Part shown: positions 1 through 64,000 of the stretch, piece by piece
Position numbering within the stretch: position 1 is the stretch's first letter
Layout of the letters: each line of letters begins with the position of its first letter
Assembly: GCA_965242585.1 (NCBI GenBank)
Contig: OZ251460.1
Location: 2,574,692 to 2,638,691, forward strand
Source of the DNA: Limisphaerales bacterium
Lineage (GTDB): Bacteria > Verrucomicrobiota > Verrucomicrobiia > Limisphaerales > AAA164-E04
Length of the DNA: 64,000 bases
Direction: 5' to 3'
Made by a program: the position numbers and the translations under genes
Notes under the pieces: generated by a model
The model's input: only the letters and a program-made list of their open reading frames with translations
Databases searched by the model: none
Told to the model about the DNA's origin: nothing

Positions 1-569
1 AGGCAATTTTTGACTTGTTGCTTGGTGGTTCCGGGTTCGAGCCCCATGAAGGTGTAGGGAAAGTTGTTGCCGATGTTGTTGTGCTGCGGCGGGAAATAAT
101 AGGATTCGGGCTTGCCTTCCTGTCCCACTAGTTTGGCCCACTTCTCCGACTGATGCATGTGATGCGGGATGGGTCCCATGTTGTCGAAAAATTTGGAATA
201 AACGGGCCATTTTCCGTACTGGTTCCAAATACGTTCCCCGATCAATTCTGCGCCCGACTCTTGGATGGCTTGTTGGAGAGTGAATCGCTCTTTGCCGGCG
301 ATTACGTAACTCAAGCCTTCGTCCGGAGTTCGGTTTTCGTTGGCCGCCGGCGTTGTTGAGGCAAACCAGCGTTCGTCAATGCCGCCGCGATGCAAACCGT
401 ACGCATAAAGGTCGTCGGGATGCAGTTTGAGTCGTTTTCCCGGTTGCAGAAAGGAACGCGGCACCCAACAGGGAGCCAGGCGAAGAAGTCCGCCGGTATC
501 TTCCAGTTGCGCCTCCACAATCTTTTTTACATTGGACGGGACGGTTTTTAAATCGGCCATGGTGTTCAT
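1..569 (-). CDS. Partial CDS (N-terminal ~189 aa, runs off the left edge): cupin-type sugar isomerase, class I mannose-6-phosphate-isomerase-like
   Basis: Absent from the ORF track because it has no stop in the window. My own minus-strand translation from ATG 569 (second in-frame ATG at 560) is stop-free: MNTMADLKTVPSNVKKIVEAQLEDTGGLLRLAPCWVPRSF...GPIPHHMHQSEKWAKLVGQEGKPESYYFPPQHNNIGNNFPYTFMGLEPG. It has a His-rich metal motif typical of PMI-like cupins and is divergent from the GH42 gene. Confidence 0.45.
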   Translation of the reverse strand, partial: MNTMADLKTVPSNVKKIVEAQLEDTGGLLRLAPCWVPRSFLQPGKRLKLHPDDLYAYGLHRGGIDERWFASTTPAANENRTPDEGLSYVIAGKERFTLQQAIQESGAELIGERIWNQYGKWPVYSKFFDNMGPIPHHMHQSEKWAKLVGQEGKPESYYFPPQHNNIGNNFPYTFMGLEPGTTKQQVKNC

Positions 570-827
570 ATTCCTTTGGGATCGCTCCGCCGTTCGAAAA
601 GCCTCCATTGGACTGCTTGAAACGGCTTGTTGAAAACCACAGACAATCTACTCATTCAGAATCCCGAATCGCAAGAGAAATTCCTCAAAATTCAAAAGAA
701 GCATCTGTCGGCGAAAGCGGACTTCGTGGAAATCGGCTTTTTGCCTCCCGACTCCTTGAAGATTGGCGTTGCGGTTTCTTTGCGGATGCCTTAGGGTGAG
801 CATTGGTTTTCAACTTTTGCTAGGATT

Positions 828-2909
828 ATGTATTTTGGAGTGGATTATCATCCGGAACATTGGGTTTATCCCTACGACGGAAACGCGGAAAACCCGGAAG
901 AGCGCTGGAAGAAAGACGCCGAGATGATGGCCGCCGCCAACGTGAACGTCATCCGCGTTGGCGAATACGTTTGGGGCTTGTGCGAGCCGGAGGAAGGCCG
1001 CTTCGAATTCGAATGGTTGTGGCGTCTCATGGACGTGATGAAAGGCCACAACATCGACGTCGTTTTGACCACTCCCACGGCCGCGCCGCCGATATGGCTG
1101 GCTCAGAAACACCCGGAAATTCTTCCCATTGACGAGCGAGGGCTTCCCTTCCACGAAGGCACCCGTCACGCCGTTTGCTACAATAGCGATCTGTTTTGGG
1201 ACTACTGCCGGAAGATTGTTCAAGCAATGGCCTCGAAACTGGGGAAACACGAGCGGTTGATCGCTTGGCAGATTGATTCAGGCATTGGAGGCCACACAAC
1301 CGAATTCTCCTTCAACGAAGAAACCAAAAGAGATTGGCACGCTTGGCTCAAAGCAAAATACTCGCGCGATGGAGACAAAGATGAACAAGAGTCCGTTGCC
1401 CGCCTGAACGAACTTATGGGAACCCGGTTTTGGGGGCAAATCGTCAGCCGATGGGAAGACGTCCCCATGCCAAAAGCGGCGCCCACGGTGCATAACCCGG
1501 CTCTGGTGCTTGATTGGATGCGGTTTTCCAGCGACACCATCGTGGCCTTTATTCGAATGCAGGCCGCGATTCTCAGAGAACTGACCCCGAACATTCCCGT
1601 CACGACGATGATGCGGGCGTTGTCGCGGCACTACGACCACTTCGACGTGGCCGAACAACTGGATTTTGTGTCTCTGGACAGTTACGCTACCATCAAATCC
1701 AAAGCCGCCGTCAACGCCATGGACATCGACATCCTCCGATCGATAAAGAAGAGAAACGTCAAAACGCCGGACGGAAGCGACTACGGCTTTTGGGTGATGG
1801 AGCAAAAAGCGGGCAACGTCAATTGGCAGGAAGTCAACTCCTTAGTTCGTCCCGGAGTGGTTCGGCTGTTCACCTATCAACTAATCTCGCGCGGCAGCGA
1901 CGGCGTCCTTTACTTCTTTTGGAGGCAACCGCGAATCGGCTCCGAGAAATTTTATGGCGGCGTGCTCAATCACCGCGGCGACGGCGATAATCGAACCTAT
2001 CGAGAAGTCAGCCAAATCGGCGAAGAGTTGAAACTTCTGAGCCCCGCGATCCAAGGCACAAAAGTTGTGGCCGAGACCTGCATTCTCTACACCCACGACA
2101 ATGCGTGGACTCTCAAACAGAAAATGCAGCCCACCCGCCACTTTCAACTTTGGGATCACATGCTCCGCTTTTACAGCGCATTTCATGACCGCAACATTCC
2201 CGTCGACTTCGCCCGGCCGACCGACGATCTCTCAAAATACAAACTCGTGGTGGCCCTCTCGCTTCATCAACTTGCCTGGGGAGAAGCGGACCATTTGAAA
2301 TTGTACGTCCAAAACGGAGGCACCCTCGTCGGCACATTCAACACCGGACTTGTGGACGAACACCATATTGCTCCCCGCGACGGAATGCCGCTCAACCTAA
2401 CAGACCTGTTCGGATTAGAAGTGGTCGAATTCGATCCGATTCCTCTTACAGAAGAAAATCACCTGAACATGAGAGGCGCTTTCCCAACAAGCCACCTGCA
2501 CCCAGCACAGCTCTGGTGCGACGTCATCGAACCCAAGGAATGCGAAGTCTTGGCCACGTTCGCCAAAGATTTTTACGCCGGCAAACCCGCCTTGACGATC
2601 AACACCTTCGGCCTTGGCCGCGCGATTTACATCGGCACCATGAGCCATCGCTTCTTCTACCTCGACTTAGTCAACTGGCTGCGACAACTTAACGGCCTGG
2701 CCGGACTTCTCAAAGTGCCGGAAGGCATCGAAGTGAGCTTGCGGCAAAAAGAAGGCATCAAAATTTACTTTTTGCTGAATCATCAAAATTCATCCGTTCG
2801 GCTTCAATTTTACAAGCCGGTCCACGATTTTCTCACCGGCACCACTTTTCAAGGCGCCTACGACTTGCCTGCCCACGGCGTTTTGGTCATTGATGAACAA
2901 CCGTCCTAA
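828..2909 (+). CDS. Glycoside hydrolase family 42 beta-galactosidase
   Basis: 693-aa ORF. MYFGVDYHPEHW, WGLCEPEEGRFEFEWL and TPTAAPPIWL, together with the length, match the GH42 pattern I recognise. Confidence 0.9.
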   Translation: MYFGVDYHPEHWVYPYDGNAENPEERWKKDAEMMAAANVNVIRVGEYVWGLCEPEEGRFEFEWLWRLMDVMKGHNIDVVLTTPTAAPPIWLAQKHPEILPIDERGLPFHEGTRHAVCYNSDLFWDYCRKIVQAMASKLGKHERLIAWQIDSGIGGHTTEFSFNEETKRDWHAWLKAKYSRDGDKDEQESVARLNELMGTRFWGQIVSRWEDVPMPKAAPTVHNPALVLDWMRFSSDTIVAFIRMQAAILRELTPNIPVTTMMRALSRHYDHFDVAEQLDFVSLDSYATIKSKAAVNAMDIDILRSIKKRNVKTPDGSDYGFWVMEQKAGNVNWQEVNSLVRPGVVRLFTYQLISRGSDGVLYFFWRQPRIGSEKFYGGVLNHRGDGDNRTYREVSQIGEELKLLSPAIQGTKVVAETCILYTHDNAWTLKQKMQPTRHFQLWDHMLRFYSAFHDRNIPVDFARPTDDLSKYKLVVALSLHQLAWGEADHLKLYVQNGGTLVGTFNTGLVDEHHIAPRDGMPLNLTDLFGLEVVEFDPIPLTEENHLNMRGAFPTSHLHPAQLWCDVIEPKECEVLATFAKDFYAGKPALTINTFGLGRAIYIGTMSHRFFYLDLVNWLRQLNGLAGLLKVPEGIEVSLRQKEGIKIYFLLNHQNSSVRLQFYKPVHDFLTGTTFQGAYDLPAHGVLVIDEQPS

Positions 2910-3312
2910 ATCTTGCCCCATCGACTCTCCGTCCGCGCCCGATAGCTTCCATACGGGCAAGGCGGGAACTTTGGCCAATTGGTGGGGCGTGCATCCCTCT
3001 GAAGCCGAAGTTCCTCTGCGATACCGTCCCCAAACCTTGCAAGACTTGACTCGCTCTTTGATGAAAAGGCTGAGATTCAAGCAGCGACAATCAGAAACAG
3101 AAATCCTTCGCGTCTGGTCCGAATCCATGGATCCAACTGTCGCCGCTCACGCCGTTCCCGCCGGTTTTCGCAACGGCACTCTTTTCGTAAAAGTGGACAG
3201 CAACGTCTGGCTACATGAAATCGTTCACTACAGGCAAAAAGAAATCCTCGATCGTTTGCAGAGCAGTTTCGGCAGGAAGAAAATCCAAAAGCTCTCCTTC
3301 AGAATCGGGTAA
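2890..3312 (+). CDS. DUF721 / DciA-like protein
   Basis: 140-aa ORF overlapping the GH42 stop. The C-terminal core ILRVWSESMDPTVAAHAVPAGFRNGTLFVKVDSNVWLHEIVHYRQKEILDRL matches the DUF721 pattern (W..ivg..la.ht.p..l.dgtL.v.v.s..w..eL). The exact start is uncertain. Confidence 0.6.
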   Translation: MMNNRPKSCPIDSPSAPDSFHTGKAGTLANWWGVHPSEAEVPLRYRPQTLQDLTRSLMKRLRFKQRQSETEILRVWSESMDPTVAAHAVPAGFRNGTLFVKVDSNVWLHEIVHYRQKEILDRLQSSFGRKKIQKLSFRIG

Positions 3313-3380
3313 AAAAAATCCGCCCTCACCGTCGCCAATTCTGGCGAGATAAATCTTTTCCACCAGTTTCGGCAGTCACT

Positions 3381-3416
3381 AAAAAACCGCCGCGCTGAAA
3401 GAAGGCGCGGCGGTTT
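3381..3416 (-). terminator. Rho-independent terminator downstream of the PEP-CTERM gene (possibly bidirectional)
   Basis: GC-rich hairpin CCGCCGCGC-(9 nt loop)-GCGCGGCGG at about 3387-3413. It is preceded on the + strand by A6, which is a U-tract on the minus strand, and lies just past the stop of 3444..4148(-). Confidence 0.7.
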
Positions 3417-3443
3417 CCAAAGAAATTCGGAGAACGGTTGGTT

Positions 3444-4148
3444 TTACTTCCTTCGGCGCAACAGGAGGAATGCGGCGGCGCCCAAAATCGAGAGCAGGAT
3501 TGCGCTCGGTTCGGGAACGGCAACAATCTCAAGGGCGAAGTTTCCCGTTGTGCCTTCAATCCCGCGCAAAGTCCAACTGACGTTGCCTTCGTCGTCTTCG
3601 GTACTGATCCAAAAGTCGTTTGAACTCTGGCCGGGTTCCGGCGGATTCCGGGTGATGATGCCGACTTCCTGTCCTTCGTTCAATCCGCTGAACTCAACCG
3701 TTACGGTTACGCGATTGGGCAAAATCGCCGGGGTAATATCCTCTCCCTCGATTAACAATGACCCAGTGCCCGGACTCAGCACCTCCAGATTATCCAAATC
3801 AAACGAGTGTCCGAGCAAAATAGAACGGCTTTCGTAGAGGATGGTTCCCGGCTCATAAGTGAAAGCCAAATCTGGATGGGCGGGGCCGTTGTTCTGCCGA
3901 ACTCGAATCACCATTGAACCGGCGACTTCGGAGGTGTAATACTCCAATCCAATGCCGCTTAGGATGAAATTGTCCTCCCATTCGTCGGAACCAAAGGCGA
4001 TTTCATCACCAAATTCCTCAGATCGGAAAGCCGCTCCTCCCACCGGTTGTGAATTATTTAGATAGATTACTTGCTGTGCCTGCGCATTGAGCGCAACTCC
4101 CACGCTAGCGATGAACGCTAACAACTTTCCTGTCGATGCTGTCTTCAT
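3444..4148 (-). CDS. PEP-CTERM sorting-domain secreted protein
   Basis: N-terminal signal peptide (MKTASTGKLLAFIASVGVALNAQAQ). The C-terminus VPEPSAILLSILGAAAFLLLRRRK has the PEP motif, a TM helix and a basic tail. Confidence 0.85.
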   Translation of the reverse strand: MKTASTGKLLAFIASVGVALNAQAQQVIYLNNSQPVGGAAFRSEEFGDEIAFGSDEWEDNFILSGIGLEYYTSEVAGSMVIRVRQNNGPAHPDLAFTYEPGTILYESRSILLGHSFDLDNLEVLSPGTGSLLIEGEDITPAILPNRVTVTVEFSGLNEGQEVGIITRNPPEPGQSSNDFWISTEDDEGNVSWTLRGIEGTTGNFALEIVAVPEPSAILLSILGAAAFLLLRRRK

Positions 4149-4357
4149 AAATACTGCTATTTTCTTAGTTTCTTAGTTCTTAGTCCGTTATCTGTATTGC
4201 CAATTTGCCGATTTTCTCAACGTTGTCAACATTAATTCGCAAAAATATTTCGGCTATTTTGGACGTACTCGGTGCAAGGTCAAGGATTTTTAGTACTTTT
4301 TTCATACTTTTTTTCGTTTTTTTAGGCCGAATTAGCTCTTTTTTACTCTTTTTTTAG

Positions 4358-5683
4358 TTAGGAGCATTGCCGGCGGATGATTTTTCCCAGTTTCTTTATG
4401 CCGGTTTGGATTTGTTCGAGAGGGGCACTGCCGAAGCTGAGGCGCATTTCGGAGCTTGGTTTGGGGCGGGCGGGATCGTCTGCATAGGCATATTCGCCGG
4501 GGACGTAAAGGACGCCGTTTGCCAAAACTTCTTGAAAGAAGGCGGTTTGGGGTCCTGTTTTGACTTTTTGAGGCAGCTTAGTCCAAAGGCAGAGACCGCC
4601 TTGGGGGGCTGCGGTTGTGGTTTGCGCTGGGAAATGCTCTTGAACGGCGTCGAACATGGCTTGCCCTTTTTGGGCGTATTGCTCGGTAATTTTTGCCAAA
4701 TGATCGGCGTAGGCGCAGGAATTCTGTTTTTCATCTTCCGCGTAGTTCTTTGGGTCCAGCGCTGCGGCCAGGATTTTCTGCAACAGGTGCGCCGTGCCAA
4801 AGTCGTGATTGCCTTTGATGTTCAAGACGACGTTGCGGAGTTCCGACGGGAGAAGGCCGAAGCCGATTCGAATGCCGGCGGCGAAAGGTTTGCTGTAGGT
4901 GCCGGTGTAAATGACTCGCTCCCGAAGGTCTGCGTCAACGAGCAACGAAGGAGGCGGTTGAAAGTTGGGGAAGCAGAGTTCGCGATAAGCGGCGTCTTCC
5001 AAATAATAAATCGGGTGTCCGGCTTTGGGTTCATAACGGCGGAGGAGTTCGGCTGCCGCTTGCTTCTTTTCCAATCTGGTCGTGATTCCGGTGGGGTTTT
5101 GGAAGTAGGTGACGGAATAAAGGAGTTTCAACCGCTGGATTTGCCCATTGCGGCACAACGTTTGGAGAACGCGTTCGAGAGACTCAATAGAAAGTCCGTC
5201 GGATTCCATGCGAACGGCTCGCGCTTGAATTCCACGGCTTTGCATGATGCCGAGAAAGACAAAGTAGGTTGGGTCTTCAACAAGAATGACGTCGCCGGGA
5301 TTGCAGAGCGCTTCGGCCAGCATGTAGAGCAACTGCTGCGAACCGTGGGTGATGATGACGGAGTTCGCCTCGCTGGGTTGGGCGGCGCGGCCGTCCAAGG
5401 CGGCAATTCGATTGGCGGTAAGCTGCCTCAGCTGTTCGTCTCCTTCGTTGGCGCCGTATTGAAGGGCGGCGCGCGCTTGATTTGGGTCACGGAGGATTTT
5501 CTCGATCAGTCGATGGATTTCTCCGACGGGAAGAGTCGAATTGTCTGTGAACCCGGCCGCAAAGGAGATCAAGTCCGGCTGCCGAAGCGCTTGTCGCATG
5601 AGCCACAAGATGGGCGGCGATTCCGTGCGCTGTCCCAGTTGCGAGAAGTGTTTATTAGTGTCGTTGTTTTTGCCTTGAGGCAT
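4358..5683 (-). CDS. PLP-dependent aminotransferase, class I/II fold
   Basis: 441 aa. It has a fold-type I pattern with the PLP-lysine context YTGTYSKPFAAGIRIGF and resembles 2-aminoadipate/aromatic aminotransferase-like enzymes. The 487-aa ORF on the opposite strand is a shadow ORF. Confidence 0.85.
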   Translation of the reverse strand: MPQGKNNDTNKHFSQLGQRTESPPILWLMRQALRQPDLISFAAGFTDNSTLPVGEIHRLIEKILRDPNQARAALQYGANEGDEQLRQLTANRIAALDGRAAQPSEANSVIITHGSQQLLYMLAEALCNPGDVILVEDPTYFVFLGIMQSRGIQARAVRMESDGLSIESLERVLQTLCRNGQIQRLKLLYSVTYFQNPTGITTRLEKKQAAAELLRRYEPKAGHPIYYLEDAAYRELCFPNFQPPPSLLVDADLRERVIYTGTYSKPFAAGIRIGFGLLPSELRNVVLNIKGNHDFGTAHLLQKILAAALDPKNYAEDEKQNSCAYADHLAKITEQYAQKGQAMFDAVQEHFPAQTTTAAPQGGLCLWTKLPQKVKTGPQTAFFQEVLANGVLYVPGEYAYADDPARPKPSSEMRLSFGSAPLEQIQTGIKKLGKIIRRQCS

Positions 5684-5842
5684 CGGGGCGCCCAGAATTG
5701 GGATTTTTTCTTCCGATGTCGAGAAACTTCGCTGCGGCGGGATTTGAGGCGAACCATGTTGACAAAACGCGGCAATTGCGGGATTTTCTTTCTTCCGGGA
5801 TGGGCGGCCAGAATGTTGCCAAAATCGTGAAAGGCGAGCGAA

Positions 5843-7339
5843 ATGTTGGACACGGAGAATCTTGACACTTCACAAAAAGCGTTTCAGTTGAATCTGGACA
5901 ACGCCGTTTACGGCACGCTTGTGGAAATCGGCGCGGGGCAAGAAGTCGCCCGCTGGTTCTTTCGCGTCGGCGGCGCTTCGGGCAGCATCGCAAAAACTAT
6001 GTCGGCCTACGACATGCAGTTCAGCGACGCCATTTACGGCTCCGCAGAACGTTATGTGAGCCGCCAGCGCCTTACCACAATGCTGAATCATGAGTTTAAT
6101 CTGTTGATGGAACGGCTCGACCAAAAACGAGGGGAGTCTTCCCGCTTCTTCGCCTTTGCCAACACCGTGGCGGCGAAGAGTTTTCGCCGAAGGTCGGACG
6201 CCCACGGCTGGATGGGCGTGCAATTTCAACACCAACCGCGGGCGAAGCCTTCGCAGGTTATTATTCACGCCCGGCTGTTGGACCCCGAAAACTTTCAACA
6301 GCAGGACGCCCTTGGTTTGGCCGGCGTGAATTTGATTTACGGCGCCGCAAAACTCTTCTCTCGTCCCGACGCCTTGATCCGCTCTCTGCTGGACGGCCTG
6401 ACGCGCAAACGCATCGAGATTGACATGATAAAAATGACGGGTCCGGCCTTTCCGGGAATCGACAACCGTCTAATGGCGCTCAAACTCGTCCAATTGGGCC
6501 TTACCCAAGCCGCTATGTTCACCGCCGGCGGCGAAGTGGTGCAACCGGCCGAAGTCCTCTACAAAAGGCCCATCCTGCTGGAGCGCGGCTCCTTCCGTCC
6601 GCCTTCCAAAATGCACCTCGACATGCTGGAATGCGGCAAGGAACGCTTCCGAAAGGAGCCGGGAAACACCGGAGAAGAGCCGATTGTTCTCTTCGAAATG
6701 AACATGAAGGACGCGGTGACGTTCGCGCTGGAACAAGTCGCCAAAATCCAAGAAGACCGCCTGCCGGACGAATCCTCCACCAGCTTGGACTCGCAAGACT
6801 TTTTGGAGCGCGCCGACATCCTGTCCACGCTCGGCCATCCCGTCTTGATTTCCAACTACTTCCGATACTATCGGCTGGCCGGCTACCTCTTCCGCTACAC
6901 CGACAAAATGGTGGGGCTCGTTCTCGGCCTGCCCAACCTCCAAGAACTGTTTGAAGAAAAATACTATGCCGATCTCTCCGGCGGCATTCTTGAATCCTTC
7001 GGGCGAATGTTCAAAAACGACTTGAAGATTTACGCCTATCCCACCCGAAGTCCGGCCGGCGAAATCCTCACCGCCGAAAATCTCCAAGTAGCGCCCCACC
7101 TGCGGCACCTCTACGCTCACCTCTACGAAAACAACCGCATCGAATGCCTGCGCAATTTCCAAGAAGCCTGCGTCGGAATCAGCCACCAGGAAGTTCACGA
7201 CGGCATCCGAAGAGACAACGGCGACTGGGAAAACGCCGTCCCGCCGGACATCGTCAAACAAATCAAAGCGCGAGGCGTTTTCGGGTTTCCCCAAAAAGAC
7301 CCCCCGACAACAGCCGAGAGCCTCGAAGAAAAGCGCTAA
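5843..7339 (+). CDS. Conserved hypothetical protein (function unknown)
   Basis: 498-aa ORF with protein-like composition. I recall the N-terminus MLDTENLDTSQKAFQLNLDNAVYGTLVEIGAGQEVARWFF from a widespread uncharacterised (often mis-annotated) family. I can name no catalytic motif. Confidence 0.6.
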   Translation: MLDTENLDTSQKAFQLNLDNAVYGTLVEIGAGQEVARWFFRVGGASGSIAKTMSAYDMQFSDAIYGSAERYVSRQRLTTMLNHEFNLLMERLDQKRGESSRFFAFANTVAAKSFRRRSDAHGWMGVQFQHQPRAKPSQVIIHARLLDPENFQQQDALGLAGVNLIYGAAKLFSRPDALIRSLLDGLTRKRIEIDMIKMTGPAFPGIDNRLMALKLVQLGLTQAAMFTAGGEVVQPAEVLYKRPILLERGSFRPPSKMHLDMLECGKERFRKEPGNTGEEPIVLFEMNMKDAVTFALEQVAKIQEDRLPDESSTSLDSQDFLERADILSTLGHPVLISNYFRYYRLAGYLFRYTDKMVGLVLGLPNLQELFEEKYYADLSGGILESFGRMFKNDLKIYAYPTRSPAGEILTAENLQVAPHLRHLYAHLYENNRIECLRNFQEACVGISHQEVHDGIRRDNGDWENAVPPDIVKQIKARGVFGFPQKDPPTTAESLEEKR

Positions 7340-7717
7340 TGCCGCTTATGGAAACAAGGCCGACGAAACTGCCTCCACCGGTGGCGAATTTGTTTCCCCG
7401 TCGCAAAATCGTTGACGCGGCAAACAAGCTGCGCTTGGGACACTTCCTTGCCCTCTTTCGCAAAATTTCCGTGAATTTAATTCCTCTCCGCTTCCCTGAA
7501 GATCAATGGCGCAGTCAAAATACCGTCCAACAGCGGAGTGGTCGGCGAGAATATTGCGTCGAATTTTGCGGCTCGATTTGAACAACCAGCACCAGAATCC
7601 GGCCTTTAGCCGGGCAAATTGCCGCCGCGCCTCTGTTCCGACAATTTCGGCACTCTCCGCATCGTTGCACTTTTGGTTTGTCGGAAGCAACGGTTGTGGG
7701 CAATCTTTCTCCCTTTT

Positions 7718-9040
7718 ATGAGGCGATTGAACGTGGCCATCCTTGGAGGCGGAACAGTCGGCGGCGGCGTGTTTCGGGCGCTTCGCCGCAATGGATCCCT
7801 TCTCGCCGCTCGGATCGGCGTCCGCCTTCGGGTCAATCACGTCGTCGTCCGTCATCCGCGTAAACAGCGCTCGATTCGGTTTCCCGACCGCCTAATTGGC
7901 ACCGATTGGGAAGCGGCCGTCCGCGATCCCAACACCGACGTCGTCGTCGAACTGATTGGAGGCACCTCCGTTGCCAAGTCCGTTGTGGAAACCGCCCTCA
8001 GCCTCGGCAAGCCCGTCGTCACCGCCAACAAAGCCCTGCTGTCCGAACACGGAGAATCCCTCTTCACAATGGCGGCGTCCAACAGCGCCGGACTTTACTA
8101 TGAAGCCAGCGTCGCCGGCGGCATTCCAATCATCAAAGTGCTGCGAGAAAGTTTGGCAGGCAATCGTTTCCGCCGGATTTACGGCATCCTCAACGGAACT
8201 TGCAACTACATCCTCACCCAAATGGAGGAAGCCGGAGGCGATTTTGCCGCCGTTTTGGCCGAAGCCAAAAAAAAAGGCTATGCCGAGTCCGACGCCTCTC
8301 TGGATGTGGACGGTTTGGACGCCATGCACAAAGCGGGCCTTCTTGCCTCGCTCGCCCACGGTTTTTGGGTGCGCCCCAAATGGATTCACGTGGAAGGCAT
8401 TCGGCAAATTTCTCGGCTAGATATCGAGTTCGCCGCCCGGCTCGGCTACAAAATCAAACTTTTGGCCTCCGTCTGCTCGCTTTCCTCCCCCCTACGTTCG
8501 GCCGATTGCCCTCAAATTCAAGTGTCCGTCGGCCCCGCGCTTATCCCTTGCTCCCACGTGCTGTCCAGCGTCCGCGGCGTCTTCAACGCTGTCTTCGTCC
8601 ACGGCGACGTGGCTGGCGAAACCCTTTACTATGGACGGGGCGCCGGACAAGACGCTACCGCCAGCGCCGTCTTGAGCGACATTGCCGCCGCCTCGTTGGA
8701 CTACGGGAGCCATTCTCCCCTCCGCTTCCCGGCCTTTTCCTTTCACGCTTCGGAAGGGCAGGTCATTCCGTGGGAAGAATCCGTCAGCGAATACTACCTC
8801 CGCCTCACCGTTGTGGACCAACCCGGCACCATGGCTCAAATTTCCAACGTGCTTGCTTGTCGAAACATTGGAATCTCCTCCATCGTCCAGCCGGAAGGAC
8901 ACGAAGGCGCCTCCGTACCCTTGATCCTCATGATTCACGACGCCGCTGCAGGCGAAATGCTCCAAGCGCTGGAAGAAATTCGCCGCTTAAGCGTCGTCAA
9001 ATCCCCTCCAAAAATGATTCGCGCCGAACACTTTCGCTGA
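7718..9040 (+). CDS. hom: Homoserine dehydrogenase
   Basis: NAD-binding loop MRRLNVAILGGGTVGGGV, a homoserine dehydrogenase catalytic core and a C-terminal ACT-like domain. I moved the start from the track's 7619 to ATG 7718, because the extra 33 aa are not homologous-looking. Confidence 0.9.
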   Translation: MRRLNVAILGGGTVGGGVFRALRRNGSLLAARIGVRLRVNHVVVRHPRKQRSIRFPDRLIGTDWEAAVRDPNTDVVVELIGGTSVAKSVVETALSLGKPVVTANKALLSEHGESLFTMAASNSAGLYYEASVAGGIPIIKVLRESLAGNRFRRIYGILNGTCNYILTQMEEAGGDFAAVLAEAKKKGYAESDASLDVDGLDAMHKAGLLASLAHGFWVRPKWIHVEGIRQISRLDIEFAARLGYKIKLLASVCSLSSPLRSADCPQIQVSVGPALIPCSHVLSSVRGVFNAVFVHGDVAGETLYYGRGAGQDATASAVLSDIAAASLDYGSHSPLRFPAFSFHASEGQVIPWEESVSEYYLRLTVVDQPGTMAQISNVLACRNIGISSIVQPEGHEGASVPLILMIHDAAAGEMLQALEEIRRLSVVKSPPKMIRAEHFR

Positions 9041-9042
9041 CA

Positions 9043-10128
9043 ATGCCCGCTTCCCCACTCCATGCGCCCTCCCGCTGGCAAGGCGTCATTCAGCGCTACG
9101 CCGAATTCCTGCCGGTTTCGGATTCCACGCCGATCGTCTCCTTGTGCGAAGGCAACACTCCCTTAATTCCGGCGGACAACTTTGCGGAAGCTGTCGGCGC
9201 CAAGTGCAAACTCTACCTCAAATACGAAGGACTGAACCCCACTGCCTCGTTCAAAGACCGAGGCATGACCGTGGCCATCAGCAAAGCCTGCGAAAAAGGC
9301 GCCCAAGCCGTCGTCTGCGCCAGCACCGGCAACACCTCCGCTTCCGCCGCCGCCTACGCCGCCCGCGCCAAACTCAAGTGCGTCGTCGTCCTGCCGCACG
9401 GCAACATCGCTATGGGCAAACTCTCCCAAGCCCTCATCTACGGCGCCCAAACCATCGCCGTCGCCGGCAACTTCGACGCCGCCCTGCGCCTCGTCCGTGA
9501 ACTCGCCTCCATCGCTCCCGTCGAAATCGTCAACAGCGTCAACCCCGTCCGCATCCAAGGCCAAAAAACCGCCGCCTTCGAAATCTGCGACCAACTCGGC
9601 AGAGCGCCAGACTTCCACCTCCTGCCCGTCGGCAACGCCGGCAACATCACCGCCTACTGGCAAGGCTTCCAAGAATACTTCCGCCACCGCCGCACAAAGC
9701 AAAAACCCCAAATGTGCGGCTTCCAAGCTGCCGGCGCCGCCCCCATCGTAGACGGTCGTCCCATCGAAAAACCCAAAACCGTCGCCTCCGCCATCCAAAT
9801 CGGCAACCCCGCCAGCTGGAACGGAGCCATCCAAGCCTCCCAAGAATCCGGCGGCCTCATCGCCAAAGTCACCGACAACGAAATCCTCCACGCCTACCGA
9901 AAAATCGCCCAAACCGACGGCGTCTTCGTCGAACCAGCCTGCGCCGCCCCCCTAGCCGGCTTCATCCAAAACATCCGCAACGGCCGCATCCCCGAAGGCA
10001 GCCTTGTCACCGCTACCATGACCGGACACGGACTCAAAGACCCCGACTGCGCCCTCGCCGCCTCCGGCAAAGAACCAGAACTCGTTCAACCCAACTCCGC
10101 CGCCCTCATCAAAGCCCTCGGCATGTAG
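9043..10128 (+). CDS. thrC: Threonine synthase
   Basis: PLP-lysine motif NPTASFKDRGM and the CEGNTPLIP motif. The true start is ATG 9043 (MPASPLHAPSRWQ), 2 nt after the hom stop. The track ORF 8200..10128 is an upstream read-through of a stop-poor frame. Confidence 0.9.
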   Translation: MPASPLHAPSRWQGVIQRYAEFLPVSDSTPIVSLCEGNTPLIPADNFAEAVGAKCKLYLKYEGLNPTASFKDRGMTVAISKACEKGAQAVVCASTGNTSASAAAYAARAKLKCVVVLPHGNIAMGKLSQALIYGAQTIAVAGNFDAALRLVRELASIAPVEIVNSVNPVRIQGQKTAAFEICDQLGRAPDFHLLPVGNAGNITAYWQGFQEYFRHRRTKQKPQMCGFQAAGAAPIVDGRPIEKPKTVASAIQIGNPASWNGAIQASQESGGLIAKVTDNEILHAYRKIAQTDGVFVEPACAAPLAGFIQNIRNGRIPEGSLVTATMTGHGLKDPDCALAASGKEPELVQPNSAALIKALGM

Positions 10129-10160
10129 CCGACAAACCCGTTTCCCCCGCCTCCGCAACA

Positions 10161-11384
10161 ATGGCCCTCATCGTTCAAAAATACGGCGGCACCTCCGTCG
10201 CCAACGCCGAACGCATTAAAAACGTCGCCCGCCGCGTCGCCGAATGCCGCCGCCAAGGCGACCAAGTCATCGTCGTCGTCTCCGCCATGAGCGGCGTCAC
10301 CGACCGCCTCATCCGCCTCGCCAAAAGCGTCTGCGCTCCTCTGCAACAACCCCCGGAACGCGAAATGGACATGTTGCTCACCACCGGCGAACAAACCGCC
10401 ATCGCCCTCACCGCCATCGCCCTCCAAGCCTTAAACATCTCCGCCGTCTCTCTCACCGGCGCCCAAGCCGGCATCCAAACCGACGGCGTCCACACCAAAG
10501 CCCGAATCCAAAACATCACTCCCAAACAAGTCCACCAACTCCTCGACGCCGGCCACGTTGTCATCATCGCCGGCTTCCAAGGACAAACCCAAGACGGACG
10601 CCTCACCACGCTCGGACGCGGCGGCTCCGACCTCACCGCCATCGCCATCGCTGCCGCCGTCCGCGCCGACCTCTGCCAAATCTACACCGACGTCGACGGC
10701 GTCTACACCGCCGACCCCCGCATCCTCCCCCAAGCCAAAAAACTCCAAGAAATCTCCTACGACGAAATGCTTGAACTTTCCAGCGCAGGCGCCAAAGTCA
10801 TGCAAAGCCGATCCGTTGAATTCGCCAAGAAATTCCGAGTCCCCTTTGAAATCCGATCCAGCCTCAACCATAACCCCGGAACCATCGTGAAAGAAGAAAC
10901 CGCCAACATGGAACACGTCGTCGTCCGAGGCATCTCCCTCGACAAAAACCAAGCCAAAATTACCCTCCTCGGCGTCCCCGACCGACCCGGCGTCGCCGCC
11001 CAAATCTTCCAAGCCCTTCACCAATCCGCCGTCAACGTCGACATGATCGTCCAAAACGTCGGCCACGGACCCAAACCAACCACCGACCTCTCCTTCACCA
11101 TCGACCGCGCCGACCTACCCCAAACCCAAACCCTCATCCACTCCCTCGCCCCCAAAATCGGCTTTACCCAAGCCCTTCACCAAAAAGAAATCGGCAAACT
11201 CTCCATCGTCGGCGTCGGCATGAAAAGCCACTCCGGCATCGCCGCCAAACTCTTCCAAGCCCTCGCCGAGCAAAACGTCAACATCGACATGATCTCCACC
11301 AGCGAAATCAAACTCTCCGTCGTCGTTGCCCTCTCCCAAAGCGAAACCGCCCTTAGCGCCGCCCACAACGCCTTCCTCCGCTAA
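10161..11384 (+). CDS. lysC: Aspartate kinase (two C-terminal ACT domains)
   Basis: MALIVQKYGGTSVANAERI (KFGGTS-type motif), the amino-acid kinase core and tandem ACT domains. The start is set at ATG 10161. Confidence 0.9.
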   Translation: MALIVQKYGGTSVANAERIKNVARRVAECRRQGDQVIVVVSAMSGVTDRLIRLAKSVCAPLQQPPEREMDMLLTTGEQTAIALTAIALQALNISAVSLTGAQAGIQTDGVHTKARIQNITPKQVHQLLDAGHVVIIAGFQGQTQDGRLTTLGRGGSDLTAIAIAAAVRADLCQIYTDVDGVYTADPRILPQAKKLQEISYDEMLELSSAGAKVMQSRSVEFAKKFRVPFEIRSSLNHNPGTIVKEETANMEHVVVRGISLDKNQAKITLLGVPDRPGVAAQIFQALHQSAVNVDMIVQNVGHGPKPTTDLSFTIDRADLPQTQTLIHSLAPKIGFTQALHQKEIGKLSIVGVGMKSHSGIAAKLFQALAEQNVNIDMISTSEIKLSVVVALSQSETALSAAHNAFLR

Positions 11385-12112
11385 AACCCAAAACCCTACG
11401 GAAATTCTAACAAGAGCAAACACCCCGCGCCCGCAACTCCCTCAATGCCCGCGAAATCAAGGACTCCAGCCCCTCCTCGTTCTCCTTCTGCGCCGGAAGT
11501 TCCCAAGCCGATCGTCGGCTTCCAGAAGTTCCTTCCAAGATTCCCGTTCGATGCATTACTACCTCCAGAAACAATCAGGATTTTTGCCCGCCGCGGGGTC
11601 ATTCACAGCCGCTCACTTTTCAATCAGATCACTAAACCATCCAATCAAAAAACAAAAATCCCCAAAAAAGATTGGAAACTTTAGCCGTTTCGAATTCTCC
11701 GTTACCTACGGAATCTTTTTCAAACCCGTCGAAGTTTCCACGGCCGATTCGTGCGCCAGAATCTCCCTCAATGAGCTTTGTTCTCGATCGTTGCCGTGAT
11801 CATCGACTAAGTCTTTTGCTTTTCGACATCCTTACTTTTGCCCCTCCAAATATCGTATTGAACGTCAATATGGCGAAGTTGAAAATCGGAAACACGATTG
11901 AAAAGAAAAATCAGTCCGAATTGGAACTCGGAAATCATCCAAAGCATTAGCCGCAGTGGAATTTTGCGCTAGTTTTCCTTTTCGTAAGCCGGGTGGAATG
12001 GTCAACCCAAAACTCACCCAATCGGCCAGATTGATTCTCAAAAACAGCGCCAGAGAGAGAAATACCAGCAACAAGCCGAAAAAACCGTTCTTGACCAGCA
12101 ACCGCTGCCGGC

Positions 12113-12145
12113 AAAAAAAGCCGCTGAGACGAATCTCGACGGCTT
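12113..12145 (-). terminator. Rho-independent terminator of the 14524->12171 operon
   Basis: On the minus strand: AAGCCGTCGAGA-TTCG-TCTCAGCGGCTT followed by T7. It lies 26 nt past the stop of 12171..12905(-). Confidence 0.75.
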
Positions 12146-12170
12146 GACAAACTAAATGCGAAGAAAACAG

Positions 12171-12905
12171 CTATTCGACCTCTATTTCTTTGGCTAGAGC
12201 ATCTTTCAAAAGACGAAGTTCCTCATCAGAATACACCGTTGAGGCACTCATTCGCTCCCTCGTCTCTTGCATTTTCCACCTCGCAATGACCATCGACTCG
12301 GTGCTTTGCTTCAATGCAATCTTTCGCAAATCCGAAATCTCGCCTTTGCTTTTGGCTTCTTTCAGAGCTTTTGCGTATTCCTTTTCCACCGCATCTTCAA
12401 ACGCCTTCTTTTGCGTCGGATTTAAAGACGCCTTGAACTCGTTCTCTCTCTGGAAGTGCTCGGCGAGAATTTGCCTATCACTCGCATTTGCATGCTCCAT
12501 AATCCAAGCCTGATACTCTCGATCATTCATGGATTCCAGATTGACCGCCAGATCGTCTGATTGAGAATCAACGGAAGGTTTCGGGTCAATCGTCGTCGGA
12601 TCCTCTTCCGTTCGGATTCTAAACCTACGCACCGAAGATTCCAAAATGCCCAAACGCTTCTCAATTCCACGAATCTTTTCTGTTCGGATTTTTTCGGCTG
12701 ATTCCATCGTTGCCCGATACTGCGCCCGCATCTTGACATTTTCCTTAGCTTCCGCATTGGAACGCTGAAAAATGATAGTCCAAAAGATAGCGGAAAACAC
12801 CATTACGCCAAAAACGATCCAATACGTTACCGTCTTGTAGTTCACTTTCACTGCTTTTTCCTTTCTTTTTAAGTGGTTAATCTCGATGTAACGTAATCCC
12901 AGCAC
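12171..12905 (-). CDS. Hypothetical membrane-anchored coiled-coil protein
   Basis: 244 aa. One N-terminal TM helix (YWIVFGVMVFSAIFWTIIF), then a charged coiled-coil region and an acidic linker. It is the last gene before the terminator. Confidence 0.6.
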   Translation of the reverse strand: MLGLRYIEINHLKRKEKAVKVNYKTVTYWIVFGVMVFSAIFWTIIFQRSNAEAKENVKMRAQYRATMESAEKIRTEKIRGIEKRLGILESSVRRFRIRTEEDPTTIDPKPSVDSQSDDLAVNLESMNDREYQAWIMEHANASDRQILAEHFQRENEFKASLNPTQKKAFEDAVEKEYAKALKEAKSKGEISDLRKIALKQSTESMVIARWKMQETRERMSASTVYSDEELRLLKDALAKEIEVE

Positions 12906-13693
12906 TTTTGGTACTCAGCCTCAATGTCGGCAAGAATCCCCAATGTTGAAGAGCCGCAAACTCTTCTTGACGGTCGCATTTTGCGTTAATCAAATTGCTC
13001 CTGAGTTGGTGTTCCGTCCACGCTAATTCATCCTCTCTATCCGCATCCTCTTTCGCATCCTTCTTGACTTTTTCAAGTGTCGAGTAGATTGCGGCCAAAG
13101 CAACGGAATGCTTTGTAAGGCAAAGAGTCTGCGCCGTCCAAAAAGCGGGGCCGGTAAATGTTGCAATTGCCAATTCGCAGGCGACAAGCTGGGCTTGCGC
13201 TGCGGCAACGGCCAAAGCGGCTTTTTTTCGTCGCCGCATCCACTCTATCGGCATAAGTATGGCGATTTTGAGTCTGAATTGCGGTGTAGATTTCTCCAGA
13301 TCGTTCGAGCAAATTGAACCGACGATCCATGATTTTCTGCGTGGCTTTGCGGTAGCGTTCATCTTCTTCCCATTCCTGCTGGTCGCGAATGTCGTTGCAT
13401 TCTTGCCAAGTCGACGGAAGAGTCACGCAACACGGGAGGCGGCAATTCTCGGAAAGATGAAGAACATACGGATGTTCTTGCGCCCATGTCGGTGGCGCGT
13501 AATTGATTGTGATGGCCAAGACCGCCAACGAAACGATGACTCCGGCCAATCCGAGAGTCGTCGTCTGCTTTTCTATGTTTGTAGACTTCATAACTTTAGA
13601 TTTGTTTGTTTTGGCGACGCCCATCACAAGAACGCCAGCTGTTGAAAGAACAATCCACCAAAACTCTCGATTTGTCCAGGACTTTTTTTGCAA
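12877..13693 (-). pseudogene. Membrane protein gene split by a frameshift at an A7 run (two track ORFs, 13073..13693 and 12877..13362)
   Basis: The N-terminal part (2 TM helices, ...ERYRKATQKIMDRRFNLLERSGEIYTAIQTQNRHTYADRVDAATKK) is in one frame. The protein-like continuation (KKAALAVAAAQAQLVACELAIATFTGPAFW...) is in another. The two meet at T7 13222-13228. Confidence 0.45.
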
Positions 13694-13732
13694 AACTTAT
13701 TGAACCGTTATTGATAGGTTATTTACAATTGG

Positions 13733-14524
13733 TTACGTTCGCTTGGCGTGGCAGATGGAACAGCGAAAATGACGCGTATTTCTGGGGATTGGGTTGTGGC
13801 GAACAAAGATTCGGGAGCAGTAATCGCAGGTGTAAACGTAGTTTCCGGCGATGATTTCCGCCAGGCGGTCTTGGAGGTAAAAAGGCGGAATGCGAAACTC
13901 AAAGTTGGTTAACGAGAACGCAGTGTGCCGATGTTCGGCGCGCAGTTCTTCGGGATGGGTTGTGGCGACGAAAACATTGCGGGTGTATTCGGAATGCGCA
14001 ATGCGAACGGCGGGCAAAATATCGGCGTCTCCGGTGATAATGCAATGATAGTCGTTTGGCTGCGTGATGGCGAAGCGGATGAGCAGCGCGACGACCGTTG
14101 TGTCCACTTGCTTCTCGTGATAGGCGTTTTGCATCAACCCTTGCAGAATCCAGGGGCGAAGATCAGGCCGCAACACTGCCGAGCCGGAGTATCCCGCATT
14201 CATGGCCGCCTCCACAAACTGATTGCGGGCATGGACGACTCGGCGGAAGTGTTCCAAGTGCTTGGGGCGGATGTTGTTTTCCAAAGCCGGCCAATTGTCC
14301 AGATCCTCGGGCAAGGTAAAAATAGAGGTCGCTATGTAGCGGACGCCCAAACTCTTGCAAGCGCCGTCGTGTCCGCAAACGTGCCGCAAGAGAGATTGAT
14401 CCAAACGAGCAAAGTCCAACCGAACAGATGTATCCGGATGTTCGGTTTTGTCCGCCAGAACATGATCCGGGGCCGCCACCTTGAACAGCCACGAGCCGTC
14501 AATAAAGACATTGATTTTCGACAT
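13733..14524 (-). CDS. NYN-domain (LabA/PIN-like) nuclease with C-terminal zinc ribbon
   Basis: MSKINVFIDGSWLF, EKQVDTTVV and ITGDADILPAV are the acidic NYN motifs. The C-terminus YTCDYCSRIF...HFRCSICHAKRT is CxxC...CxxC. The start is set at ATG 14524. Confidence 0.75.
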   Translation of the reverse strand: MSKINVFIDGSWLFKVAAPDHVLADKTEHPDTSVRLDFARLDQSLLRHVCGHDGACKSLGVRYIATSIFTLPEDLDNWPALENNIRPKHLEHFRRVVHARNQFVEAAMNAGYSGSAVLRPDLRPWILQGLMQNAYHEKQVDTTVVALLIRFAITQPNDYHCIITGDADILPAVRIAHSEYTRNVFVATTHPEELRAEHRHTAFSLTNFEFRIPPFYLQDRLAEIIAGNYVYTCDYCSRIFVRHNPIPRNTRHFRCSICHAKRT

Positions 14525-14878
14525 AAGCGATAATTGCTCAACGCTTCGGCGCAATGGCCGGCAGGCATAATTCCTTACCTTGTCGGCACGAAAAAGCAAG
14601 GCGAAATTTTCAAACATCGATCCTCTTCCCGCTTTCTTTTGGTTGGCCTTTTGGCGGAATTTCTTTTCATTGGGCGCCGTTTTTACCTTTTTCTAACCCT
14701 CGACAACTTCGCGTCAAAGATCAACAATTGGAGACCCGGCATATGCAAAGAAAACAAGAGCGACGCTATCGGGAAGAGCGGAAGCGCAATCCCGCGTTCA
14801 AAGAGGGGAAACGCGAACGCCAAGCGCAAGGAACGCAGAAAATCTGGCCAAACTTAAGAACAAGCAGAAGCCGCTAAT

Positions 14879-15652
14879 TCAAAGTTCTAGGGTTTGTCGT
14901 CGTTTCTTCTTTTGTTGCTGGCGATGAAAGAAGACGAAACCCAGGGCAAAGAGGCCGAAGATGAGGGCGTATTCTTCGGGTTCGGGGATGACTTGGCTGT
15001 TGACGACAACCCGAATCGAGCCTTCAGAACTCGCCGTGAACACGGGGGATGAAGCGTTGGCACGGAAGGTTCCCGCAAAGAAGTCGCCGATGGGTTTGTT
15101 GATGATGCCGGAACCCACCCAAGAAAAAGATGCTCCGCTGATATAAGAGAGAGCGGCGCTCCCAGAAACGCGAATCCCCATGTCATCTGCACCGCCGCTA
15201 TCCTCATCCAGAAAAAGATGGGAAATAGTTCGGTTGACGGAGGGGATGGACGGCGTGTTGGTGGCAGTGGCGGCAAAGGTGATGTTGGTTCGGCCGCCGC
15301 CCGGAATTCTGGCTCTCACCGAAGCGATGTCTGTCGGATTGCTGGAACTGGAAAACAAGGGAGAAAGTTGAAAGTTGGTATCGCTGGGCTTGTTAGCGTC
15401 GAAAATGTTTCCGTTATTATCGGAGGTCGAGATTTGCCAAGAGTCTTGATCCGCGTAAGTATTAGAGCCTGAGCCTGTTCGGATGCTGTTGTTGGCAGTC
15501 GTAGTGGAGGAGCCGCTAAAAATCCAGATGGTTTGGTTGTTGTTGTCTTGGCTGGGATAGATGTGGAGGTACAACTGCGCGTTCGCTACCCCCCCCCCCC
15601 CCCCCCCGCAAAGGCAGACGACGGCCACTAAGAAAAATAATTTTCGGTTCAT
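14879..15652 (-). CDS. PEP-CTERM sorting-domain surface protein (cassette A) with a Gly6 stretch encoded by a poly-G tract
   Basis: Signal peptide MNRKLFFLVAVVCLCGGGGGGVANAQ. The C-terminus VIPEPEEYALIFGLFALGFVFFHRQQQKKKRR is a PEP-CTERM anchor. The start is set at ATG 15652, because the track's upstream extension is leader sequence. Confidence 0.8.
   Translation of the reverse strand: MNRKLFFLVAVVCLCGGGGGGVANAQLYLHIYPSQDNNNQTIWIFSGSSTTTANNSIRTGSGSNTYADQDSWQISTSDNNGNIFDANKPSDTNFQLSPLFSSSSNPTDIASVRARIPGGGRTNITFAATATNTPSIPSVNRTISHLFLDEDSGGADDMGIRVSGSAALSYISGASFSWVGSGIINKPIGDFFAGTFRANASSPVFTASSEGSIRVVVNSQVIPEPEEYALIFGLFALGFVFFHRQQQKKKRRQTLEL
15589..15607. repeat. Homopolymeric tract C19 (G19 on the coding strand)
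   Basis: Counted from the sequence and cross-checked against the track translation (six Gly codons plus the G of GTA). Confidence 0.85.
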
Positions 15653-16340
15653 AAATATCGGTAATTTAAAAAGTTCGCTTTGTTTATTATCCTCTCCAAA
15701 GAAAAGAGTCAAGCACCAAAAAGCAAAAAAAGGAAAAAAGTTCAAAAAAAAGTTCGTTGGAAAACGACAAAAACCGACAAAAAGAGCGAAAGAGAGCGCC
15801 ATCCCGCCTTGGCCGATGACGAAGTTCTGCTTGACCGGTTGCCGATCGCGGAGGAGGAATCCCGGGAAGGCGACAGCGGCGAGCCGCCAGCCATTGCCTT
15901 GGCCAAGAAAGCGCATCCTCCCACCTTCCCATTGCGGGAAGAAAGAAGAAAGTCTTGGTGGCAGGCGAGTGCTTTGGGGAGGACTCTGAATTCAGAAGGA
16001 CGCATTGAAGGAGACAGCAAAACAACGAAATCCGCCAACAAGCGCGCCCTCCATCCCGCCTTGTCGGTCGCGAAAAGGAAAGTTTTTGCGGTGGTTGGAG
16101 GTCAAGCGGTGAGTGGATTCGTTTGATGGAGGATGAGCGGTTGCCGCTCGTTGTGGCTGTGATTTCTTTCTTCAACAACCAAGCATTGAGCAGAATTCGC
16201 TTGGTGGATTAGCGGGCAAAAAGAGCTTGTGTCGGGAGTTGCTTGCCGGTTTGCGCATTCTCTGGCTTTTGGGTGCTGGAAGGAATTTTCTTTGGATCTG
16301 CCGGGTTGAGGCTTCTTTTGGATTGGCCCCATCGGATAAG
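15653..16340 (-). repeat. Leader copy A of the duplicated PEP-CTERM cassette (patchy homology to 53935..54612, inverted)
   Basis: By-eye alignment of the reverse complement. Shared blocks include TTATCCGATG.GG..AATCCAAAAGAAGC..CAACCC, GAATGCGCA.ACC, CTTGGTTGTTGAAGAAAGAAATCAC, CATCAAACGAATCCAC and CGGCCAAGGCGG...CGCTCTTTTT...TTTCCAAC.A..TTTTT...GCTTGAC. Confidence 0.7.
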
Positions 16341-16829
16341 CGCAAAGCATAGATGGTTGGTTTGATTGTGCCGCAAAGTCCTTCGCCGGAGCAGATGCAT
16401 AACTTTTGCGCAGGGATGGATGTCAGCGGACAATGCGAAATATTGGAACGAAGTATGCTTGTTTGCAGATGTTGACGGTGGAGGAAATCTTGGATGGCAA
16501 GCGTTTTGACACTTCCAGCGCGGCCGGCAAAACATCCATCGCCCCATCTTTTTCTTATGAGGCAAGGCGCCGCTCAAACGCAAAATCCCCTTTGCAAAAA
16601 AAATGCCGGAAACCTTTTTTGAGCGAAGTTCTATAACGACCGAAGAGGAAAACAAGCAAGATGAGTCGTCCGGGAAAAACGCGAGCAGGATTTTGCTTGG
16701 GTTTGACGGTTAGAGGGGGCAAGGCATTCTCCGCCGTTGTCCAATTGCTTAGTTGAATGCTCGCGTTGGCGGTTCTTGAAGAATTATACTCAGGTACCTT
16801 GTTTGGCGGTTGATTTTGAAGGGTAGATT

Positions 16830-17057
16830 ATGAGTGAGATTGCAATTCTGTTGTTATTAGGGTTGATCTTGATGATCGGGGTGCTTTTGGCGTTTCTTCC
16901 GGCTATGATTGCGTATTGGCGTTCTCATCAAAATCGCAAGGTAATTGGGTTAGGGTGCATTCTTTGCATTGTGCCTTTGTTTTTGATTTTTCCCTTTAAT
17001 TTGGCTTTTTGGGCCGCGCTGTTAATTTGGTCGTTTATGGATTTTCCTAATCGATGA
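16830..17057 (+). CDS. Small 2-3 TM membrane protein, superinfection-immunity (Imm)-like
   Basis: 75 aa. FLPAMIAYWRSHQNRKVI resembles the YFLPsiIA..Rkh.n motif of the Imm_superinfect family. The assignment is from memory only. Confidence 0.45.
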   Translation: MSEIAILLLLGLILMIGVLLAFLPAMIAYWRSHQNRKVIGLGCILCIVPLFLIFPFNLAFWAALLIWSFMDFPNR

Positions 17058-17144
17058 GTGTTTTTGAAATTGGGGCGATCAGGTGTGGACTTGATTGTCT
17101 GTGGTTGAGACGGTAGACGGCGGTTTGTTTTTTTTTTTTCAAAA

Positions 17145-17714
17145 GTGGAAACAAAGGCAAAGGTTGGATTCAGCGAGGCGGCGGGGCGCAGCGCGGGGTT
17201 GGTTCTGCTGATGTTTGGGATCGAGCTGGCGGACTCGTTGCTGGATGGGGATTTGGAGCGGTTTGGGATTCGTCCGTGGGAGTTTGTCGGTTTGTCCGGC
17301 GTTATTTTTGCCCCTTTGCTTCACGGAGATTGGACTCATTTAGCGGCCAACGGGCCGCCGCTGTTTGCGCTGTTGCTCATTCTCTTTTGGAATCCTCGCT
17401 ATTTACCGGGGCGCAGTTTGTTTTTGATTTGGGCGCTTGGAGGGTTGGGAACTTGGTTGATCGGGCGGGGCGACGCCGTTCACATCGGCGCCAGTTTGCT
17501 TGTCTTCGGTTTGATCAGTTATTTGATCGTGGCCGCGGTTTGGATGCGGTGTTGGCGGGCGCTGTTTTTTTCCATCGCCGTTTTTGTGTACTTCGTATTG
17601 TTCGGAGGGTTTTTCGGCGGCTTGTTTCCCGTGGAGCAGCGAGTGTCGTGGGAGGGACATTTGAGCGGCGCGGTGGCTGGTTTTTGGACGGCTTGGATCA
17701 ATCACAAACGGTAA
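17145..17714 (+). CDS. Rhomboid-family intramembrane serine protease
   Basis: 189 aa, polytopic. It has the catalytic-Ser context HIGASLLVFGLISY (GxSx) and the His context HLSGAVAGFW. GTG start. Confidence 0.8.
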   Translation: METKAKVGFSEAAGRSAGLVLLMFGIELADSLLDGDLERFGIRPWEFVGLSGVIFAPLLHGDWTHLAANGPPLFALLLILFWNPRYLPGRSLFLIWALGGLGTWLIGRGDAVHIGASLLVFGLISYLIVAAVWMRCWRALFFSIAVFVYFVLFGGFFGGLFPVEQRVSWEGHLSGAVAGFWTAWINHKR

Positions 17715-17730
17715 TTGCCAAGCCGCCGCC

Positions 17731-18417
17731 TTACGGCTTCCAGCGTAACTCCAAAGCGTTGGTTTGGCCGCGACTGGCGGCGAAGTCCCAATAAGCGTGA
17801 TTGGGAAAGCGGCGGGCGTGTCCGTCCAAAAACAGGAAGTTGGCTCCGTTGGAGTGAAGGTTGGTGTGAACGTTATTTTGCTCGGCCACCGCTGCCTTTT
17901 TTCCGTTGTCAAACAGCCAGACGAGCGAATGGGGCGACGGCAACGTGGACAGTTTAACGTGATTGCCCGAACCGCTCCCGTTGACCAGCCGATTTAGGCA
18001 GTAGTGGAAAAGGTTGATTCCGTTGCTCTTTCGCTTGTTGGCCGGACACAGCCAGACCGTTTTCGGGAGGGCAACGGCGGGATTGGTGCGCCAAGGCAGT
18101 TCGTAGTAGCGGGGAAGTCCGATCATGTCGGGAAGATTGACATACCAGCCAAACTGGGTTGCCCGCCCGTTTGGCGCGCCGTCTTGGGGAAGGGAGTCGT
18201 CGTTTTCCAAAGCGTAAAGTTGCGTAGCGATTCCCCATTGTTTCAAATGGCTCAGGCATTGCGCTTTTCTGGCCGCTCCCATTGCCTTGCTCAGCGCCGG
18301 CGAGAGCAGAGCGAACAACAGAGAAAGGATCGCCGCCACAACCAGAATTTCAATCAGGGTAACACCGCAGTGCTTGCGCGAGGCCAAAACGATCCCGCCG
18401 TTCCCGGAAAATCTCAT
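17731..18417 (-). CDS. Prepilin-type N-terminal cleavage/methylation domain protein, H-X9-DG family
   Basis: GVTLIEILVVAAILSLLFALLSPAL is the pilin-like N-terminus. The C-terminal HSNGANFLFLDG is the H-X9-DG motif. The family is typical of PVC bacteria. Confidence 0.85.
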   Translation of the reverse strand: MRFSGNGGIVLASRKHCGVTLIEILVVAAILSLLFALLSPALSKAMGAARKAQCLSHLKQWGIATQLYALENDDSLPQDGAPNGRATQFGWYVNLPDMIGLPRYYELPWRTNPAVALPKTVWLCPANKRKSNGINLFHYCLNRLVNGSGSGNHVKLSTLPSPHSLVWLFDNGKKAAVAEQNNVHTNLHSNGANFLFLDGHARRFPNHAYWDFAASRGQTNALELRWKP

Positions 18418-18530
18418 CCTTTCCTATTGGAGATTATTGAAAACTTTGTCAAGAAGTTGCCGCAGTGGCGCTAGGAAACCTTCCGTTCAATCCCTCGCCC
18501 TGTTCTCGTCAAAGATCCAAAAACGCCGCG

Positions 18531-19277
18531 CTAGGAATGCGCCCAGCCTCGATCCACCAGAATCTCCTGTCCCGTAACGGCGCAGCTGGCCTCGCTGCAC
18601 AGAAACAGCGCTACTTCCGCCACTTCGGAAGGTTGCACCAACTCCGGAATGCACTGCGCCCGCCGAATTTTTCCTTTCACCGCCGGAGTAACAAACTCTC
18701 TCAACTGCCGAGCCGTCATCACCCAGCCGGGCGAAAGCGTGTTGACGCGAATTCCTTGCGGGCCCATCTCCCGCGCCAGCGAACGAGTAAACCCCTGAAT
18801 GCCCGCCTTTGTCGCCACATAAGCCGTCATTTCCTTCGGAGCAGTGTGAAAGGTGATGCTTGAAAAATTCAAAATGGACGCGCCTTTCTTCATCCACCGC
18901 GCCGCCGCTTGCGCCGCCAAAAAGTAAGTGCGCAGGTTGCGGGCAAACAATTCATCCCATTGCCTCGCCGTCATTTTGATGAACGGAATCCGAGGATCCG
19001 CCGCCGCATTGTTCACCAATCCGTGAATCCCGCCGCCCTGCCGAGCCGCTTGTTCCACCCAATCCCGCGTCTGCGCCTCCTTCGTCAAGTCAACCCGTGA
19101 AAAAGTAGCGTTTTCACCCAGCCTCTTGGCCAAAGCTTCGCCCGATTTCCAATCGACGTCGCCAAAAAACACCCGAGTGCCCTGAGCGCAAAACGCCTCC
19201 GCCATCGCCGCCCCGATGCCGTTGGCGCCTCCCGTAATGAGAACAACCTTTCCCTTCAAATCCGAATAAATCGCCAT
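18531..19277 (-). CDS. SDR-family oxidoreductase
   Basis: TGGANGIGAAMA (the TGxxxGIG motif) and the YVATKAG (YxxxK) catalytic motif. The start is set at ATG 19277. Confidence 0.85.
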   Translation of the reverse strand: MAIYSDLKGKVVLITGGANGIGAAMAEAFCAQGTRVFFGDVDWKSGEALAKRLGENATFSRVDLTKEAQTRDWVEQAARQGGGIHGLVNNAAADPRIPFIKMTARQWDELFARNLRTYFLAAQAAARWMKKGASILNFSSITFHTAPKEMTAYVATKAGIQGFTRSLAREMGPQGIRVNTLSPGWVMTARQLREFVTPAVKGKIRRAQCIPELVQPSEVAEVALFLCSEASCAVTGQEILVDRGWAHS

Positions 19278-19749
19278 CTTCCTCCTCCCCCTTGCAAGAC
19301 GCACAATAGATAGGCTTTCGTCAAAAAGAAAGACACTGCTCTTTCCCTTACCCAAAACCATAATCTACCGCTCTTCACTCCCCTTTTTTGGGGGGATATT
19401 ATAGAGTTTGCGGATGTGCAGGGGGTGATTTGCTCGCTGGTTTCTCTTCTCGTCAGGGGGTGTTGTTGTTGGTTTATGGGCTGGGTTGTTGCTGCTTGTC
19501 GTCGTGCATCCAAAAGCGCTTGCTGAAACGGGGGAGGGATTTTCTGTCGGGGGGTGGAACCTTCTGGCGGTTTTGGGGTATTGAAGCGAGCGCACTCTGC
19601 GCCATCAGAGCGGGTGAGCCGGCCGAGTTTTGGAGCCGTTCCCGTCCCGCAAGCCATTGCGAACCCAATCTGAGCCAACCCTGTTGGTCGCGGCTTGCGG
19701 CCTTCGGCTTCTTTTTCCATTCACTGAGGAAGAAGTGACTGGCGGCGGC

Positions 19750-22700
19750 AGAGGGCAAAGCGTCTTGGGCTTGGTTGGGGTTGGGTGGTGGGGGTTTTCC
19801 GCAGAGCCGGCAGCGCCGCTTCTTCTTCTTCGCCGTGGAACTGCCTAGCCAAAGCTACTCGCGCCGTGAATGCGCTCGGTTCCCCCTCGCGAACTTCCCC
19901 AACGCTTTGCCCTTCCCGCCGTCGTTCTCTTCTATGACACAGACGGCCTGCTCACGCTGGCTTTGGTTCATCGCCACCCCAACCAGCGCAAGCCTAAGCG
20001 CAATGTCCTAAGCCACCGCGTTTCCTTGATCCGCGAACTCCATCCGCTCCGCCTTCACCGCGCCCATCGGGACATCTTGGCCGGCTTGTCGTTGGCTGTC
20101 CGCGCCCCATGGATGAGCGCCCATTGCCAGCCGGCCGACTTTGATGCCTTAGACACGCAGGAACTCAAACCAGCGCTTCTATCGCCAGCTCTTGGCGAGG
20201 TTGGAGCGCGCCGGCGAGCAAGCCAAGCGCCCCACAACCAGCGCCCCGCAGAGCATCTCCTCCGCTTGATTGTCCGCCTGCTCTTCCTCTGGTTGCTCCA
20301 AGAAAAGAACCTCGCCGCCGAGAACTTGTTTATATAGAAAGCCAAGTGGCCGAACTTCTCACAAACTACGACCGCATGGCCGGCGCTCTGACTATTGCGC
20401 CGGGTGGCAAAACCTGTTCTTCGCCCCCTTGAACCCCAAAACAACCAGCGCAACTTCCATCTATGGCGCTACCAGAGCCAAAGAGCCAACCCGAAACAAC
20501 TTCTCCAACTCTTCAACCAAACCTCCTTCATTACCGGCGGCCTCTTCTTTGACTGCTTAGACCAACAATCCCAATCAGTGCCAACACTACTCCCTTCCCA
20601 AGCGCCTCTTCTTTGGCCACAACCCCGCCCAGCCGGGAATCCTCAATCTCATAGACCGCTATCAATTCACCATCGAAGAAACCACGCCCCTCAAGCAGGA
20701 AGTCGCCCTCGACCTCAAACTGCTGAGCCAAGTCTTTGAAAACTTATTCGCCGCCTACAACCCCGAAACTCGCTCAACCGCCCGCCAACCAACCGGCTCT
20801 TGCTACACTCCCCCGCGAAGTAGTGGACTACATGGCGGAAGAAGCGCTCGCAGAAAAAGCCAAGCCCGCCGATCCTTCCGGGAGCGCATCGGCTCCCTGC
20901 CAGACTACACCGACGCGGGCAACAACGCCTTTCCTATGGCCGTCCTGCACAAACTTACCTTAGCCTTGCACCGTTTTGACCCAGACAACCAACTTTGACC
21001 CAGCTGGCAACAACTCCAAGAAATCAGGGTCACCTTTCAACGCATCAACACTCTGACTACGGACGCAAACTCTACCTCCTCCAAAACAACACTCACGGCG
21101 GCGCCCTTCCATCCATCGCCGGCCACCTCGCCAACCTGCGCTTCTTTATCTCCTCAGCCATCGAGCAACAACCCAACCCCAACCCCCAAGAGAACTTCGG
21201 CCGCCAACCTCTGCCCAACCTAGAAACCCGCTTCCTTAGCGCCAACGCCTTGCTGTCCCTAGCCCCACCCCAACAACTCGCCCTAGCGGAAACCAAACTT
21301 GTCCGGGAACTCTAGAAGCAACTAAGTGCCAACCGCGAACAACACCTTCCACGCCTTCCAATCGTCAGGAGAAACGGGACTATCGAAACAAAGACAAAGA
21401 ACTCAGAGAAGAACTCGCCCAAAAACTGCAAACCGCCGGCTTTGATGCCGCTTCTGTCCAAAAGATCGCTGATTGGGATCCCTACGACTCCAACGCCCAC
21501 GACCCCTGGTTCGCCCCCCATTACAGGTTCGGCATCCAACATGGCTTTGACCTAGTAATCACCAACCCGCCTTACATCCAACCGCAAAAGAACAAGAGCC
21601 AACTCGCCCAAAAAACTGCAAACCGCCGGCAACCAAACCTTCATCCGCCCCGGCGACCTCTACTAACTCTTCTACGAACGCGCCGCCCACCTCCTCTCCC
21701 TCATTCCCTCCTCTGCCTCCTCTCTCTTCTAATAAGTGGTTGCGTTCCGGTTGCGGCGAGAAAACGCGCGCTTATTTGGCCTCAAAAACGAACCCAAAAC
21801 TATTATTAGACTTTGGCGGCTTTCCAGTGTTTGAAAACGCTTCGGCGGCCCCCAATATCTTGTTGGTTCGCCGAGGCAAAAGCGCCGCCGTCCGCAAGGC
21901 AGTAGATATGGATCGCCTGCCCGACAAAACCTCCCCGCCCGAAGAAAGTCTATGGAGGCCCTTCCCTCCGCAGGCAGACAAGCCGTGGTTCATCCTCTCC
22001 TCCATCGAACAATCCATCATGCACAAAATGGAATCCATCGGAACCCCATTGAAAGAATGGAATGTAAAAATTAACTTTGGCATTAAAACAAGCTACAACG
22101 AAGCCTTTGTTATTGATAATGAAACTAAAAAGAGATTGGCTGCCACAGACCCGAAATCCGCCGAAATCGTCAAGCCCATGTTGCGCGGCCGAGACATCCG
22201 CCGCTACCAAGCCAACTGGGCCAAGTTATGGCTGATTGACATCCACAACGGATGCGACGCCATTCCCGCTGTTGATATAGACGACTACCCAGCGGTCAAA
22301 AACTAGTTGGACAAATTCTATCCGCAACTGGAAAAACGACAAGACCAAGGCAACCCCCCCTACCACCAAGACTTTGAAAAAGAAAAGATAGTTTGGATTA
22401 CATTGGCCGAAAATGGACGTTTTTCCTACGATGACGGAGGAATATACTGCGAAGCTACTGCATTTATGATGACTGAGAACAGTATCAAATACCTATACGC
22501 CTTGCTGAACTCGAAACTAACTTGCTGGTTTCTTCGGCAAAATTCACCGCAACTGGATACAGAGGCCTTGCGTTGGAAAAAGGTTTATGTAGAAACCATC
22601 CCTATCCCAAAAATCCCCGCCGCCGAACAACTTCCCTTCATCCGCCTAGTCGATTGCATCCTGCAAGCCAAAGCCGCTAACCCTGAAGCAGATGTTAACG

Positions 22701-22786
22701 ATTGGGAAAAAGAACTCGACCACCTCGTTTATTCCCCTTACTGCTTGACAGAATCTGAAATCTCCGCCATAGAAGGAGGCAAATGA
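19750..22786 (+). pseudogene. Decayed type IIG / Eco57I-PglX-like N6-adenine DNA methyltransferase gene (5' boundary approximate)
   Basis: Family motifs are scattered over several frames: ALPAVVLFYDTDG, LLRLIVRLLFLWLLQEKNL, ILNLIDRYQFTIEETTPLKQEVALDLKLLSQVFENLFAAYNPETRSTARQ, TPREVVDYMAEEAL, LRFFISSAIEQ..PLPNLETRFLSANALL, DWDPYDSNAHDPWFAPHYRFGIQHGFDLVITNPPYIQ (motif IV), GDLY*LFYERAAHLL and SNKWLRSGCGEKTRAYL. There is an in-frame TAG at 22304-22306 (VKN*LDKFYPQLEKR). Confidence 0.75.
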
Positions 22787-23808
22787 AGCAACATACTAAA
22801 GAAAAGTTGATGATATACAGAGAATATCTGAAAAATTATCTCTACGTGATGTGCAACGCCAAACAGTATTCCCGCATTTTCGTTTGGGAACCGTTTGCAG
22901 GTGGTGGTTTGGATGAGAGCAACGAAGCAGGAAGCGCATTGATAGCGGCGGCAATAATAGACGGATTTAGGAAGAACTATCGAGAAACGGATATTCGATT
23001 GTTCTTAAATGAGTTAGATAACACAAGATACCAAAGTCTAAAGAGAGCGACCAGCAAGCATCGAAGTTTTGTGCGTGTCTATAACTGGGAAGCAGAGGAA
23101 TTTTTGTCTCAAGTTCATTCAGAGTTGAAGAAAATTTCACACAATCGCAATCTTCATAATTTATTTTTTATTGATCCTTATGGGTACACTCAATATTCAC
23201 GGAAAAATTTGGATCAGTTATTTGGCCTCAAAAACAGCGATTACTTGTTATTCATACCGACTTATCATATTTACAGGTTTAGTAAGAAAGAGATCAGTCA
23301 AGCCTATCGATTCGTCTCAGATTTGGGCATTAATTCCAAACAATGCAATGGGCTAGATTCTCTTGCCGAAAAATTGAAGGATAAATTAAAGCAGAAAGCG
23401 CAGACGAAATTTGGTTACCAATATAGACTGGAAAATAAAGAGGCGTCTCATAGTATATTTCACTTATTCTTTGTTACCAAACACATAAAGGGAGCAGAGA
23501 AATTTCTGGAAGCAAAAAATAAAGTAAAAGAGAAAATAGAAAGATCAAATAATCAATTAAGTTTTCTCGATCCAATGAAAAGCGAAATAGAAAGTAAGTT
23601 GCGAAAAATTCTTTTCAAAGAAATAACTAACTATAAATTATTTGAAGAAATCATCAAAATGGGTTATTTGTCAAAGGAAGTTAAACCCATTCTGAAGAAA
23701 TGGGAGGATGAAGGAGAATTGAGAATAAGAGCTGAATTTAAAAGAAAGAAAGGTTCTTATTATTTGACGGATAGCGAAAAAACCGTCTTTATCAAGGTGA
23801 AGAAGTGA
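22783..23808 (+). CDS. tcmP: Three-Cys-motif partner protein TcmP family
   Basis: 341 aa. HTKEKLMIYREYLKNYL, VWEPFAGGG and FFIDPYGY match my recollection of TIGR04474. The start ATG overlaps the upstream stop (ATGA). The gene is AT-rich (roughly high-30s % GC by eye). Confidence 0.65.
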   Translation: MKQHTKEKLMIYREYLKNYLYVMCNAKQYSRIFVWEPFAGGGLDESNEAGSALIAAAIIDGFRKNYRETDIRLFLNELDNTRYQSLKRATSKHRSFVRVYNWEAEEFLSQVHSELKKISHNRNLHNLFFIDPYGYTQYSRKNLDQLFGLKNSDYLLFIPTYHIYRFSKKEISQAYRFVSDLGINSKQCNGLDSLAEKLKDKLKQKAQTKFGYQYRLENKEASHSIFHLFFVTKHIKGAEKFLEAKNKVKEKIERSNNQLSFLDPMKSEIESKLRKILFKEITNYKLFEEIIKMGYLSKEVKPILKKWEDEGELRIRAEFKRKKGSYYLTDSEKTVFIKVKK

Positions 23809-24503
23809 GCAAGATTGAATGGACGGGGGTGACTTGGAATCCGGTGACGGGTTGTTCGAAGGTGAGCGAGGGCTGTCGGCATTGTTATGCGCATCGGCTG
23901 GCGTTGCGGCTTCGGGCGATGGGGAACCGACGATATGCCAACGGTTTTCAAGTGACGTTGCATGAAGATTTGGTGGATGCGCCGTTTCGATGGCGTTCGC
24001 CTCGCGTGGTGTTTGTGAACTCGATGAGCGATTTGTTTCATCAAAAAGTCCCAATTCATTTTCTTCGGCAAGTTTTCTCGACGATGAACAAATGCCGGCA
24101 ACATACTTTCCAAATACTCACAAAACGAAGCGGGCGGTTGCGACGGTTGGCTGGCAAGTTGGAGTGGTCGAAGAATATCTGGATGGGAGTGAGTGTGGAA
24201 AATGAGAGCGTATATCATCGCATTGAGGATCTGCGCCAAGTTCCCGCTAAGGTGCGGTTTTTGTCGTGCGAACCGTTGATTGGTCCGATGGAAAAATTGC
24301 CGCTGGAGGACATTCATTGGGTGATTGTTGGGGGTGAATCAGGACCAGGAGCAAGGCCGATGGAAGCGGATTGGGTGCGCTCCATTCGGGATCAGTGTGG
24401 GAAGTCCGGCGTTGCGTTCTTTTTCAAGCAGTGGGGCGGGGTTTGCAAGCATCAACACGGTCGCATATTGGACAATTGCACTTACGATGAAATGCCGGTG
24501 TAA
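23805..24503 (+). CDS. Phage Gp37/Gp68 family protein (DUF5131, PF07505) with three-Cys motif
   Basis: MSKIEWTGVTWNPVTGCSKVSEGCRHCYA (Cys17-x6-Cys24-x2-Cys27), FVNSMSDLFH, WVIVGGESGPGARP and FFFKQWGG are hallmark blocks of the family. The GTG start overlaps the tcmP stop (GTGA). Confidence 0.8.
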   Translation: MSKIEWTGVTWNPVTGCSKVSEGCRHCYAHRLALRLRAMGNRRYANGFQVTLHEDLVDAPFRWRSPRVVFVNSMSDLFHQKVPIHFLRQVFSTMNKCRQHTFQILTKRSGRLRRLAGKLEWSKNIWMGVSVENESVYHRIEDLRQVPAKVRFLSCEPLIGPMEKLPLEDIHWVIVGGESGPGARPMEADWVRSIRDQCGKSGVAFFFKQWGGVCKHQHGRILDNCTYDEMPV

Positions 24504-24556
24504 AGCGTAAATAATATAATAAAGATTGTATGAAGGAAGGGGAGCAGATTTTTCTT

Positions 24557-25555
24557 TTAGTGGAGTTGTTGGAGCCAGTGTTGGATTTTTTGGGAGACTT
24601 CGTTGGTGGAGTTGTTGAGGAGGCAGTGGGGTTGGGGGAAGCAGCAGTAGTCAAAGCAGGGTTTGTGGGGGCAGGGTTTGCCTTCGATGTAGGCGGCTTG
24701 AGGATGGTTGGGGAGGAACCATTGGGGGCGTTGGGGACCGAAGATGGTGAAGGTGGGGATGCCGAGAGCGGCGGCGAGATGGCCGGGTCCGGAGTCGTTG
24801 CCGATGAAGGCGGTTGCGTTTTTCAAGCGGCGGATGAGTTCGGCGAGGTTGACGGGGCAATGGACGGAGTGGTTGAGGGATTTCCATTCTTTTCGTTGGT
24901 TGGGATCGCAGAGGATTTGGGTTGTCCAGCCTATGCGTTGGAGACGGGCGGAGAGTTGGGCGTAGCGGGGAATTGGCCAGATGCGGACTGGTTGGGCGGC
25001 GCCGGAGTGAAGGATGGCGAGGCGTTGGGAAGATTGGCCGAGTAGGGAATGCGAAGGACGGTGGATGGAAAGACCGAGGGCGTGGCCAAGTGCTTCCCAT
25101 TGGGCGGCGCGGTTGGCGTTGGGATGGACTTGGGAGAGGGGTTCGGTGAGGAGGAGTTGGCTACCCAAGCGGGGAAAGCCGATGCGGCGGGGCGCGCCGG
25201 AAAGCCGAAGAACGAGGTGATCGCGGGGATCGCGGCGGGCGGAGACGGCGATGTGCGGTTTTTGTTGGCGGATTTGCCGCAGGGTTGCTTGGAGGGTTGG
25301 CCAAGGCCAGCGGCGCAGTTGGTATTTGCCGGTGAATTGAGTCCAAGGGGCGATGACGGGGAGGATGGTGATTTGGGGCCAAAGTTCTTTGGCGAGTTCG
25401 GCGGCGTGGGGTTTGGCGAGCAGGATGACGCGAAAATGGCGGCTGGCGGTTTGGAGGAAGGCGGAGCCGATGGCCAGATCGCCAATGCCCCAAAATTCGG
25501 TGACGAGGAGTGTTTTCACGGGGCGGGTTTTTGGGCGATTAGGTAGGCGGACCAA
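24557..25555 (-). CDS. Glycosyltransferase family 9 (heptosyltransferase-like)
   Basis: 332 aa. GNDSGPGHLAAALGIPTFTIFGP is the GT9 C-terminal signature. Confidence 0.8.
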   Translation of the reverse strand: MVRLPNRPKTRPVKTLLVTEFWGIGDLAIGSAFLQTASRHFRVILLAKPHAAELAKELWPQITILPVIAPWTQFTGKYQLRRWPWPTLQATLRQIRQQKPHIAVSARRDPRDHLVLRLSGAPRRIGFPRLGSQLLLTEPLSQVHPNANRAAQWEALGHALGLSIHRPSHSLLGQSSQRLAILHSGAAQPVRIWPIPRYAQLSARLQRIGWTTQILCDPNQRKEWKSLNHSVHCPVNLAELIRRLKNATAFIGNDSGPGHLAAALGIPTFTIFGPQRPQWFLPNHPQAAYIEGKPCPHKPCFDYCCFPQPHCLLNNSTNEVSQKIQHWLQQLH

Positions 25556-26175
25556 CCGATCCAGTGGATTTTGGCGGTGAATTTTTGGCGGCTGGCGGGT
25601 AGGAAGCGGTAGAATGGATAGGCAAGGGCAAAGAGCCAGTTTCTGGAGGTGCCGGAGCGAAGGATTTTGAGGCGGTTTTTTCGGGCGAGTTGGGCGAGGG
25701 CGCCTATGCTGACGATTTTGGTGTGAGTGAGGTCGTCAAAGAAGTTTAGGGTAAAGGAGCCGGAAGCGGGTCCGGCAAGGCTGGGAAGGGTGAGTGTTTT
25801 GGGATGAGGCGTTTCGAAGTAGGCTTGTCCGCCGTGTTTGAGGAGGCGGGCGATTTCGGAGATTAGGATCGTCAGGTTGTCCAGATGTTCGACCAAGTGC
25901 ATGCAGGTGACGGAGTCCATAGAATGGTTTTGCCAAGTCAGGGTTTCGGTGTTGAGGTTGGCTTGGCGGTATTGGCATCCGGGCGGATAGCGGTTTGGCT
26001 GTCCGGCGACGTCGACGGCGTAGAAGTGGAGGTCGGGGCGTAGTTCGTAGAAGTGGCGGAGGGTTTCGCCGTCGGAAGAGCCGAGGTCTAAAACATGGCC
26101 TCCTTGCGGCGTGGAGGACAGAAAGCGCGACCGGGTGTCCAGCCGAGGAAAGGCGCGGAGAAGTTTCCAGTTCAT
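25516..26175 (-). CDS. Class I SAM-dependent methyltransferase
   Basis: VLDLGSSDGE (motif I) and a Methyltransf_11-like core. The start is set at ATG 26175, which overlaps the stop of the upstream GT4 gene (ATGA). Confidence 0.75.
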   Translation of the reverse strand: MNWKLLRAFPRLDTRSRFLSSTPQGGHVLDLGSSDGETLRHFYELRPDLHFYAVDVAGQPNRYPPGCQYRQANLNTETLTWQNHSMDSVTCMHLVEHLDNLTILISEIARLLKHGGQAYFETPHPKTLTLPSLAGPASGSFTLNFFDDLTHTKIVSIGALAQLARKNRLKILRSGTSRNWLFALAYPFYRFLPASRQKFTAKIHWIGWSAYLIAQKPAP

Positions 26176-27386
26176 GCTCCGGCGGGTTTTTGGGGCTCGT
26201 TTTGGGCGGGGAAGGCGCTCGTGGAAGAAGCGGAGCGGCTTTGGGGGCGCATTCGAGAGGGCAAAGACAAATCTCGATAGATTTTTTGGTAAGATTGAAA
26301 AATCTGCGAGGCGCAGCGATGTCTCACCGAGTCGCGAATGCTTGCGGGCGGTTGGAATTCGTCTGGCGCGAAGATCGCTTTTTCGAGGCATTGTTTCAAG
26401 GATTGCGGGTCGTCCGGCCGGAAGAGCAGTCCGCAACCCGGTTTTACAATGTCCGGGCCGCCGCCGCTGTCAGAAACGATAGCGGGCAGACCCAGCGCCA
26501 GCGCTTCCATTAAAGCGACCGAACAAGGTTCGTTGACGGAGGGAAGCACAAACAAGTCGCTTTGCCGGAGTTCGGCGGCGACGTCAACGGACGAGCCGCA
26601 AAGGCGCACTTGGTCGTCCAGTCCGCATTGGCGAATCTTCTGGCGAAGCGCGGCGGCAAAGGTGCGGGATTCTGGGAGTTGGAGTGTCGGACCCCAGATG
26701 TTGCATTGGATTTTCTTTTGCAAGGCTTCGGGCAAACGGCGGATGGCTTCGGCCAAGAGGTCCCATTTTTTCCATCCGATGAGGCTGCCGACTCCAATAA
26801 GCCGGAGAGAGCGATTGGGGGAGCGGAAGCCTTGCCGTTCTTCGACCATGGGACGCTGCAAGAATTCGTCTCCGAAGCAGGCGGAAATGGTGTGGATTCG
26901 GCTGTTTGGTGCGGTGAGGCCGTAGTGTTTTGCCATGTTGGGAGTGAGGAGCGTTGTGTGCAGTCGTTTGCGATTGGCGGCCCAGCGATACAGGCCGGTT
27001 TGGCGGGCGTAGTTGTGATTGGTAAAAAGCGCGGGCCGCTTGGTGTGCCAAGAAAACAGCATGGCAACCGGCAAGGCGCCGCGGGAGTGGGCGTGAATCA
27101 CGTCGTAGTGTTCCGTTTGAAGCAGGGCCAGCAATTCGCGGGTTGCGGGGATTGCTTGTCCAATCAGGCGAAGGCGGTTGTCGGCTTCTGCTTGCGCGGA
27201 GCGGCTGTAGCGGTATTCGAGCGCGGGTTGGCGGGTCTCTTTGTAGGCTTGGTTGACCCATACAACGTGCCTCCAGCCATCTCCGGCGCTGGCGTTCTGC
27301 AAGTTGCGGATGACGGTCAGGACGCCGCCGGCATCTTCACGCTCGCCCGTCAAGTGCAGAATCTTCAAGGGATGTTGGTTCGCCAT
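26172..27386 (-). CDS. Glycosyltransferase family 4 (GT-B)
   Basis: VLPSVNEPCSVALMEALALGLPAIVSDSGGGPDIV is the EX7E-type GT4 motif. The start is set at ATG 27386 (MANQHPLKILHLTGE). Confidence 0.8.
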   Translation of the reverse strand: MANQHPLKILHLTGEREDAGGVLTVIRNLQNASAGDGWRHVVWVNQAYKETRQPALEYRYSRSAQAEADNRLRLIGQAIPATRELLALLQTEHYDVIHAHSRGALPVAMLFSWHTKRPALFTNHNYARQTGLYRWAANRKRLHTTLLTPNMAKHYGLTAPNSRIHTISACFGDEFLQRPMVEERQGFRSPNRSLRLIGVGSLIGWKKWDLLAEAIRRLPEALQKKIQCNIWGPTLQLPESRTFAAALRQKIRQCGLDDQVRLCGSSVDVAAELRQSDLFVLPSVNEPCSVALMEALALGLPAIVSDSGGGPDIVKPGCGLLFRPDDPQSLKQCLEKAIFAPDEFQPPASIRDSVRHRCASQIFQSYQKIYRDLSLPSRMRPQSRSASSTSAFPAQNEPQKPAGA

Positions 27387-27546
27387 AAGTGGACTGGTTT
27401 CGCTGTAATCTTCGCAAGCATAGTAAGCTGTCGACTCCGTTCCCGGCAAGCCGTTCCTTTGGCCGAAGTTTTTTTCCATTGGCAAAACTCCTTGCCGCCG
27501 TTAGAAAAAGAGGCGACAATTTAAATCCACTTTTATCGACAAATTC

Positions 27547-27747
27547 ATGGCAACTTATATTTACGAAACCATCCCACAAAAAAAAGGGCGGAAGCCCCGG
27601 CGGTTTGAAGTGCAGCAGAAAATGTCGGATCCGCCATTGAAGAAGCATCCGAAAACGGGTGAACCAGTCAAGCGCGTGATCACTGGCGGAAGCGGTTGGG
27701 TGACGCACGGACCGAGCATCATGTCGATGAACACCAAGAAAGCCTGA
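27547..27747 (+). CDS. FmdB-family (CxxC_CxxC_SSSS-like) small protein lacking the cysteines
   Basis: MATYIYE...RRFEVQQKMSDPPLKKHPKTGEPVKRVITGG aligns by eye to the FmdB consensus MPiYEYrCxxCGhxFEvlqkmsd.pl..CPxCGg.v.Rlis. Both CxxC pairs are replaced. Confidence 0.55.
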   Translation: MATYIYETIPQKKGRKPRRFEVQQKMSDPPLKKHPKTGEPVKRVITGGSGWVTHGPSIMSMNTKKA

Positions 27748-27960
27748 CAAAGCCTGATTTGCGGCGCCAACCTTTCCCGCCTTTTCCAAAGTCAAGCAAA
27801 TCTGCGAGAAAGATCGTGGAAAAGGCGGATTCAGAGGAATGGCCGGCAACGCTTTTGCGCGAGAACAACAGAGAACAGCCATCGCGCCATCCCCTCTTGG
27901 CCGCATCTTCCAATAGAAAAACAAAAGACGTCAAGACTTTGCCCGAACAAAACAAAGAAG

Positions 27961-30005
27961 TGAAACTTACCCGAATTCAACAATTTTCCCCGGCGCTCTT
28001 CGCGCTTTTGCTCCCGTTCTCTATGGATGGTTTGGCGCGTTCTTGGCGCGTCAGCCAAGTGCCGAACGGAAACAGCTTCAGCTGCACGCTTTGTCACGTC
28101 CGTCCCAACGGCGCGGGAGCAAAGAACGCTTTTGGCGATGCCGTCAACGCTGTCGTTGGACGGGGCAGTCGAGCAGAATTTTGGTCGGCCGCCTTGGCGC
28201 AACTGGACTCCGATGGCGACGGATTTTCCAACGGCCAAGAGCTGGGCGATCCCGACGGCGACGGCGTGCCAATCCCTGAAGCGTCAGTCACCCATCCCGG
28301 CGACCCCGCCAGCAAGCCGGAGACTCCTTTTGAAATCCCTAGCGCCGAATCCCTCGGCTTGAAGCGGATCGTCCCCGACAAAATTCTCTTCGAAACGACT
28401 TGGGATAATTGGGAAAACTGGGCGCCGGACACCGCAGTGATTGGAACGCACACTTTCCTAATCGGCGTCAACACCTTCGCCGAACCGGCGGAAAACAGCG
28501 GACAACCACACCCCCTTGCCCTACAACCGGCCGATGGCGGAGAAGCCAAGAAAACAGCGGGATTTTACAGCGATGCCGGAACGCCCTACAACGGCCGAAT
28601 GGATACCTCGCGCCAAATGGGAAATCCACTCCAAATCGCCGGCGATCGGCGGCCGGGAGCCAGAGGATACGCCGTGGGAATAGAAGCTTCGCCCCATGTT
28701 TTCCCGGCGTTTCAATCCGACAACCGTTGGAATCTCGGATTCCACCGGCCCGCCGACGGAACCTACGCAACCGTGCAAATGTTCTCCTTAAATCTGCCAA
28801 CGCGCGCGCCCGCGCCAACTTCGCTAGCCATTGACGCCGTCAACGGACGGCTGACCCACGGTTCGCCCGCCGGCAATCCCATCGGACACTTCGGCGGAGA
28901 CTTAGCGATCCTCGACAATGGAAACGTCGTTCTCGTTGCCAAAGATCGCTCCGGCCTTCGAGAAGCCTCCAGCGTCGTAGCCGCCGTCATTCTTGCCCGC
29001 GACGGCTCGGTTGTGCGGGAAAGTTGGGTCGTGGACTCGCGCAACGTTTCCGCCGGCGTTTCCTCCTATAAAGAAGGATTCTGCATCCACGCGCTAGACC
29101 GGCTCTACTTCCACAACAACGCCGGAGAACTGCGCGGGCAAATTGGCCAAGCCGAGCTGCCGGAAACTCTGCAATTCGACACCCAACAAGACGGCTCGGC
29201 GCAAATCGCATCCCACGTCAACCAATCCTTAGTCTTCTTGGCGGGAACGGCCGATTTGTTTAACAAACAAGGCGATCGGCTAAAAGACGCCTCCGGACAG
29301 TTTCGAAAAAGCGTCCACATCGCTGTCTTCGACGCAACGACGCCAAAGTTCCTCTCTCGCCGAATTGTCAGCGAAGTGTCCGCCGGCAACGGGGGTTCGG
29401 ACGCCGTCGACCTGCCCGGCGCTTTTGGCCGCGTTGACCTAGCCGCAGACGCTCTGGGACGCACGGCCGCAGCCTTTGAAGTAAAGCAACTAGAAGCCGA
29501 AAACCCGCAAACGCTAATTCGCTTGCTCGCCTACGACTCAACAGCCGATAAATGGAGTGTCCTCACTCCCAGCTTCTTCGCCTTTTACAATCACGAGCGC
29601 CCCGAATTCCGCTCCATTTCTCCCTCTATCAGCATGACCGCTCAGGAAATTCTGGTAGCCGCAAAAGGAGAAATCAATCAATCAACCAATCCTTCCGCTG
29701 GAGCCAACCCCCCACCGAAAACGACCTTTTATACCATGTTCTCCCATCCCGATCCTCAAGACGATCCCACTACGGGAATCATTCCTGCGGCGCCTATTGT
29801 GATTGAAAACGCTTCCATTGCCGAAGAGAATACTATCTCCATAAATTGGTCGGGAGGCGTCGGTCCCTTTCTACTGCAGCGCAAAACGTCAATTGACGAT
29901 CCTACATGGCAAAGGCTGATTGAATCCGCAGAACGAACCGTTGCCGCTCCAATAAGCGGCCCGATGAGTTTATTCCGTATTGTAGATCTCGGCGCCGGTC
30001 AATAA
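27961..30005 (+). CDS. Large secreted protein with N-terminal CxxCH motif and Asp-rich (thrombospondin-type-3-like) repeat
   Basis: A GTG at 27961 gives the signal-like VKLTRIQQFSPALFALLLPFS. This is followed by FSCTLCHVRPNGAGAKNAFGDA and DSDGDGFSNGQELGDPDGDG. The remaining ~550 aa are unassigned. The track start at 27696 overlaps the previous gene and looks spurious. Confidence 0.6.
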
Positions 30006-31019
30006 CGCAACGTAGTTTTGGCTGAGGATTTTCCATTATGGAAGCATCTCGAAAAACTGGAACCCCGCTCGTTGTAGCAGGCTATAACATTATTAATGCG
30101 TAATATAGGAAAAAACGGAAGGAACAACAATTCTATAAATGCGTGAAATAATTGGAATCGCAAGGTAGTTTTGCGACCGTGATTGCTGCCACTTATTATC
30201 AATTCACAACGGCGAATTGTCTAATAATGAAGAGACTCGCGAAAGGCGCCAAACTTTTCTGTCGAGGAGAAAGAACGAGTTCTTCGAAGAAGGATTTTCC
30301 GCGGATTTACGAGGATGCATCAGGCTTGGCAGGCTACGCCGAATTTGGAACGGGCAATTGTCATTATCGATGCTTTGCTATGGATCAAGAGGATGTGACT
30401 ATCGGACTTACGGGAAAGTTTTACCTTATTCGGATACCGCGCGGCGGCTCGTGTTCTGTCAACAGTTCCGGCGGGAGTGGCAGCAGTTAATTAGGGGCTA
30501 GGGAGTCAGTTTTCTGTTTTGTTTCCGGTATTCTTTGGCTTTGGAACATTTATACTATAATAAAAAGAGCGGTCGAGAAGCGGTTTTGTAGAAGTGGGCA
30601 AGCGGACGGTTGAAATGTAGGGGCGTTGAGTTGTTGGAGTCCGTGGGAGCGGGCTATGTCTTTGCGTAGTTCCGGTTTTTGATGGGAGCGGTAAGGCGGG
30701 GGTGAGTTTTTTTCAATCTTCGGCGTTGATTCTTGCGGATTCGTTGATTGGCGCGGCGGCTTTGTTACTGCCTTGCGAGGCTCGCGTCGGGATTTTGCTT
30801 GGAGTTGGCGGGATGCTTTTAATGTATTGCTGGATAGGAACGGCGGCTGGCTGATGCGGCGGATGGGGTTGTAGGCGGCCGCTGGGCAACCGCGATAAAA
30901 TTGGAGTGACAAGTTTTGCGAATGTTGCCAACATGTGAAGCGTCCGGCGTATGGTTTGGATTTCTTTGCGGGCCGATTCAGATTTTCGGCGGAATGGATT
31001 CCATCATTGGCGGGAAGAT

Positions 31020-32288
31020 ATGTCCAAACTGCCTGTAGAATTGTTGTTTGCGCTTCGTTATCTGAAGCCGAAGCGAACTTTCGTTTCCGTCATCACGATG
31101 ATTTCGATTGTCGGCGTGATGTTGGGCGTGGCGGTTTTGATTGTCGTGATCGCCGTGATGAGCGGTTTTGACCAGCAATTGCGGGAGAAGATTTTCGGGT
31201 TTAACCCCCATCTGCGCGTGCAGGAAAGGGACGCCAGCATGGCGGCTTACCGCGAGGTGTTGCCGGCGGTGCTTGCGGCCGAGGCCGTTCGGGAAGCGGC
31301 TCCCTACATTGCCGGGCCGATCGTCGTGGAAACGCAGACGGCAACCCCTAGAATAGCGATGCCCTCTTTGATCGGCGTGGATTCAGAGCGCGAGAGCAGT
31401 ATTCTGCTCGAAAGCATGATCGACGGCGCGTTTGACGTGGAAGGACAAGGCGTCGTCATCGGCCATCGCCTGGCGCGCGCGTTGGGATTGAGAACGGGAG
31501 ACCCTCTTGCCGTGTATTCTCACAGCGGACTTCGACAAATCCACCGCTTGACGCAAAGCGGAGGAGAGCGAGAGCCGCTGCCGCTGCCGGACGACTACGT
31601 GGTGCGGGGAATTTTCGACACAGGCTATTATGAGTATGACTCTAACGTAATCGTTTGCTCTGTCTTCGACGCGCAAGAGCTCTTCCTCAACGGCACGGAC
31701 GCCGTGCACGGCCTTCACGTAGTTCTCAACGATCCCTACGACGCAGCCGCGGCGCAGACGGCGCTTCAAAAAAAGCTGGGAGACGACTTTACGGTTCACA
31801 GCTGGCTTGAAGAACACTCCAGCCTGCTCAGCGCTTTGGTCGTAGAAAAAAACATGATCCGATTTCTCCTCTTCTTTATCGTTTTGGTAGCGGCCTTTGG
31901 AATCACGAGTTCGCAAATTACCTTCGTCGTGCAAAAAACAAAGGAGATAGGAATGTTAAAAGCCTTGGGCGCCACTGCTCGGCAGATTCTGCTCATCTTC
32001 CTCTGCCAAAGTTTTATCGTCGGCATTGCCGGGGTGATCTCCGGATTCGGACTGGGGCTTCTAGCCATTGAATATCGCAACGAATTCCTCCTGTGGATGA
32101 ATCGAGCGGCCGGCTTCGACCTCTTTCCCGCCAGCGTCTATGGCTTTGCGCTTTTGCCAGCGGTGGTGGACGCTACAGACTTGGCGACCATTTGCGGAGG
32201 ATCGCTCTTGATTTGCTCGTTGGCAGGCATTCTACCGGCCATTAACGCCAGCCGCCTGCGTCCAGTGGAATCCTTGCGCCATGAGTGA
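31020..32288 (+). CDS. LolC/LolE-like ABC transporter permease (FtsX/MacB-type)
   Basis: MSKLPVELLFALRYLKPKRTFVSVITMISIVGVMLGVAVLIVV, a periplasmic MacB-like domain and a C-terminal FtsX 3-TM bundle. The start is set at ATG 31020. Confidence 0.85.
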   Translation: MSKLPVELLFALRYLKPKRTFVSVITMISIVGVMLGVAVLIVVIAVMSGFDQQLREKIFGFNPHLRVQERDASMAAYREVLPAVLAAEAVREAAPYIAGPIVVETQTATPRIAMPSLIGVDSERESSILLESMIDGAFDVEGQGVVIGHRLARALGLRTGDPLAVYSHSGLRQIHRLTQSGGEREPLPLPDDYVVRGIFDTGYYEYDSNVIVCSVFDAQELFLNGTDAVHGLHVVLNDPYDAAAAQTALQKKLGDDFTVHSWLEEHSSLLSALVVEKNMIRFLLFFIVLVAAFGITSSQITFVVQKTKEIGMLKALGATARQILLIFLCQSFIVGIAGVISGFGLGLLAIEYRNEFLLWMNRAAGFDLFPASVYGFALLPAVVDATDLATICGGSLLICSLAGILPAINASRLRPVESLRHE

Positions 32289-32994
32289 CCACCGGCCAAC
32301 GATGTCTCCCCAAACAGTTGCTTCCGATCCCATGCTGACGGCGGCCAACGTCGCAAAAAGCTATCGAATCGGCAACAAAACCGTCCCCGTGCTTCGCGGC
32401 GTGAACCTCGAACTGAACGCGCGAGACTTTCTAGCCGTTCACGGCGCCTCCGGCGCCGGCAAAAGCACGTTGCTTCATTTATTGGGGGGATTGGACGTTG
32501 CGGATTCCGGCGAAATTTGCTTCCAAGGAAAAAATTTTCAAAAATGGAAAAGAACCAATCTGTCGCGCCTCCGAAACCGGGAAATCGGCTTTGTCTTCCA
32601 AGCCTACCATCTGTTTCCCGAATTCAGCGCTTTGGAAAACGTCTGTCTTCCCGGCAAAATCTCGCGGCGTCCGACGACAACGCTTACTCAAAAAGCCGCG
32701 GCGCTACTCGAACAAGTAGGTTTGAAAGACCGCATGAACCACCGCCCTTGCGAACTCTCCGGCGGCGAACAGCAACGGGTGGCCATCGCCCGATCGCTCG
32801 TCAACGATCCCTCTCTATTGCTTGCCGACGAGCCAACCGGAAACTTAGACTCCATCGCCGGCCGGCAAATTATCGACCTGCTGGAAACACTGCGCGGCGA
32901 GCGGCAAATTGCCCTAGTATTAGCCACCCACGACTTGAAGATTGGAAACCGCGCCCGGCAAGTCGCCCACCTCGTCGACGGCCGCCTGCAATAA
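32281..32994 (+). CDS. LolD-like ABC transporter ATP-binding protein
   Basis: Walker A GASGAGKST, signature LSGGEQQRVAIARS and Walker B LLLADEPTGNLD. It overlaps the permease stop. Confidence 0.85.
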   Translation: MSDHRPTMSPQTVASDPMLTAANVAKSYRIGNKTVPVLRGVNLELNARDFLAVHGASGAGKSTLLHLLGGLDVADSGEICFQGKNFQKWKRTNLSRLRNREIGFVFQAYHLFPEFSALENVCLPGKISRRPTTTLTQKAAALLEQVGLKDRMNHRPCELSGGEQQRVAIARSLVNDPSLLLADEPTGNLDSIAGRQIIDLLETLRGERQIALVLATHDLKIGNRARQVAHLVDGRLQ

Positions 32995-33176
32995 AAGCAT
33001 CAGAATAAACCTAGTGGCTTACAACCTGCTAATTGTTCATCAGCGCGCGGGCGACGAATTCCCGTTGCGTTGGCCTGCCTTCCCTACAAACCCACTTTCC
33101 AAAATGCCTTTGTCTCCGCCATCTGAACGCCAACTTCGTTTAGTTTATGGATTTGTCAACTCTTTTTTCATTCTTT

Positions 33177-33785
33177 TCAAAGTTTTTTAAAGGAAAGAAT
33201 TTCCAAACTAGCGATTGCGTCTCCTTTTTTAGATGCCTTTTCCAACCATTTCTTCGCTTCGACGAGATCCTTCTGCACGAGCATGCCTTCCTTATGCTCA
33301 AAGCCAAGTTTGCGCATATCTTCAGGATTGCCCTTTTCAGCGCCTCTTTTGATTTTCTCGAATTCAATCTTATTGAAAAGATTGAGATTCTTAACGAGAT
33401 CGAAATTGAGATACACTCGAAGGCTGTAAGCAATCCAGTAACTCACGTATATTCCGCATTCAAGCGCTTTGGTTGATTTTACGGCATTTGAAGCGATGTC
33501 GCGAGCGACCGCTCTCATTCCTTCTTTAATTTGATTCAATGCCCATCTGCGTGAGAATTTAGAGTTTCTTCTGTATTGATAGGGAAATGCTTGCTCGAAA
33601 TCAGCGTCGTCAAATTTGAAAACAAGCCGTCCGCCTTTGTATTGACGCACGTCTAACTCGACAACTTTATGGACGCACAAAGTGCCTCTCTCGTTTAATT
33701 CCCGTGTATGCGATAGAATTTTCATCTGTTCAATTTTCCTTCCTTGTAAAACATCAGACATCGGCGGAGACTGAAAAAGATACAT
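33177..33785 (-). CDS. Hypothetical protein with C-terminal Sel1-like repeat
   Basis: 202 aa in an AT-rich segment. EKGNPEDMRKLGFEHKEGMLVQKDLVEAKKWLEKASKKGDAIA fits the Sel1 repeat consensus. The N-terminal ~150 aa are unassigned. Confidence 0.5.
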   Translation of the reverse strand: MYLFQSPPMSDVLQGRKIEQMKILSHTRELNERGTLCVHKVVELDVRQYKGGRLVFKFDDADFEQAFPYQYRRNSKFSRRWALNQIKEGMRAVARDIASNAVKSTKALECGIYVSYWIAYSLRVYLNFDLVKNLNLFNKIEFEKIKRGAEKGNPEDMRKLGFEHKEGMLVQKDLVEAKKWLEKASKKGDAIASLEILSFKKL

Positions 33786-33809
33786 CTTTTTTGATTTATT
33801 TTCAAGTCG

Positions 33810-35375
33810 TTAGGCTAGATCAGATTGGATGGTCGTTCCGACGTTGACGAGCGGTTTGCCGTTCAGAGGATTAACCATGATGGGCAGTTGAGGATAGACG
33901 CCGTCTTTGCCTTGAAAGCGGTCTTTGACCGGCCAGTGTTGCATTCGGCGGAAGGATCGAGTTCCGTTGGGCATTTTGAACGTTCCCAGCGAGAGCGCCT
34001 TTTGCTCGAATCCCTTCGTCCATTCCTTGTCGTCCAGCGTGATGAAAATGCCGGCCGCCACTTTGGGGTTGGATTGAATAACATCCGCAAACGCCCGGAC
34101 GTTATCTTTGCTCACGCGCCCGCTTTTGACTTGGACGATGACTTCGTCCTCGCCGTCTTCAGTCTTGCCATACAGCAATCCCTTGCCGTCGATGCCGCCG
34201 TCGCCGCGTTTGATTTTGTTAGACAGAATGCCGATGTCGCCAAAGTTCAGCGTCTCCGCCGCCCACGCCTCAAAAGCGAACGGGTCTTGTTTGGCGAGCA
34301 ACCGCGCGCCGGTGATATTGGTTGGGATGCCGTAAACGGGAATGTCGATTCCGCATTTGGATTTGATGCGTTTATGCGTGACCGAATGAATGGAGAACAC
34401 CGATATGTCAATGCCGATGAAGCGGCGGTTGTTATTGATGGCGGAATGAATCGTCGTGCCGCAACCGCAAAATGGATCTAATACCACGTCGCCTTCATTA
34501 CTGCTGGCTTTGATTATCCGATCCAATAACGAAACTGGTTTCTGCGTCGGATAACCAAGGAACTCTTTGGTTTCTTGTTTGGCGAACCATCCAGCTTGCC
34601 CGTAAAGTTGCATTATGTCTGACCACACATTTGATAGCGGAACGCCGGGGCTTTCGTCCAAATACTGCCGAACAATTTTCCCTTTGCGAGATCTTGTTTG
34701 GTACTTCCTTCCGTCATCATCGGTGTGCCTGAACCAGTCTTTTACATACTTCTCGCTGTAAGGCAGATATTGGCGGTTGTATGTGTGTTTGCTGTAATTA
34801 TTAGCGTATGCCATCAACACATCGTGCGCTTTGACAGGCTTTTTGCCGGAGACTCTGCCGCCAGAAGGAGTGCCGTAATTCCAAATAATTTCCGATATGA
34901 AGTTTTTGGGTCCGAAAATGGCATCCATGAGCAAGCGCAAGTAGTAGTTGGCGCTAGGATCGCAGTGGAGGTAGATGGATCCTGTTTCTTTGAGAAGTTG
35001 TTGGCAAAGCCAAAGACGGTCGGCCATGTAGCTGAGGTAAGCCAGCATCCCGGAATCGCGCTCTTCTAAATAGCCGCGCAAGATTTCAATAAGTTCCCGG
35101 GCTGGATGAGCGGGAGTTTTGAGGATGACATCGACTCGCTCGGCGGATTGCTCGTCCCAAGTCCACATGTCCGTGAATGCGTCGAGACTGCCGGTGTCTG
35201 ACTCTTTGGATTTGGCGGTGGGCGCGCCGTAGTTGCGGTTGCTGTTGAACGGCGGGTCCAAATAAATCAGGTCGATGATCCCTTGCACGCCCGCATTCTT
35301 CCAAGCGGCCATAATGTCGGCGCAATCGCCGTAGTAAGCCGCGTCGGGTTGGTAATCTAGGTTTATCGTGGTCAT
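33810..35375 (-). CDS. Beta-class site-specific DNA methyltransferase (N4/N6) fused to a C-terminal PD-(D/E)XK Mrr-like domain
   Basis: Motif IV IYLDPPFNSNRNY comes before motif I VLDPFCGCGTT, which is the beta-class order. The C-terminal RGDGGIDGKGLL...EVIVQVKSGRVS resembles the Mrr_cat nuclease core. Confidence 0.85.
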   Translation of the reverse strand: MTTINLDYQPDAAYYGDCADIMAAWKNAGVQGIIDLIYLDPPFNSNRNYGAPTAKSKESDTGSLDAFTDMWTWDEQSAERVDVILKTPAHPARELIEILRGYLEERDSGMLAYLSYMADRLWLCQQLLKETGSIYLHCDPSANYYLRLLMDAIFGPKNFISEIIWNYGTPSGGRVSGKKPVKAHDVLMAYANNYSKHTYNRQYLPYSEKYVKDWFRHTDDDGRKYQTRSRKGKIVRQYLDESPGVPLSNVWSDIMQLYGQAGWFAKQETKEFLGYPTQKPVSLLDRIIKASSNEGDVVLDPFCGCGTTIHSAINNNRRFIGIDISVFSIHSVTHKRIKSKCGIDIPVYGIPTNITGARLLAKQDPFAFEAWAAETLNFGDIGILSNKIKRGDGGIDGKGLLYGKTEDGEDEVIVQVKSGRVSKDNVRAFADVIQSNPKVAAGIFITLDDKEWTKGFEQKALSLGTFKMPNGTRSFRRMQHWPVKDRFQGKDGVYPQLPIMVNPLNGKPLVNVGTTIQSDLA

Positions 35376-35378
35376 GTT

Positions 35379-35654
35379 TTATCGAGATTTTGCGGGGTTT
35401 AGGTAGAGCTTGCCGTCCTTCCTTTCCTCCACAATCACCAGCGGATTGGCCATGTAATGTTTGTCAAAATGATCGCTGATTGCTTTTGAAACGATGGATT
35501 CGCGGCCGTCTTTGGTGGATCCTGCGAGATTGCGGAAGGCTTGAAACCAACCTTTTGGCTTGCCGTCGTTGGCCGTTTCCCGGCCTATTTTCCGTTCTTC
35601 TTCGGTCATGTCTTGGTCTTTGGTTCCGCCTCCGATGGTGCCGTGCGGAGACAT
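35379..35654 (-). CDS. Small hypothetical protein co-transcribed with the methyltransferase
   Basis: 91-aa charged ORF whose stop lies 3 nt upstream of the methyltransferase ATG. No motif recognised. Confidence 0.45.
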   Translation of the reverse strand: MSPHGTIGGGTKDQDMTEEERKIGRETANDGKPKGWFQAFRNLAGSTKDGRESIVSKAISDHFDKHYMANPLVIVEERKDGKLYLNPAKSR

Positions 35655-35861
35655 TTATCGTGGTTTTCTTTGATGCATTTTTCAACGAATGTCTATGGAC
35701 AGCGTGGCGCATATGCGGGGCAATGGCAAGTGTGATTTATCGATTTCCGCTCCCATGTTGTCATCAAGTATTCGAGTGGATTGTCGGCCAGGTTTGGCGT
35801 TGGCGCGCAAGCTTGGTATAAGGGGCTTGTCGGGCGGGGCGGATTGTGGTTGGGTAAAGCT

Positions 35862-37058
35862 ATGCGACGGTTTTGTATTTGGATTGAGGGGTTGGATTGC
35901 GCTTGGTTGTGGCGCTTGGTTTTTGTGGTTGGTTTGGGGGCGGCGGCCGTTGGCGATGGATTGCGGGTTTTGGCGGCGGAGTATCGGGTTTTTGTGGGCA
36001 CTTACACGGGCGGGGAGAGTCAGGGAATTTATTCGTTCTCTTTTGACGCATCCAAAGAAAAGGTCGGGGCGCTTGGCTTGGCGGCGGAGGTGGAGAATCC
36101 TTCGTTTCTCGCCATTCATCCAAACCGTCGGTTTCTTTACGCCGTCAACGAAGTCAACGAGTTTGATGGGGAGGCGTCGGGCGCCGCCAGCGCTTATCAG
36201 ATTCGGCCGGACGGCTCGCTGTTGTTTCTCAATCGAGCGGCGACTGGCGGCGGGGCGCCTTGTCATTTAGTTGTGGAGGCAACTGGGAATTTTTTGCTGG
36301 TTGCGAATTACAATGGCGGCAGTGTTTCAGTGTTTCGGCTGGGCGGGGACGGTTTTATTCAGGAACGCACGGAGATGGTGCGGCATCTTGGCAGCGGCAA
36401 GCATCCGCGCCGGCAAAGGAGGCCTCATGCTCATTCCGTCAACTTGGACGTCGGCAATCGTTACGTCGCAGCCGCCGATCTCGGAGTCGACAAAGTTTTT
36501 GTTTATCCGTTGGATGCGGCGACGGGCCGGCTCCATTTGGCGAAAGCCAGCGCAACCTCTCTTCCGCCAGGCTCCGGCCCGCGCCACTTTGCCTTTCATC
36601 CGCAGGGAAAATTGGCCTTTGTCAATGGCGAGCTGTCTTCGTCTTTGACCAGTTTGCGCTGGAATTCGGCGGAAGGAACTTTGGAACCGTTGGATACGAA
36701 GTCCACTTTGCCCGCTGATTTTGACGGCGGCAATTCCACTGCCGAAGTCCGGGCGCATCCCAACGGCAAGTTTGTTTATGTCTCGAATCGGGGGCACGAC
36801 AGCATTGCCGTTTTTGGCGTGGATGCGGCAACGGGGCGGTTGACGCCGATGGAGCGCGAGCCGACGCAGGGGAAAACGCCGAGGCATTTTGGCATTTCTC
36901 CCGGCGGCGACTATCTTTTGGCGGCGAATCAAAAGTCCCATTCCATCGTTATTTTTCGCATCGATTCTGCGACCGGCAAACTTGAGGCGACCGGCTTGAA
37001 AGTGAAAGCGCCGACGCCGGTGTGCATTCAGTTTTTGCCAATGGCGAAGGCGGATTAA
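35862..37058 (+). CDS. Lactonase, 7-bladed beta-propeller (6-phosphogluconolactonase/YbhE-like), secreted
   Basis: YRVFVGTYTGGESQGIYSFSFD, NPSFLAIHPNRRFLYAVNE and GGAPCHL match the lactonase family. The start is set at ATG 35862 and is followed by a signal-like segment. Confidence 0.8.
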   Translation: MRRFCIWIEGLDCAWLWRLVFVVGLGAAAVGDGLRVLAAEYRVFVGTYTGGESQGIYSFSFDASKEKVGALGLAAEVENPSFLAIHPNRRFLYAVNEVNEFDGEASGAASAYQIRPDGSLLFLNRAATGGGAPCHLVVEATGNFLLVANYNGGSVSVFRLGGDGFIQERTEMVRHLGSGKHPRRQRRPHAHSVNLDVGNRYVAAADLGVDKVFVYPLDAATGRLHLAKASATSLPPGSGPRHFAFHPQGKLAFVNGELSSSLTSLRWNSAEGTLEPLDTKSTLPADFDGGNSTAEVRAHPNGKFVYVSNRGHDSIAVFGVDAATGRLTPMEREPTQGKTPRHFGISPGGDYLLAANQKSHSIVIFRIDSATGKLEATGLKVKAPTPVCIQFLPMAKAD

Positions 37059-37065
37059 TCTGGTT

Positions 37066-37827
37066 TTGCGCGGCTGCAGACAAGGCTTGCCTTGCTTCCA
37101 AAATGCGGGTATCCTTTTCTGCCTTATGTGGTTTGCATCAGAAAATTGGGCTAGAGGCTTGGCTTTCTTGCTGTTGGCGTTGTTGGCGTCAACAGCGTTT
37201 TGGCTGGCGGCGCACGCGCTATTTCCAAAATTCAGCGATCAATCTAGCCGGCGTTGGCAAAGACCGTGGCAGGATATAGGGCTTGGCTTGGCGATCATTC
37301 TGCCGCTTTTTCTGTTGACGCTTGGTGTTCAAAGGTGGGTGGATAATTTTTCGTTGGTTTTTGAAGTTCTCGGCGTCTTGGGTGTTGGTCTGGCGAGCGC
37401 GCTTTCTCTTGGGGCGTTGGCCGGCCTTGCAGGATTGGCTTTGCGAATCGGCGCCGGCATGAAGGGAGCGCGCGAAGACCGCCATTCTTGGCCGGTCTCT
37501 TTGCGAGGGAGCGTTGTTCTGGCGGCGATTGGTGGGTTTCCCGTATTGAACTTCTTCTTCATTCCGGTTCTGTTGGCCGGCGGACTGGGGAACTCCATAA
37601 TGACTTTGCTTCGACGGAAACCTCCTCATTTGGGACGGGCGCGAGGCGTTGGTTCCCGGGGACTTTCCCGAAGCGGACGCGGCGAAGGAGAACATTTGGA
37701 TCGTCCGGCTCGGCAGGTGCGTCGGGCAAGACCTCCCCGTCGCCGAGACGATCCAGATGCGCCGAGAACGGAGCCCCGAAGAACGACGGAAGCAAAAGGA
37801 AGCGCCCCGTCTGCCGGCAGCCAATAA
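37066..37827 (+). CDS. Hypothetical polytopic membrane protein with Arg-rich tail
   Basis: Several hydrophobic helices (LAFLLLALLASTAFWLAAHALF, GLGLAIILPLFLLTLGV and others). No family recognised, and the start is uncertain. Confidence 0.4.
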   Translation: MRGCRQGLPCFQNAGILFCLMWFASENWARGLAFLLLALLASTAFWLAAHALFPKFSDQSSRRWQRPWQDIGLGLAIILPLFLLTLGVQRWVDNFSLVFEVLGVLGVGLASALSLGALAGLAGLALRIGAGMKGAREDRHSWPVSLRGSVVLAAIGGFPVLNFFFIPVLLAGGLGNSIMTLLRRKPPHLGRARGVGSRGLSRSGRGEGEHLDRPARQVRRARPPRRRDDPDAPRTEPRRTTEAKGSAPSAGSQ

Positions 37828-37905
37828 TCGCTTCGTTTTGGCGGGTTCCCGGCAACTCGGAGCAGACGGCTATCCCGTTCGTTTTGATCTGGCGCGTTTG
37901 GAGGC

Positions 37906-39318
37906 ATGAAGAAGCCAAAGAAGAGAAGGTGGAGAGTTGTCGCGCTGGTTTTGGGCGCGGCTCTTGCCGTTGTTTGGATCATCTTCTCGGCCTTGTCAAC
38001 GCCGACGCATCAAGGGAAGACGGTGGAAGAATGGATCGGCAAACTGCATTCGCCGAAGGACTACTTTGAAGCGGCCGAAGCCATCCAAGCCTTGCAAGCG
38101 ATTGGAGTGCCGGCCGTCCAACCTTTGCTCCGGGCTTGGGGCAATCTTCCCGGGAGCGAATTGTATGCGGCTGAAGCGCTGGCGGCCATTGGCGAACCTG
38201 CGGTTGAGCCTTTGGTTCGTTGGGTTAAGAAAAGCAATGGCCGCTTTCGCCGATGGACGCGGCGCTGGTGGTTTCGATTGCCTCCTTGGATGCAACAGCG
38301 CATCCGATGTCCCGAAGACGGAGGCAGAGCAATGCGGCTGGCGTATCCTCTTCTGGTCAAGATTGGTCCGTCCAACGAGAAAGCCGTCGAGTCCTTGCTT
38401 CAAGGCTTGGAGCATAAAGATTATCGTTATCGGACGCTGGCGATGAATTTTTTGCCGCTGATGGATCGCATCCACGCCGAGAAGATCGTCCCGGCTCTAA
38501 TGCGGTCTTTGTCGGATCCGGCCTCGCTGGATTGTGTGGTTGCGGCTAGGATGCTGGCTCACTTTGGCGCTCATGCCGCGCCTGCGACTTCGAGGTTGAT
38601 TGAATTGCTTCAATATGAAGACGGTTCTCCGGAAAGCTGTTTTCTGCGCATGGCGGCGGCGGATGCGTTGAGAAACATCGGCGATAGCTCGGCGCCGGTG
38701 ACGGATGCGTTGGCGCTTGGGCTGAAGGACGAAAGCGTCGTTTGCCGGGCGTATTGCGCGTTGGCGTTGTGGCAGCTGGAGAAGGAGCGGAAAAGCGCTT
38801 TGCGAGTTTTGGAGGCATCTCTCGACGGCTCTGTCGCCGGCGCCGAACTGACGCGCATTATAACCCGCTTGGCGCGTTTGGAAACGGACGACAAACCGCC
38901 GTTGGAAAGCCGTCTGCAATCTCTGCTGTTTCACCGCGATTCGAGAACTCAAATCTACGCCGCCGGCTGCTTGTGGACGATTTATCAAAGTCCAACGCAA
39001 GCGATGCCCGTTTTGCTGAACGCTTTGAAAAACGGGAGCGATAGCGAAAAGAGTCTTGCGGCGGACCGATTGGCGTTGATGGGAGAGGCCGGAAGCAAAG
39101 CCGTGCCGCTGTTGATCCGGACGGTGGAAGCCCAACCGGATGGACGCGCCAAATACAGCGCAATCAAAGCCTTGGGAAAAATGGGAGTGGTTGCTGCGGA
39201 CGCGATTCCCGTGTTGCAGAAAGAGCTGTCCAGTCCGGCGGCGCAAGCGCAGATACTGGCTCATGAAGCGATTGAAGCCATTCGCGCGGCGGCGGAGTCG
39301 CCGGCTTTTGGGAATTGA
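37906..39318 (+). CDS. HEAT-repeat (PBS-lyase-like) protein with N-terminal anchor
   Basis: An N-terminal TM/signal segment followed by recurrent ~30-aa A..AL..IG...A.P.L units. The antisense 399-aa ORF is a shadow. Confidence 0.7.
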   Translation: MKKPKKRRWRVVALVLGAALAVVWIIFSALSTPTHQGKTVEEWIGKLHSPKDYFEAAEAIQALQAIGVPAVQPLLRAWGNLPGSELYAAEALAAIGEPAVEPLVRWVKKSNGRFRRWTRRWWFRLPPWMQQRIRCPEDGGRAMRLAYPLLVKIGPSNEKAVESLLQGLEHKDYRYRTLAMNFLPLMDRIHAEKIVPALMRSLSDPASLDCVVAARMLAHFGAHAAPATSRLIELLQYEDGSPESCFLRMAAADALRNIGDSSAPVTDALALGLKDESVVCRAYCALALWQLEKERKSALRVLEASLDGSVAGAELTRIITRLARLETDDKPPLESRLQSLLFHRDSRTQIYAAGCLWTIYQSPTQAMPVLLNALKNGSDSEKSLAADRLALMGEAGSKAVPLLIRTVEAQPDGRAKYSAIKALGKMGVVAADAIPVLQKELSSPAAQAQILAHEAIEAIRAAAESPAFGN

Positions 39319-39372
39319 GCCGCCGTCCCTTTGCCGGGTCTGGTCTGAGGCGCTCTCTTTCCCCGCCGTGCA

Positions 39373-40464
39373 GTGAGGGAGAACCGGCAAAGTTGGGTGG
39401 AGAACGCCGTCGCGTTGCCGGTAGCCTTTGCTCAGGTTCGGGAGGACGCGCTTTTGGATCAAGAGGTGGTCAACGGTTTGGGGGCGGAAGTGCGCTTGAT
39501 TATGGTGGCTTCCGGCGGTTGCACGGCGGCTTTGTTGGCTTCGATGCCCCAAGTTCGTTGCCTGCGAATCGTGGATGCCAATCCCGCCCAACTTGCCTTG
39601 ACCAAGTTGAAACTCCGCTTGCTTTCCGAGCCGTCCGCTGAGCAACGGCTTCAGTTGCTGGGGCATCTGGGCATGCCTGCGGTTGCGCGGCGGCAAAAGC
39701 TAAAAGCTCTCTTTTCAGAAATTGGCTTGGCGGAGAACGTTCTGGGTCCGATTGCTTTGGTGTCCCGGTTGGGACCGGATCACGTCGGCCGTTATGAGCG
39801 AGTATTCGCCGCCTTGCGCCGCGCCCTTGCCTCCTCTCAAACCGAACTGGACTCGCTCTTATCTCTGTCCAAGGTGAGCGAACAAATTCGGATGGCGGCG
39901 CCTGAATCTCCGCTGGGAAGCCGTCTCGACAAGGCTTTGGAAGATGTGATGTCGCTGCCGAATTTGGTTCGGTTGTTTGGAGCGGAAGCGACCAACAATC
40001 CGCTTGCTCCGTTCTCCCTCCACTTTGCCCGCCGAATTCGCCGCGTTGTTGCGGACTGGCCGGCCTGCGACAATCCCTATCTATGGCAGATGCTCAAGGG
40101 GCGTTATCCCACGGGCAGTTTTGCGCCGTGGTTTGACTGTGCGGCGCCGAAACCTTTCCCCGAAATTGCGTTCGCAAACGCTTCGATGGGACAAGCGCTG
40201 GAATCGGCCGGAGAACCTTGCGACTTTATCCACCTCTCGAACATTCTGGACTGGCTTTCCCCACAAGCGGCGGCTCGGATGCTCCAACTTGCCGGCCGGG
40301 CATTGAAACCAGGGGGGCGAATTTTCATCCGCCAACTCAACTCCGCTTTGGACATTCGGCGAGCAGGGGCGATGTTTGAATGGCTGGACAAAGAATCAGA
40401 AGCGTTGCATAAGAAGGATCGAAGTTTTTTCTATCGCGCCCTTCACTTGGGCAAGAGAGCATGA
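39373..40464 (+). CDS. DUF3419 family protein (BtaA-like, SAM-dependent 3-amino-3-carboxypropyl-transferase-like)
   Basis: FAQVREDALLDQEV, LIMVASGGCTAALLAS and IHLSNILDWLSPQAAARMLQLAGRALKPGGRIFIRQLNS match my recollection of DUF3419. GTG start. Confidence 0.7.
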   Translation: MRENRQSWVENAVALPVAFAQVREDALLDQEVVNGLGAEVRLIMVASGGCTAALLASMPQVRCLRIVDANPAQLALTKLKLRLLSEPSAEQRLQLLGHLGMPAVARRQKLKALFSEIGLAENVLGPIALVSRLGPDHVGRYERVFAALRRALASSQTELDSLLSLSKVSEQIRMAAPESPLGSRLDKALEDVMSLPNLVRLFGAEATNNPLAPFSLHFARRIRRVVADWPACDNPYLWQMLKGRYPTGSFAPWFDCAAPKPFPEIAFANASMGQALESAGEPCDFIHLSNILDWLSPQAAARMLQLAGRALKPGGRIFIRQLNSALDIRRAGAMFEWLDKESEALHKKDRSFFYRALHLGKRA

Positions 40465-41441
40465 AAATTCGCCTTCTCACTGAAACGCCGTCGCCAAACA
40501 CGGCGCGGGCGCTGGCTCAATTCGAGCGGCAATTTCGCTATCCCCTCGGTCCCGGATGCTTTTTCAGAATCCACCACGGCGAGGACTATTCCCGTTTCTT
40601 TCGGGCTATGGGCAAAGGCGCCAGCTTTATCGCCGAGCGAAACGGAAACATCCTCGGCACAATCGGCGTCGCCCGCCGCGCATTGATTCTTCCCGATGGA
40701 AACTTGAAAAACGTGGTTTACATCGGCGACGCCAAAGTATCGCCCGAAATTCGCGGCGGAAGAGTGTTGTGGCGTCTTATTCAAGCGGTTCGGGCTTGGA
40801 CCGTCCGACACGCGGACGCCGCCTACTCCGCAGTAATGGAGGGAACGCCGATCGTCCCCACCCGCTACACTGGACGGCTCGGCATCGAACCGTTCGCCAA
40901 GCTGGCGGAAGTCGTCATCTTGAGAATCCCGGCCAAGAAGGCCTCCGTTCCTATCCAAAAGGATTGGAAAATCGACGAGGTGACCGGATGGAATCTCTAC
41001 CGGAAATTGACGCGAGGCTCCGCTCGATGCATTGGCGGCAAACCCGGTATGCGTTCCCTGACGCCGCCGCAATGGTTGGCGGCGCCGAATGGCAAAGCCG
41101 TCGGACTGCTCGAAGACACTCGACAAGCCAAACGATTGCTGGAGACTCCTCGGACCTTCCTCGGCGCCTCCAGCGACGGCAAAAGCCTGGAAATGAACGT
41201 CTCCCATCTTTCCCATTGCGCATGGTTGGAAGACGGTGACGGAATCGCTTTGTTGCAACGGGCATTAACGCTCTCGACAAAACGCGGATTTGATGCAATG
41301 TTCACGGCGGCGTCTTCCGCGGCGGCGGAAACTATCGTAGCCCTGCTTGGAGCGGAAGAACTCATCCAGGCCTCCGCCGGCATTTACGGCGCCGGCCTGG
41401 ACGCCGGAATGATTTGGAACCTCAACACATCGGAGATTTGA
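40461..41441 (+). CDS. Hypothetical protein, GNAT-like N-terminal half
   Basis: 326 aa. ATGA overlap with the upstream stop. FIAERNGNILGTIGVARRALILPDGNLKNVVYIGDAKVSPEIRGGRVLWRLIQAV looks like a GNAT beta4-alpha3 region. The assignment is weak. Confidence 0.5.
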   Translation: MKIRLLTETPSPNTARALAQFERQFRYPLGPGCFFRIHHGEDYSRFFRAMGKGASFIAERNGNILGTIGVARRALILPDGNLKNVVYIGDAKVSPEIRGGRVLWRLIQAVRAWTVRHADAAYSAVMEGTPIVPTRYTGRLGIEPFAKLAEVVILRIPAKKASVPIQKDWKIDEVTGWNLYRKLTRGSARCIGGKPGMRSLTPPQWLAAPNGKAVGLLEDTRQAKRLLETPRTFLGASSDGKSLEMNVSHLSHCAWLEDGDGIALLQRALTLSTKRGFDAMFTAASSAAAETIVALLGAEELIQASAGIYGAGLDAGMIWNLNTSEI

Positions 41442-41443
41442 CG

Positions 41444-42154
41444 ATGAACAAAGAACGCCGCGCTCCCAACGTCGTTGCGCACGCCGACCGGGTATTGCAA
41501 CGAATCGACATCCTCAACAACGCCTACTTGGCCGCTTTGAAAGGCGGTTCTATGTCTTTGGACTGCTTCCGAAAAACCCAAGAACAATTCTTCTTTGCCG
41601 TTACCTTTTTCCCTCGGCCGATGGCCGCTCTGGTGGGACGCATTCCCAACCCGACACAACGCTTAGACATCCTCCGCAACCTAGTGGAAGAGCATGGCGA
41701 GTTCGACGAAAAAGCCTTTCATCACTCCACCTTTCAACAATTTCTTCGCTCCATCGGAAGCGACCCGAAAACACTCGACCAGCTCTTTGTTTCGCCGGCC
41801 GTTCGGGCATTCAACAGCGTGTTGACCGCCTCGTGCGTTCTGGACGAAATCGAAGTAGGCGTCGCCTGCTTGGGAATTATCGAATACGCTTTTGCGGGCA
41901 TTTCGGCCGTCATCGGAAAGGCCGTAGTAGATCGCGGCTGGGTGCAAGCGGAGAATCTCACGCACTATAAACTGCATGCCGAAATCGACGAGCGCCATGC
42001 GGAAGAATTTTTTGCCATTATCGAGCCCCTCTGGCCGGAAAAACAGAAGCGTTACTACATCCAACAGGGACTGGACCTAGGCGGCTATATCTTCGACCGC
42101 CTCTACCGAGATATGCTCGACGGGGCCGAGAAAACAAACAACTTCCGGCGGTAA
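41444..42154 (+). CDS. Heme-oxygenase-like iron-containing redox enzyme family protein
   Basis: LVEEHGEFDEKAFHHSTFQQFL and YKLHAEIDERHAEEFF supply the E/H ligand-type helices of the HO-like di-metal (TenA/PqqC-fold) family. The start is 2 nt after the upstream stop. Confidence 0.65.
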   Translation: MNKERRAPNVVAHADRVLQRIDILNNAYLAALKGGSMSLDCFRKTQEQFFFAVTFFPRPMAALVGRIPNPTQRLDILRNLVEEHGEFDEKAFHHSTFQQFLRSIGSDPKTLDQLFVSPAVRAFNSVLTASCVLDEIEVGVACLGIIEYAFAGISAVIGKAVVDRGWVQAENLTHYKLHAEIDERHAEEFFAIIEPLWPEKQKRYYIQQGLDLGGYIFDRLYRDMLDGAEKTNNFRR

Positions 42155-42396
42155 AAAGAAGAGCGATTAGAGAAGTATCTCCTCGCGCTTTCCATCCCCG
42201 CGCAATGAAAAACTCCGCAAGGCAAGATGGTAAAAGTATATCTAATATCTCTTTATAAATACAATTATAAATAGAGACTAATAGAGCGACGAAAATAGTA
42301 GGATGCCCATGGTGCGCTTCTGCGGAATGGAAATGGGATACTAACAAAAAAAGTCTCGTTCCCTTGTATAAAGCGCTTTTGAGAATTCACAAAACT

Positions 42397-43665
42397 TCAG
42401 CTCTCCACTACCGGCGCGGCGTTTTTACATACGACTTCGGCCATGCGTTCCACTTCGGCTTGAGGCATTTCACGGTAAAGCGGCAAGAAGACGGTTTCTT
42501 CCAGCAACCGTTGCGCCCGCGCGGATTCCAAGTCGGGACGGTCTTGCGATGCCTTCACGGTCGTCATGCTGCCGTGTGTGCAGGCGTCGAACCCGCAATG
42601 CCGCAATGCCGCAAGTGTGCGCTTCGGATTGTCTACGCGTATGGCAAACAGATCGAAAGCGCGCCTCTCGGCGTCCTTGCCGACCGTCGGAAACGTTGCG
42701 CCTAGCCGCGCCGCCAATCTCAAGCCTCGCTTCTGTTGATTGCTTGCCCGGTCGGGGCGAAATTGACGCAGCCGACGCGCCAGCAAGGCCGTCAACGGAG
42801 CGCAGGGACGCTGCCTCAGTTGGCGGAGGAATTGCGCGTCGTCAAAGCCGCGCACTTGCTTTTTAAGCCAAGCGTCGTAGTCGATGCCCGCCGAAGTCAA
42901 CGCATGCGCCAACGCCGAGAAGGGCAAGCGGCCGCCAAGCGCCTTCAATGCGGAATACTTGATCAGACGGAGCAGATAACGTCGGCGGGGCTGTTTTGTG
43001 TAACGCCGCTGGATGTCCCGCATTCGTGCCGCCAAGCCGGCGTCGCGCAAAGTCAACACCGCGCCGCCCAGCGCCGTTGCTGTTTTGATCGCGCCGAAGC
43101 TGTGCATGGCGACGTCGCATTCCGGCGGCATGGCGAAGGGAACGCCGTCAAAGGCTTGGGCGCGATCTTCTACAACCAACAATCCGCGTTGGCGGGCCAG
43201 CGCGTTCAGTTCGGCAAGGTTTAGGCGGGCGCCAAAAAGATGGGCTGTTACTAAGACGCGAGTTTGCGGCGTGATGGCTTGACGCGCGGCTTGGATTGTC
43301 GGACGCAAGCCAGTCCCATCCACGTCCAAAGGCACGGGCTTCAATCCGTTTTCTTCCACGACCCGCATCATGCCCGGCACGTTGAGCGCGCTCATCAGCA
43401 CTTCGCTTTCCTTTGGGAGACGGAGTGCCTGTAGCAACAGATCAAAACCCGTGCGAACGGAAAGACACACCAGCGCGTGGCCGTTGATTGTCCACGATGA
43501 CTCGATGTGTTTTGAACGGCCGCCGCCCGGCCAAAGGCAGCGGAATCCTCCGTAGCAGAAGTCGCTCCAAGCAATGTCCAGCCGTTTGCGCGGCCACAAG
43601 AGCCGCCGTCTTTGGCCGCTGGCGCTTTCCTGCGGGGATTGCCGCGTTGGAGATGGTTTCGGCAT
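42397..43665 (-). CDS. DegT/DnrJ/EryC1/StrS-family PLP aminotransferase
   Basis: It shows the fold-type I sugar-aminotransferase pattern (VLMSALNVPGMMRVVEENGLKPVPLDVD, HSFGAIKTATALGGAVL). The start is set at ATG 43665. Confidence 0.8.
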   Translation of the reverse strand: MPKPSPTRQSPQESASGQRRRLLWPRKRLDIAWSDFCYGGFRCLWPGGGRSKHIESSWTINGHALVCLSVRTGFDLLLQALRLPKESEVLMSALNVPGMMRVVEENGLKPVPLDVDGTGLRPTIQAARQAITPQTRVLVTAHLFGARLNLAELNALARQRGLLVVEDRAQAFDGVPFAMPPECDVAMHSFGAIKTATALGGAVLTLRDAGLAARMRDIQRRYTKQPRRRYLLRLIKYSALKALGGRLPFSALAHALTSAGIDYDAWLKKQVRGFDDAQFLRQLRQRPCAPLTALLARRLRQFRPDRASNQQKRGLRLAARLGATFPTVGKDAERRAFDLFAIRVDNPKRTLAALRHCGFDACTHGSMTTVKASQDRPDLESARAQRLLEETVFLPLYREMPQAEVERMAEVVCKNAAPVVES

Positions 43666-43790
43666 AGCGCGTTGTTTACGCTTGGGAAAATATAGACTTG
43701 TTTTACACGGCGAGGCAACAGTCTCTAATTTTTCAAAAACGACAGTGCTGGATAAGAAAAACTGGCAAGCCCCGCTATCAAGCCACCGCC

Positions 43791-43827
43791 ACAAAAGAAA
43801 ACCGCCGAGAAACGAATCTCGACGGTT
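43791..43827 (-). terminator. Rho-independent terminator of the 46120->43854 operon
   Basis: On the minus strand: AACCGTCGAGA-TTCGT-TTCTCGGCGGTT followed by TTTCTTTTG. It shares the core CCGTCGAGATTCGT with the terminator at 12113-12145. Confidence 0.7.
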
Positions 43828-43853
43828 GTTTCCGCAAAGGCAAAGACGCCTTT

Positions 43854-44744
43854 CTACTCTTCATTCGGAGGAAACGCCAAATCGGTGGCCGCTTGGATGG
43901 CTTCCTGTTTTGCTCGCTCCTCTGGCGTAAGGATAATCTCGTCAACCTCCTTAAGATACTGGCGAGATTCTTGGATTCGCTTGTCAATGGCGGCATTCTG
44001 CTTTTGCATCATCAAGGTGGTTACCGCGCGAAAGTGAACCATCTTTTCCCGGGCAAACTCTCTCGCCTTCTGCTCTTTTTCTGTGAGCTCTCCTTCCACT
44101 CCCCCCAGCAGGAAAAAGGCCTCGTGCGCTTTAAATCGCTCTCGGAGGCCGTCTTTCATTTTCTCCAATTCAGCAAGATCCTCCTCTCCTAAACTAGCCT
44201 CAAACGCATCCACCTCCCGAATAATGCCTCTCATTTGCGAGCGCATTTCCTCCGGCATGCCGGCGAATTGTTGCTCCAATTCATGTTCATACGCCTCTTC
44301 AAAGGTTTGGGGAGGATCATCGGTGCCTTCAGAATCTTCGCGGACCGGGTCATTCACCATCTTCAAGACAGGAGGCAGGTCAGTTGGATCGCCGCAACAA
44401 GGAACGGAATCTATGGCGTCAGGATTTACATTAGCCATCTCTTGAACTGAATCGGTTTCCATGCCAACTATCGAATTAGGTGGATTGGCAGGAATCGCCG
44501 CGGCGCGTTCTTTGGAAATCTCCGCAAACACTTTTAGCGTCTCCTCAAGAATCCTGCGCTGTTCCCGCAACATCTCTTGAGTTTCTTCCTGAGCCTGATA
44601 TTGCACGTCCCGTTGTTTTTGCAAGGCAAACCATTCGAAAGCGGGGTTCGCAATATTTATTAAGAGAACTCCCATGACACAGACGTAGACCACCCGAATC
44701 ATGACCATTCCCTTCACAACCATTTGTTTTTCTTTGTCTTCCAT
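43854..44744 (-). CDS. Hypothetical membrane-anchored acidic coiled-coil protein
   Basis: Start set at MEDKEKQ (ATG 44744, 5 nt after the upstream stop). It has a TM helix (MIRVVYVCVMGVLLINIA) and then an E/Q-rich helical region. The architecture is the same as 12171..12905. Confidence 0.55.
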   Translation of the reverse strand: MEDKEKQMVVKGMVMIRVVYVCVMGVLLINIANPAFEWFALQKQRDVQYQAQEETQEMLREQRRILEETLKVFAEISKERAAAIPANPPNSIVGMETDSVQEMANVNPDAIDSVPCCGDPTDLPPVLKMVNDPVREDSEGTDDPPQTFEEAYEHELEQQFAGMPEEMRSQMRGIIREVDAFEASLGEEDLAELEKMKDGLRERFKAHEAFFLLGGVEGELTEKEQKAREFAREKMVHFRAVTTLMMQKQNAAIDKRIQESRQYLKEVDEIILTPEERAKQEAIQAATDLAFPPNEE

Positions 44745-44748
44745 AGCC

Positions 44749-45051
44749 TTACTTACTAGCGATTGTTTGATGCGTAGAATCGGAACCACCGGCAAACTGC
44801 GCCGACAGGATTTTGCTCTTTTCAAGCACTTCTTTTTGCTTCTCTAGAACCGAAGCCTGTTCCGTTTGAATCCCGCGTTCTCCGAGCAACATTGTTCCTG
44901 CCGACACGGCGTGAACAGAGGTGCTTGGATGCGGCCCAAAATGACGAACCGCAAACTGGCGAGCGGATGCTAGAAGAAAGACAAGAGCCCCTATCACAAT
45001 CACGCTCATCGTCACGCCGGTAGTCACTTTTTCCCTTTTCGTCCACTTCAT
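44749..45051 (-). CDS. Small single-TM protein
   Basis: 100 aa. MKWTKREKVTTGVTMSVIVIGALVFLLASA. It sits in operon position. Confidence 0.5.
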   Translation of the reverse strand: MKWTKREKVTTGVTMSVIVIGALVFLLASARQFAVRHFGPHPSTSVHAVSAGTMLLGERGIQTEQASVLEKQKEVLEKSKILSAQFAGGSDSTHQTIASK

Positions 45052-45066
45052 TTCGCCTCCTTGGGT

Positions 45067-45579
45067 TTACAGGTCGCATTCCGTGAAATTCGGGTCTATC
45101 GCCCTGGCGCAAGCCCGCACAGCTTCGTCATGCTCTTTGCATAGCTTGTTGATTTGCTGGCGGTAATACCAAATAAGACCAGCCTCAGCGACCACTCCCG
45201 CAGCGGCTGCCTTGATTCCACAGTAGTAAGGAGAGATCTTTGATGCAACAGCATCAAGCAGTCCCCGAATACTTTTGATTTTTAGTTTCCCCAAATAGCA
45301 ACCTCCACCCACTGTCGCCGTGGTACCAAGCACAAGCACCTGATTGGAAACGAACTCGTCCCAGGCAATCTCTTTTTGCGTTTCCCAGTGACTCACCGCA
45401 TTTGCGTAGCAAACCCCAAACTCCGCATATTTTGAAAGGTTGTTCACAACAACCACTGGCGAGAGTTCGACGCTAATGGAACATGCGGGAAACCCGCACT
45501 GTAAGTCTGTCTGCGCATTGGCCGGCGCGCTGGCGGCGAGGCCAATGGCAATCATTATGGCAAAAATGTAATTTTTCAT
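45067..45579 (-). CDS. Secreted Cys-rich hypothetical protein
   Basis: Signal peptide MKNYIFAIMIAIGLAASAPANAQ. The mature part has 8 Cys. Confidence 0.55.
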   Translation of the reverse strand: MKNYIFAIMIAIGLAASAPANAQTDLQCGFPACSISVELSPVVVVNNLSKYAEFGVCYANAVSHWETQKEIAWDEFVSNQVLVLGTTATVGGGCYLGKLKIKSIRGLLDAVASKISPYYCGIKAAAAGVVAEAGLIWYYRQQINKLCKEHDEAVRACARAIDPNFTECDL

Positions 45580-45619
45580 GTCAGTAAAAATCTAGTTTCG
45601 TTGTTGTCTTTGTTCGAAT

Positions 45620-46120
45620 TCAGTTGATGTAGTTAATCCAAGCCTCCATGGCGTCATTCGCCTTTTGTGTGGCCGACGCCATGCTTGATTCCAAAGTGCT
45701 GATTGCGGTTGACATTGTAGCCATCCAAACTCCCCAAGCGGCCATCGGGCAATTCACGAGGGTTGTTCTCGACTCATTCCTTAAAAGACACACATTGGTG
45801 CTTGAGACGAAAGCCGCCGTGGCCGAATCAATGGCATCCATGTAACTTCCGAGCGCGCTGGATAAGTCAGAGGCGAAAGTTGCGTTGATGCTCGCAATCT
45901 TGGCTCGAAGGCCGGGGAGGTCGACGTCGCTGTTCGGATGATCATCCTGCCGAATGGAAGTCACCGTCCATTGCGGATAGTTGTAAATGTCGCTATCCGG
46001 GCCGAATCCTTCCACGCGGACGGCCTCAACATGTGGGACGCCATTGTAGTAAACCGTCATGGAAAAACCATCGATGCGGATTTGCGCATTCGCCTCCGGC
46101 GTTTGAACGCCAACCAGCAT
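45620..46120 (-). CDS. Secreted hypothetical protein (start unresolved)
   Basis: The first in-frame ATG falls inside an apparent signal peptide (..GKSVLTVLALTMLVGVQTPEANAQ). The in-frame upstream stretch has no canonical start, and ATG 46223 is in another frame. Confidence 0.5.
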   Translation of the reverse strand: MLVGVQTPEANAQIRIDGFSMTVYYNGVPHVEAVRVEGFGPDSDIYNYPQWTVTSIRQDDHPNSDVDLPGLRAKIASINATFASDLSSALGSYMDAIDSATAAFVSSTNVCLLRNESRTTLVNCPMAAWGVWMATMSTAISTLESSMASATQKANDAMEAWINYIN

Positions 46121-46407
46121 GGTCAGCGCGAGGACGGTGAGGACGCTCTTCCCAAAGGCGTCTTGGTTGGTTTGGCCAAAAGCCGAGTTCGTCTGATGTC
46201 TGATGCTTCATAAAACAATGCAATTGATTTTACTTTCAATTAACAAAACACCGCTCGGCAGGATTCGTGTCACGATTTCTTTCTTTTTTTTGTTTTGCTT
46301 GAGTCAGACGGTGCGGCAAAGTTGGGGAAATTCCACAGATTGTCAAGCATAAAGGCGCGGTTTTGAAAAGCGGTTTTGAATTTTGGAGCTTGGGTTATTG
46401 GGCGTAG

Positions 46408-46968
46408 ATGGATTTGGGGTTGGCGCTGGATGAAGAGTTTTCGATCTCAGACGAGCGGGCGAGGGAATTGCTGGCACGGATTGCTGCGATGGGATGTGAA
46501 TCGGCCTTTTCTGACTTTGGTGGCGGCTTACGGGCAGGATATGCGTCGTATATTGGCGGCGCGCGTGCTGGACGAATCGGAACTAGAATTGGAGGAGCAA
46601 GAGTTTTGGTCCAAGGTGGTTCAACACGCCGGAAAGTATGTCGAGGGTAGTCCGGTGAAGCATTGGCTGGCGGTGATTGCTAGGAATCAGGCATTGAACG
46701 CGCAACGGAGGCTAAATAATCGGATGAAGGTGGTGTTGTTCCGAGCGGAGATGGCGTCGAGGATGCGGGACGATAAAGAAGATGATGATTTAGAGCGGTC
46801 AGAAGATCGCGCAGCACGGTTAATCTTCCGCCATTATATCGAGGGCGCATCATACAAGCAAATGGAGGCGGAAGAACATACACCTACTCCAATATGCGCA
46901 CTCTGGTAAGCCGCGCCATCGCTTCTATACGGCAGATTCTCATCAATGTGTATGGGAGGGGGGGGTAG
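46408..46968 (+). pseudogene. ECF-type sigma-70 factor gene interrupted by two frameshifts
   Basis: Region-2-like pieces are SDERARELLARIAAMGCESAFSDF (frame 1) and VAAYGQDMRRILAARVLDESELELEEQEFWSKV...HWLAVIARNQALNAQRR (frame 2). The region-4 pieces are RLIFRHYIEGASYKQM (frame 2) and SNMRTLVSRAIASIRQIL (frame 1, ending at TAG 46966-46968). Confidence 0.55.
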
Positions 46969-46984
46969 AGAAGTCGCCGTAGAA

Positions 46985-47648
46985 TTTATGCGGTTAACGG
47001 AAGAACCAGATCCACAAATGGCACCGCTTTTGCTGGCGCAACGAGGAAACGCCGGCTCCGGCTCGCTTTGGCAAGTGGGCTGCCAGTCATAACGAAGGAG
47101 CCGCTAGCCCAAGAACGGCATCCTGGCCCGAGTGTTAGGACATGGAAAGACGCCGAGAGTCGCTCCGCCAGAGGCGTTGTCCATAGAGAGCCCCAGTATA
47201 AAAGCTCATCCCGATGAAACGGACGCGCGAAAAAGATACGGTCCGCCAGCCCTCGGAAAATCTCATGGAGGCGGGAATGCCAAAATCCCTATGCTGCTGC
47301 CAGAGATGGCCAAGCAGTGAAGTTCTCGCCATCGCCCAGCCAAGCCCCCGCTGCGCCTGAGGGGAGGCCAGACGACCATAGTCCCATTGCCCATGGATCG
47401 CGCCTATGAAGGCCGAGAAAATCGAGAGCAAGCCCAAACCAAGGGATTGGATCCAGTAGTTCCGCCGAAGAAAAGCCATCGCAATCCATGGAAATACGAC
47501 CCAAGAGCTATACCAGAAGCGCAATGAAGTAGAGAGGCCGTTCCGCCGGTTGAAAGGCGATCGCCAAGTCTTCTCTCGCTTGGACAAACTAGACATAATC
47601 TTTATAAGACTCATAGCATTCGCCCTCTTCTCCGAAATGCTCCGTTAG
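46985..47648 (+). mobile_element. IS5-family (DDE_Tnp_1) transposase remnant, 5'-truncated with stops and frameshifts
   Basis: Fragments in different frames: WHRFCWRNEETPAPARFGKW, SIKAHPDETDARKRYGPPALGKSHGGGNAKIPML, MDRAYEGRENREQAQTKGLDPVVPPKKSHRNPWKYD and ELYQKRNEVERPFRRLKGDRQVFSRLDKLDIIFIRLIAFALFSEMLR*. These are the hallmark IS5/IS1031-group blocks. Confidence 0.7.
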
Positions 47649-47788
47649 TAGGAAACACTCCCTAGCGTTTTTTCATACTTCTGTTGTCGTGGAAATCGCC
47701 ATTCAACGGATCAAAGACCACAAAAAAAAAGCCCGATTGAGCGTCAAAACTCAACCGGGTTGCATCCAAAAAAATCTCTTACAATCCC

Positions 47789-48508
47789 TCAATTTTGATT
47801 TTGACCCGGCAGATTGGGCGAAACGAAAAACTGAAAGGGCCGATCCAGCGGCGGAGGCTCTGCTGTTGTCACCGCCGGCGAAGGCAACATTCGCTCCACC
47901 ATCTCCAGCAGAATGTCTCGCTCTTCTTTTTCCACCATAGCCAACTCGCCCGTTGCGGGATCAAAATTCTGCCCCATCTCCACCTCTTGGGCGACGATGT
48001 TCGCCGCTTCTTCCGTTCCTCGATTGAACACCACATCTGCCGAGCCTTCGACCACCACCGTCCGTCCATTGGCGGACACATCGAAAACCACTCGCCCCTT
48101 AGCAGCGTCAATCGTCACTTGCCCCTTCGGAATCATAATCACAAAACTGGAGAGCGAAGAAAATCGTTCCACCTGGCCGTAAATCCGCCCCTTTGAGAGC
48201 CGCAAATGCACATTGGAAACCTTTTCCAATCCCGTCTCGGCAAACTCCAGCCGGTGAATAGCCAGCGTTGTGTTCGCATCTAAGACAACCACGTCGCCGT
48301 CAATATCCAAAACCACTTCCGCGCCTTCGCCAGTAGTGATTACAGAGCCTGCTTCTAGCATTGCGCCGACGATGGCGCCGGTCGCCGGCCCTTCCTTGCT
48401 CACAACCTTCGCCTTGCCCGGCGCCCCGTTCATCGAAGTGCCAAGCGCCGACAAACCGGCCGCAATCCCCAACACAACTAACCTTAACTGAATTCCTGAT
48501 GTCTTCAT
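47789..48508 (-). CDS. FecR-domain protein (secreted/anchored)
   Basis: Start set at ATG 48508 (MKTSGIQLRLVVLGIAAGLSALG). GSVITTGEGAEVVLDIDGDVVVLDANTTLAI...RLSKGRIY fits the FecR beta-sandwich pattern. Confidence 0.65.
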   Translation of the reverse strand: MKTSGIQLRLVVLGIAAGLSALGTSMNGAPGKAKVVSKEGPATGAIVGAMLEAGSVITTGEGAEVVLDIDGDVVVLDANTTLAIHRLEFAETGLEKVSNVHLRLSKGRIYGQVERFSSLSSFVIMIPKGQVTIDAAKGRVVFDVSANGRTVVVEGSADVVFNRGTEEAANIVAQEVEMGQNFDPATGELAMVEKEERDILLEMVERMLPSPAVTTAEPPPLDRPFQFFVSPNLPGQNQN

Positions 48509-48713
48509 GAATCGATCTTTCTGCCAATAAAAAACTCTTCCAAACAAAACTTTTAACCCCATCCTAAAAAAACAATCCACCCTGTCAACTCTATTTTTCC
48601 AAAAAAAGAAAACAAAAATCTTCGCTCCTCCGCTCCCGCTCCAAAAACACAAGCCCCATAGATACTCAAAATCGTTGACTTTGGCAAGCCCTCGCCGCAA
48701 AATTCTTTTTTAT

Positions 48714-49067
48714 ATGCTTATGAACGCCAGCGAAGCCATCAACTTTGACACCCACAAGTTCGTCAAACACCTCACCGAAAACGGCTTCACCGAGCAACCA
48801 GCCGAAGCCTTAGCCGACGAACAAGTCAGTCTCCTCAACAGCAACCTCGCCACCAAAGCGGATATCCTCGCTACCAAAACCGATATCGAAAAGTTGCGGC
48901 AAGAAACCAAAGCTGAAATCGAGAAGTTGCGTTTAGCCACCCAAGCCGACATAGAAGGCGTTAAGGGATATATCGAGGCAGTCAGAGCCGACCTGCTGAA
49001 GTGGATGTTTGGGATGATGCTTGCCGGGATCGGCATAGTTGTCGCTTTGGTCAAGTTGCTTTCATAG
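48714..49067 (+). CDS. DUF1640-like coiled-coil protein with C-terminal TM anchor
   Basis: [27 protein letters not shown]...[30 protein letters not shown]...[20 protein letters not shown] matches the DUF1640 pattern. Confidence 0.6.
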
Positions 49068-49158
49068 ATTCGGTTGGCGTTCCTACAGGGTGCGGGTTGC
49101 CGTAGCGGAGGCTTTTCTTTTCTTGTTTCTTGCCGCAGTTTGCGGCATTCTGTTGCTC

Positions 49159-49929
49159 ATGACTACCCCTTTCTCAAAACAGCGGATCCTAGGCGCGTTC
49201 ACTCTGATCGAACTTCTGGTGGTCATCGCCGTTATTGCCATTTTGGCCGGACTGCTGTTGCCGGCTCTCTCCAAGGCCAAGGAGGCGGCGCGTTCGACGA
49301 TGTGCAAAAACCATATGCGCCAGATTATGTTGAGCATGCTGTTATATGCCGACGACAATGAGGATTATCTGCCTTGGAGCGGCGTCCATGATCGCAACCT
49401 GCATCCAGATTGGGTTTGGGGCGGGCAGGCCAATACGGAGCCTGAAAATCCGAGCGCTTGGGAAAGACCATCATATGGATTTCATCCTGAATGCGGCTCG
49501 GTGTTTCCTTATGTGACCGGATTAGAAAGGAGACCGCTGAACCCAAGACACACCAATGAGTATAAAGTCTATCGTTGCCCCAGCACCGGGCGCATCGGCA
49601 AAGCCCAGCGGGTTAACTTTTCCATGAACTCGTATATTGACAAAAACAGAATCACGGAACGGAAACGCCCCACCGGCGCAAGAGGCCTCAAAGCAGGCGC
49701 CGTTTCCTCTCCCAGCGAAAAACTCCTTTTGCTCAACGAAGACCCCGCCACCATGCGCAACGCCAGTTTCCACCCCGAAGGCACAGCAATAGACGGCAAT
49801 TTCAAGATGCACAGCGGAAGCATCAACGTGGGATTCATTGATAGCCACATCGAATCGTGGAAACATGGAAAAGTGCATGATTCCCAAAAAGGCGAGCTCA
49901 AACTCCGATATTTTGATCCCTATTATTGA
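49159..49929 (+). CDS. Prepilin-type N-terminal cleavage/methylation domain protein, H-X9-DG-like
   Basis: [31 protein letters not shown] is the pilin-like N-terminus. The C-terminal [12 protein letters not shown] is a variant of H-X9-DG. The start is set at ATG 49159. Confidence 0.85.
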
Positions 49930-50190
49930 CCGAAACTCGTTGAACGCAAAGGCGGAAAGTGGAAAATTCAAAATTCTATTCCACTCTTGACTTTTTGTTT
50001 CCGCTTCGCTTTGTTTTCTGCAGGATACGGGTCGACGTTGAATTGAATATGAAAATACTGGCTTCCATTTGTGGTTTTATTGTTCAAGGGTTCAGCAGCC
50101 TTGCCTGTACTTGGATGGAGCCGCCTTCGGCGCCGTCCTTGCCCAAAAATCCCGTTCCTTACTACATCAAAACAGCCAATTACTTGAAAC

Positions 50191-50696
50191 ATGGCTTCGA
50201 GACCGCAAAGAAAGAAGCAATATCTAGCTCAGCAAACGGGCAAACAAAAAGAACTTCGCCAACCCAACGCTGAGGAACATAACGACGCAATCGAAGCCGC
50301 TGTGCGGAAGGAACTGCGGAAGCAACTTCCGCAAATCGTTCAATCGGCCAGCGTTCAGGAACAAAGCCTTCATATCGGTACTCTTCCGCCTGCCGACGAA
50401 GCGAAAAATATCAGGAGCTTCTCCCTGATTTTATGGATCGGACGCTGGCGCTCGCCAAAAGATTGCAAAAAGCGGATATAAAAATCACAAATAGAGGGCA
50501 GATTTTTCAAGCGATGCACTCAAACCTCGCTCTTTTGATCGTCGGCGGGATTGTATTTGCGGCGCTCTTTTTGGCTTACAAGATGCAAATGGCGGGTCAC
50601 GGAGTTTGGGGAAGCTTTGCTCCTTTCGCGGGAGTACTGGCGACTTTGGCCGGCGCTTTTTACGGCAAGAAAAAGCTCGACAAACAAAACAACTAA
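50191..50696 (+). pseudogene. DUF2335 membrane protein gene with a frameshift at an A5 run
   Basis: ...SLHIGTLPPADEAK (frame of 50191) continues as KYQELLPDFMDRTLALAKRLQKADIKI... followed by 2 TM helices (frame of 50433). The joined sequence matches the DUF2335 core GPLPpPeeLekYeellPg..eRil.mAe. The junction is at A5 50404-50408. Confidence 0.6.
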
Positions 50697-50747
50697 CAAC
50701 GCCAAAAGCGGGAATAGGACTAGGCAATACAGCGGGTGCGGTTTTGA

Positions 50748-51524
50748 TTAGCGCCGAGATTTTGAGCAAACGCCGCGCCGGCTGCGGCGGATGAAGGCAA
50801 GGAGTTCTTGGCAGAGAGGTTCGGCGGCGAATTTCTTTTTCGCTTGCTCCATGGCTACGGAAAGCGGTCGTCCTTGCCGAAATAGCGCGTGATAAAGTTT
50901 TCTCAGTTGCAGGCGGTCTTCGGGCGAGATTGAGGCTCTTCTCAATCCGACGGTGTTGAGGCCGCCCAGCTCGTTGAGCCTGCAAGCGATAAGGAATGGG
51001 GGCAGGTCTTGGCTGAGGCCGGAGTTGCCTTGAAGGAAGGCGAGCCGGCCGATTCGCACGAACTGATGGATGCTGGCGTTGCCGCCAATGAACACGTTGT
51101 CCTCTATGGCGGCGTGACCTCCAATCAGCGCGCTGTTGGCCAGAACGACGTGGTTGCCGATCTTGGCGTTATGGCCGACGTGGCTGCCGGCCATAAACAG
51201 GTTGTCGGAGCCAATGGTTGTGGCTTCCTGCTCGGTGTTGGAGCGGTGAACGGTAACGTGTTCCCGGAAAATGTTGCGCGAACCGATGATCGTCTTGGAA
51301 GGCTCGCCGGAGTAGCGGGCATCTTGGGGCGAATCACCGATGACGCATCCGGAATGGAGGACGTTGGATTCTCCCAGTTCGGTCTTCCCCGTGAGGTAAA
51401 CTTGGGGGCCGATTCGACAACGGTCGCCAATTTTGACTTCCCCGTCGATCACGGCGCAAGGGCCGACGAAGACGTTTTCGCCAAGTTCGACTTTGGCGCC
51501 AATGACGGCTGTGGGATGAAGCAT
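50748..51524 (-). CDS. lpxA: Acyl-ACP--UDP-N-acetylglucosamine O-acyltransferase
   Basis: 258 aa. Left-handed beta-helix hexapeptide repeats from MLHPTAVIGAKVELGENVFVGPCAVIDGEV, plus a C-terminal helical domain typical of LpxA. Confidence 0.9.
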   Translation of the reverse strand: MLHPTAVIGAKVELGENVFVGPCAVIDGEVKIGDRCRIGPQVYLTGKTELGESNVLHSGCVIGDSPQDARYSGEPSKTIIGSRNIFREHVTVHRSNTEQEATTIGSDNLFMAGSHVGHNAKIGNHVVLANSALIGGHAAIEDNVFIGGNASIHQFVRIGRLAFLQGNSGLSQDLPPFLIACRLNELGGLNTVGLRRASISPEDRLQLRKLYHALFRQGRPLSVAMEQAKKKFAAEPLCQELLAFIRRSRRGVCSKSRR

Positions 51525-51547
51525 AAGGGGTTGGGAACAGGATTAAC

Positions 51548-52246
51548 TTACTCGTAAAAGTGTCCCATTTCTCGCAAGGAGCAAAAGTCTTTGGCTCTGT
51601 CTTCGCTTCGGCTTCCGATGATGACGTGGTCGAGGACTTCGATCTTGAGCAACTGCCCCGCCCGCACGAGGTCGCGGGTTACGCGGAGGTCGTTTGGGGA
51701 AGGGGATGGATCGCCGCTTGGATGATTGTGCGCTAATACGATGCTGGCGGCTTGGTGGAGGATGGCGATTCGGAAGACGTCGCGGGGATGAATGTGGATT
51801 TCATTTAAGGTTTCCTTGCCGATTGATTCTATGCGGATCAAACGGTTGCGGCTGTTCAGCAGGATGACTCGGCAAGATTCTACTTTGAGGACGCGAAATT
51901 CTTCGCGAAGAAGGTTGGCTATCTTTTCGGGGGTATCGAGCAACGGCAGTTCGCGTTGAATTTCTTGGGACATTCTTTTGGCGAGGGTGAACGCGCTTTT
52001 CAGGGCGATGGCTTTGTCTCTGCCGATGCCTTTGGTTTTCCGAATTTCGGGCAGGTCGGCGTTGGCCAGAGCGCCTAAGGAGCCAAACTTTCCCAAAAGA
52101 TCTTCCGCAACTCGCATAGCGGAGGTTCCTTGGGTTCCGGTTCGGAGGAGGATAGCAATCAAGTCGGCATTGCTCAATGCCTCCGCTCCGAGGGCAACCA
52201 GCCGTTCCCTGGGACGAACTTCTACTGGAAGATCCTTGATTCGCAT
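51548..52246 (-). CDS. radC: RadC-family JAB-domain protein
   Basis: MRIKDLPVEVRPRERL..., the HhH region LSNADLIAILLRTG and the JAMM motif LAHNHPSGDPSPS. Confidence 0.85.
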   Translation of the reverse strand: MRIKDLPVEVRPRERLVALGAEALSNADLIAILLRTGTQGTSAMRVAEDLLGKFGSLGALANADLPEIRKTKGIGRDKAIALKSAFTLAKRMSQEIQRELPLLDTPEKIANLLREEFRVLKVESCRVILLNSRNRLIRIESIGKETLNEIHIHPRDVFRIAILHQAASIVLAHNHPSGDPSPSPNDLRVTRDLVRAGQLLKIEVLDHVIIGSRSEDRAKDFCSLREMGHFYE

Positions 52247-52285
52247 TTCTTGTTTTAGGCGGACGACGGGCCAAACGGCAAGCAG

Positions 52286-53686
52286 TTATGGTTTCTCCGG
52301 CCTTGTTCGTTTCCGAGAACGGCTCGGACGCGAAAGGGCGTTCTCCGTTGCGTAGGGTCGAAACTCGTTCAAGCAGTGGGGCGGAATCCGCGCTTCGATT
52401 TCTGCGCAGTTTTCTTTATATTCCAAATGCAGGACTTGGCCGACTTCGTGAATTCTGGCAATCACTGAAGCTCTGCTCACGGGAACGGAAAGCCGCAGAG
52501 CCTCCCGAACGGGACGGAGGCATTGGGAGAGTTGGGTTTTCAACGAGTCCAATCCAATCCCTGAAGTGGCGGAGACGCCCACCGCCAAAGAATAGGGGCC
52601 GCTGTGTCGTTCCCACAAGTCGGTAGACTCTAAGCGGTCAATTTTGTTGAAAACCATCAGCGTGGGTTTTTCCAGAGCGCCGATTTCGGCCAGCACTTGG
52701 TTGACGGCTTCAACTTGAAGTTCGGCTTGCGGGCGGCTGGCGTCCACGACGTGAAGCAGAAGATCAGCCTCGGACACTTCTTCCAGCGTGGCTTTGAAGG
52801 CTTCGACCAGCCGGTGCGGCAGCTTACGAATGAATCCCACCGTGTCGGAAAGCAAAACCTTTTGGTTCGTGTCCAGCGTCAATCTTCGGGTGGTTGGGTC
52901 TAAAGTGGCGAACAGTCGGTCTTCCGCCCGTTCGTCCGCGCCGGCGAGGCGGTTCAACAAGGTAGATTTTCCCGCGTTGGTATAGCCGACGATGGAAGCC
53001 AGCGGCCAGTGCCGTCGTCGCCGTCGTCGCCGTTGCACGGAGCGGTGCTTGCGAACTTGCTCTAGCGCCGCCGTCAAACGGCCAATCCGCTCTTGAACAC
53101 GCCGTCGATCCGTCTCCAACTGCGATTCGCCGTCGCCCCGCATTCCAATGCCACCCTTCTGCCGAGAAAGGTGCGTCCAAAATCGGGTAAGCCGAGGAAG
53201 GAGGTGCCGCAGTTGAGCCAGTTCCACTTGGAGCTTTCCCTCTTTTGTCCAGGCTCGCTGCGCAAAAATATCCAAAATAAGCGAGGTGCGGTCGATGATC
53301 TTGCGGTCGAAAACTCGCTCCAGATTTCTGCTCTGCCCCGGCGTCAGCTCGTCGTCAAAAATAACCGTGTCCGCGCATTTCTCTCGGCACTCGGCGGCAA
53401 ACTGCTCCGCCTTTCCCCGTCCGATGAACGTGCCGGAAACCGGGCGATCCAACTTTTGCATTCCCTCTCCGACGACTTCGCCTCCGGCGGTTTGCGCTAG
53501 ACTGGCCAATTCTTCCAACGATTCCTTGAAGTCCGATTGCGGCCTAGACTGAATGGCGGCGCCGATTAAGAAGACCCTCTCTCCCGGAGACGATGTCGAG
53601 CGGGACGATTGCCGGACTTCGCCGGCGCTAAAACCTTTTGCAATCGACATAGTTCTCCTCAATGCCGGCTCGGCAGGCGAAGTCAA
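52286..53686 (-). CDS. hflX: GTPase HflX
   Basis: The HflX N-terminal domain, G1 GYTNAGKSTL, G3 SDTVGF and NKID. Confidence 0.9.
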   Translation of the reverse strand: MTSPAEPALRRTMSIAKGFSAGEVRQSSRSTSSPGERVFLIGAAIQSRPQSDFKESLEELASLAQTAGGEVVGEGMQKLDRPVSGTFIGRGKAEQFAAECREKCADTVIFDDELTPGQSRNLERVFDRKIIDRTSLILDIFAQRAWTKEGKLQVELAQLRHLLPRLTRFWTHLSRQKGGIGMRGDGESQLETDRRRVQERIGRLTAALEQVRKHRSVQRRRRRRRHWPLASIVGYTNAGKSTLLNRLAGADERAEDRLFATLDPTTRRLTLDTNQKVLLSDTVGFIRKLPHRLVEAFKATLEEVSEADLLLHVVDASRPQAELQVEAVNQVLAEIGALEKPTLMVFNKIDRLESTDLWERHSGPYSLAVGVSATSGIGLDSLKTQLSQCLRPVREALRLSVPVSRASVIARIHEVGQVLHLEYKENCAEIEARIPPHCLNEFRPYATENALSRPSRSRKRTRPEKP

Positions 53687-53934
53687 ACCAATACCCCATC
53701 AGCGCGGCATTTAGCCAGCATAAAGTTTGTTAGGATACAAAGCGAGCGCATTCCTTGGCCGAGCAGGAATTTTCAGGGCGGCAAGTTTCCTTTGAAGGCC
53801 GGCACTCGCCGATTGACTCTCGGCCTTTCCTTACTCGCAAACAATCCTCTCACGGACTTGCCGAGCAGGAAAACCAAACTTTTGAAGCCGAACATGCAAC
53901 TTCCTTGTCTAGATCTTTTAGACCGAGTTCACGT

Positions 53935-54612
53935 TTATCCGATGCGGAGAATCCAAAAGAAGCGCCAACCCAACAAACCCCAAGAAACTCTCCTCCCCAC
54001 TCCTCAGCAACCCAAAATGCGCCAGCCAGCAAACCACGACCACCCCCCGATGATTGTCGCCAATGCCATCGGCAACGACCTCAAATCACAGAATGCGCAG
54101 ACCAAAAACCGCACCCACACCAGCTTTTTTTGCTCACCAATCTCCCAGCGAATCCGCTCACCGCTTGGTTGTTGAAGAAAGAAATCACGGCCCCAATAAA
54201 CGACAACTGCTCATCCATCCATCAAACGAATCCACCCGGTATCTTTGGCCGCGGTTCACTTAAAAATTTTCTTTTCCACACCGGCAAAGCAAGATTCTAC
54301 GCTCTTTTGGCAAAGTCAGCAACTTGCGGATAAGGATTCGAGGCAAGCGGATTTTCCGCAGCGGCCAAGGCGGCATTTCCTCGCCCGAATGGCCCGGGTC
54401 GCGCTCTTTTTGAGGGATTTTGCCGGTTTCCAACAAATTTTTCTTCACTTTTTTCTCTTTTTTGTGATTTTGGGCTTGACGCGGGGCGGATGGAAGGTTA
54501 TCCAAAAGCCAGATCGCATTGCGAATTGGGTTATCATAGCAGATTTTTTGGTTGCAGTTATATGGTTATATTTTAGTTATTTAGTTTTAGTTATTTAGTT
54601 ATTTTTTTCGTT
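53935..54612 (+). repeat. Leader copy B of the duplicated PEP-CTERM cassette (inverted relative to 15653..16340)
   Basis: The same shared sequence blocks as listed for copy A, at nearly the same distance from the start codon (about 680 nt). Confidence 0.7.
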
Positions 54613-55340
54613 ATGAAGATTCAAAAATATTTGAACGCTAGGAACCCGAAGTTGTCAAAATTCGGGCATCGGCAATCAGTCTGTTCTCAATCAGTCTGTT
54701 CTCAATCAGTCTGTTCTCAATCAGTCTGTTCTCAATCAGTCTGTTCTCAATCAGTCTGCTCTCAATCAGTCTGCTCTCAATCAGTCTGCTCTCAATCAGT
54801 CTGCTCTTGTAGCGGCGTTAGTGGTGTCGGCGCTCTCTTTGGTTGCTGTAGAGCAGAGCCAAGCGCAGTTGTATTTGGACATCTTTCCTTCCCAAGACAA
54901 CACCAATAACACGCTCTGGATCTTTAGCGGCTCCTCCACTGCCCGAGCGCATAGCAATGCCGGCCCTTGGATTCGCCGAAGTGGTGCTTATGACCGCAAA
55001 GACACCCACAAAACCAGCCAAGCCTTGTTACGCTCCGGCTCCGGCCTCCACGCCTTGACGCCGCTGTTCACGGCCAGCGTCACCAACGCGCCGTTAGACT
55101 TCGAGTCTCTGCGAACGCGGCTGGGGCAAACCATCAAGCTGGGAACCACCAACACCCTCGACGACATCACCATTCCCAGCACCGCTACCAACACGCCAAC
55201 CATCACCTTCACCGGACGGGGCAGCCGAACCAAAAGAATATGCCCTCGTCTTCGCCTTGGTTGCCCTCGGTTTTGTCTTCTTCCACCGCCATTGGCAAAA
55301 GAAACAACGCCAACAACAACATTCCACCCCCGCTTCGTAG
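54613..55340 (+). pseudogene. PEP-CTERM surface-protein paralogue (cassette B) split over three reading frames
   Basis: ATG 54613 is followed by a basic n-region and (QSVCS)9 in frame 1. The h-region and mature part, LVAALVVSALSLVAVEQSQAQLYLDIFPSQDNTNNTLWIFSGSS..., are in frame 2. The anchor AAEPKEYALVFALVALGFVFFHRHWQKKQRQQQ* is in frame 3 and ends at 55340. The N-terminal 25 mature residues and the anchor are clearly homologous to 14879..15652. Confidence 0.6.
54673..54807 (+). repeat. 15-bp tandem repeat x9 (CAATCAGTCTGTTCT x5 then CAATCAGTCTGCTCT x4)
   Basis: Read directly from the sequence. The track ORF 54613..54909 translates it as nine QSVCS units. Confidence 0.95.
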
Positions 55341-55842
55341 TCTGCTCTTAGTTGGGCGATTTAGGGTGGCCGACTTTCTGCTGGTTGGCGGGACAACATA
55401 ACGACCAATCGTCATCACCGCCTCATAGCAGGGGATGTCTGAGGCTGGCGATCCGCAGTTGTGCCAGCGGTCAGTTCTCGTAGCTTGTGGTTTGTGGCTT
55501 GGGATTGGTAGTTAGGCGGGCGGTTGTTGCCAGCAAACCGGACTTAGAGGCTGGCTTGGCGTCGGGGATTGTCCCAAGCGGAGTTTTGGTTCTTTGCCCG
55601 CGCAGTCTCATCCGGGAACGGCAAGCTTGGGAAGGAACACCAAAAGGAACGGGAAGGAACGGGAAGGAACGGGATTGAAAGAAAGGGATGAGGTGAAGGT
55701 GGCAGTTGTGTCTTGGTTTTTCCTTTCTCTTTATCCTTGCCAGTCGTGTTCAAAAAAATCAAAAACCAAGACTTAGAATTCTGAATCTGCAATTTGGAGT
55801 CGTCAAACAGTGCGTTTAGAGGGGGCTCTGCCGAATCACCGA

Positions 55843-56238
55843 TTAGAATTCGCTGGCTTTACGAGCCGGCATTTGGTCGTTGTTCGCTGGTTTTCGGAAA
55901 CTTGCCGCCAGCCAAAGCCAGCCGAGGATAAGCGACGCGCCGCCAACGGGCGCGACGGCTCCCAACCACTCCCATCCGCTGATCGCGAGCAGGTAGAGCG
56001 ATCCGGAGAAAACGGCGATTCCGAACAGGAAACACCACCAAGGTTTGGACTTTCCTTGATCGGCGCACCACAAGAGGGCTAAGGTGTGGATGAAGTGGTA
56101 GAATGCGGCGGTTTCCCAAATATCGGCGGTTTGGTGCGCCGAGAGGGTTTCGCGGAGGCTGTGAGCGCCGAAAGCGCCCAACACAACCGCCAAAGCGCCG
56201 CTGCAAGCGGCTATTCTGAATCGACTTGTCAAACTCAT
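55843..56238 (-). CDS. DUF423-domain membrane protein
   Basis: Start set at ATG 56238. MSLTSRFRIAACSGALAVVLGAFGAHSL...FYHFIHTLALL...GSLYLLA is the DUF423 (YgdD-like) pattern. Confidence 0.8.
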   Translation of the reverse strand: MSLTSRFRIAACSGALAVVLGAFGAHSLRETLSAHQTADIWETAAFYHFIHTLALLWCADQGKSKPWWCFLFGIAVFSGSLYLLAISGWEWLGAVAPVGGASLILGWLWLAASFRKPANNDQMPARKASEF

Positions 56239-56438
56239 TGTCGCCGCATTATATTGCCGTCGCGAGCCGATGAAAAGGTTTGCTTTGGAGCCGCTTTCAC
56301 GGTTTCTTGGCCGATATAAAGAGCAGGTGTTTATGTAGTGGAAGTGGAACGAGATTTCGCGCAAACTGCCCGGAAGGAAGTATGGAGAAAGAACCGCCGC
56401 TCCGCAGGAGCGCATGAGTAACAGGAGAAAGAAGAACG

Positions 56439-58292
56439 ATGATACCCAGAAGCCACCGAACTCAACCGTCATTGGCCGCCATTTTTGCCGTCGGCCTAGC
56501 ATTTTTTCCCGGTCTTGTTTCCAGTCAAGAGCGCTTTAGCGAGCTGGTTGGGCCGGTGAACGTTCAATCCGTCCATGCCGGCGCCGCTCTTCGGGTGCCT
56601 TACATCACTTGGGGCGGAGATATGGCGACTTTTTACGCCAACGGCGGATTGAAGACGAAGCCGGGCTCCATTTTTGACCAGCAAGGACTCCGTCTCAATC
56701 TGGTTGCCGGCGATGACTTCGTCGGACAGGTTCGCGACTATCTTTCCGGGAAAAGCCCTTTTCTGCGAGGCACGTTTCGGATGATGGGCATGGCTTCGGA
56801 AGTGATTGGTTCTGATCCGCGCACCAAAGGCGTGGCGATTTTGCAAATGACTTGGTCGGCCGGGGATCATCTAATCTCGCGCGGCGCAATCAAAACGGTG
56901 GCCGATTTGAAGGGAAGGACCGTCGCTTTGCAACAGGGCGGCCCTCACGTCGGCATGTTAGACGACGTTCTTAAGACTGCTCAGCTTTCGTGGAACGACA
57001 TTCAGGTTCGCTGGGCAAAAGACTTGACGGGGACTGAGGACTCGCCGTCAGAGATTTTTCGGAACGACGACAAAGTGGACGCCTGCTTCGCCATTACTCC
57101 GGATATGCTCGGCCTTTGCGGGGGGCTGGACAATCAAGGCACCGGCGCCGAAGGAACGGTAAAAGGCGCCAAAGTGTTGGTGTCTACCGCCGAGCTTTCC
57201 CGCTCTATTGCCGATGTGTACGTATGCCGGAAAGACTTTTACGACGCCAACAAAGCCATGATTACGAAGTTTGTCGCCGGTTATTTGAAGGCGACTGAAG
57301 AAGTGATCGACTTGAAGAAGCAGTTTGAAGATCGCGGCTCGAGTTCTTTCGAGGCGCTTCTCCAAACCACGCAGAACATTTACGGCAAGAAAACCATTCC
57401 CGTGCTGGAAGAGGCGCACGGGCTGATTTCTGATTGCGCCTTTGTCGGGTATCCGGGAAACGTCGTCTTCTTCACGGAGAAAGGCAACTTGAGCGGCTTT
57501 GAGGCGTTTCAAAAGGCGGCTTTGGACCTGGCCGTCGAACGGGGATATGCCCGAGAACGCATGGGGCTTTTTCCTTCCGGCCTGAATTATCAAGGAAGCG
57601 AATTCATTGGCTACTTGACGAAAACCGACATTCAACGCGGCGAGCGATTTCGCGCCGAAGCGGTGCGCAGTGAAATTGAGGCGCTCGTTTCCGGCGAGGC
57701 ACTGGACGATAAAACCATTCTCTCCTTTACGATCAACTTTGAACCGAACCAAATTGAGTTCAGCGCCGTCCAATACGGCGCCGAGTTTCAGCGCGTTGTG
57801 GAGATCGCCGAACGTTTCGGCAACGCCGTCATCGCCATCCGAGGCCACGCCGACCCTACCAAAACCCTGTCGGAATTCGTCCGCGCCGGCCTCAAAAAAG
57901 GGGTTCTCAAACAATCCGGCACTCGCGGCAATTACAGATACTCGCTTCGGGGGCGTCCGCTGGACCTCAACGCCACCGCCGAACTCATCCAACTGGTCGA
58001 AACCGGCGCCTTTGACGGCGTCGCCGATCACAATCCGCGCGAAACCATGCAAGCCGCACTCAATCTCTCCCGCAAACGGGCCGAAGCCGTGTTCCAATCG
58101 ATTACTCAATACGCGCAGTCCAAAGGGCTCAATTTGGACAAAAGCCAAATTCAACCCACCGGCATCGGCGTCCGCGAACCCTTCATCGCCAAACCGCGCA
58201 ATATCGACGAAGCCCGCCAAAACATGCGCGTCGAGTTCCGCGTCATTCGCGTTCCCGCCGAGGCGACGATAGAATCTGATTTTGACTTTTAG
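56439..58292 (+). CDS. Periplasmic substrate-binding (NMT1/PhnD-like) domain fused to a C-terminal OmpA-like domain
   Basis: A signal peptide and then an SBP-like region. The C-terminus is IAIRGHADPT...(insert)...LSRKRAEAVFQSITQYAQSKGL...GIGVREPF...NMRVEFRVIRV, which is an OmpA_C pattern. I recall this architecture being annotated as phosphate ABC transporter substrate-binding/OmpA family. Confidence 0.7.
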   Translation: MIPRSHRTQPSLAAIFAVGLAFFPGLVSSQERFSELVGPVNVQSVHAGAALRVPYITWGGDMATFYANGGLKTKPGSIFDQQGLRLNLVAGDDFVGQVRDYLSGKSPFLRGTFRMMGMASEVIGSDPRTKGVAILQMTWSAGDHLISRGAIKTVADLKGRTVALQQGGPHVGMLDDVLKTAQLSWNDIQVRWAKDLTGTEDSPSEIFRNDDKVDACFAITPDMLGLCGGLDNQGTGAEGTVKGAKVLVSTAELSRSIADVYVCRKDFYDANKAMITKFVAGYLKATEEVIDLKKQFEDRGSSSFEALLQTTQNIYGKKTIPVLEEAHGLISDCAFVGYPGNVVFFTEKGNLSGFEAFQKAALDLAVERGYARERMGLFPSGLNYQGSEFIGYLTKTDIQRGERFRAEAVRSEIEALVSGEALDDKTILSFTINFEPNQIEFSAVQYGAEFQRVVEIAERFGNAVIAIRGHADPTKTLSEFVRAGLKKGVLKQSGTRGNYRYSLRGRPLDLNATAELIQLVETGAFDGVADHNPRETMQAALNLSRKRAEAVFQSITQYAQSKGLNLDKSQIQPTGIGVREPFIAKPRNIDEARQNMRVEFRVIRVPAEATIESDFDF

Positions 58293-58318
58293 AAAAAAGC
58301 AAACGTCCCCTTTGTCTT

Positions 58319-59284
58319 ATGAATCTTTTGAAAATCGCCAGCGCCAGCCTCGTCCTTTTTCTGGGCTACAGCGCCCTCACTCAGGAAGAACCGTCCGTAG
58401 CAATTGATGAATATCGTGACAACGTCGTCATCGTTTTGGACGCTTCCGGATCTATGAACCAGAGAATGCGAGGGAGCGGCGTCCAGAAAATAAAGGCGGC
58501 CAAAGCCGCACTCAAATCCGTGCTGCGAAACGTGCCGGAAACCACTTACATCGGACTTTTGGTATTCAGCGCCAAAAACCTCAGAAGCGATTGGGTTTAT
58601 CCTCTTGGCCCGCGAGAGGAGGAGCGGCTTTGGGAAGCGATCGACCGACCGATTCCAGAAAGCGGGACGCCCCTTGGCGAATACATAAAAATGGGGGCCG
58701 ACCGACTTTTGGAAGCGCGCGCGCAACAATACGGCTACGGCACTTACCGACTTCTCATCGTTACCGACGGCGATGCCAACGATCCCGAATTGGTAGATCG
58801 CTACACACCGGAAGTGCTGGCTCGCGGCATTCTCGTGGACGTCATCGGCGTGGACATGAAAACCGACCACACACTCGCCTCTATGGCTCACTCCTATCGC
58901 CGAGCCAACGATCCTGATTCTTTGGAAAGAGCGATTCGGGAGGTTTTTGCGGAACTGTCCTCCGACGCCGCCAACTTCTCGATGAAGGAAGCCTTCGAAC
59001 TCATCGCTCCCCTCCCCGTCGAATGCGCTGAGGCCGCTCTGCAGGCTCTCTCCATCTCCGGCAACCGGCCGATTGGAGAAAACGCGCGGCCTCCAAGCGG
59101 ATACCGAGAACAACCCGCGAATGCCGGCGCCGCCTCTTCTCAAGGGCAAAATGCTCAACCGCCTTCGCCGCCCGCGCCTACAAGCGCTGGCGATAAACCG
59201 TCTCGCTCGCCGAACCTTCTTCTGCCCGGCATTGTTTTCCTTCTCTTCTTTTTGGTAATCGCTAAGAAACTATTTCGCCGATGA
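58319..59284 (+). CDS. von Willebrand factor A domain protein with signal peptide and C-terminal TM anchor
   Basis: MIDAS motif VIVLDASGSM, then TPLGEYI and LLIVTDGDAN. There is a Pro/Ala-rich linker and a C-terminal LLLPGIVFLLFFLVIAKKLFRR. Confidence 0.8.
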   Translation: MNLLKIASASLVLFLGYSALTQEEPSVAIDEYRDNVVIVLDASGSMNQRMRGSGVQKIKAAKAALKSVLRNVPETTYIGLLVFSAKNLRSDWVYPLGPREEERLWEAIDRPIPESGTPLGEYIKMGADRLLEARAQQYGYGTYRLLIVTDGDANDPELVDRYTPEVLARGILVDVIGVDMKTDHTLASMAHSYRRANDPDSLERAIREVFAELSSDAANFSMKEAFELIAPLPVECAEAALQALSISGNRPIGENARPPSGYREQPANAGAASSQGQNAQPPSPPAPTSAGDKPSRSPNLLLPGIVFLLFFLVIAKKLFRR

Positions 59285-60846
59285 GTCAAACGAAATCCAA
59301 AGGATGCCTCGTCGCTTCCGCGCTTTGGTGCGCCATCTTGGCGGTATTGGCGGTGGCCTACAAACTTCTCGTGCATCCGTTTTTTTCAGAGAAACTGGCG
59401 GAAGACACCGGCTCTGCAAGCCAATATCAATCCGAAGTTCGGATCGCCGCCGATTCATTTTCCGGCTACGCTGTTCTTCGCTCCGACAGGATTAGGAATC
59501 TTCTGAAGCGCGAGGGAATCAAACTCACTATTTTAGACGATCAAGCCGACTACGCAAAGCGCTTGAACGCATTGAAAGAGGGAGACATCGACCTGGCCGT
59601 GTTCACCATCGACTCCTACCTCACCGCCGGCGCCAAAGCCGGCCACTTTCCCGGCAGCATTGTCCTGATCATTGACGAAACCCAAGGCAGCGACGCCATC
59701 CTCGCAAAGACTAACCTCGTCTCCAGCTTGCAGGACTTGGATGATCCAAACGCCAGAATCGTTCTTACGCCCAACTCTCCCAGCGAATTTTTGGCGCGCG
59801 TCGTTCTCGCTCACTTTAGCCTGCCCAACCTGCCGGAAGACTGGCAGATTCCGGCGGACAACGCCCAAGAAGTGTTTCGCCAAGCTCGCGCTTATCGAGG
59901 TTTGGAGAAACGGGCTTTTGTGCTGTGGGAACCTTATGTCTCGCGAGCCGTCAATCGGCATGGATACCAAATCCTCCTCGACAGTTCCAAACTCAAGGGA
60001 TACATCGTCGACGTTCTGGTTGCCCGCCGCAACTTTCTTCGGGACCGTCCCCAACAGATTGCCGCCGTCGTCAAAGCCTATCTGCGAGCCGCTTACCATT
60101 TTCACCAACAACCGGAGGGCATGAAGCAGTTGGTTCAAAAAGACGCCGCCCAATCCGGCGGCGACCGCTTGGACGACGCTCAGGCGCAAAACGTAGTCCA
60201 AGGAATTCAATGGAAAAACACGCTTGAAAACTTCGCTCACTTTGGATTGGGCGGCGCCACAGAACAGCAACACATCGAGGACATCATCATCAACATCGTC
60301 GACGTGCTGGTCAAAACAAAGGCCATCGAACGAGACCCTTTGGAAGGAAAGCATCATACTTTGTTCTACCGGCAAATACTGGCGGAACTGAAAGACGAAG
60401 GCTTCCACCCCGCCAAAAACATCAACCTCATCTCCGATCTGGGCGCCGAATTGGAAGAAACCGTGAGAATCACGGCGGAAGCCCCAGCCCTCAGCAAAGC
60501 GCAATGGGCGCAACTGCGTCCCGTCGGCGAGTTAAAGATTCGTCCCATTGTCTTCGCTCGCGGCTCCAGCAAAATTAGCCTGACGAGCAAGCGAGACTTG
60601 TTCGAAACTGCGAAAAAACTCAAAACCTTCCCCGAATTCTACCTTCGCGTTATCGGCCAAACCCGCGCGGAGGGAGACGCCGAGGCCAACCGGCGTCTTG
60701 CCGAGCAAAGAGCGCAAGCCGTCGCCCAATATCTGACGGAGGCCGGGATCGGCGGTCAACGACTCCGCACCGAAGCCATGCCTTCGCAAAACCAAACCGG
60801 AGCGGCGCAATCGGTCCGCTTCATCGTCGGACAACTTCCCTACTAA
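59281..60846 (+). CDS. Second SBP-like / OmpA-like fusion protein
   Basis: ATGA overlap with the vWA stop. It has an N-terminal TM helix and an SBP-like core (SFSGYAVLRSDRIRNLLKREGIKLTILDD). The C-terminus is VIGQTRAEGDAEANRRLAEQRAQAVAQYLTEAGIGGQRL..VRFIV, an OmpA_C pattern. Confidence 0.7.
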   Translation: MSQTKSKGCLVASALWCAILAVLAVAYKLLVHPFFSEKLAEDTGSASQYQSEVRIAADSFSGYAVLRSDRIRNLLKREGIKLTILDDQADYAKRLNALKEGDIDLAVFTIDSYLTAGAKAGHFPGSIVLIIDETQGSDAILAKTNLVSSLQDLDDPNARIVLTPNSPSEFLARVVLAHFSLPNLPEDWQIPADNAQEVFRQARAYRGLEKRAFVLWEPYVSRAVNRHGYQILLDSSKLKGYIVDVLVARRNFLRDRPQQIAAVVKAYLRAAYHFHQQPEGMKQLVQKDAAQSGGDRLDDAQAQNVVQGIQWKNTLENFAHFGLGGATEQQHIEDIIINIVDVLVKTKAIERDPLEGKHHTLFYRQILAELKDEGFHPAKNINLISDLGAELEETVRITAEAPALSKAQWAQLRPVGELKIRPIVFARGSSKISLTSKRDLFETAKKLKTFPEFYLRVIGQTRAEGDAEANRRLAEQRAQAVAQYLTEAGIGGQRLRTEAMPSQNQTGAAQSVRFIVGQLPY

Positions 60847-61139
60847 TGAACTCGCTTCCAATGAACCGCCGAATGCAAAAGCCTGCCGAATGCCCGGAAA
60901 TCGGCGGCCGCGATCGTGTTTCGAATGCGTTCTCTTCTTGGTCTCGTCCTTGCCGGCGAATGCCGTCTCGACCCCAGAACATTAGAAAGCAAAGGCAAAC
61001 CTCGGCATCTCGTCCCGCGCTTTATTTCCGAGATTGTTCCCTACTGCCGGCAAATTATCCGATGCGACCGGTTAAAAATTCTGTTCTCGAATGCGCCTCT
61101 ATAGGATATTCTTTTGAGCAACTTCGGCGAGAGGCAAGG

Positions 61140-61889
61140 ATGATCGACAATCGACAAATTCGAAAACGCCTGCTGCTGCATCATCTCAGCAGCCCTCTTG
61201 TTCTTGCGCCGTTTTTATTTGGGGTCACTATGCTGGCAGCCGCCTGGACGTTTGAATGGAAAGCGGCCGGCGTGGCCGCTTTTGCCGGTTTGGCCGGACT
61301 TATCGGCGCCGGCGGCATTCTTCTCACCAAACTCTTTCTAGGAAGCGAAAACACGGCCGTCCAAATTCTCCAGGAGATGGAGGCTAACGAAGTCGCCCGG
61401 AAAGAGCGGGATTTGGACCAATTGGAGATGCGGCTCGAAAGCTCCGACGACGATCCCCGCCCAGAAAAAGCGCTACGAGACTTGCGCTCTCTCGTTCGGG
61501 TCTTCCAAGAAACCAAACTCGAATCTGGAAGAAGCCATCAGCTTGCCTCCTTGATAGACATTCACACGCGCGTCATCGAACTGTTTGATCACTGCGTCGA
61601 GCTGCTCGAACAAACCATCCAACTTTGGGAAACCGCCGCTTCCCTTCACACGCCGGCCGCCCGCAAACCCATCCTCGCCCAAAGAGAAATAATCATTGAC
61701 GACATACAGGGAAGTGTGCGACAACTAAGCGCGGCGCTCGTCGGACTGAAGCAATTCGGCGCGGGAAGCGCTTCTACGGACCGTTTAAAACAAATGCGCA
61801 GTGAATTAGATCAAAGTTTGAAAATTGCGAAAACAGTCGAAACGCGCGTCAACAAATGGATGCGCGAGTCCCAAGTTTTCAAGAACTGA
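61140..61889 (+). CDS. Hypothetical 2-TM protein with cytoplasmic coiled coil (XpaC-like architecture)
   Basis: Start set at ATG 61140 (MIDNRQIRKRLLLHHLSSPLVLAPFLFGVTMLAAAW..GVAAFAGLAGLIGAGGILL), followed by a helical region. It lies immediately upstream of pspA. The similarity to XpaC is architectural only. Confidence 0.5.
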   Translation: MIDNRQIRKRLLLHHLSSPLVLAPFLFGVTMLAAAWTFEWKAAGVAAFAGLAGLIGAGGILLTKLFLGSENTAVQILQEMEANEVARKERDLDQLEMRLESSDDDPRPEKALRDLRSLVRVFQETKLESGRSHQLASLIDIHTRVIELFDHCVELLEQTIQLWETAASLHTPAARKPILAQREIIIDDIQGSVRQLSAALVGLKQFGAGSASTDRLKQMRSELDQSLKIAKTVETRVNKWMRESQVFKN

Positions 61890-61914
61890 CCGAACAAGAA
61901 ACCAAAGGAAAAAT

Positions 61915-62742
61915 ATGTTCCGAGCAATAGGAAGATGGATCAAAGCAGTTGGATACCTTCTCACAGGCCAAGTCGACTCCGCCCGCCGGGTTCTCGACAC
62001 CAACCCCCACGTCATTCGCGCCAAATACGATGAAATCGTCCGGGAAAAAATCTCGCGCATTCAACAATACAAACAAGCCGTGGCCGGACTCATCGCCCAA
62101 GAAGAAGCCAAAACGGCCAAAGTCAAACAACTCAGCGAGGAAGTGGCCAATTTAGAACGGCTCAAAGCCGGCGCCTTAGCCAAAGCCAAACAAACCGTCG
62201 CCAAACTGCAATCCGCCGGAAAATCCAAAGAAGCCATCCACGCGGACGAAAACTACAAAAAATGCCTGGCCGCCTATAACGACTTTTCCTCCACCCTCGC
62301 CGAAAAACAAGAGCGCATTGAGGAACTGGAAAACAACGTTGCGGATTACAAAAAAACCATCGGCGAACATAAAGTTCAACTGCAGCAATTGCTCCGCGAA
62401 GTTGAGAAAGTCCGCTCCGAAGCCGCCGATACCGTGGCCGAAGTAATCTCCGCCAAACAAGAAAAGGAAATCGCCGACACCATCGCCGGCATTGCGGAAG
62501 ACGGCACCGCCGAAGAGCTTCAATCCTTGCGCAAAATGCGTCACGAAGTTAAGGCCGAAGCCCGAGTCGCCAAAGAAATGGCCGGCGCCGACACCAAAGC
62601 GCAAGAAAACGAATTCCTGGAATACGCCCGCACTTCGGAGTCCACTTCGGAATTTGACTCCCTAATTGGGCTGGCCGAGACCGCCGAATCCGTCGACAAA
62701 CCCAAAGAATCCCCAAGCAAAGACACCGCCCTACCCGAATGA
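61915..62742 (+). CDS. pspA: PspA/IM30 family protein
   Basis: 275-aa all-helical coiled coil. It has the amphipathic N-terminus MFRAIGRWIKAVGYLL and a PspA-like heptad core through ...LRKMRHEVKAEARVAKEMAG. The start is set at ATG 61915. Confidence 0.75.
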   Translation: MFRAIGRWIKAVGYLLTGQVDSARRVLDTNPHVIRAKYDEIVREKISRIQQYKQAVAGLIAQEEAKTAKVKQLSEEVANLERLKAGALAKAKQTVAKLQSAGKSKEAIHADENYKKCLAAYNDFSSTLAEKQERIEELENNVADYKKTIGEHKVQLQQLLREVEKVRSEAADTVAEVISAKQEKEIADTIAGIAEDGTAEELQSLRKMRHEVKAEARVAKEMAGADTKAQENEFLEYARTSESTSEFDSLIGLAETAESVDKPKESPSKDTALPE

Positions 62743-62818
62743 TGGAAATCGCCGTCGAAAACAAAGCGCTTTTTTACCGCACAAACAGAGAAAAACGAAA
62801 TGACCGAGTGAAACCACA

Positions 62819-63919
62819 ATGAAAACAATGTTTGATTCCAAAAAACTACTTCACTGGAGCTTTATCGCCGTTTGTCTAGCCTTGGCCGCTGGTTGCGGTT
62901 CCGGCACAGACAGCGAAACCTCCCCAGAGACAAAACCGCCCAGCTTTTCACTGGCTTGGAGCGAGTATCCTTCCTGGAGCGTGTTTGGCGTCGCCCACGA
63001 CGTCGCCAAACTCGTTGACGGCGCCGAGGGAAAACTCGGCCCCATCGAAACAAAGTGGAACGTCGACATTGTCCTTAGAGAAGCCGACTACGACGGTTGC
63101 ATTACAATGTACGGCGCCGCTCAAGTGGACGCGGCCTGCCTAACCAACATAGACGCACTGAACCCGTCCCTCAGCCGCCCATCCACCATGATCCTGCCCA
63201 CCTCCACCAGCAACGGCGCCGACGCCTGCATCGTGACCGCCGCCATCCAAAATGTTCAAGACCTGCGAGGCAAAAAAGTCTTTGGCTTGGAAAAGTCTGT
63301 TTCTGAATATTGTTTCGTCAGAAATTTAGAAATCCTTGGCGAAAAAGAATCCGACCACAACTTCAGCAACCTGGATCCAAGCGCCGCCGCCATTGCCATG
63401 CAGCAAAAACAAGCCGGCACCGAAGCCATCGTCGTTTGGAATCCCTTCGTCATGGAAACACTGAAAAAGCGAAGCGACGTCAGTGTTCTCTTCGATTCCA
63501 AAAAAATCCCCAACGAAATCATCGACGCCGTCATCGTAGCGCAAGACTCGCTACAAAAACCCGGCGGTAAAGAGTTTGCCTGCGCGCTGATTGACGCCTT
63601 TTACGCCGTCAACCAACGCATCGCCGATCCGGACACCAAAGACGAAACACTTGTCGCCCTCGGCCAGAAGTTTTCCGACCTGGATTTGGAATCGATGAAA
63701 ACCGTCGTCAAGCAAACCCAATTCTTCGACACCCCGAAGAAAGGGAAGTCCATCCTTGCCGGCACCGAGCTTCCCAACATCATGGAAAAAGTGGCCTCCT
63801 TCTGCTTCGATCACGAAATGGTGGGACGCAAACCTACGTTCAGCTACGGTAGCGAAGGCGCCGCCGACCTTCGCTTTGATCCCGCTTACATCGACTTAGT
63901 TGCCTCCAAAGAGCAATAA
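62819..63919 (+). CDS. Lipoprotein, NMT1-like ABC transporter substrate-binding protein (urea-carboxylase-associated type?)
   Basis: Lipobox LALAAGC. SLAWSEYPSWSVFGVA...ACLTNIDAL...VVWNPFV resembles the putative urea/aliphatic-sulfonate SBP family. The subtype is from memory. Confidence 0.65.
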   Translation: MKTMFDSKKLLHWSFIAVCLALAAGCGSGTDSETSPETKPPSFSLAWSEYPSWSVFGVAHDVAKLVDGAEGKLGPIETKWNVDIVLREADYDGCITMYGAAQVDAACLTNIDALNPSLSRPSTMILPTSTSNGADACIVTAAIQNVQDLRGKKVFGLEKSVSEYCFVRNLEILGEKESDHNFSNLDPSAAAIAMQQKQAGTEAIVVWNPFVMETLKKRSDVSVLFDSKKIPNEIIDAVIVAQDSLQKPGGKEFACALIDAFYAVNQRIADPDTKDETLVALGQKFSDLDLESMKTVVKQTQFFDTPKKGKSILAGTELPNIMEKVASFCFDHEMVGRKPTFSYGSEGAADLRFDPAYIDLVASKEQ

Positions 63920-64000
63920 TCCGCGCAAGCGCATCGACAAAAAGAAGCCGGGCATGGCATGCTCTCCAACTATGATCTCCGACCGCATCGCCATTCCTTT

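Follow-up and report, generated by a model that had tools for sequence, protein, structure and literature searches.

The gene for a PEP-CTERM-like surface protein in an uncultured Limisphaerales bacterium carries an uninterrupted run of 19 G nucleotides (G19) within the region that codes for its signal peptide. This run is probably a contingency switch, in which slipped-strand mispairing turns translation of the surface protein on or off. The reading, which was proposed in an initial annotation of the window (the whole stretch of DNA analysed, 64,000 nt in length) and is drawn here from sequence comparisons, is favoured by each of the comparisons made, namely the effects of tract length on the reading frame, the presence of tracts and of other types of repeat in the paralogues, the differences in length between copies, the intact coding sequences of copies that are out of frame (OFF) and a tract of 21 G in the orthologue.

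The G19 tract and the gene that carries it

The tract is found at 15589..15607 of the window on the minus strand (C19 on the plus strand; genome coordinates G000:C1:2590280-2590298). The run of 19 nt that had been annotated at this position is present. It spans codons 16-22 of a 257-codon open reading frame (ORF), and is thus in the 5′ part of the coding region, where it encodes Gly16-Gly21 and the first base of Val22. The length of its repeat unit cannot be divided by three. The minus-strand sequence in and around the tract reads GTC TGC CTT TGC, 19 G, TA GCG AAC GCG CAG.

The coding sequence of the surface protein, P0001, occupies 14879..15652 on the minus strand, stop codon included. The protein starts with MNRKLFFLVAVVCLC-GGGGGG-VANAQLYLHIYPSQ (in a longer version, MNRKLFFLVAVVCLC-GGGGGG-VANAQLYLHIYPSQDN) and ends with IPEPEEYALIFGLFALGFVFFHRQQQKKKRRQTLEL, also given as VIPEPEEYALIFGLFALGFVFFHRQQQKKKRRQTLEL. 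Translation agrees with the earlier description of six Gly placed between a hydrophobic core and an ANA/Q cleavage site. The tract had also been described as currently in frame, and translation that starts at the ATG (15652) does run through to the stop codon (14879) and gives 257 aa; however, the consensus length of 19 comes from a MAG assembly and may be off by one, and the assignment of this gene to the in-frame (ON) state is accordingly uncertain. A longer open frame of 345 aa that begins at 15916 exists because no stop codon happens to be located upstream, and in every paralogue the start codon corresponds to the ATG of P0001 at 15652.

The region coding for the signal peptide (residues 1-25; 15578..15652, minus strand) comprises an MNRK n-region, an LFFLVAVVCLC h-region, the six Gly and a VANA c-region. 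This n/h/c layout is visible by eye in the sequence and is kept across the paralogues. Cleavage is predicted, from the sequence, to occur before Q26. The ANA/Q junction fits the AxA rule, A-x-A/Q-L is conserved among the paralogues and Q26 is invariant. The CLC that precedes the tract was considered as part of a lipoprotein signal and this was rejected, as neither Cys has a canonical lipobox at -3 to -1 when examined by eye.

A C-terminal sorting signal is encoded, together with the stop codon, at 14879..14986 on the minus strand. In the C-terminus, IPEPEEYALIFGLFALGFVFFHRQQQKKKRRQ, P-E-P is followed by a hydrophobic helix and then by a basic cluster (PEPEEYALIFGLFALGFVFFHRQQQKKKRRQ), and P-E-P is invariant in 25 paralogues. 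TIGR02595 aligns at the correct place but scores 12.7 bits, which is below the cut-off of 16, and for this reason the protein is referred to here as PEP-CTERM-like. NF033554 and NF038126 gave weak matches to P0001, and PF07589 was not reported for it in the Pfam search. The genome includes two exosortase genes, both with intact frames, that match PF09721 at 143-144 bits.

When P0001 and 25 paralogues were compared with Pfam and NCBIfam, nothing was found above the cut-off. A search of 5.8 billion proteins recovered 264 relatives, none of which is named and none of which has a Pfam domain. The AlphaFold model of the mature part, made from 25 paralogues, is a predicted beta-sandwich with one C-terminal helix at mature residues 200-231 (pLDDT 84.7, pTM 0.75). 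Foldseek found no match to this model in the PDB at E <= 0.001 (best E = 0.07, TM <= 0.23). The insignificant matches include Cnm/CNA-type adhesin domains and no fold relationship is claimed.

A possible promoter, TTGACT-N17-TAATAA, was identified by eye at 15684..15712 on the minus strand and ends 31 nt 5′ of the ATG. The same candidate layout, TTGACT-N17-TAnnAA, is also present 5′ of homologues on independent ENA scaffolds. A consensus scan called no promoter upstream of the P0001 gene.

The effect of changes in tract length was examined in silico. It had been claimed that a change of one nucleotide would end the protein early, and this was borne out: a G18 allele gives a product of 21 aa, with a TAG directly 3′ of the tract, and G17 or G20 alleles give products of 44-45 aa (45 aa for G20). 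Addition or removal of three units restores the frame, and G16 and G22 alleles encode a full-length protein. A chance origin of G19 is ruled out, because only about 5e-5 runs of >=19 G are expected in 4.5 Mb (an arithmetic estimate, with G at about 26 %).

Other explanations for the tract were considered. It could represent a fixed poly-glycine spacer, or the outcome of a neutral mutational bias towards G/C runs; length would then drift slowly and the OFF copies would be dead or dying pseudogenes. We consider this unlikely. The in-frame variants G16, G19 and G22 do differ only in the number of Gly, which is a point in its favour. However, GGG is a minor Gly codon that accounts for 14.9 % of the Gly codons in 754 long ORFs, and the probability of six in a row is approximately 1e-5. 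Selection for glycine therefore does not account for the Gly6 run. Further evidence that bears on this explanation comes from the paralogues and from the rest of the genome.

Repeats in the gene family and tracts in the genome

The P0001 family, of roughly 90 copies, has about 100 loci in the genome as detected using tblastn. At least 65 matches were found in each of two sister genomes, G001 (OZ242022.1) and G009 (OZ241891.1), both of which are chromosome-level MAG entries named Limisphaerales bacterium. The family is essentially absent from the 38 other relatives searched. There are 83 members with a readable 5′ end, and these were anchored on the mature N-terminus, Q-L-x-I-x-V-Y-P-S-Q, and the 150 nt upstream were examined. 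A repeat in the leader-coding region was found in 63 of the 83 anchored members. At least two further members include long arrays that are just beyond the 150-nt limit, bringing the number of repeat-bearing members to approximately 65.

A run of G or C of at least 8 nt is present in the leader region of 42 of the 83 members, and the homologous tracts range from 8 to 24 nt. The homopolymers take three forms, namely poly-G that follows the hydrophobic core (..CLC) and precedes the cleavage site (the form seen in the G19 gene), poly-C located 4 to 16 codons past the ATG, and poly-G in the n-region. Tandem 8-nt units, which are GGCAAGCG, GACAAGCG or CAATCGGT, were found in 14 members, 7-nt units (CACGCAT, TCGGGCA or GAACTGC) in five and longer units in two. 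We note that the type-A tracts share descent and that the paralogues are non-independent observations. The peptides encoded by the leader repeats vary, and are Gly, Pro or mixed. As poly-C (poly-Pro) or 7-/8-nt units are found in the same region elsewhere in the family and encode no common peptide, what the members have in common is repetitive DNA that can shift the frame, rather than a Gly linker, which argues against a spacer.

The distribution of homopolymers was also examined in the complete genome (4.53 Mb, 52.4 % GC), which contains 118 G/C runs of 9-24 nt. The number of G/C runs drops about five-fold with each added base up to a length of 8, is flat at 3-11 per base and length for lengths of 9-14, and the runs extend to 24. 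The A/T runs are not expanded in this way; they lack a long tail and end at 10-12, and this also argues against a neutral origin. G/C runs of at least 10 nt number 100 in this genome, 68 and 89 in the two sister species that have the family, and 13 and 6 in two genus-mates that do not. Among the tracts of at least 9 nt, 44 % map to the 5′ ends of ORFs, compared with 10 % for random sites, and 23 % fall inside long ORFs, compared with 52 % for random sites. The 5′-end fraction is an undercount, because G19 itself was scored as internal owing to the accidental open frame upstream of it.

Outside the P0001 family there are 74 tracts, and the ORFs downstream of them were searched using Pfam. At least six encode prepilin-type N-methylation/DUF1559 (pseudopilin) proteins, with the tract immediately 5′ of the GFTLIELL motif. 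Two encode DNA methyltransferases (PF01555, N6_N4_Mtase) with C16 and C17 at their 5′ ends, and one of these is fused to an HNH nuclease. The remaining tract-bearing genes of note encode a collagen-repeat protein, two giant proteins with LRR and Calx-beta domains, two cadherin-like giants, a Laminin_G_3 protein with G15 between the signal core and the cleavage site, a capsule-synthesis protein and a second PEP-CTERM-like family. The set of genes marked by tracts is the usual repertoire of contingency genes. That the tracts are concentrated where surface and restriction-modification genes have their 5′ ends, rather than spread over the genome, is a further point against neutral mutational bias. 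The genome has intact mutS and mutL genes, a point that counts against the switch, since mismatch repair has been lost in Campylobacter and Helicobacter.

One repeat found in eight copies, with a tract of G8-12, was considered as a candidate insertion sequence. It was rejected, as it codes for two proteins, one secreted and of 208 aa and the other pseudopilin-like, and for no transposase.

Frame states, repeat number and alternative explanations

The ON/OFF state of each paralogue was assigned by anchoring on the mature N-terminal motif and using ATG starts upstream of the repeat. Among the 41 homopolymer members with an identifiable ATG, the frame is kept in eight (including the G19 locus) and lost in 33, though these tallies are uncertain, as consensus lengths in a MAG may be miscalled. 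The locus at 1488370 (G13) and that at 1503275 (G8) are examples of OFF copies. The proportion in frame (8/41) differs only weakly from the random expectation of one third (binomial P = 0.04). Two of the members with 8-nt units are in frame and 12 are out of frame, and for 7-nt units the corresponding numbers are one and four. Overall, about a fifth of the repeat-bearing paralogues are in frame in the assembled consensus.

If the OFF copies were dead or dying pseudogenes, as the spacer or neutral explanation holds, their coding regions would be expected to be degraded. However, an intact coding region, defined for the homopolymer members as a mature ORF of 205-260 aa with a PEP C-terminus, is retained in 28 of the 33 OFF homopolymer members, in all 12 of the OFF members with 8-nt units and in three of the four with 7-nt units. 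In the mature domains, OFF-OFF pairs have a median pairwise dN/dS of 0.47 and ON-ON pairs one of 0.44, and all pairs are <1, which points to purifying selection; these values are approximate, as dS is about 1.15 and near saturation. The similarity of the OFF and ON values indicates that the out-of-frame copies act as functional genes and not as pseudogenes. A part of the family is nonetheless decaying, which would fit with the neutral explanation. The mature ORF is truncated in 14 of the 83 anchored members, and the second paralogue in the window (locus 2629548) is broken.

Repeat number was compared between closely related copies. In 35 of 46 tract pairs with flanks (400+400 nt) that are >=99.5 % identical, the tract lengths differ. 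Some exact duplicates retain equal tracts (G16/G16, G13/G13 and G12/G12), as would be expected for slow drift. Loci with 7- or 8-nt units were compared too, because homopolymer calls can err and unit counts are independent of the sequencing technology. The loci at 94376 and 1782861, which have identical flanks, contain two and three GGCAAGCG units and are OFF and ON, respectively. The loci at 1176411 and 1468280 contain 13 and nine copies of GAACTGC, and those at 2904839 and 3043458 contain two and four units. Near-identical pairs in the sister genomes also differ (G10/G11, G14/G15, G21/G27 and C19/C20), and unequal numbers of heptamers were seen there.

In related genomes, a comparison that the initial annotation had proposed, the tract differs in length. 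The positional orthologue in G009 (L041) has G21 in place of G19 at the same codon position and is in frame in its own context, and a near-twin of L041 (L042) has G27. The downstream neighbour gene is common to the window (13737-14991) and the L041 region, where it is 87 % identical over 1282 bp at the nucleotide level and 89-92 % identical at the protein level. The family gene at L041 is only about 69 % identical, and hence it diverges faster than its neighbour.

A second alternative is that the repeats act at the level of RNA, via RNA-polymerase slippage or ribosomal frameshifting. This would produce mixed frames and low, graded expression, with no heritable binary switch. Transcriptional slippage is known to occur on long homopolymers, and copies that are conserved yet mostly out of frame would be consistent with constant leaky expression. 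In addition, for gonococcal opa genes expressed in Escherichia coli, frameshifting is reported beside slipped-strand mispairing in a work cited in PMC3960869. However, the arrays of 7- and 8-nt units found at the same position are not comparably slippage-prone for RNA polymerase, and the unequal repeat numbers in otherwise identical copies are not explained by events in RNA. The TAG right after the tract in the G18 allele would also leave little room for recoding. We regard an effect mainly at the level of RNA as quite improbable.

It is very improbable that the tract, or the length given for it, arose through an error in sequencing or assembly. Homopolymers this long are hard for every platform, and the sequence is the consensus of a MAG. 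However, the tract is enclosed by unique sequence, and three separate chromosome-level assemblies have tracts at the homologous codon. Independent ENA metagenome scaffolds have G12 (ERZ23495663) and G17 (ERZ23495738) with the same leader and upstream TTGACT motif. In addition, rpoB, rpoC, dnaE, mutS and mutL (approximately 19 kb) are without a frame break, indicating that random indels are not widespread in the assembly. From these comparisons, we consider the existence of the G19 tract to be secure and its exact length to be open to error.

In a switch that operates by slipped-strand mispairing, the homopolymer would gain or lose a G during replication. With 19, 16 or 22 G, the ATG and signal peptide would be in frame with the beta-sandwich and the PEP-CTERM anchor, and the protein would be exported and sorted. 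With 18 or 20 G, translation would end at residue 21 or 45, and the cell would not make the protein. The gene would be one unit of a large switchboard, in which about 63 of the 83 readable paralogues each have their own leader repeat. As about a fifth of these are in frame, a cell lineage would display a small and changeable subset of the repertoire. Tract length would be expected to change at high, reversible rates within a population, and expression would be expected to follow the reading frame. The benefit may be that a varied surface protects against phage, predators or a host.

Relation to known phase-variable systems

The features of this system that are unusual for a slipped-strand switch, which is itself of a known type, are its scale, the phylum in which it is found and the sorting system used by the proteins. 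To our knowledge, surface proteins that are switched ON and OFF by repeats have been described almost exclusively in host-adapted pathogens, such as Neisseria, Haemophilus, Campylobacter, Helicobacter and mycoplasmas. The findings suggest that an uncultured Verrucomicrobium does likewise, on a far larger single-family scale and with exosortase-type sorted proteins. The chances are about even that this is the largest single-family repeat switchboard so far, with approximately 63 independently switchable PEP-CTERM-like paralogues and at least four repeat types, to which the tract-bearing pseudopilins, giant LRR/cadherin/collagen-like adhesins, capsule gene and two methyltransferases would add. 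An uncultured, possibly sponge-associated lineage of the Limisphaerales with intact mismatch repair would then continually re-draw its coat from a silent repertoire.

If this is the case, contingency-locus biology would be a major strategy outside the classical pathogens and in the PVC superphylum, and stochastic variation of the coat would matter for bacteria that live in the environment or as symbionts, probably as a defence against phage, grazers or phagocytosis by a host. The OFF phase would account for a large class of the 'frameshifted pseudogenes' seen in MAGs of this kind. It would also serve as a warning in annotation, as the calling of genes and the number of pseudogenes in these genomes hinge on homopolymer lengths that are poorly reported by assemblies.

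It had been suggested that switches of this kind were not described for PVC bacteria or for exosortase-sorted proteins. No report of phase-variable PEP-CTERM proteins was found in the literature, and the one paper that includes both terms concerns invertons. The sole verrucomicrobial precedent found in the literature is a speculative remark on Akkermansia muciniphila. In that species, homopolymers of >8 bp were recorded in 17 genes, including two capsule genes, and possible phase variation was suggested (PMC3048395). However, the Akkermansia tracts are short (G8 and C10), are not part of a gene family and are not placed in a signal peptide.

The opa genes of Neisseria gonorrhoeae and Neisseria meningitidis are similar in that they form a surface multigene family in which each copy has its own repeat in the leader region. 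The CTCTT repeats in the leader-peptide region of opa set the reading frame, their number changing via slipped-strand mispairing, and the copies switch independently so that cells express none, one or several (PMC3960869). There are 3-12 opa copies, in contrast to the 83-100 or so loci here, about 63 of them repeat-bearing, and a single pentamer serves in opa where the family here has poly-G, poly-C and several 7-/8-nt units. The Opa proteins form beta-barrels in the outer membrane of a human pathogen, and the P0001 family has a predicted beta-sandwich with a PEP-CTERM-type anchor and is found in an uncultured Verrucomicrobium. In the pilC genes of Neisseria, a poly-G run in the signal-peptide coding region reportedly brings about ON/OFF switching by frameshift (Jonsson et al., EMBO J 1991), and in position this homopolymer resembles G19. 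However, pilC1 and pilC2 are two genes, with approximately 10-13 G, that specify a pilus-tip adhesin, whereas dozens of genes, with up to 24-27 G and a different protein and sorting system, are involved here. No homology of P0001 to Opa or PilC was detected via Pfam/NCBIfam families or among Foldseek PDB matches at the threshold given above (E <= 0.001). The likeness to Opa and PilC is in mechanism only, and the proteins are unrelated.

The two N6_N4_Mtase genes with C16 and C17 at the 5′ end resemble the phasevarion mod genes of Haemophilus, Neisseria and Helicobacter. This similarity concerns other loci of the genome, not the G19 gene. An excess of G/C runs in genes for surface structures, capsule and restriction-modification is a feature of Campylobacter jejuni and Helicobacter pylori, and H. 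pylori also has CT repeats in the signal-peptide regions of omp genes. The C. jejuni phasome and the H. pylori repeats are therefore similar to the situation here, where long G/C runs are in excess genome-wide and mark contingency-type genes. However, the Campylobacter and Helicobacter genomes are small and AT-rich, are without MutS/MutL-type mismatch repair and have about 30 such loci, whereas the Limisphaerales genome is 4.5 Mb with 52 % GC, has both mutS and mutL intact and includes 118 G/C runs of at least 9 nt.

Family members in the window and their upstream regions

Immediately downstream of the gene that carries the G19 tract is a gene for a 294-aa protein (window 13733-14617, minus strand), and its counterpart in the sister-species MAG (G009, OZ241891.1) is found at positions 3973-4923 of L041, the positional orthologue of the G19 locus. 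The two copies of this neighbour share 87 % nucleotide and ~90 % amino acid identity, whereas the adjoining PEP-CTERM-like family gene is only ~69 % identical to its G009 counterpart. The variable gene therefore either is evolving much faster than this neighbour or has undergone exchange.

A second paralogue lies at window 54673-55316 (G000:C1:2629364-2630007 in whole-genome coordinates). Its mature ORF is truncated (161 aa) and the gene looks broken. The leader region of this paralogue lacks a homopolymer and includes a 15-nt unit (CAATCAGTCTGTTCT or ...GCTCT) repeated ~9 times; as each unit is five codons, the frame is kept.

Several subfamilies of the family have in common a conserved motif, TTGACAAACG(C/T)(C/T)GG, located ~100-130 nt before the ATG (upstream regions at G000:C1 77857, 104873, 1155364 and 1475320, and others), which may be a family-wide promoter or operator.

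Tracts in pseudopilin and DNA methyltransferase genes

In at least six prepilin-type N-methylation/DUF1559 genes (seven by eye), the GFTLIELL processing motif is directly preceded by a G/C tract that lies within the leader peptide and spans 10-16 nt. They are located at G000:C1 327314, 652365, 1603257, 2432367, 3039816, 3700212 and 3544858. Long poly-C tracts were also found at the 5' ends of two DNA methyltransferase genes (PF01555), namely C16 at G000:C1:502962-502977 and C17 at G000:C1:3347164-3347180, and one of the two is fused to an HNH nuclease. Both are candidate phase-variable methyltransferases (phasevarions).

A repeated cassette and other homopolymer runs

A 1.85-kb cassette is present in ~8 copies that are 99.7-100 % identical, with one copy at G000:C1:4009374-4011230 and ~7 others at 843656, 2738069, 2744886, 2892173, 3272857, 3326152 and 4174666. 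The cassette does not encode a transposase; its products are a secreted 208-aa protein and a 300-aa pseudopilin-like protein. At ~60 nt before the first ATG there is a G tract, which varies in length (8-12 nt) among the copies.

One of only two T12 runs in the genome is at window 17128-17139, with a 75-aa membrane ORF on one side and, on the other, a 189-aa membrane ORF that starts at 17145; a role as a promoter or UTR tract is possible. A G8 run (window 46958-46965) that closely follows a sigma-factor-like ORF (46376-46909) is part of a three-copy repeat with 100 % identical 400-nt flanks, and both other copies (G000:C1:2500715 and 2958368) have G9.

Follow-up and report, generated by a model that had tools for sequence, protein, structure and literature searches.

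Inverted PEP-CTERM cassettes in a Limisphaerales genome are probably members of a large family of phase-variable, recombining cassettes

Introduction

In a 64,000-nt stretch of the genome of a Limisphaerales bacterium (the window), two genes for proteins with a PEP-CTERM anchor, each preceded by a long leader, lie 38 kb apart in opposite orientations. What are these two cassettes, A and B, to each other? The initial annotation saw in them an expressed gene and a frame-broken donor for its conversion, possible arms for an inversion of the intervening DNA, and a leader that could hold a regulatory RNA or a promoter architecture. We compared the cassettes with each other, with the rest of their genome (G000) and with two sister genomes (G001 and G009), and conclude that A and B are probably members of a lineage-specific family of at least 60 autonomous, phase-variable, recombining PEP-CTERM cassettes.

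Results

We aligned the two regions with blastn (window positions 13500-18000 against 52500-56500). Cassette A (14879-16346, minus strand) and cassette B (53932-55340, plus strand) share six inverted, colinear blocks of about 78-81% identity (Table 1), with E values down to 9e-31, which is real homology. It extends about 690 nt 5' of the ATG of A, in agreement with the ~680 nt first claimed, and the other common features that had been described were also found: the mature N-terminus of A (AQLYLHIYPSQDNNNQTIWIFSGSST) matches that of B (AQLYLDIFPSQDNTNNTLWIFSGSST), both copies have a PEP motif, a transmembrane segment and a basic tail, and the core of B is shorter, lacking ~275 nt that its closest relatives have. 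The longest exact run between A and B is 26 nt, inside the leader element boxU. The two cassettes are not a special pair, since a genome-wide blastn search for further copies returned about 110 loci that carry at least one cassette module.

Table 1. Positions, in the window, of the blocks shared by cassettes A and B and of the features of each cassette
Feature	Position	Strand	Remarks
A/B block 1	A 16278-16342; B 53932-53997	A minus; B plus	79%; E 1e-9
A/B block 2	A 16113-16264; B 54087-54235	A minus; B plus	80%; E 9e-31
A/B block 3	A 15708-15788; B 54402-54480	A minus; B plus	78%
A/B block 4	A 15503-15580; B 54863-54940	A minus; B plus	81%
A/B block 5	A 15241-15285; B 55164-55208	A minus; B plus	80%
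A/B block 6	A 14894-14985; B 55225-55316	A minus; B plus	78%; E 1e-16
A, distal leader	15801-16346	minus	non-coding; mosaic of sub-blocks common to ~58 other places in the genome in varied combinations
A, boxU	16122-16227	minus	~100-nt conserved element; core GGTTGTTGAAGAAAGAAATCAC; nhmmer
A, exact tract of 268 nt	15801-16068	minus	leader of paralogue C1:386130-386397
A, promoter-like module	15684-15800	minus	aligned in 52 copies
A, exact tract of 88 nt	15663-15750	minus	inside 15651-15818, which is 96% identical to paralogue C1:1036056-1036222
A, gene	14879-15652	minus	translation; 257-aa precursor (P0001), in frame (ON)
A, poly-G(19)	15589-15607	minus	C19 on the plus strand; within the signal-peptide coding region
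A, exact tract of 140 nt	15432-15571	minus	C1:3112706-3112845; mature N-terminal region
A, 3' exact tracts	14917-15099	minus	two paralogues
B, leader	53932-54612	plus	boxU at 54122-54226; promoter-like module
B, promoter-like module	54476-54481 (-35 TTGACG); 54499-54504 (-10 TATCCA)	plus	from the family alignment
B, ATG and n-region	54613-54672	plus	MKIQKYLNARNPKLSKFGHR; 1 nt out of frame with the mature region
B, 15-nt tandem repeat	54673-54807	plus	9 copies: 5 CAATCAGTCTGTTCT, then 4 CAATCAGTCTGCTCT
B, mature-frame ORF	54821-55351	plus	without a usable start
B, PEP-CTERM-like tail	55224-55340	plus	third frame; AEPKEYALVFALVALGFVFFHRHWQKKQRQQQHSTPAS, then stop
Conserved 3' flank element	55341-55480	plus	common to many cassettes; GGGTGGCCGACTTTCTGC...CAACATAACGACCAATCGTCATC...

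As the gene of cassette A, we rejected a 345-aa open reading frame from 15916; the true start is the ATG at 15652. By inspection, the signal peptide is MNRKLFFLVAVVCLCGGGGGGVANA, cleaved before Q (next residue L), and it is followed by a β-rich ectodomain of ~200 aa and by a PEP-CTERM-like C-terminal end, VIPEPEEYALIFGLFALGFVFFHRQQQKKKRRQTLEL, with PEP motif, hydrophobic helix and basic cluster. Searched on its own against TIGR02595, the tail scored 12.3 bits (cut-off 16) over model positions 1-21 of 24, and with the full-length protein no match to this model was listed. Pfam and NCBIfam searches of the protein found no family, and its 264 homologues are likewise without any Pfam domain. The AlphaFold2 model (mean pLDDT 81) is mostly β; Foldseek against the PDB gave a best E of 0.029 and query-normalised TM-scores below 0.25 (at most 0.31 when normalised to small targets). 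The resemblances to β-sandwich and adhesin folds are vague, and we assigned no fold. Exosortase genes (PF09721) are present at C1:3670914 and C1:997513, with 143.9 and 143.1 bits.

The poly-G tract of A lies in the context TGC-G(n)-TAGCG, where a tract of n = 3k is followed directly by an in-frame TAG and one of n = 3k+2 causes a frameshift; with G19 the gene is in frame. A 21-nt inverted repeat around A (14734-14754 and 16286-16306, 90%), considered as transposon-like ends, was treated as chance because it is absent from B by eye and the boundaries of duplicate copies vary.

Cassette B is frame-broken and A in frame, as had been claimed. In the stretch with the off-frame ATG and n-region of B, the heptamer CGGGCAT occurs once, and twice in the paralogue C1:484xxx. 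The 15-nt array reads (NQSVL/NQSAL)n in the mature frame, is a single unit in three paralogues, and leaves the reading frame unaffected by its copy number. The ORF that follows is 78-81% identical to the first ~380 nt of its relatives and then skips to the anchor over the ~275-nt deletion, whose junction (~55226-55232) lies at the microhomology CCGnACCA; the deletion shifts the anchor out of frame and took the first P of the PEP motif, now AEP. An exact tract of 116 nt (54539-54654) is common to C1:484610 and C1:790490, and comparison of the B coding sequence with all copies gave no exact run longer than 37 nt. Judged by its reading frames, with no in-frame start and an internal deletion, B is a dead, decayed OFF copy that could be no more than a store of sequence.

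Cassette A, on the other hand, is a mosaic. Exact tracts of 268, 140, 140, 121 and 88 nt link it to five different paralogues within surroundings of 70-90% identity, and its nearest paralogue switches five times over 1.5 kb. Within the longest tract (15801-16068), the paralogue at C1:1036xxx differs by 49 mismatches and 45 gaps, and the adjoining promoter and 5' UTR (15651-15818) are 96% identical to C1:1036056-1036222. Towards the 3' end, 14917-15056 is identical to C1:3113221-3113360 (140 nt) and 14979-15099 to C1:71915-72035 (121 nt), which belongs to a 5'-truncated copy without promoter; most of the tracts match full-length paralogues with a promoter. Since the paralogue tracts stop at 14917, the last ~38 nt of the coding sequence and the 3' flank seem to be the slot's own; from 14991 downstream the sequence is homologous to that of slot A in G009, at 87% identity. 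Although such exact tracts between paralogues could partly be polishing artefacts caused by mis-mapped reads, this mosaic strongly indicates gene conversion among cassette copies, family-wide and not specifically from B. The conversion first proposed is thus supported for the family, but there is no sign of recent exchange between A and B, whose longest run is 26 nt. Leader and gene do behave as one unit that can be copied, as near-identical copies of 1.1-2.4 kb (97.5-100% identity) sit within unrelated flanks.

The genome contains 61 genes with the mature N-terminus Q-L-x-[LI]-x-[IV]-[YF]-P-S-Q-D, together with ~90 PEP-CTERM-like tails and 73 promoter modules, and each of the two sister genomes has ~76 matches to the family. 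A simple repeat is found in the signal-peptide region of 49 of the 61 genes: poly-G in 27, poly-C in nine, the 8-nt unit GGCAAGCG or GACAAGCG in ten, and 7-, 8- and 15-nt units in one each. Three copies of GGCAAGCG or GACAAGCG are in frame at both loci that have them, and two copies are out of frame at all eight. In total, an ATG with signal peptide opens the correct frame in 16 of the 61 genes; for those that bear repeats the figure is 10/49 (20%), below the 33% expected by chance, and part of this set could just be in decay. Tract length is the sole difference within five of eight pairs of near-identical duplicates (600-nt flank at least 99.7% identical), and the orthologous slots of G001 and G009 have other repeat lengths. 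Frame states and tract lengths were read from a single assembly of long-read type, where long homopolymers are liable to errors. We infer that the repeats would switch at a high rate in living populations.

The census bears on whether A is a single expressed locus, rewritten one-way from silent donors such as B that are promoter-less or broken. Silent donors would account for the broken frame of B and the mosaic structure of A, for the promoter-less truncated copy at C1:71836-72303 with its 121-nt exact tract in common with A, and for the cassette fragments, 5'-only or 3'-only, that the sister genomes also hold. However, the genome has 73 promoter modules, that of B among them, and 16 of 61 genes in frame; the tracts of A come mostly from full-length, promoter-bearing paralogues, and exact runs between A and B do not exceed 26 nt. 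We therefore consider a single expression site with silent donors, as initially annotated, very improbable.

Upstream of the genes there is a conserved sigma-70-like module, a T-rich tract followed by TTGACT-N17-TAnAAA, 30-100 nt before the ATG. In A, T-rich tracts (15713-15800) precede a -35 TTGACT (15707-15712), a 17-nt spacer and a -10 TAATAA (15684-15689), with 31 nt between the -10 and the ATG. Hexamers and spacing are kept across the 52 aligned copies, the spacer sequence varies, and the slots of G001 and G009 show the same architecture. At least 56 of the 73 nhmmer matches in the genome precede PEP-CTERM-type genes. The module is a putative active promoter, called by its consensus alone; a generic promoter and terminator scan of the cassettes did not flag it because of its weak -10 (TAATAA in A, TATCCA in B). 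We rejected a sigma-54 promoter of the proteobacterial type, since the 13 loose matches to GG-N10-GC in 61 upstream regions of 900 nt (6.9 +/- 2.5 in shuffles) had no consistent position, being scattered over 35-882 nt.

Further upstream, part of the distal leader of A (16019-16063) partly repeats the 5' part of its promoter module (15761-15811; 71%, E 6.5e-4), and boxU gave 24 nhmmer matches across G000 and the loci of G001 and G009. The leader is open in all three sense frames because of its C/A-rich sequence. We rejected it as coding, in line with the first reading, since 72 of 101 gaps in alignments of leader copies are of 1 nt and the mismatches show no clear codon phase (240/279/222, versus 1381/1139/1975 in the coding sequence).

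Could the 0.7-kb leader be a long transcribed 5' UTR or a regulatory RNA with conserved structure? The intergenic regions are long (1,178 nt in A and 926 nt in B) and boxU is 80-86% identical over three genomes, both of which speak for such an RNA. But an Rfam search of both cassettes at E <= 1 returned only a chance-level snoRNA match (E 0.43), the folding energy of the A leader is ordinary (z = -1.28), and the boxU hairpins CCAAGCG/CGCTTGG and GAGCGG/CCGCTC are broken in many copies with no compensatory changes, which led us to reject boxU as an RNA element. Moreover, leader blocks are shuffled, duplicated or absent among copies, and nearly all of the leader is DNA lying 5' of the conserved promoter-like site. 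Of the regulatory roles suggested for the leader, the promoter architecture stands and the RNA is unlikely.

Slots A and B are conserved in G001 and G009, with flanks of 81-91% identity. The protein of A is 89.6% identical to that of its paralogue at C1:3112700 but only 49-52% to those in the orthologous slots, where the flanking proteins reach 89-93%; by this comparison, the gene in slot A is a replacement relative to its positional counterparts. In slot B of G001 there is a poly-G gene, which falls in another 5' class. In flank comparisons with the sister genomes, synteny ended at a cassette in 8 out of 8, and after the break the partner flank adjoins another cassette in G000. These discordances, read from assemblies of repeat-rich regions, support the view that inter-cassette recombination rearranged the chromosome.

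Recombination between inverted copies had been proposed as a flip of the 38 kb between A and B. In so far as crossovers between cassettes rearranged the chromosome the proposal is sustained, but a reversible switch with A and B as its arms is exceedingly unlikely. The two are inverted with inward-facing leaders, the comparative data point to crossovers within cassettes at both slots, and the two flanks of A differ in relative orientation between G000 and G009. Against such a switch, A and B are 78-80% identical in patches of at most 153 nt, and their longest exact match, 26 nt, is close to the shortest that RecA-type exchange allows. Among the six neighbouring genes tested, none encodes a recombinase (rhomboid, pilin-like DUF1559, HflX and DUF423 by Pfam, one NMT1-like, one without match; the small ORF 16830-17054 scored under the cut-off); with this and the patchy identity, the pair does not resemble a site-specific invertible element. 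The slots are separated by hundreds of kb to Mb in G001 and G009, and the 38-kb segment is therefore no conserved invertible unit. Far better substrates exist elsewhere, for example a perfect inverted pair of 2,616 nt at C1:3271714/3327302.

Finally, A and B could belong to an ordinary old paralogue family, with mosaic and on/off states that are artefacts and a leader similarity that reflects neutral hitch-hiking. Assembly and polishing of such repeats are difficult, errors are frequent in homopolymers of 10-24 nt, and the distal leader blocks are without sign of specific function. However, two sister genomes that were assembled independently show the same architecture, family size and repeat types, the eight comparisons break consistently at cassettes, five unrelated repeat types occupy one functional position, and the promoter hexamers are kept while the spacer varies. 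We regard this explanation as improbable.

Discussion

Our results suggest that A and B are two of many autonomous cassettes, each of which would encode a small, β-rich cell-surface protein with a PEP-CTERM-like tail for exosortase. The proposed unit comprises a long non-coding upstream region, with a patchwork of conserved boxes in its distal part and a sigma-70-type promoter with T-rich tracts in its proximal ~120 nt; a short 5' UTR; a repeat in the signal peptide, whose length would set the reading frame and so turn translation on or off by slipped-strand mispairing; a variable ectodomain; and a conserved anchor. Homologous recombination in the conserved parts (boxes, promoter, N-terminal 25 codons and anchor) would copy segments or whole cassettes between slots, and occasional resolution as a crossover would rearrange the chromosome. 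A would be a mosaic that is currently ON, and B a decayed OFF copy. The proteins are presumably exposed at the surface and their variation adaptive, for example in escape from phage, grazers or host.

A more far-reaching proposal, which we put forward as a tentative and rather doubtful one, is that the long conserved upstream region is not just a promoter but the scaffold of a family-wide generator of diversity, with the conserved boxes as its homology anchors, which acts together with repeat gating and drives chromosome rearrangement. With boxU, the promoter module, the first 25 mature codons and the anchor in this role, 60-100 cassettes per genome, promoter-less fragments included, would trade promoters, switch types and ectodomain segments, and at least five kinds of slippery repeat would gate each copy independently.

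The closest analogue of the cassette family is the opa family of Neisseria, in which multiple dispersed loci have their own promoters, a CTCTT repeat in the signal-peptide coding region switches translation, and recombination between loci within one genome is the main source of diversity and yields mosaic genes (PMC3960869). Dispersed promoter-bearing loci, a repeat switch in the signal peptide and intragenomic recombination are common to both. The opa genes number 3-4 in meningococci and up to 11 in gonococci, whereas there are at least 61 genes here, and opa has one repeat type against at least five (poly-G, poly-C, 7-, 8- and 15-nt). Opa proteins are 8-stranded outer-membrane barrels, and not β-rich ectodomains with a PEP-CTERM-like anchor. 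The cassettes belong to an uncultured environmental verrucomicrobium, possibly sponge-associated, in which switching is a prediction from the sequence.

PEP-CTERM genes usually stand as units of one gene, behind long non-coding regions in which cis motifs are shared (Haft et al. 2006, PMC1569441). The family described here likewise consists of single-gene units, with more than 200 nt of non-coding DNA upstream, an upstream sequence common to its PEP-CTERM genes, a lineage-specific paralogous expansion and an exosortase. Its shared motif, however, is the sigma-70-like TTGACT-N17-TAnAAA plus boxU instead of the proteobacterial motif-1/sigma-54, its tail falls under the TIGR02595 cut-off, and it has repeat switches and gene conversion, which are not described in that work (PMC1569441).

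A G tract in the 5' coding region that sets the frame is also known from pilC1/pilC2 and from poly-G genes of Campylobacter and Helicobacter, which differ from the several repeat types and the one very large recombining family with shared promoter cassettes found here. In Neisseria pilC the poly-G tract lies in the signal peptide. Segmental conversion, mosaic surface-protein genes and promoter-less truncated copies recall pilE/pilS, vlsE/vls and msp2, but a single expression site is absent here, and the majority of copies are full-length, have a promoter and can each be switched on their own.

In host-adapted pathogens, among them Neisseria, Helicobacter, Campylobacter and Mycoplasma, phase-variable, recombining surface families are textbook features. 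Our reading would extend the same logic to an environmental verrucomicrobium that is uncultured, on a much larger scale and to a different class of proteins, the PEP-CTERM/exosortase substrates, whose biology is, to our knowledge, still largely obscure. It would explain in concrete terms why PEP-CTERM genes have long conserved upstream regions, a feature noted since 2006, and suggests that these proteins are exposed and, as targets of phage, grazers or host recognition, under antagonistic selection. The cassette family may also drive genome rearrangement, which is relevant to assembling and comparing such genomes. If the more tentative proposal were true, these cassettes would provide combinatorial surface variation at a scale that we do not know of outside pathogens, and for the first time in exosortase-sorted proteins.

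Cassettes A and B and their gene family

We compared cassette A (14879-16346, minus strand) with cassette B (53932-55340, plus strand), each consisting of a long upstream region (the leader, 5' of the ATG) and a gene for a protein with signal peptide, ectodomain and PEP-CTERM tail. Blastn between the two regions gave six colinear inverted HSPs of 78-80% identity (lowest E-value 9e-31), extending from ~690 nt upstream of the A start codon to the anchor, with a longest identical run of 26 nt. Mature N-terminus and anchor are common to both, but in B the reading is split over three frames. The initial annotation of A and B as duplicated inverted cassettes is borne out, at the coordinates first given. 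Protein A carries a signal peptide (MNRKLFFLVAVVCLCGGGGGGVANA, then Q), an ectodomain of ~200 aa and the tail VIPEPEEYALIFGLFALGFVFFHRQQQKKKRRQTLEL; a 345-aa ORF considered as gene A was rejected as a mere upstream extension through stop-poor sequence. A membrane ORF of 75 aa (16830-17057, plus strand), transcribed divergently to cassette A, matches the superinfection-immunity family PF14373 weakly, below threshold (21 bits, cut-off 27.9).

The genome was checked for further copies and many were found: with A or B as blastn query, hundreds of HSPs clustered into 113 loci with at least one cassette module. Six-frame motif scans of the source genome detected 61 family genes whose mature N-terminus reads Q-L-x-[LI]-x-[IV]-[YF]-P-S-Q-D, ~48 of which have N-terminus and tail in a single frame, and 93 tails with PEP, TM and basic segments. 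Protein A has 264 database homologues, from metagenomes and two NCBI genomes, and none carries a Pfam domain or name. These two NCBI genomes, the sister genomes G001 and G009, of the same genus as the source genome (flank DNA ~81-91% identical), hold ~76 family matches apiece, 5'-only and 3'-only fragments among them. Full-length protein A had no match in Pfam or NCBIfam, and its tail scored 12.3 bits against TIGR02595, under the cut-off of 16. Its AlphaFold2 model (71 homologues as input) is confident (mean pLDDT 81) and mostly beta, with no significant neighbour in the PDB. The source genome encodes two exosortases; its top TIGR02595 PEP-CTERM match (28.6 bits; 3447-3518, minus strand) lies at the end of a 242-aa open frame that belongs to another family.

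The upstream region

The leader had been read as non-coding, and this holds: 1-nt indels predominate among the copies compared, with no clear codon phase. Fifty-two copies, aligned on an invariant TTGAC, contain T-rich tracts (...CCAACGAAnTTTTCTTnACTTTTTTCnnTTTTTTG...), TTGACT, a variable 17-nt spacer and TAnAAA. An nhmmer profile found 73 such modules in the source genome: 38 precede family genes and 18 precede other ORFs with a PEP-CTERM tail, and the analysis filters left 17 unclassified, at least one of these being a family variant. At the orthologous slots (chromosomal sites holding a cassette) of G001 and G009, the same hexamers at the same spacing precede the gene, and the spacers differ. 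From this conservation pattern and from its position, we infer that the TTGACT-N17-TAnAAA module is a candidate promoter; so read, ~550 of the 690 nt would lie upstream of the promoter rather than in a transcribed leader. T tracts directly 5' of the -35 box (15713-15745 and equivalents) differ in length among copies, from T6 to T9, which might tune promoter strength. No sigma-54 motif was found at a fixed position in family upstream regions.

The distal leader is a patchwork whose sub-blocks occur in varied combinations at ~58 places in the genome, duplicated or nested in some copies. In one paralogue (C1:386xxx; C1 is the source-genome contig) the leader holds an insert comprising a second promoter module and the opening codons of a different signal-peptide class. 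It had been suggested that the leader could hold a conserved regulatory RNA or promoter architecture. The 52 aligned modules favour the promoter; against the RNA stand the absence of an Rfam match for the leader region, a folding z-score of -1.28 and the lack of compensatory pairs in copies of boxU, a conserved upstream element, across the three genomes. Our best guess is that boxU and the distal leader are sites bound by a family-wide regulator, homology anchors kept by conversion itself, or both. A long non-coding stretch upstream, bearing a shared motif peculiar to the genome in question, is documented as a hallmark of PEP-CTERM genes (PMC1569441), and Haft et al. 2006 noted that further motifs outside Proteobacteria were still to be found (PMC1569441).

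Features of cassettes A and B, and exact matches between A and its paralogues (C1, source-genome contig; other positions refer to the window)
Feature	Position	Counterpart	Remark
Gene A	ATG 15652 to stop 14879, minus		257 aa
Promoter-like module of A	TTGACT 15707-15712; -10-like hexamer 15684-15689		31 nt before ATG
Promoter-like module of B	TTGACG 54476-54481; TATCCA 54499-54504
boxU	A 16122-16227; B 54122-54226		~100 nt; 24 places across three genomes
Exact match	A 15801-16068	leader of C1:386130	268 nt
Exact match	A 15663-15750	C1:1036068	88 nt
Exact match	A 15432-15571	C1:3112706	140 nt
Exact match	A 14917-15056	C1:3113221	140 nt
Exact match	A 14979-15099	C1:71915	121 nt

Repeats in the signal-peptide region

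The source genome has 100 G/C homopolymers of at least 10 nt, whose length distribution shows a distinct second mode between 10 and 24 nt; most have the context GC-G(n)-TA(C/G), and many lie inside the signal-peptide region of family genes. Some are found in genes unrelated to the family, such as those ahead of prepilin-type N-terminal motifs at C1:3544858 and C1:3039816. A census of the 170 nt preceding the mature N-terminus of family genes gave poly-G (8-24 nt) at 27 loci, poly-C (10-15 nt) at 9, the 8-nt GGCAAGCG / GACAAGCG at 10, and, at one locus each, a 7-nt ACTGCGA x12, an 8-nt GGAACAGC x10 and a 15-nt unit x9 (B). The GGCAAGCG/GACAAGCG class is in frame with three units (2/2 loci) and out of frame with two (8/8). 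In frame from the ATG, with a plausible signal peptide, are 16 of the 61 family genes; for repeat-bearing ones the figure is 10/49. A is ON, with a G19 tract whose context, TGC-G(n)-TAGCG, gives an immediate TAG when n = 3k. Of eight near-identical duplicate pairs, each with no more than one substitution in 600 nt of flanking DNA, five have tracts of unequal length. Tract length therefore evolves much more quickly than base substitutions accumulate, a reading that depends on the assembly calling homopolymers correctly.

B had been described as frame-broken, and it is. The frame set by its ATG (54613) is offset by one base from that of the mature region, and the latter frame has no start codon. 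The body is 78-81% identical to the first ~380 nt of its relatives, followed by a ~275-nt deletion, with microhomology CCGnACCA at the junction, and then the anchor; the deletion shifts the frame again and removes the first P of PEP. For this second junction, a one-base slip at a G4 run was rejected because the alignment shows a deletion. Given its out-of-frame start and internal deletion, B is a pseudogene. The ATG is likewise out of frame in its three closest 5' relatives (C1:288xxx, C1:484xxx and C1:790xxx). The heptamer CGGGCAT is present in 1-2 copies in this sub-class of four (54613-54672; C1:484685-484745); since three or zero copies would restore the frame, it may be a further switch type, that of the B sub-class. 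The 15-nt array is in frame, and expanded in B only. The B CDS shares at most 37 exact nt with any copy, and its proximal leader has 116 exact nt in common with C1:484610 and C1:790490. A conserved ~130-nt 3' element (GGGTGGCCGACTTTCTGC...CAACATAACGACCAATCGTCATC...GTTATGGCCGCCAAGC) follows B (55341-55480) and ~20 other cassettes; others end instead in a shared terminator hairpin (AACTTCGCTTC...GAAGCGAAGTTTTTT), and A has neither.

Rearrangement and probable gene conversion

In sliding 120-nt windows, the nearest paralogue of A switches repeatedly along the sequence. The distal leader of A has 0 differences in 268 nt from C1:386 and 94 from C1:1036, and the promoter segment 27 and 7, respectively, reversing the order; these counts confirm the switches. 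Conversion of A had been proposed with B as silent donor. Conversion is supported by this mosaic and by exact tracts of 88-268 nt shared with paralogues; exchange between A and B, which share at most 26 identical nt, is not. Whole cassettes of 1.1-2.4 kb also occur as 97.5-100% identical copies with unrelated flanks and variable ends, which argues for conversion tracts and against a transposon. Switching and conversion are read from three assemblies, in which homopolymer lengths and identical paralogue tracts are the likeliest to suffer from assembly or polishing error. A true "silent" fragment is C1:71836-72303, a 5'-truncated family copy that lacks promoter module and signal peptide and is fused to distal-leader DNA. 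Within C1:71836-72720 (outside the window), the truncated copy sets in near mature-protein residue 95 and has a 121-nt tract exactly in common with A; the distal-leader-like DNA is 97.7% identical to C1:2839301-2839694.

The NYN-like ORF downstream of A (13733-14617) and the HflX gene upstream of B encode proteins with 89-93% identity to their counterparts in G001 and G009, where each adjoins a family cassette. Between G001 and G009 the slot-A genes are 78% identical, but to A they are only 49-52% identical; A is 89.6% identical to its paralogue C1:3112700. DNA homology to G009 slot A (87% identity) runs from 14991 downstream, and the tracts common to A and its paralogues stop at 14917; the last ~38 nt of the A CDS and the 3' flank therefore appear native to the slot. 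In G001, slot B is occupied by a gene of the poly-G class; in the source genome, by one of the heptamer/15-mer class.

Synteny ends at the cassette in 8/8 flank comparisons (upstream and downstream of A and of B, in two genomes), and the sister-genome DNA beyond maps beside a different cassette in the source genome (C1:521xxx, 85xxx, 310xxx, 3686xxx, 2747xxx, 387xxx, 270xxx and 4123xxx), indicating that crossovers between cassettes have reshuffled the chromosomes. The relative orientation of the A flanks differs between the source genome and G009, which implies at least one inversion with a breakpoint in cassette A. The proposed inversion by recombination between cassettes thus survives in its general form; the particular 38-kb flip between A and B does not, the two slots being hundreds of kb to Mb apart in the sister genomes. 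None of six neighbouring genes tested encodes a recombinase. A perfect 2,616-nt inverted duplicate with a family cassette (C1:3271714-3274329 and C1:3324687-3327302, outside the window; arms ~50 kb apart) is a much better large-inversion substrate than A/B. A ~3.07-kb repeat, presumably an insertion sequence, is present in at least six places at 99.7-99.97% identity (including C1:3269997-3273070), one copy abutting a family cassette.

Discussion

The family is neither a pilE/pilS-type system nor an inverton. Our literature search on PEP-CTERM genes and repeat-mediated phase variation found no paper linking them, only incidental co-mentions; an Akkermansia genome paper describes homopolymers in capsule genes, not PEP-CTERM genes. 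The best-supported model combines autonomous cassettes, repeat switching and gene conversion. Cassettes would be autonomous, with a promoter region in common; slippage of repeats in the signal-peptide region would switch translation stochastically; and segmental and whole-cassette conversion would diversify the family, with occasional crossovers. In Neisseria, the opa genes occupy dispersed loci, carry a CTCTT repeat where the leader peptide is encoded and owe their diversity mostly to within-genome recombination (PMC3960869). The cassette family, as modelled, would work in the same way, although with five to twenty times more genes, several repeat types, another protein class and another ecology.

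Follow-up and report, generated by a model that had tools for sequence, protein, structure and literature searches.

Why should two overlapping genes stay intact behind a restriction–modification gene that has fallen apart, and what could they do without it? This question arises from the window, i.e., the whole 64-kb stretch of Limisphaerales DNA that we analysed, in which tcmP and a gene of the DUF5131 family follow the relic of a type IIG restriction–modification gene (Table 1). They belong to a known, uncharacterised gene pair and probably form a DNA-directed two-enzyme module. In our main reading, to which we give a probability of about 0.4, the pair is a self-contained two-protein SAM-dependent module acting on nucleic acid (most likely DNA), and it works independently of the adjacent restriction enzyme.

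Table 1. Features of the type IIG–tcmP–DUF5131 locus, in window coordinates
Feature	Position	Strand	Basis and remarks
Promoter-like site TTCACT-17-TATTAT	19374..19402	+	Sigma-70-like; upstream of type IIG relic
Type IIG restriction–modification pseudogene (Eco57I/TaqI_C type)	20230..22786	+	HMM matches and tblastn
Shine–Dalgarno AAGGAGG for tcmP	22773..22779	+	Sequence; in the terminal part of the type IIG reading frame
tcmP	22783..23808	+	ATG start, 341 aa, intact ORF; three-Cys-motif partner protein, long form
TcmP F38-A-G-G-G42	22894..22908	+	Conservation; glycine-rich motif I-like loop
TcmP G50-S51	22930-22935	+	Downstream of the FAGGG loop
TcmP D131-P-Y-G-Y135	23173..23187	+	Opposite (N/D)PP(Y/F) motif IV of N6-adenine methyltransferases
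TcmP C-terminal winged-helix domain, residues 266-316	23578..23730	+	Pfam PF22560 GMT-wHTH and AF2 model
Shine–Dalgarno-like AAGGTGA for DUF5131 gene	23794..23800	+	Sequence; in the terminal part of tcmP
DUF5131 (phage Gp37/Gp68 family) gene	23805..24503	+	GTG start, 232 aa, intact ORF; predicted radical SAM enzyme
DUF5131 C17-x6-C24-x2-C27	23853..23885	+	Conservation; predicted [4Fe-4S] cluster site
DUF5131 G176-G177-E178 (GGE motif)	24330..24338	+	Conservation
AT-rich spacer	24504..24556	.	Between DUF5131 gene and convergent GT9 gene; right edge of module

The first-pass annotation regarded the upstream type IIG gene as dead, and this is correct. In a tblastn search with the intact 1143-aa enzyme of locus L021, residues about 186-1143 were recovered at 20230-22783 in frames 1, 2, 1, and 2, and the N-terminal ~185 residues were undetectable in the window. 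The helical and N6-methyltransferase blocks, the NPPY motif IV (at about 21590-21620) and the target-recognition domain can still be recognised, out of frame, and the relic is matched by PADLOC REase_MTase_IIG (1.7e-40 and 1.5e-32) and Pfam TaqI_C (2.4e-12). Since the homologous segments are out of frame (three frame changes), interrupted by at least seven in-frame stops and deprived of a detectable N-terminus, the gene is a pseudogene.

The methyltransferase, TcmP and DUF5131 genes had been proposed to constitute one coupled operon, which is supported by the orthologous loci L251 and L252, where this operon is intact; the type IIG orthologue in L251 is uninterrupted over at least 554 codons. 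An intact type IIG gene also lies directly upstream of tcmP in L021, L034, and L082. In the window, as was originally read, the tcmP ATG overlaps the upstream TGA (ATGA, 22783-22786) and the DUF5131 GTG overlaps the tcmP TGA by 4 nt (GTGA, 23805-23808); identical overlaps occur in L251. In the public annotation, TcmP (P0001) begins only at Met10 and is 332 aa long, but conservation of H4 and K8, together with the L251 junction, supports 22783 as the true start. The only sigma-70-like match on the + strand ahead of the pair could be a weak candidate for the promoter of this operon; seven such sites were found against 4.0 ± 2.6 expected, with a consensus that may not be the host’s. We place the right edge of the module in the spacer behind the DUF5131 gene because identity to relatives falls there to 0.43-0.52 from ~0.90 within DUF5131; further downstream it is 0.95-0.98 against L085.

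In relatives that share this locus, the type IIG gene is complete, reduced to fragments, or deleted. Regardless of its state, both ORFs of the pair are intact in the window, L251, and L253/L254. The dN/dS values, 0.09-0.14 for DUF5131 and 0.25-0.31 for TcmP, hold for every state of the type IIG gene (intact, dead, fragmentary or deleted). Since purifying selection persists whatever happens to the restriction gene, the pair is independently selectable, as the first-pass annotation had anticipated in ascribing to it an activity of its own.

Two relatives carry a different gene in the tcmP partner slot. In L084, the slot is filled by a DUF3644 HEPN defence gene, which represents a validated defence domain (10.1101/2024.01.29.577857), and DUF5131 is under purifying selection without an adjacent TcmP. 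Moreover, two very divergent TcmP types, long and short, are found at one locus beside nearly identical DUF5131 proteins. These exchanges bear on the low GC content of tcmP (0.347, compared to 0.522 for DUF5131 and 0.538 for the whole window), which had been attributed to horizontal acquisition. The AT-richness is real, but it is no sign of recent acquisition, since tcmP of L251 is equally AT-rich (0.345) and the alternative genes of the slot are AT-rich too (0.38-0.41). Low GC is a trait of the partner gene, exchanged as a cassette.

The family assignments are firm. TcmP matches TIGR04474 with 121.8 bits (cutoff 53) over profile positions 1-262 of 263, and DUF5131 matches PF07505 with 333.6 bits (threshold 28.9) over positions 2-243 of 243, in line with the original calls; DUF5131 also matches phrog_2045. 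The pair is not an “undescribed system”, for which it was the best candidate at first reading, because PADLOC-DB v2 contains HMMs for exactly this pair (PDC-M30A/B and PDC-M41A/B). TcmP matches PDC-M30A (1.8e-53), and DUF5131 matches PDC-M41B (3.2e-116) and PDC-M30B (6.7e-112). We regard the window pair as the same entity, since both HMMs are matched by adjacent, co-directional, overlapping genes; within it, our pair represents the M30-like long form with a winged helix, and its translational coupling is to a type IIG gene that is dead here. PDC-M30 and PDC-M41 are unpublished and untested phage-defence candidates (PMC11811056), and therefore membership in PADLOC says nothing on function. The open-access literature yielded no test of either candidate and no published function for TcmP or DUF5131, which agrees with the earlier statement that the pair has no demonstrated biochemistry.

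For TcmP, both motifs noticed at first reading, FAGGG and DPYGY, are present and conserved: G42, G50, D131, P132, G134, and Y135 are invariant among 48 homologues, G40 and S51 are conserved in at least 90%, and H4, K8, and Y15 of the N-terminal tail are conserved as well. In the AF2 model (pLDDT 89.7), residues about 1-255 adopt a class I SAM methyltransferase fold like that of RlmJ, followed by a C-terminal winged helix; helices and strands at 266-339 are predicted with pLDDT above 90. PF22560 GMT-wHTH is matched there with E 0.0013 and 19.6 bits, under its cutoff of 27, and is precomputed on several TcmP homologues too. Short-form TcmPs are devoid of the winged helix, which therefore cannot be essential.

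In a Foldseek search of the PDB with this model, the top 10 matches were all RlmJ (best E 1.2e-7, probability 1.00), with TYW4 and KsgA also among the matches. In RlmJ, the E. coli 23S rRNA m6A2030 methyltransferase, S100 and E118 are SAM ligands, D164 is the essential catalytic residue, and the active site resembles that of DNA m6A methyltransferases (PMC3814359). The RlmJ blocks that carry these residues were aligned by hhalign to TcmP (GSALIAA/GSPLIAR, LNELD/LTELHP, and FFIDPY/LILIDPP, TcmP first) with E 0.002 and a probability of only 14%; their conserved TcmP counterparts are S51, E77, and D131. In addition, the His/Lys/Tyr tail of TcmP resembles RlmJ motif X (PMC3814359). In motif IV, which is (N/D)PP(Y/F) in RlmJ-type and DNA N6-adenine methyltransferases, DPYGY aligns to the RlmJ IDPP and keeps the Asp and the first Pro, whereas the second Pro has given way to another residue, with an aromatic one behind it; short-form TcmPs have DPF. 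The proteins differ in the inserted helical subdomain of RlmJ, missing in TcmP, and in the winged helix that TcmP adds. No Pfam or NCBIfam methyltransferase model matches TcmP at E ≤ 0.01, and given this and the low hhalign probability we call TcmP RlmJ-like in fold, not a member of the RlmJ family. Unlike RlmJ, TcmP is mobile, highly divergent, and always paired with a predicted radical SAM enzyme. As RlmJ acts on rRNA, this fold does not establish DNA as the TcmP substrate.

In DUF5131, C17, C24, and C27 are invariant across 40 homologues, and so are G176-G177-E178 in the same alignment. In radical SAM enzymes, the GGE motif serves to bind the methionyl group of SAM, and the canonical cluster motif is CX3CX2C; the CX6CX2C of DUF5131 is a variant of this spacing. 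The earlier suggestion of a radical SAM-like site fits this invariant GGE and the position of DUF5131 as a curated radical SAM subgroup in SFLD and RadicalSAM.org, which puts it in Megacluster-5 beside spore photoproduct lyase (PMC9477430). At E ≤ 0.01, the only Pfam models matched were DUF5131 and GP88, with Radical_SAM (PF04055) among those not matched; none of the NCBIfam spore photoproduct lyase models matched, and a PDB sequence search gave no matches. There is a weak match to TIGR04471 (“radical SAM mobile pair protein A”); the corresponding partner family, B, is PA0069-like.

Strands and helices alternate in the AF2 model of DUF5131 (pLDDT 84.5), as in a partial TIM barrel, for which the best matches by TM-score are spore photoproduct lyase (TMq 0.47-0.53) and TIM barrels. 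No radical SAM enzyme other than the lyase came up in the structural search, and its matches are weak (E 3e-3 to 4e-2). The model thus suggests a weak resemblance of DUF5131 to this DNA-repair enzyme above others, consistent with their shared megacluster (PMC9477430). DUF5131 is much smaller (232 aa compared to 340 aa) and, unlike spore photoproduct lyase, needs, or at least keeps, a TcmP partner. Its cysteine spacing also departs from that of the lyase, which has the canonical pattern.

The pairing of TcmP with DUF5131 is near-obligate. A DUF5131 gene adjoins TcmP in all 81 TcmP loci with room for it (80 directly downstream, 1 upstream), and TcmP adjoins DUF5131 in 64 of the 70 determinable DUF5131 loci and on 45 of 80 viral contigs. 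Of 78 loci, the majority have a distance of -4 to +9 nt between TcmP and DUF5131, with -4 and +2 the most frequent values (13 each). Solo DUF5131 genes exist in phages; together with L084 they indicate that DUF5131 may not strictly need TcmP. Profile searches recovered 6350 TcmP representatives at the 50% identity level and at least 8000 DUF5131 matches, and DUF5131 occurs in 178 cultured phage genomes. Across the paired loci, DUF5131 is 43-73% identical compared to 22-55% for TcmP. With ~70% identity across phyla, DUF5131 is among the most conserved proteins of mobile DNA without an assigned function.

Around the pair, two kinds of DNA-centred surroundings recur. Restriction–modification modules are found in 21 of the 81 TcmP loci, in 14 of 49 with full flanks, and in 6 of the 7 closest relatives. 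The association, which the first reading had proposed to look for, is seen as a recurrence; enrichment can be stated only against a frequency of 1-3%, which is our own estimate and not a matched genomic null. HEPN proteins (DUF3644/HEC-08, DUF4145, and PrrC, for instance) are encoded by accessory defence genes within restriction–modification operons, and the pair sits in a comparable place, as an add-on to type I or type IIG operons; in L002, a DUF4145 gene lies between the restriction–modification genes and the pair. However, these are single-gene RNase effectors, whereas TcmP–DUF5131 is a predicted SAM/radical SAM module without a nuclease domain. In S. meliloti, TcmP adjoins Hna (PMC12445080), and in Gordonia phage PantheRoc the pair is located between the integrase and the immunity repressor.

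The second context is represented by SOS-type operons, which occur in 10 of the 81 TcmP loci. In eight Bacteroidota loci, genes for a 2H phosphoesterase, a PA0069/SplB-like radical SAM protein (of the COG1533/PA0069/Rv2578c group), TcmP, and DUF5131 form a co-directional operon divergent from an S24–UmuC pair, with gaps of 19-125 nt. L031 and L038 show other arrangements with UmuC-like and DnaE2-like genes. COG1533 SplB is LexA-regulated in Bacteroidetes, and so are the operons of error-prone polymerases (PMC8565304). This context suits repair no less than defence.

We propose the following mechanism for the module. TcmP would be the substrate-recognition subunit: with S51, E77, and D131 in the places of the RlmJ SAM ligands and catalytic residue, and with H4, K8, and Y15 as counterparts of the N-terminal catalytic tail, it may bind DNA (in the long form by its winged helix) and hold a base in the flipped-out position, with adenine or a modified form of it as the probable candidate. 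DUF5131 would be the conserved catalytic subunit, a minimal spore photoproduct lyase-like enzyme, in which the predicted [4Fe-4S] cluster at C17/C24/C27 and the GGE motif may serve to cleave a second SAM. The resulting 5'-deoxyadenosyl radical could abstract a hydrogen from the base or sugar presented by TcmP, leading to a covalent change in DNA. Such a change may matter in the conflict with phages and mobile elements, as a DNA mark or in the processing of foreign DNA, and specificity would lie with TcmP, which diversifies rapidly and can be exchanged, in a pair that rides in restriction–modification and defence islands. This reading draws on the families and folds, motifs, pairing, DNA-centred contexts, defence signals, independence from the type IIG gene, selection, and the combination of a conserved enzyme with a variable partner, from which we infer DNA as the substrate, the cooperation of both proteins, and their physiological role.

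The strongest competitor, a possible although less probable one, is DNA repair: TcmP would recognise a lesion and flip the base, and DUF5131 would be a lyase that reverses the lesion by radical chemistry. Presence in restriction–modification islands and prophages would then be due to mobility, or to the mending of damage that comes with restriction or modification, and not to immunity. The eight Bacteroidota operons, the polymerase-like neighbours in L031 and L038, the LexA regulation of SplB and of error-prone polymerase operons, and the structural proximity of DUF5131 to spore photoproduct lyase all speak for repair, and the DUF5131 gene of Mycobacterium phage Sbash is situated amid RecT, RusA, and DnaQ genes. 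Extreme conservation of DUF5131 would also suit a universal substrate. However, a lesion-recognition subunit is expected to be conserved, while TcmP is highly divergent and cassette-swapped; restriction–modification surroundings are found twice as often as SOS-type ones, the window’s own clade is coupled to restriction–modification genes, and the pair is a PADLOC defence candidate. The SOS linkage does not rule out defence, since DNA-damage and anti-phage responses can share regulation (PMC12392091).

Prokaryotic viperins offer a precedent for radical SAM enzymes in defence. By analogy, DUF5131 might turn a nucleotide into a chain terminator or some other toxic product, with TcmP as a SAM/nucleotide-binding regulator or sensor. 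The PADLOC status of the pair, its residence in defence islands, and the very high conservation of DUF5131, suitable for a universal small substrate, are compatible with such an antiviral effector. Nevertheless, we consider it unlikely, as neither viperin nor any other nucleotide-modifying radical SAM enzyme appeared among the structural matches of DUF5131, the nearest of which acts on DNA; TcmP has a nucleic-acid methyltransferase fold and a winged helix, and the SOS-operon context would be left unexplained.

Glycyl-radical activases are small proteins, comparable to the 232-aa DUF5131. The near-obligate pairing, tight translational coupling, and the invariant Gly in the DPYGY block of TcmP might then mean that DUF5131 installs a protein radical or a post-translational modification on TcmP, which is the working enzyme. 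This seems slightly less likely still: solo phage DUF5131 genes and the selected DUF5131 of L084 do without TcmP, very divergent long and short TcmPs pair with nearly identical DUF5131 proteins, and the structural relative of DUF5131 is a DNA enzyme and no activase.

Somewhat more doubtful again is the modification of rRNA or tRNA, in the manner of RlmJ and the radical SAM RNA methylases, with an incidental restriction–modification neighbourhood. The closest solved structure to TcmP is indeed an rRNA m6A methyltransferase, TYW4 and KsgA are among its matches, and the 2H phosphoesterase of the Bacteroidota operons belongs to an RNA-end enzyme family. But the distribution of the pair is patchy and mobile, phages and prophages included, one locus shows cassette-like swapping of the partner, the recurrent contexts are restriction–modification and SOS genes rather than translation genes, and RlmJ itself has an active site of the kind known from DNA m6A methyltransferases (PMC3814359). 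Finally, although the adjacent type IIG gene is dead, the idea that the pair is a not-yet-inactivated remnant of a dying three-gene operon is highly improbable, being contradicted by the dN/dS values (0.10 for DUF5131, 0.25-0.31 for TcmP) and by intact ORFs in the window, L251, and L253/L254, as well as by both intact ribosome-binding sites.

New in this analysis are the RlmJ-like TcmP model, the likeness of DUF5131 to spore photoproduct lyase, the pairing counts, the two DNA-centred contexts, the selection data, and the exchanged partner slot. The window represents a natural experiment, in which the pair is intact and selected while the restriction enzyme decays, and the relatives extend it with type IIG genes intact, fragmented or deleted and with two loci carrying another gene in the partner slot. 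The DNA-directed reading makes directly testable predictions: SAM binding via S51, E77, and D131, a cluster at C17/C24/C27, a DNA substrate, and induction by DNA damage in Bacteroidota.

More tentatively, TcmP–DUF5131 may represent a new two-component enzyme class, in which a methyltransferase-fold subunit selects a base of DNA and flips it, and a minimal, spore photoproduct lyase-like subunit then acts upon it by radical SAM chemistry, for a novel hypermodification or for oxygen-independent removal or repair of base adducts, with specificity exchanged by cassettes and with use in phage conflict and the SOS response. Should the pair indeed carry out radical chemistry on DNA, the enzymes of DNA modification or repair would gain a new class. 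It would also explain a recurrent passenger of restriction–modification islands, prophages, and SOS operons, and the two-component reading, if true, would reveal a widespread, mobile, and previously uncharacterised system of DNA chemistry.

The two genes of the pair are read as open frames (see the table), and the junctions described in the first-pass annotation are present in the sequence: ATGA at 22783-22786 joins the tcmP start to the upstream stop and GTGA at 23805-23808 joins the DUF5131 start to the tcmP stop, with AAGGAGG and AAGGTGA as ribosome-binding sites just 5' of the respective starts. The proposed family assignments are supported by HMM searches, with 121.8 bits for TIGR04474 in TcmP (cutoff 53) and 333.6 bits for PF07505 in DUF5131 (threshold 28.9). 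The FAGGG and DPYGY motifs of TcmP and the cysteine triad of DUF5131 (C17-x6-C24-x2-C27) were likewise found: G42, D131, P132, G134 and Y135 of TcmP are invariant in an alignment of 48 homologues, as are the triad and the GGE motif (G176-G177-E178) of DUF5131 in 40. Two further cysteines of DUF5131, C155 and C198, are invariant too. P0001, the public TcmP record of 332 aa, starts at Met10 and leaves out nine residues (window 22783-22809), among which are the conserved H4 and K8. Its start is probably mis-called, since both residues and the orthologous junction in the related locus L251 favour the longer frame. Both genes have a purine-rich coding-strand bias, and PDB sequence searches with the two proteins gave no sequence-level relatives of either.

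Coordinates of the pair and of other features in the window
Feature	Position	Strand	Description
Type IIG relic	20230..22786	+	restriction-modification pseudogene
tcmP	22783..23808	+	341 aa, ATG start, open reading frame
DUF5131 gene	23805..24503	+	232 aa, GTG start, open reading frame
18-nt direct repeat, copy 1	21772..21789		in type IIG relic
18-nt direct repeat, copy 2	23218..23235		in tcmP
Identity break versus L085	24512..24540		spacer between module and flank
C-rich, G-poor patch	7619..11384	+	coding strand
C-rich, G-poor patch	19870..22300	+	coding strand
C-rich, G-poor patch	24557..27485	-	coding strand
GT4 glycosyltransferase gene	26175..27485	-	just downstream of the pair

The pair is a known, named and computationally flagged entity, of which this locus is a fresh member. 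The earlier idea of an undescribed system cannot be kept, because PADLOC-DB v2 already holds HMMs for exactly TcmP plus DUF5131: TcmP matches PDC-M30A (1.8e-53) and M41A, and DUF5131 matches PDC-M41B (3e-116) and M30B (7e-112). PDC entries in PADLOC are unpublished candidate systems (PMC11811056); PDC-M30 and PDC-M41 were met in survey papers only, and no experimental test of M30 was found. TcmP appears in gene tables only, one of which, for S. meliloti, lists it as a neighbour of the Hna defence gene (PMC12445080). RadicalSAM.org assigns DUF5131 to the radical SAM subgroup Megacluster-5-2, adjoined by spore photoproduct lyase at 5-3 (PMC9477430). The statement that the pair has no demonstrated biochemistry agrees with the open-access literature, in which we found none for either protein and nothing linking RlmJ with radical SAM enzymes and restriction-modification.

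Structure prediction and Foldseek search, proposed in the first-pass annotation, gave for TcmP a confident model (pLDDT 89.7, pTM 0.86) with an RlmJ-like methyltransferase fold. E. coli RlmJ accounts for each of the ten highest-ranking PDB matches (best E 1.2e-7, probability 1.00), and other class I SAM methyltransferases come next; the search against viral structures returned generic class I methyltransferases only. RlmJ is the 23S rRNA m6A2030 methyltransferase, with an active site resembling those of DNA m6A methyltransferases; its S100 and D164 contact the amino-acid moiety of SAM and E118 the ribose, and Y4, H6, K18 and D164 are essential (PMC3814359). The TcmP profile aligns weakly with the RlmJ sequence (E 0.002, probability 14%), with three blocks still in register (GSALIAA/GSPLIAR, LNELD/LTELHP and FFIDPY/LILIDPP). 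In TcmP, these positions are occupied by S51 (conservation of 90% or more), E77 (either Glu or Asp among the displayed rows) and the invariant D131. The N-terminal tail, which lies outside the alignment, recalls RlmJ motif X through the invariant K8 and Y15 and through H4 (90% or more). Thus, TcmP looks like an RlmJ-type SAM-binding protein; unlike RlmJ, it is devoid of the helical insertion, has a variant motif IV and carries an additional C-terminal winged helix (weak PF22560 match). The DUF5131 model (pLDDT 84.5) obtains its best TM-scores with structures of spore photoproduct lyase (TMq 0.47-0.53; probability 0.91-1.00), although with E-values of just 3e-3 to 4e-2; this is the sole radical SAM enzyme in the list, the remainder being generic TIM barrels.

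DUF5131 adjoins TcmP in all 81 TcmP-anchored loci with sequence continuing past tcmP (80 directly downstream, one upstream), usually with a gap of -4 to +9 nt. Starting from DUF5131, a neighbouring TcmP-family gene was seen in 64 of the 70 determinable metagenome loci and, in several orientations, in 45 of 80 viral contigs. DUF5131 is much more conserved than TcmP: identity is 67-93% among the best 120 of at least 8000 database matches, versus 20-77% among TcmP homologues, the profile search for which gave 6350 representatives at the 50% identity level. Cultured phages carry DUF5131 in 178 of 50,697 genomes. Gordonia phage PantheRoc carries the pair between its integrase and immunity repressor genes, a short TcmP facing DUF5131 in convergent orientation. 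Mycobacterium phage Sbash (gp69, L250:3989-4966), where the neighbours are RecT, RusA and DnaQ genes, and Burkholderia phage phi1026b (L249:3989-4960) have a solo DUF5131 with no TcmP detected nearby; these proteins of about 325 aa each contain two internal insertions, following approximately residues 127 and 259 in Sbash and 181 and 256 in phi1026b. The possibility that DUF5131 has another dedicated class of partner was considered and rejected, because where the gene immediately 5' is not TcmP it is an ordinary neighbour (MaoC, PALP, HlyD, STAND-like ATPase), the sole exception being a DUF3644 HEPN gene in locus L084. Tandem TcmP paralogues also occur: in the Prevotella locus L065 the gene directly 5' of TcmP (L065:8414-9331) also belongs to TIGR04474 (E 7e-37), so that the order is TcmP-TcmP-DUF5131, and its cluster is found at -1 in three further loci, with Prevotella L055 and L065 among the loci.

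Clustering and scanning of the TcmP neighbours, scored across the 81 loci, revealed two recurring contexts that never share a locus. An association with restriction-modification was observed in 21 of 81 loci (14 of the 49 with full flanks) and in six of the seven closest TcmP relatives (L001, L002, L004, L005, L007 and L008), the modules including HsdM/HsdS/HsdR, Eco57I-type IIG, MmeI and SNF2-PLD helicases. By our own estimate, fewer than one gene in a hundred belongs to restriction-modification, and against that estimate about 26% of loci with such genes within five genes would be a large excess. The second context, an SOS-type cassette, was found in 10 of 81 loci. Eight of these are Bacteroidota loci (L029, L040, L045, L056, L028, L036, L041 and L042; positions ~7000-11800 in each) with an operon of a 2H phosphoesterase, a PA0069-family radical SAM protein (NF033668, 460 bits), TcmP and DUF5131, divergent from an S24-UmuC pair across an intergenic region of 8-139 nt. 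LexA controls COG1533 SplB and these polymerase operons in Bacteroidetes (PMC8565304), and the four-gene operon is probably under SOS control. Another locus encoding TcmP and DUF5131, L031, contains a DnaE2-like error-prone polymerase that ends in a fused 2H (2',5' RNA ligase-like) phosphoesterase domain (L031:4402-8433).

The type IIG gene upstream of the window pair is indeed dead, with at least seven in-frame stops. In tblastn, residues ~186-1143 of an intact 1143-aa homologue (from L021) map to window 20230-22783 in frames 1, 2, 1, 2; PADLOC REase_MTase_IIG profiles (1.7e-40 and 1.5e-32) and Pfam TaqI_C recognise the two C-terminal fragments, and stop-to-stop translation reveals, in frames other than theirs, the NPPY motif of N6-methyltransferases and the helical block preceding it. 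The dN/dS of the relic against the intact L251 gene was uninformative, since dS is saturated (1.34) in the target-recognition domain, and this ratio blends functional time with time after inactivation. A perfect 18-nt direct repeat, TTATTTGGCCTCAAAAAC, is present in both the relic and tcmP, which read it in different frames. No match arose in any of 100 shuffles, and the repeat may be a recombination footprint or microhomology.

That the three genes were built as one coupled operon is borne out by relatives, in which the type IIG frame is open for at least 554 codons (L251) and 387 codons (L252) with both overlaps kept. L251 is 77-81% identical to the window over type IIG, tcmP, DUF5131 and the flank; elsewhere the type IIG gene is reduced to fragments (L084) or its last ~85 nt (L253). 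The pair stays intact and under selection whatever the type IIG state, with dN/dS of 0.09-0.14 for DUF5131 (lower than the 0.10-0.35 of neighbouring genes) and 0.25-0.31 for TcmP, which supports the proposed selection for an activity of its own; a functionless remnant is therefore hardly credible.

The chromosome flanking the pair is common to relatives, L084 and L085 showing 86-93% identity to the window over the 6-9 kb that begin at the DUF5131 start, and the gene in the slot between the type IIG relic and DUF5131 varies. It is a long TcmP in the window, L251 and L253; a short TcmP in L085 (L085:605-1534), which has no significant BLAST similarity to the window protein (best E 0.11) and matches the TcmP profile HMM; and a DUF3644 HEPN protein in place of long TcmP in L084 (L084:8987-9964). 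A defence role of the DUF3644 HEPN domain has been validated, and restriction-modification operons frequently contain it (PMC3710099; 10.1101/2024.01.29.577857). Compared with the flank, DUF5131 shows the greater divergence from L085 (dS 0.39 versus 0.07-0.16; identity ~0.90 versus 0.95-0.98), and this, together with the identity break in the spacer, indicates a module with a separate history. tcmP is AT-rich relative to its surroundings, as had been noted (GC 0.347, versus 0.522 in DUF5131 and 0.538 in the window), but this is no sign of recent horizontal acquisition into this genome: the L251 orthologue has the same GC and all three slot alternatives are AT-rich (0.35-0.41), so that low GC is a property of the exchangeable partner gene, not of a recent arrival. 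Left of tcmP, L253:705-1815 matches window 12497-13544 and not 13.7-22.7 kb, hence ~9 kb of the window, with the region of DUF1559, SDR and the type IIG relic in it, is missing or has been rearranged in L253; the left flank of L084 also differs from the window. The DUF1559 gene, of prepilin type, may hint at an origin in the Planctomycetota-Verrucomicrobiota group.

Searches for island boundaries were negative for tRNAs, Rfam families and flanking repeats, as well as for an integrase in the flanks, and promoter and terminator scans gave nothing exceeding background. A replication origin at the GC-skew sign change near 22.7 kb was rejected, as the skew is patchy and follows gene orientation. 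The C-rich patches (sense-strand GC skew -0.3 to -0.5) take in the type IIG relic as well as glycosyltransferase and methyltransferase genes that are intact and encode proteins rich in P, Q, H and L. The GT4 gene passes PF20706, "GT4 in conflict systems" (29.3 bits versus 26), and also has ordinary GT4 matches.

Of the first reading of this locus, the intact, coupled and selected pair stands, while the undescribed system and low GC as evidence of recent acquisition do not. A two-protein SAM-dependent module with DNA as its target is suggested by several observations: predicted folds resembling an m6A methyltransferase and spore photoproduct lyase, near-obligate pairing, recurrence in two DNA-centred contexts, presence in phages and prophages, and a conserved enzyme beside a variable partner. 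In such a module, recognition would fall to TcmP and radical catalysis to DUF5131. We favour a role in defence or modification, with a probability of roughly 40%, on the basis of restriction-modification coupling, TcmP diversity and exchange, replacement by HEPN and the PADLOC listing, all of which point to conflict. Lesion repair, for which the SOS operons argue, is the nearest rival and only somewhat less probable. Beside a DNA-directed defence or modification module, a viperin-like small-molecule effector appears improbable, an activase with its target slightly more so, and RNA modification by the pair a shade less probable again. The family is widespread, no function for it was found in the literature, and this instance is ordinary within it; the comparative data from the window locus lead to concrete, testable predictions.
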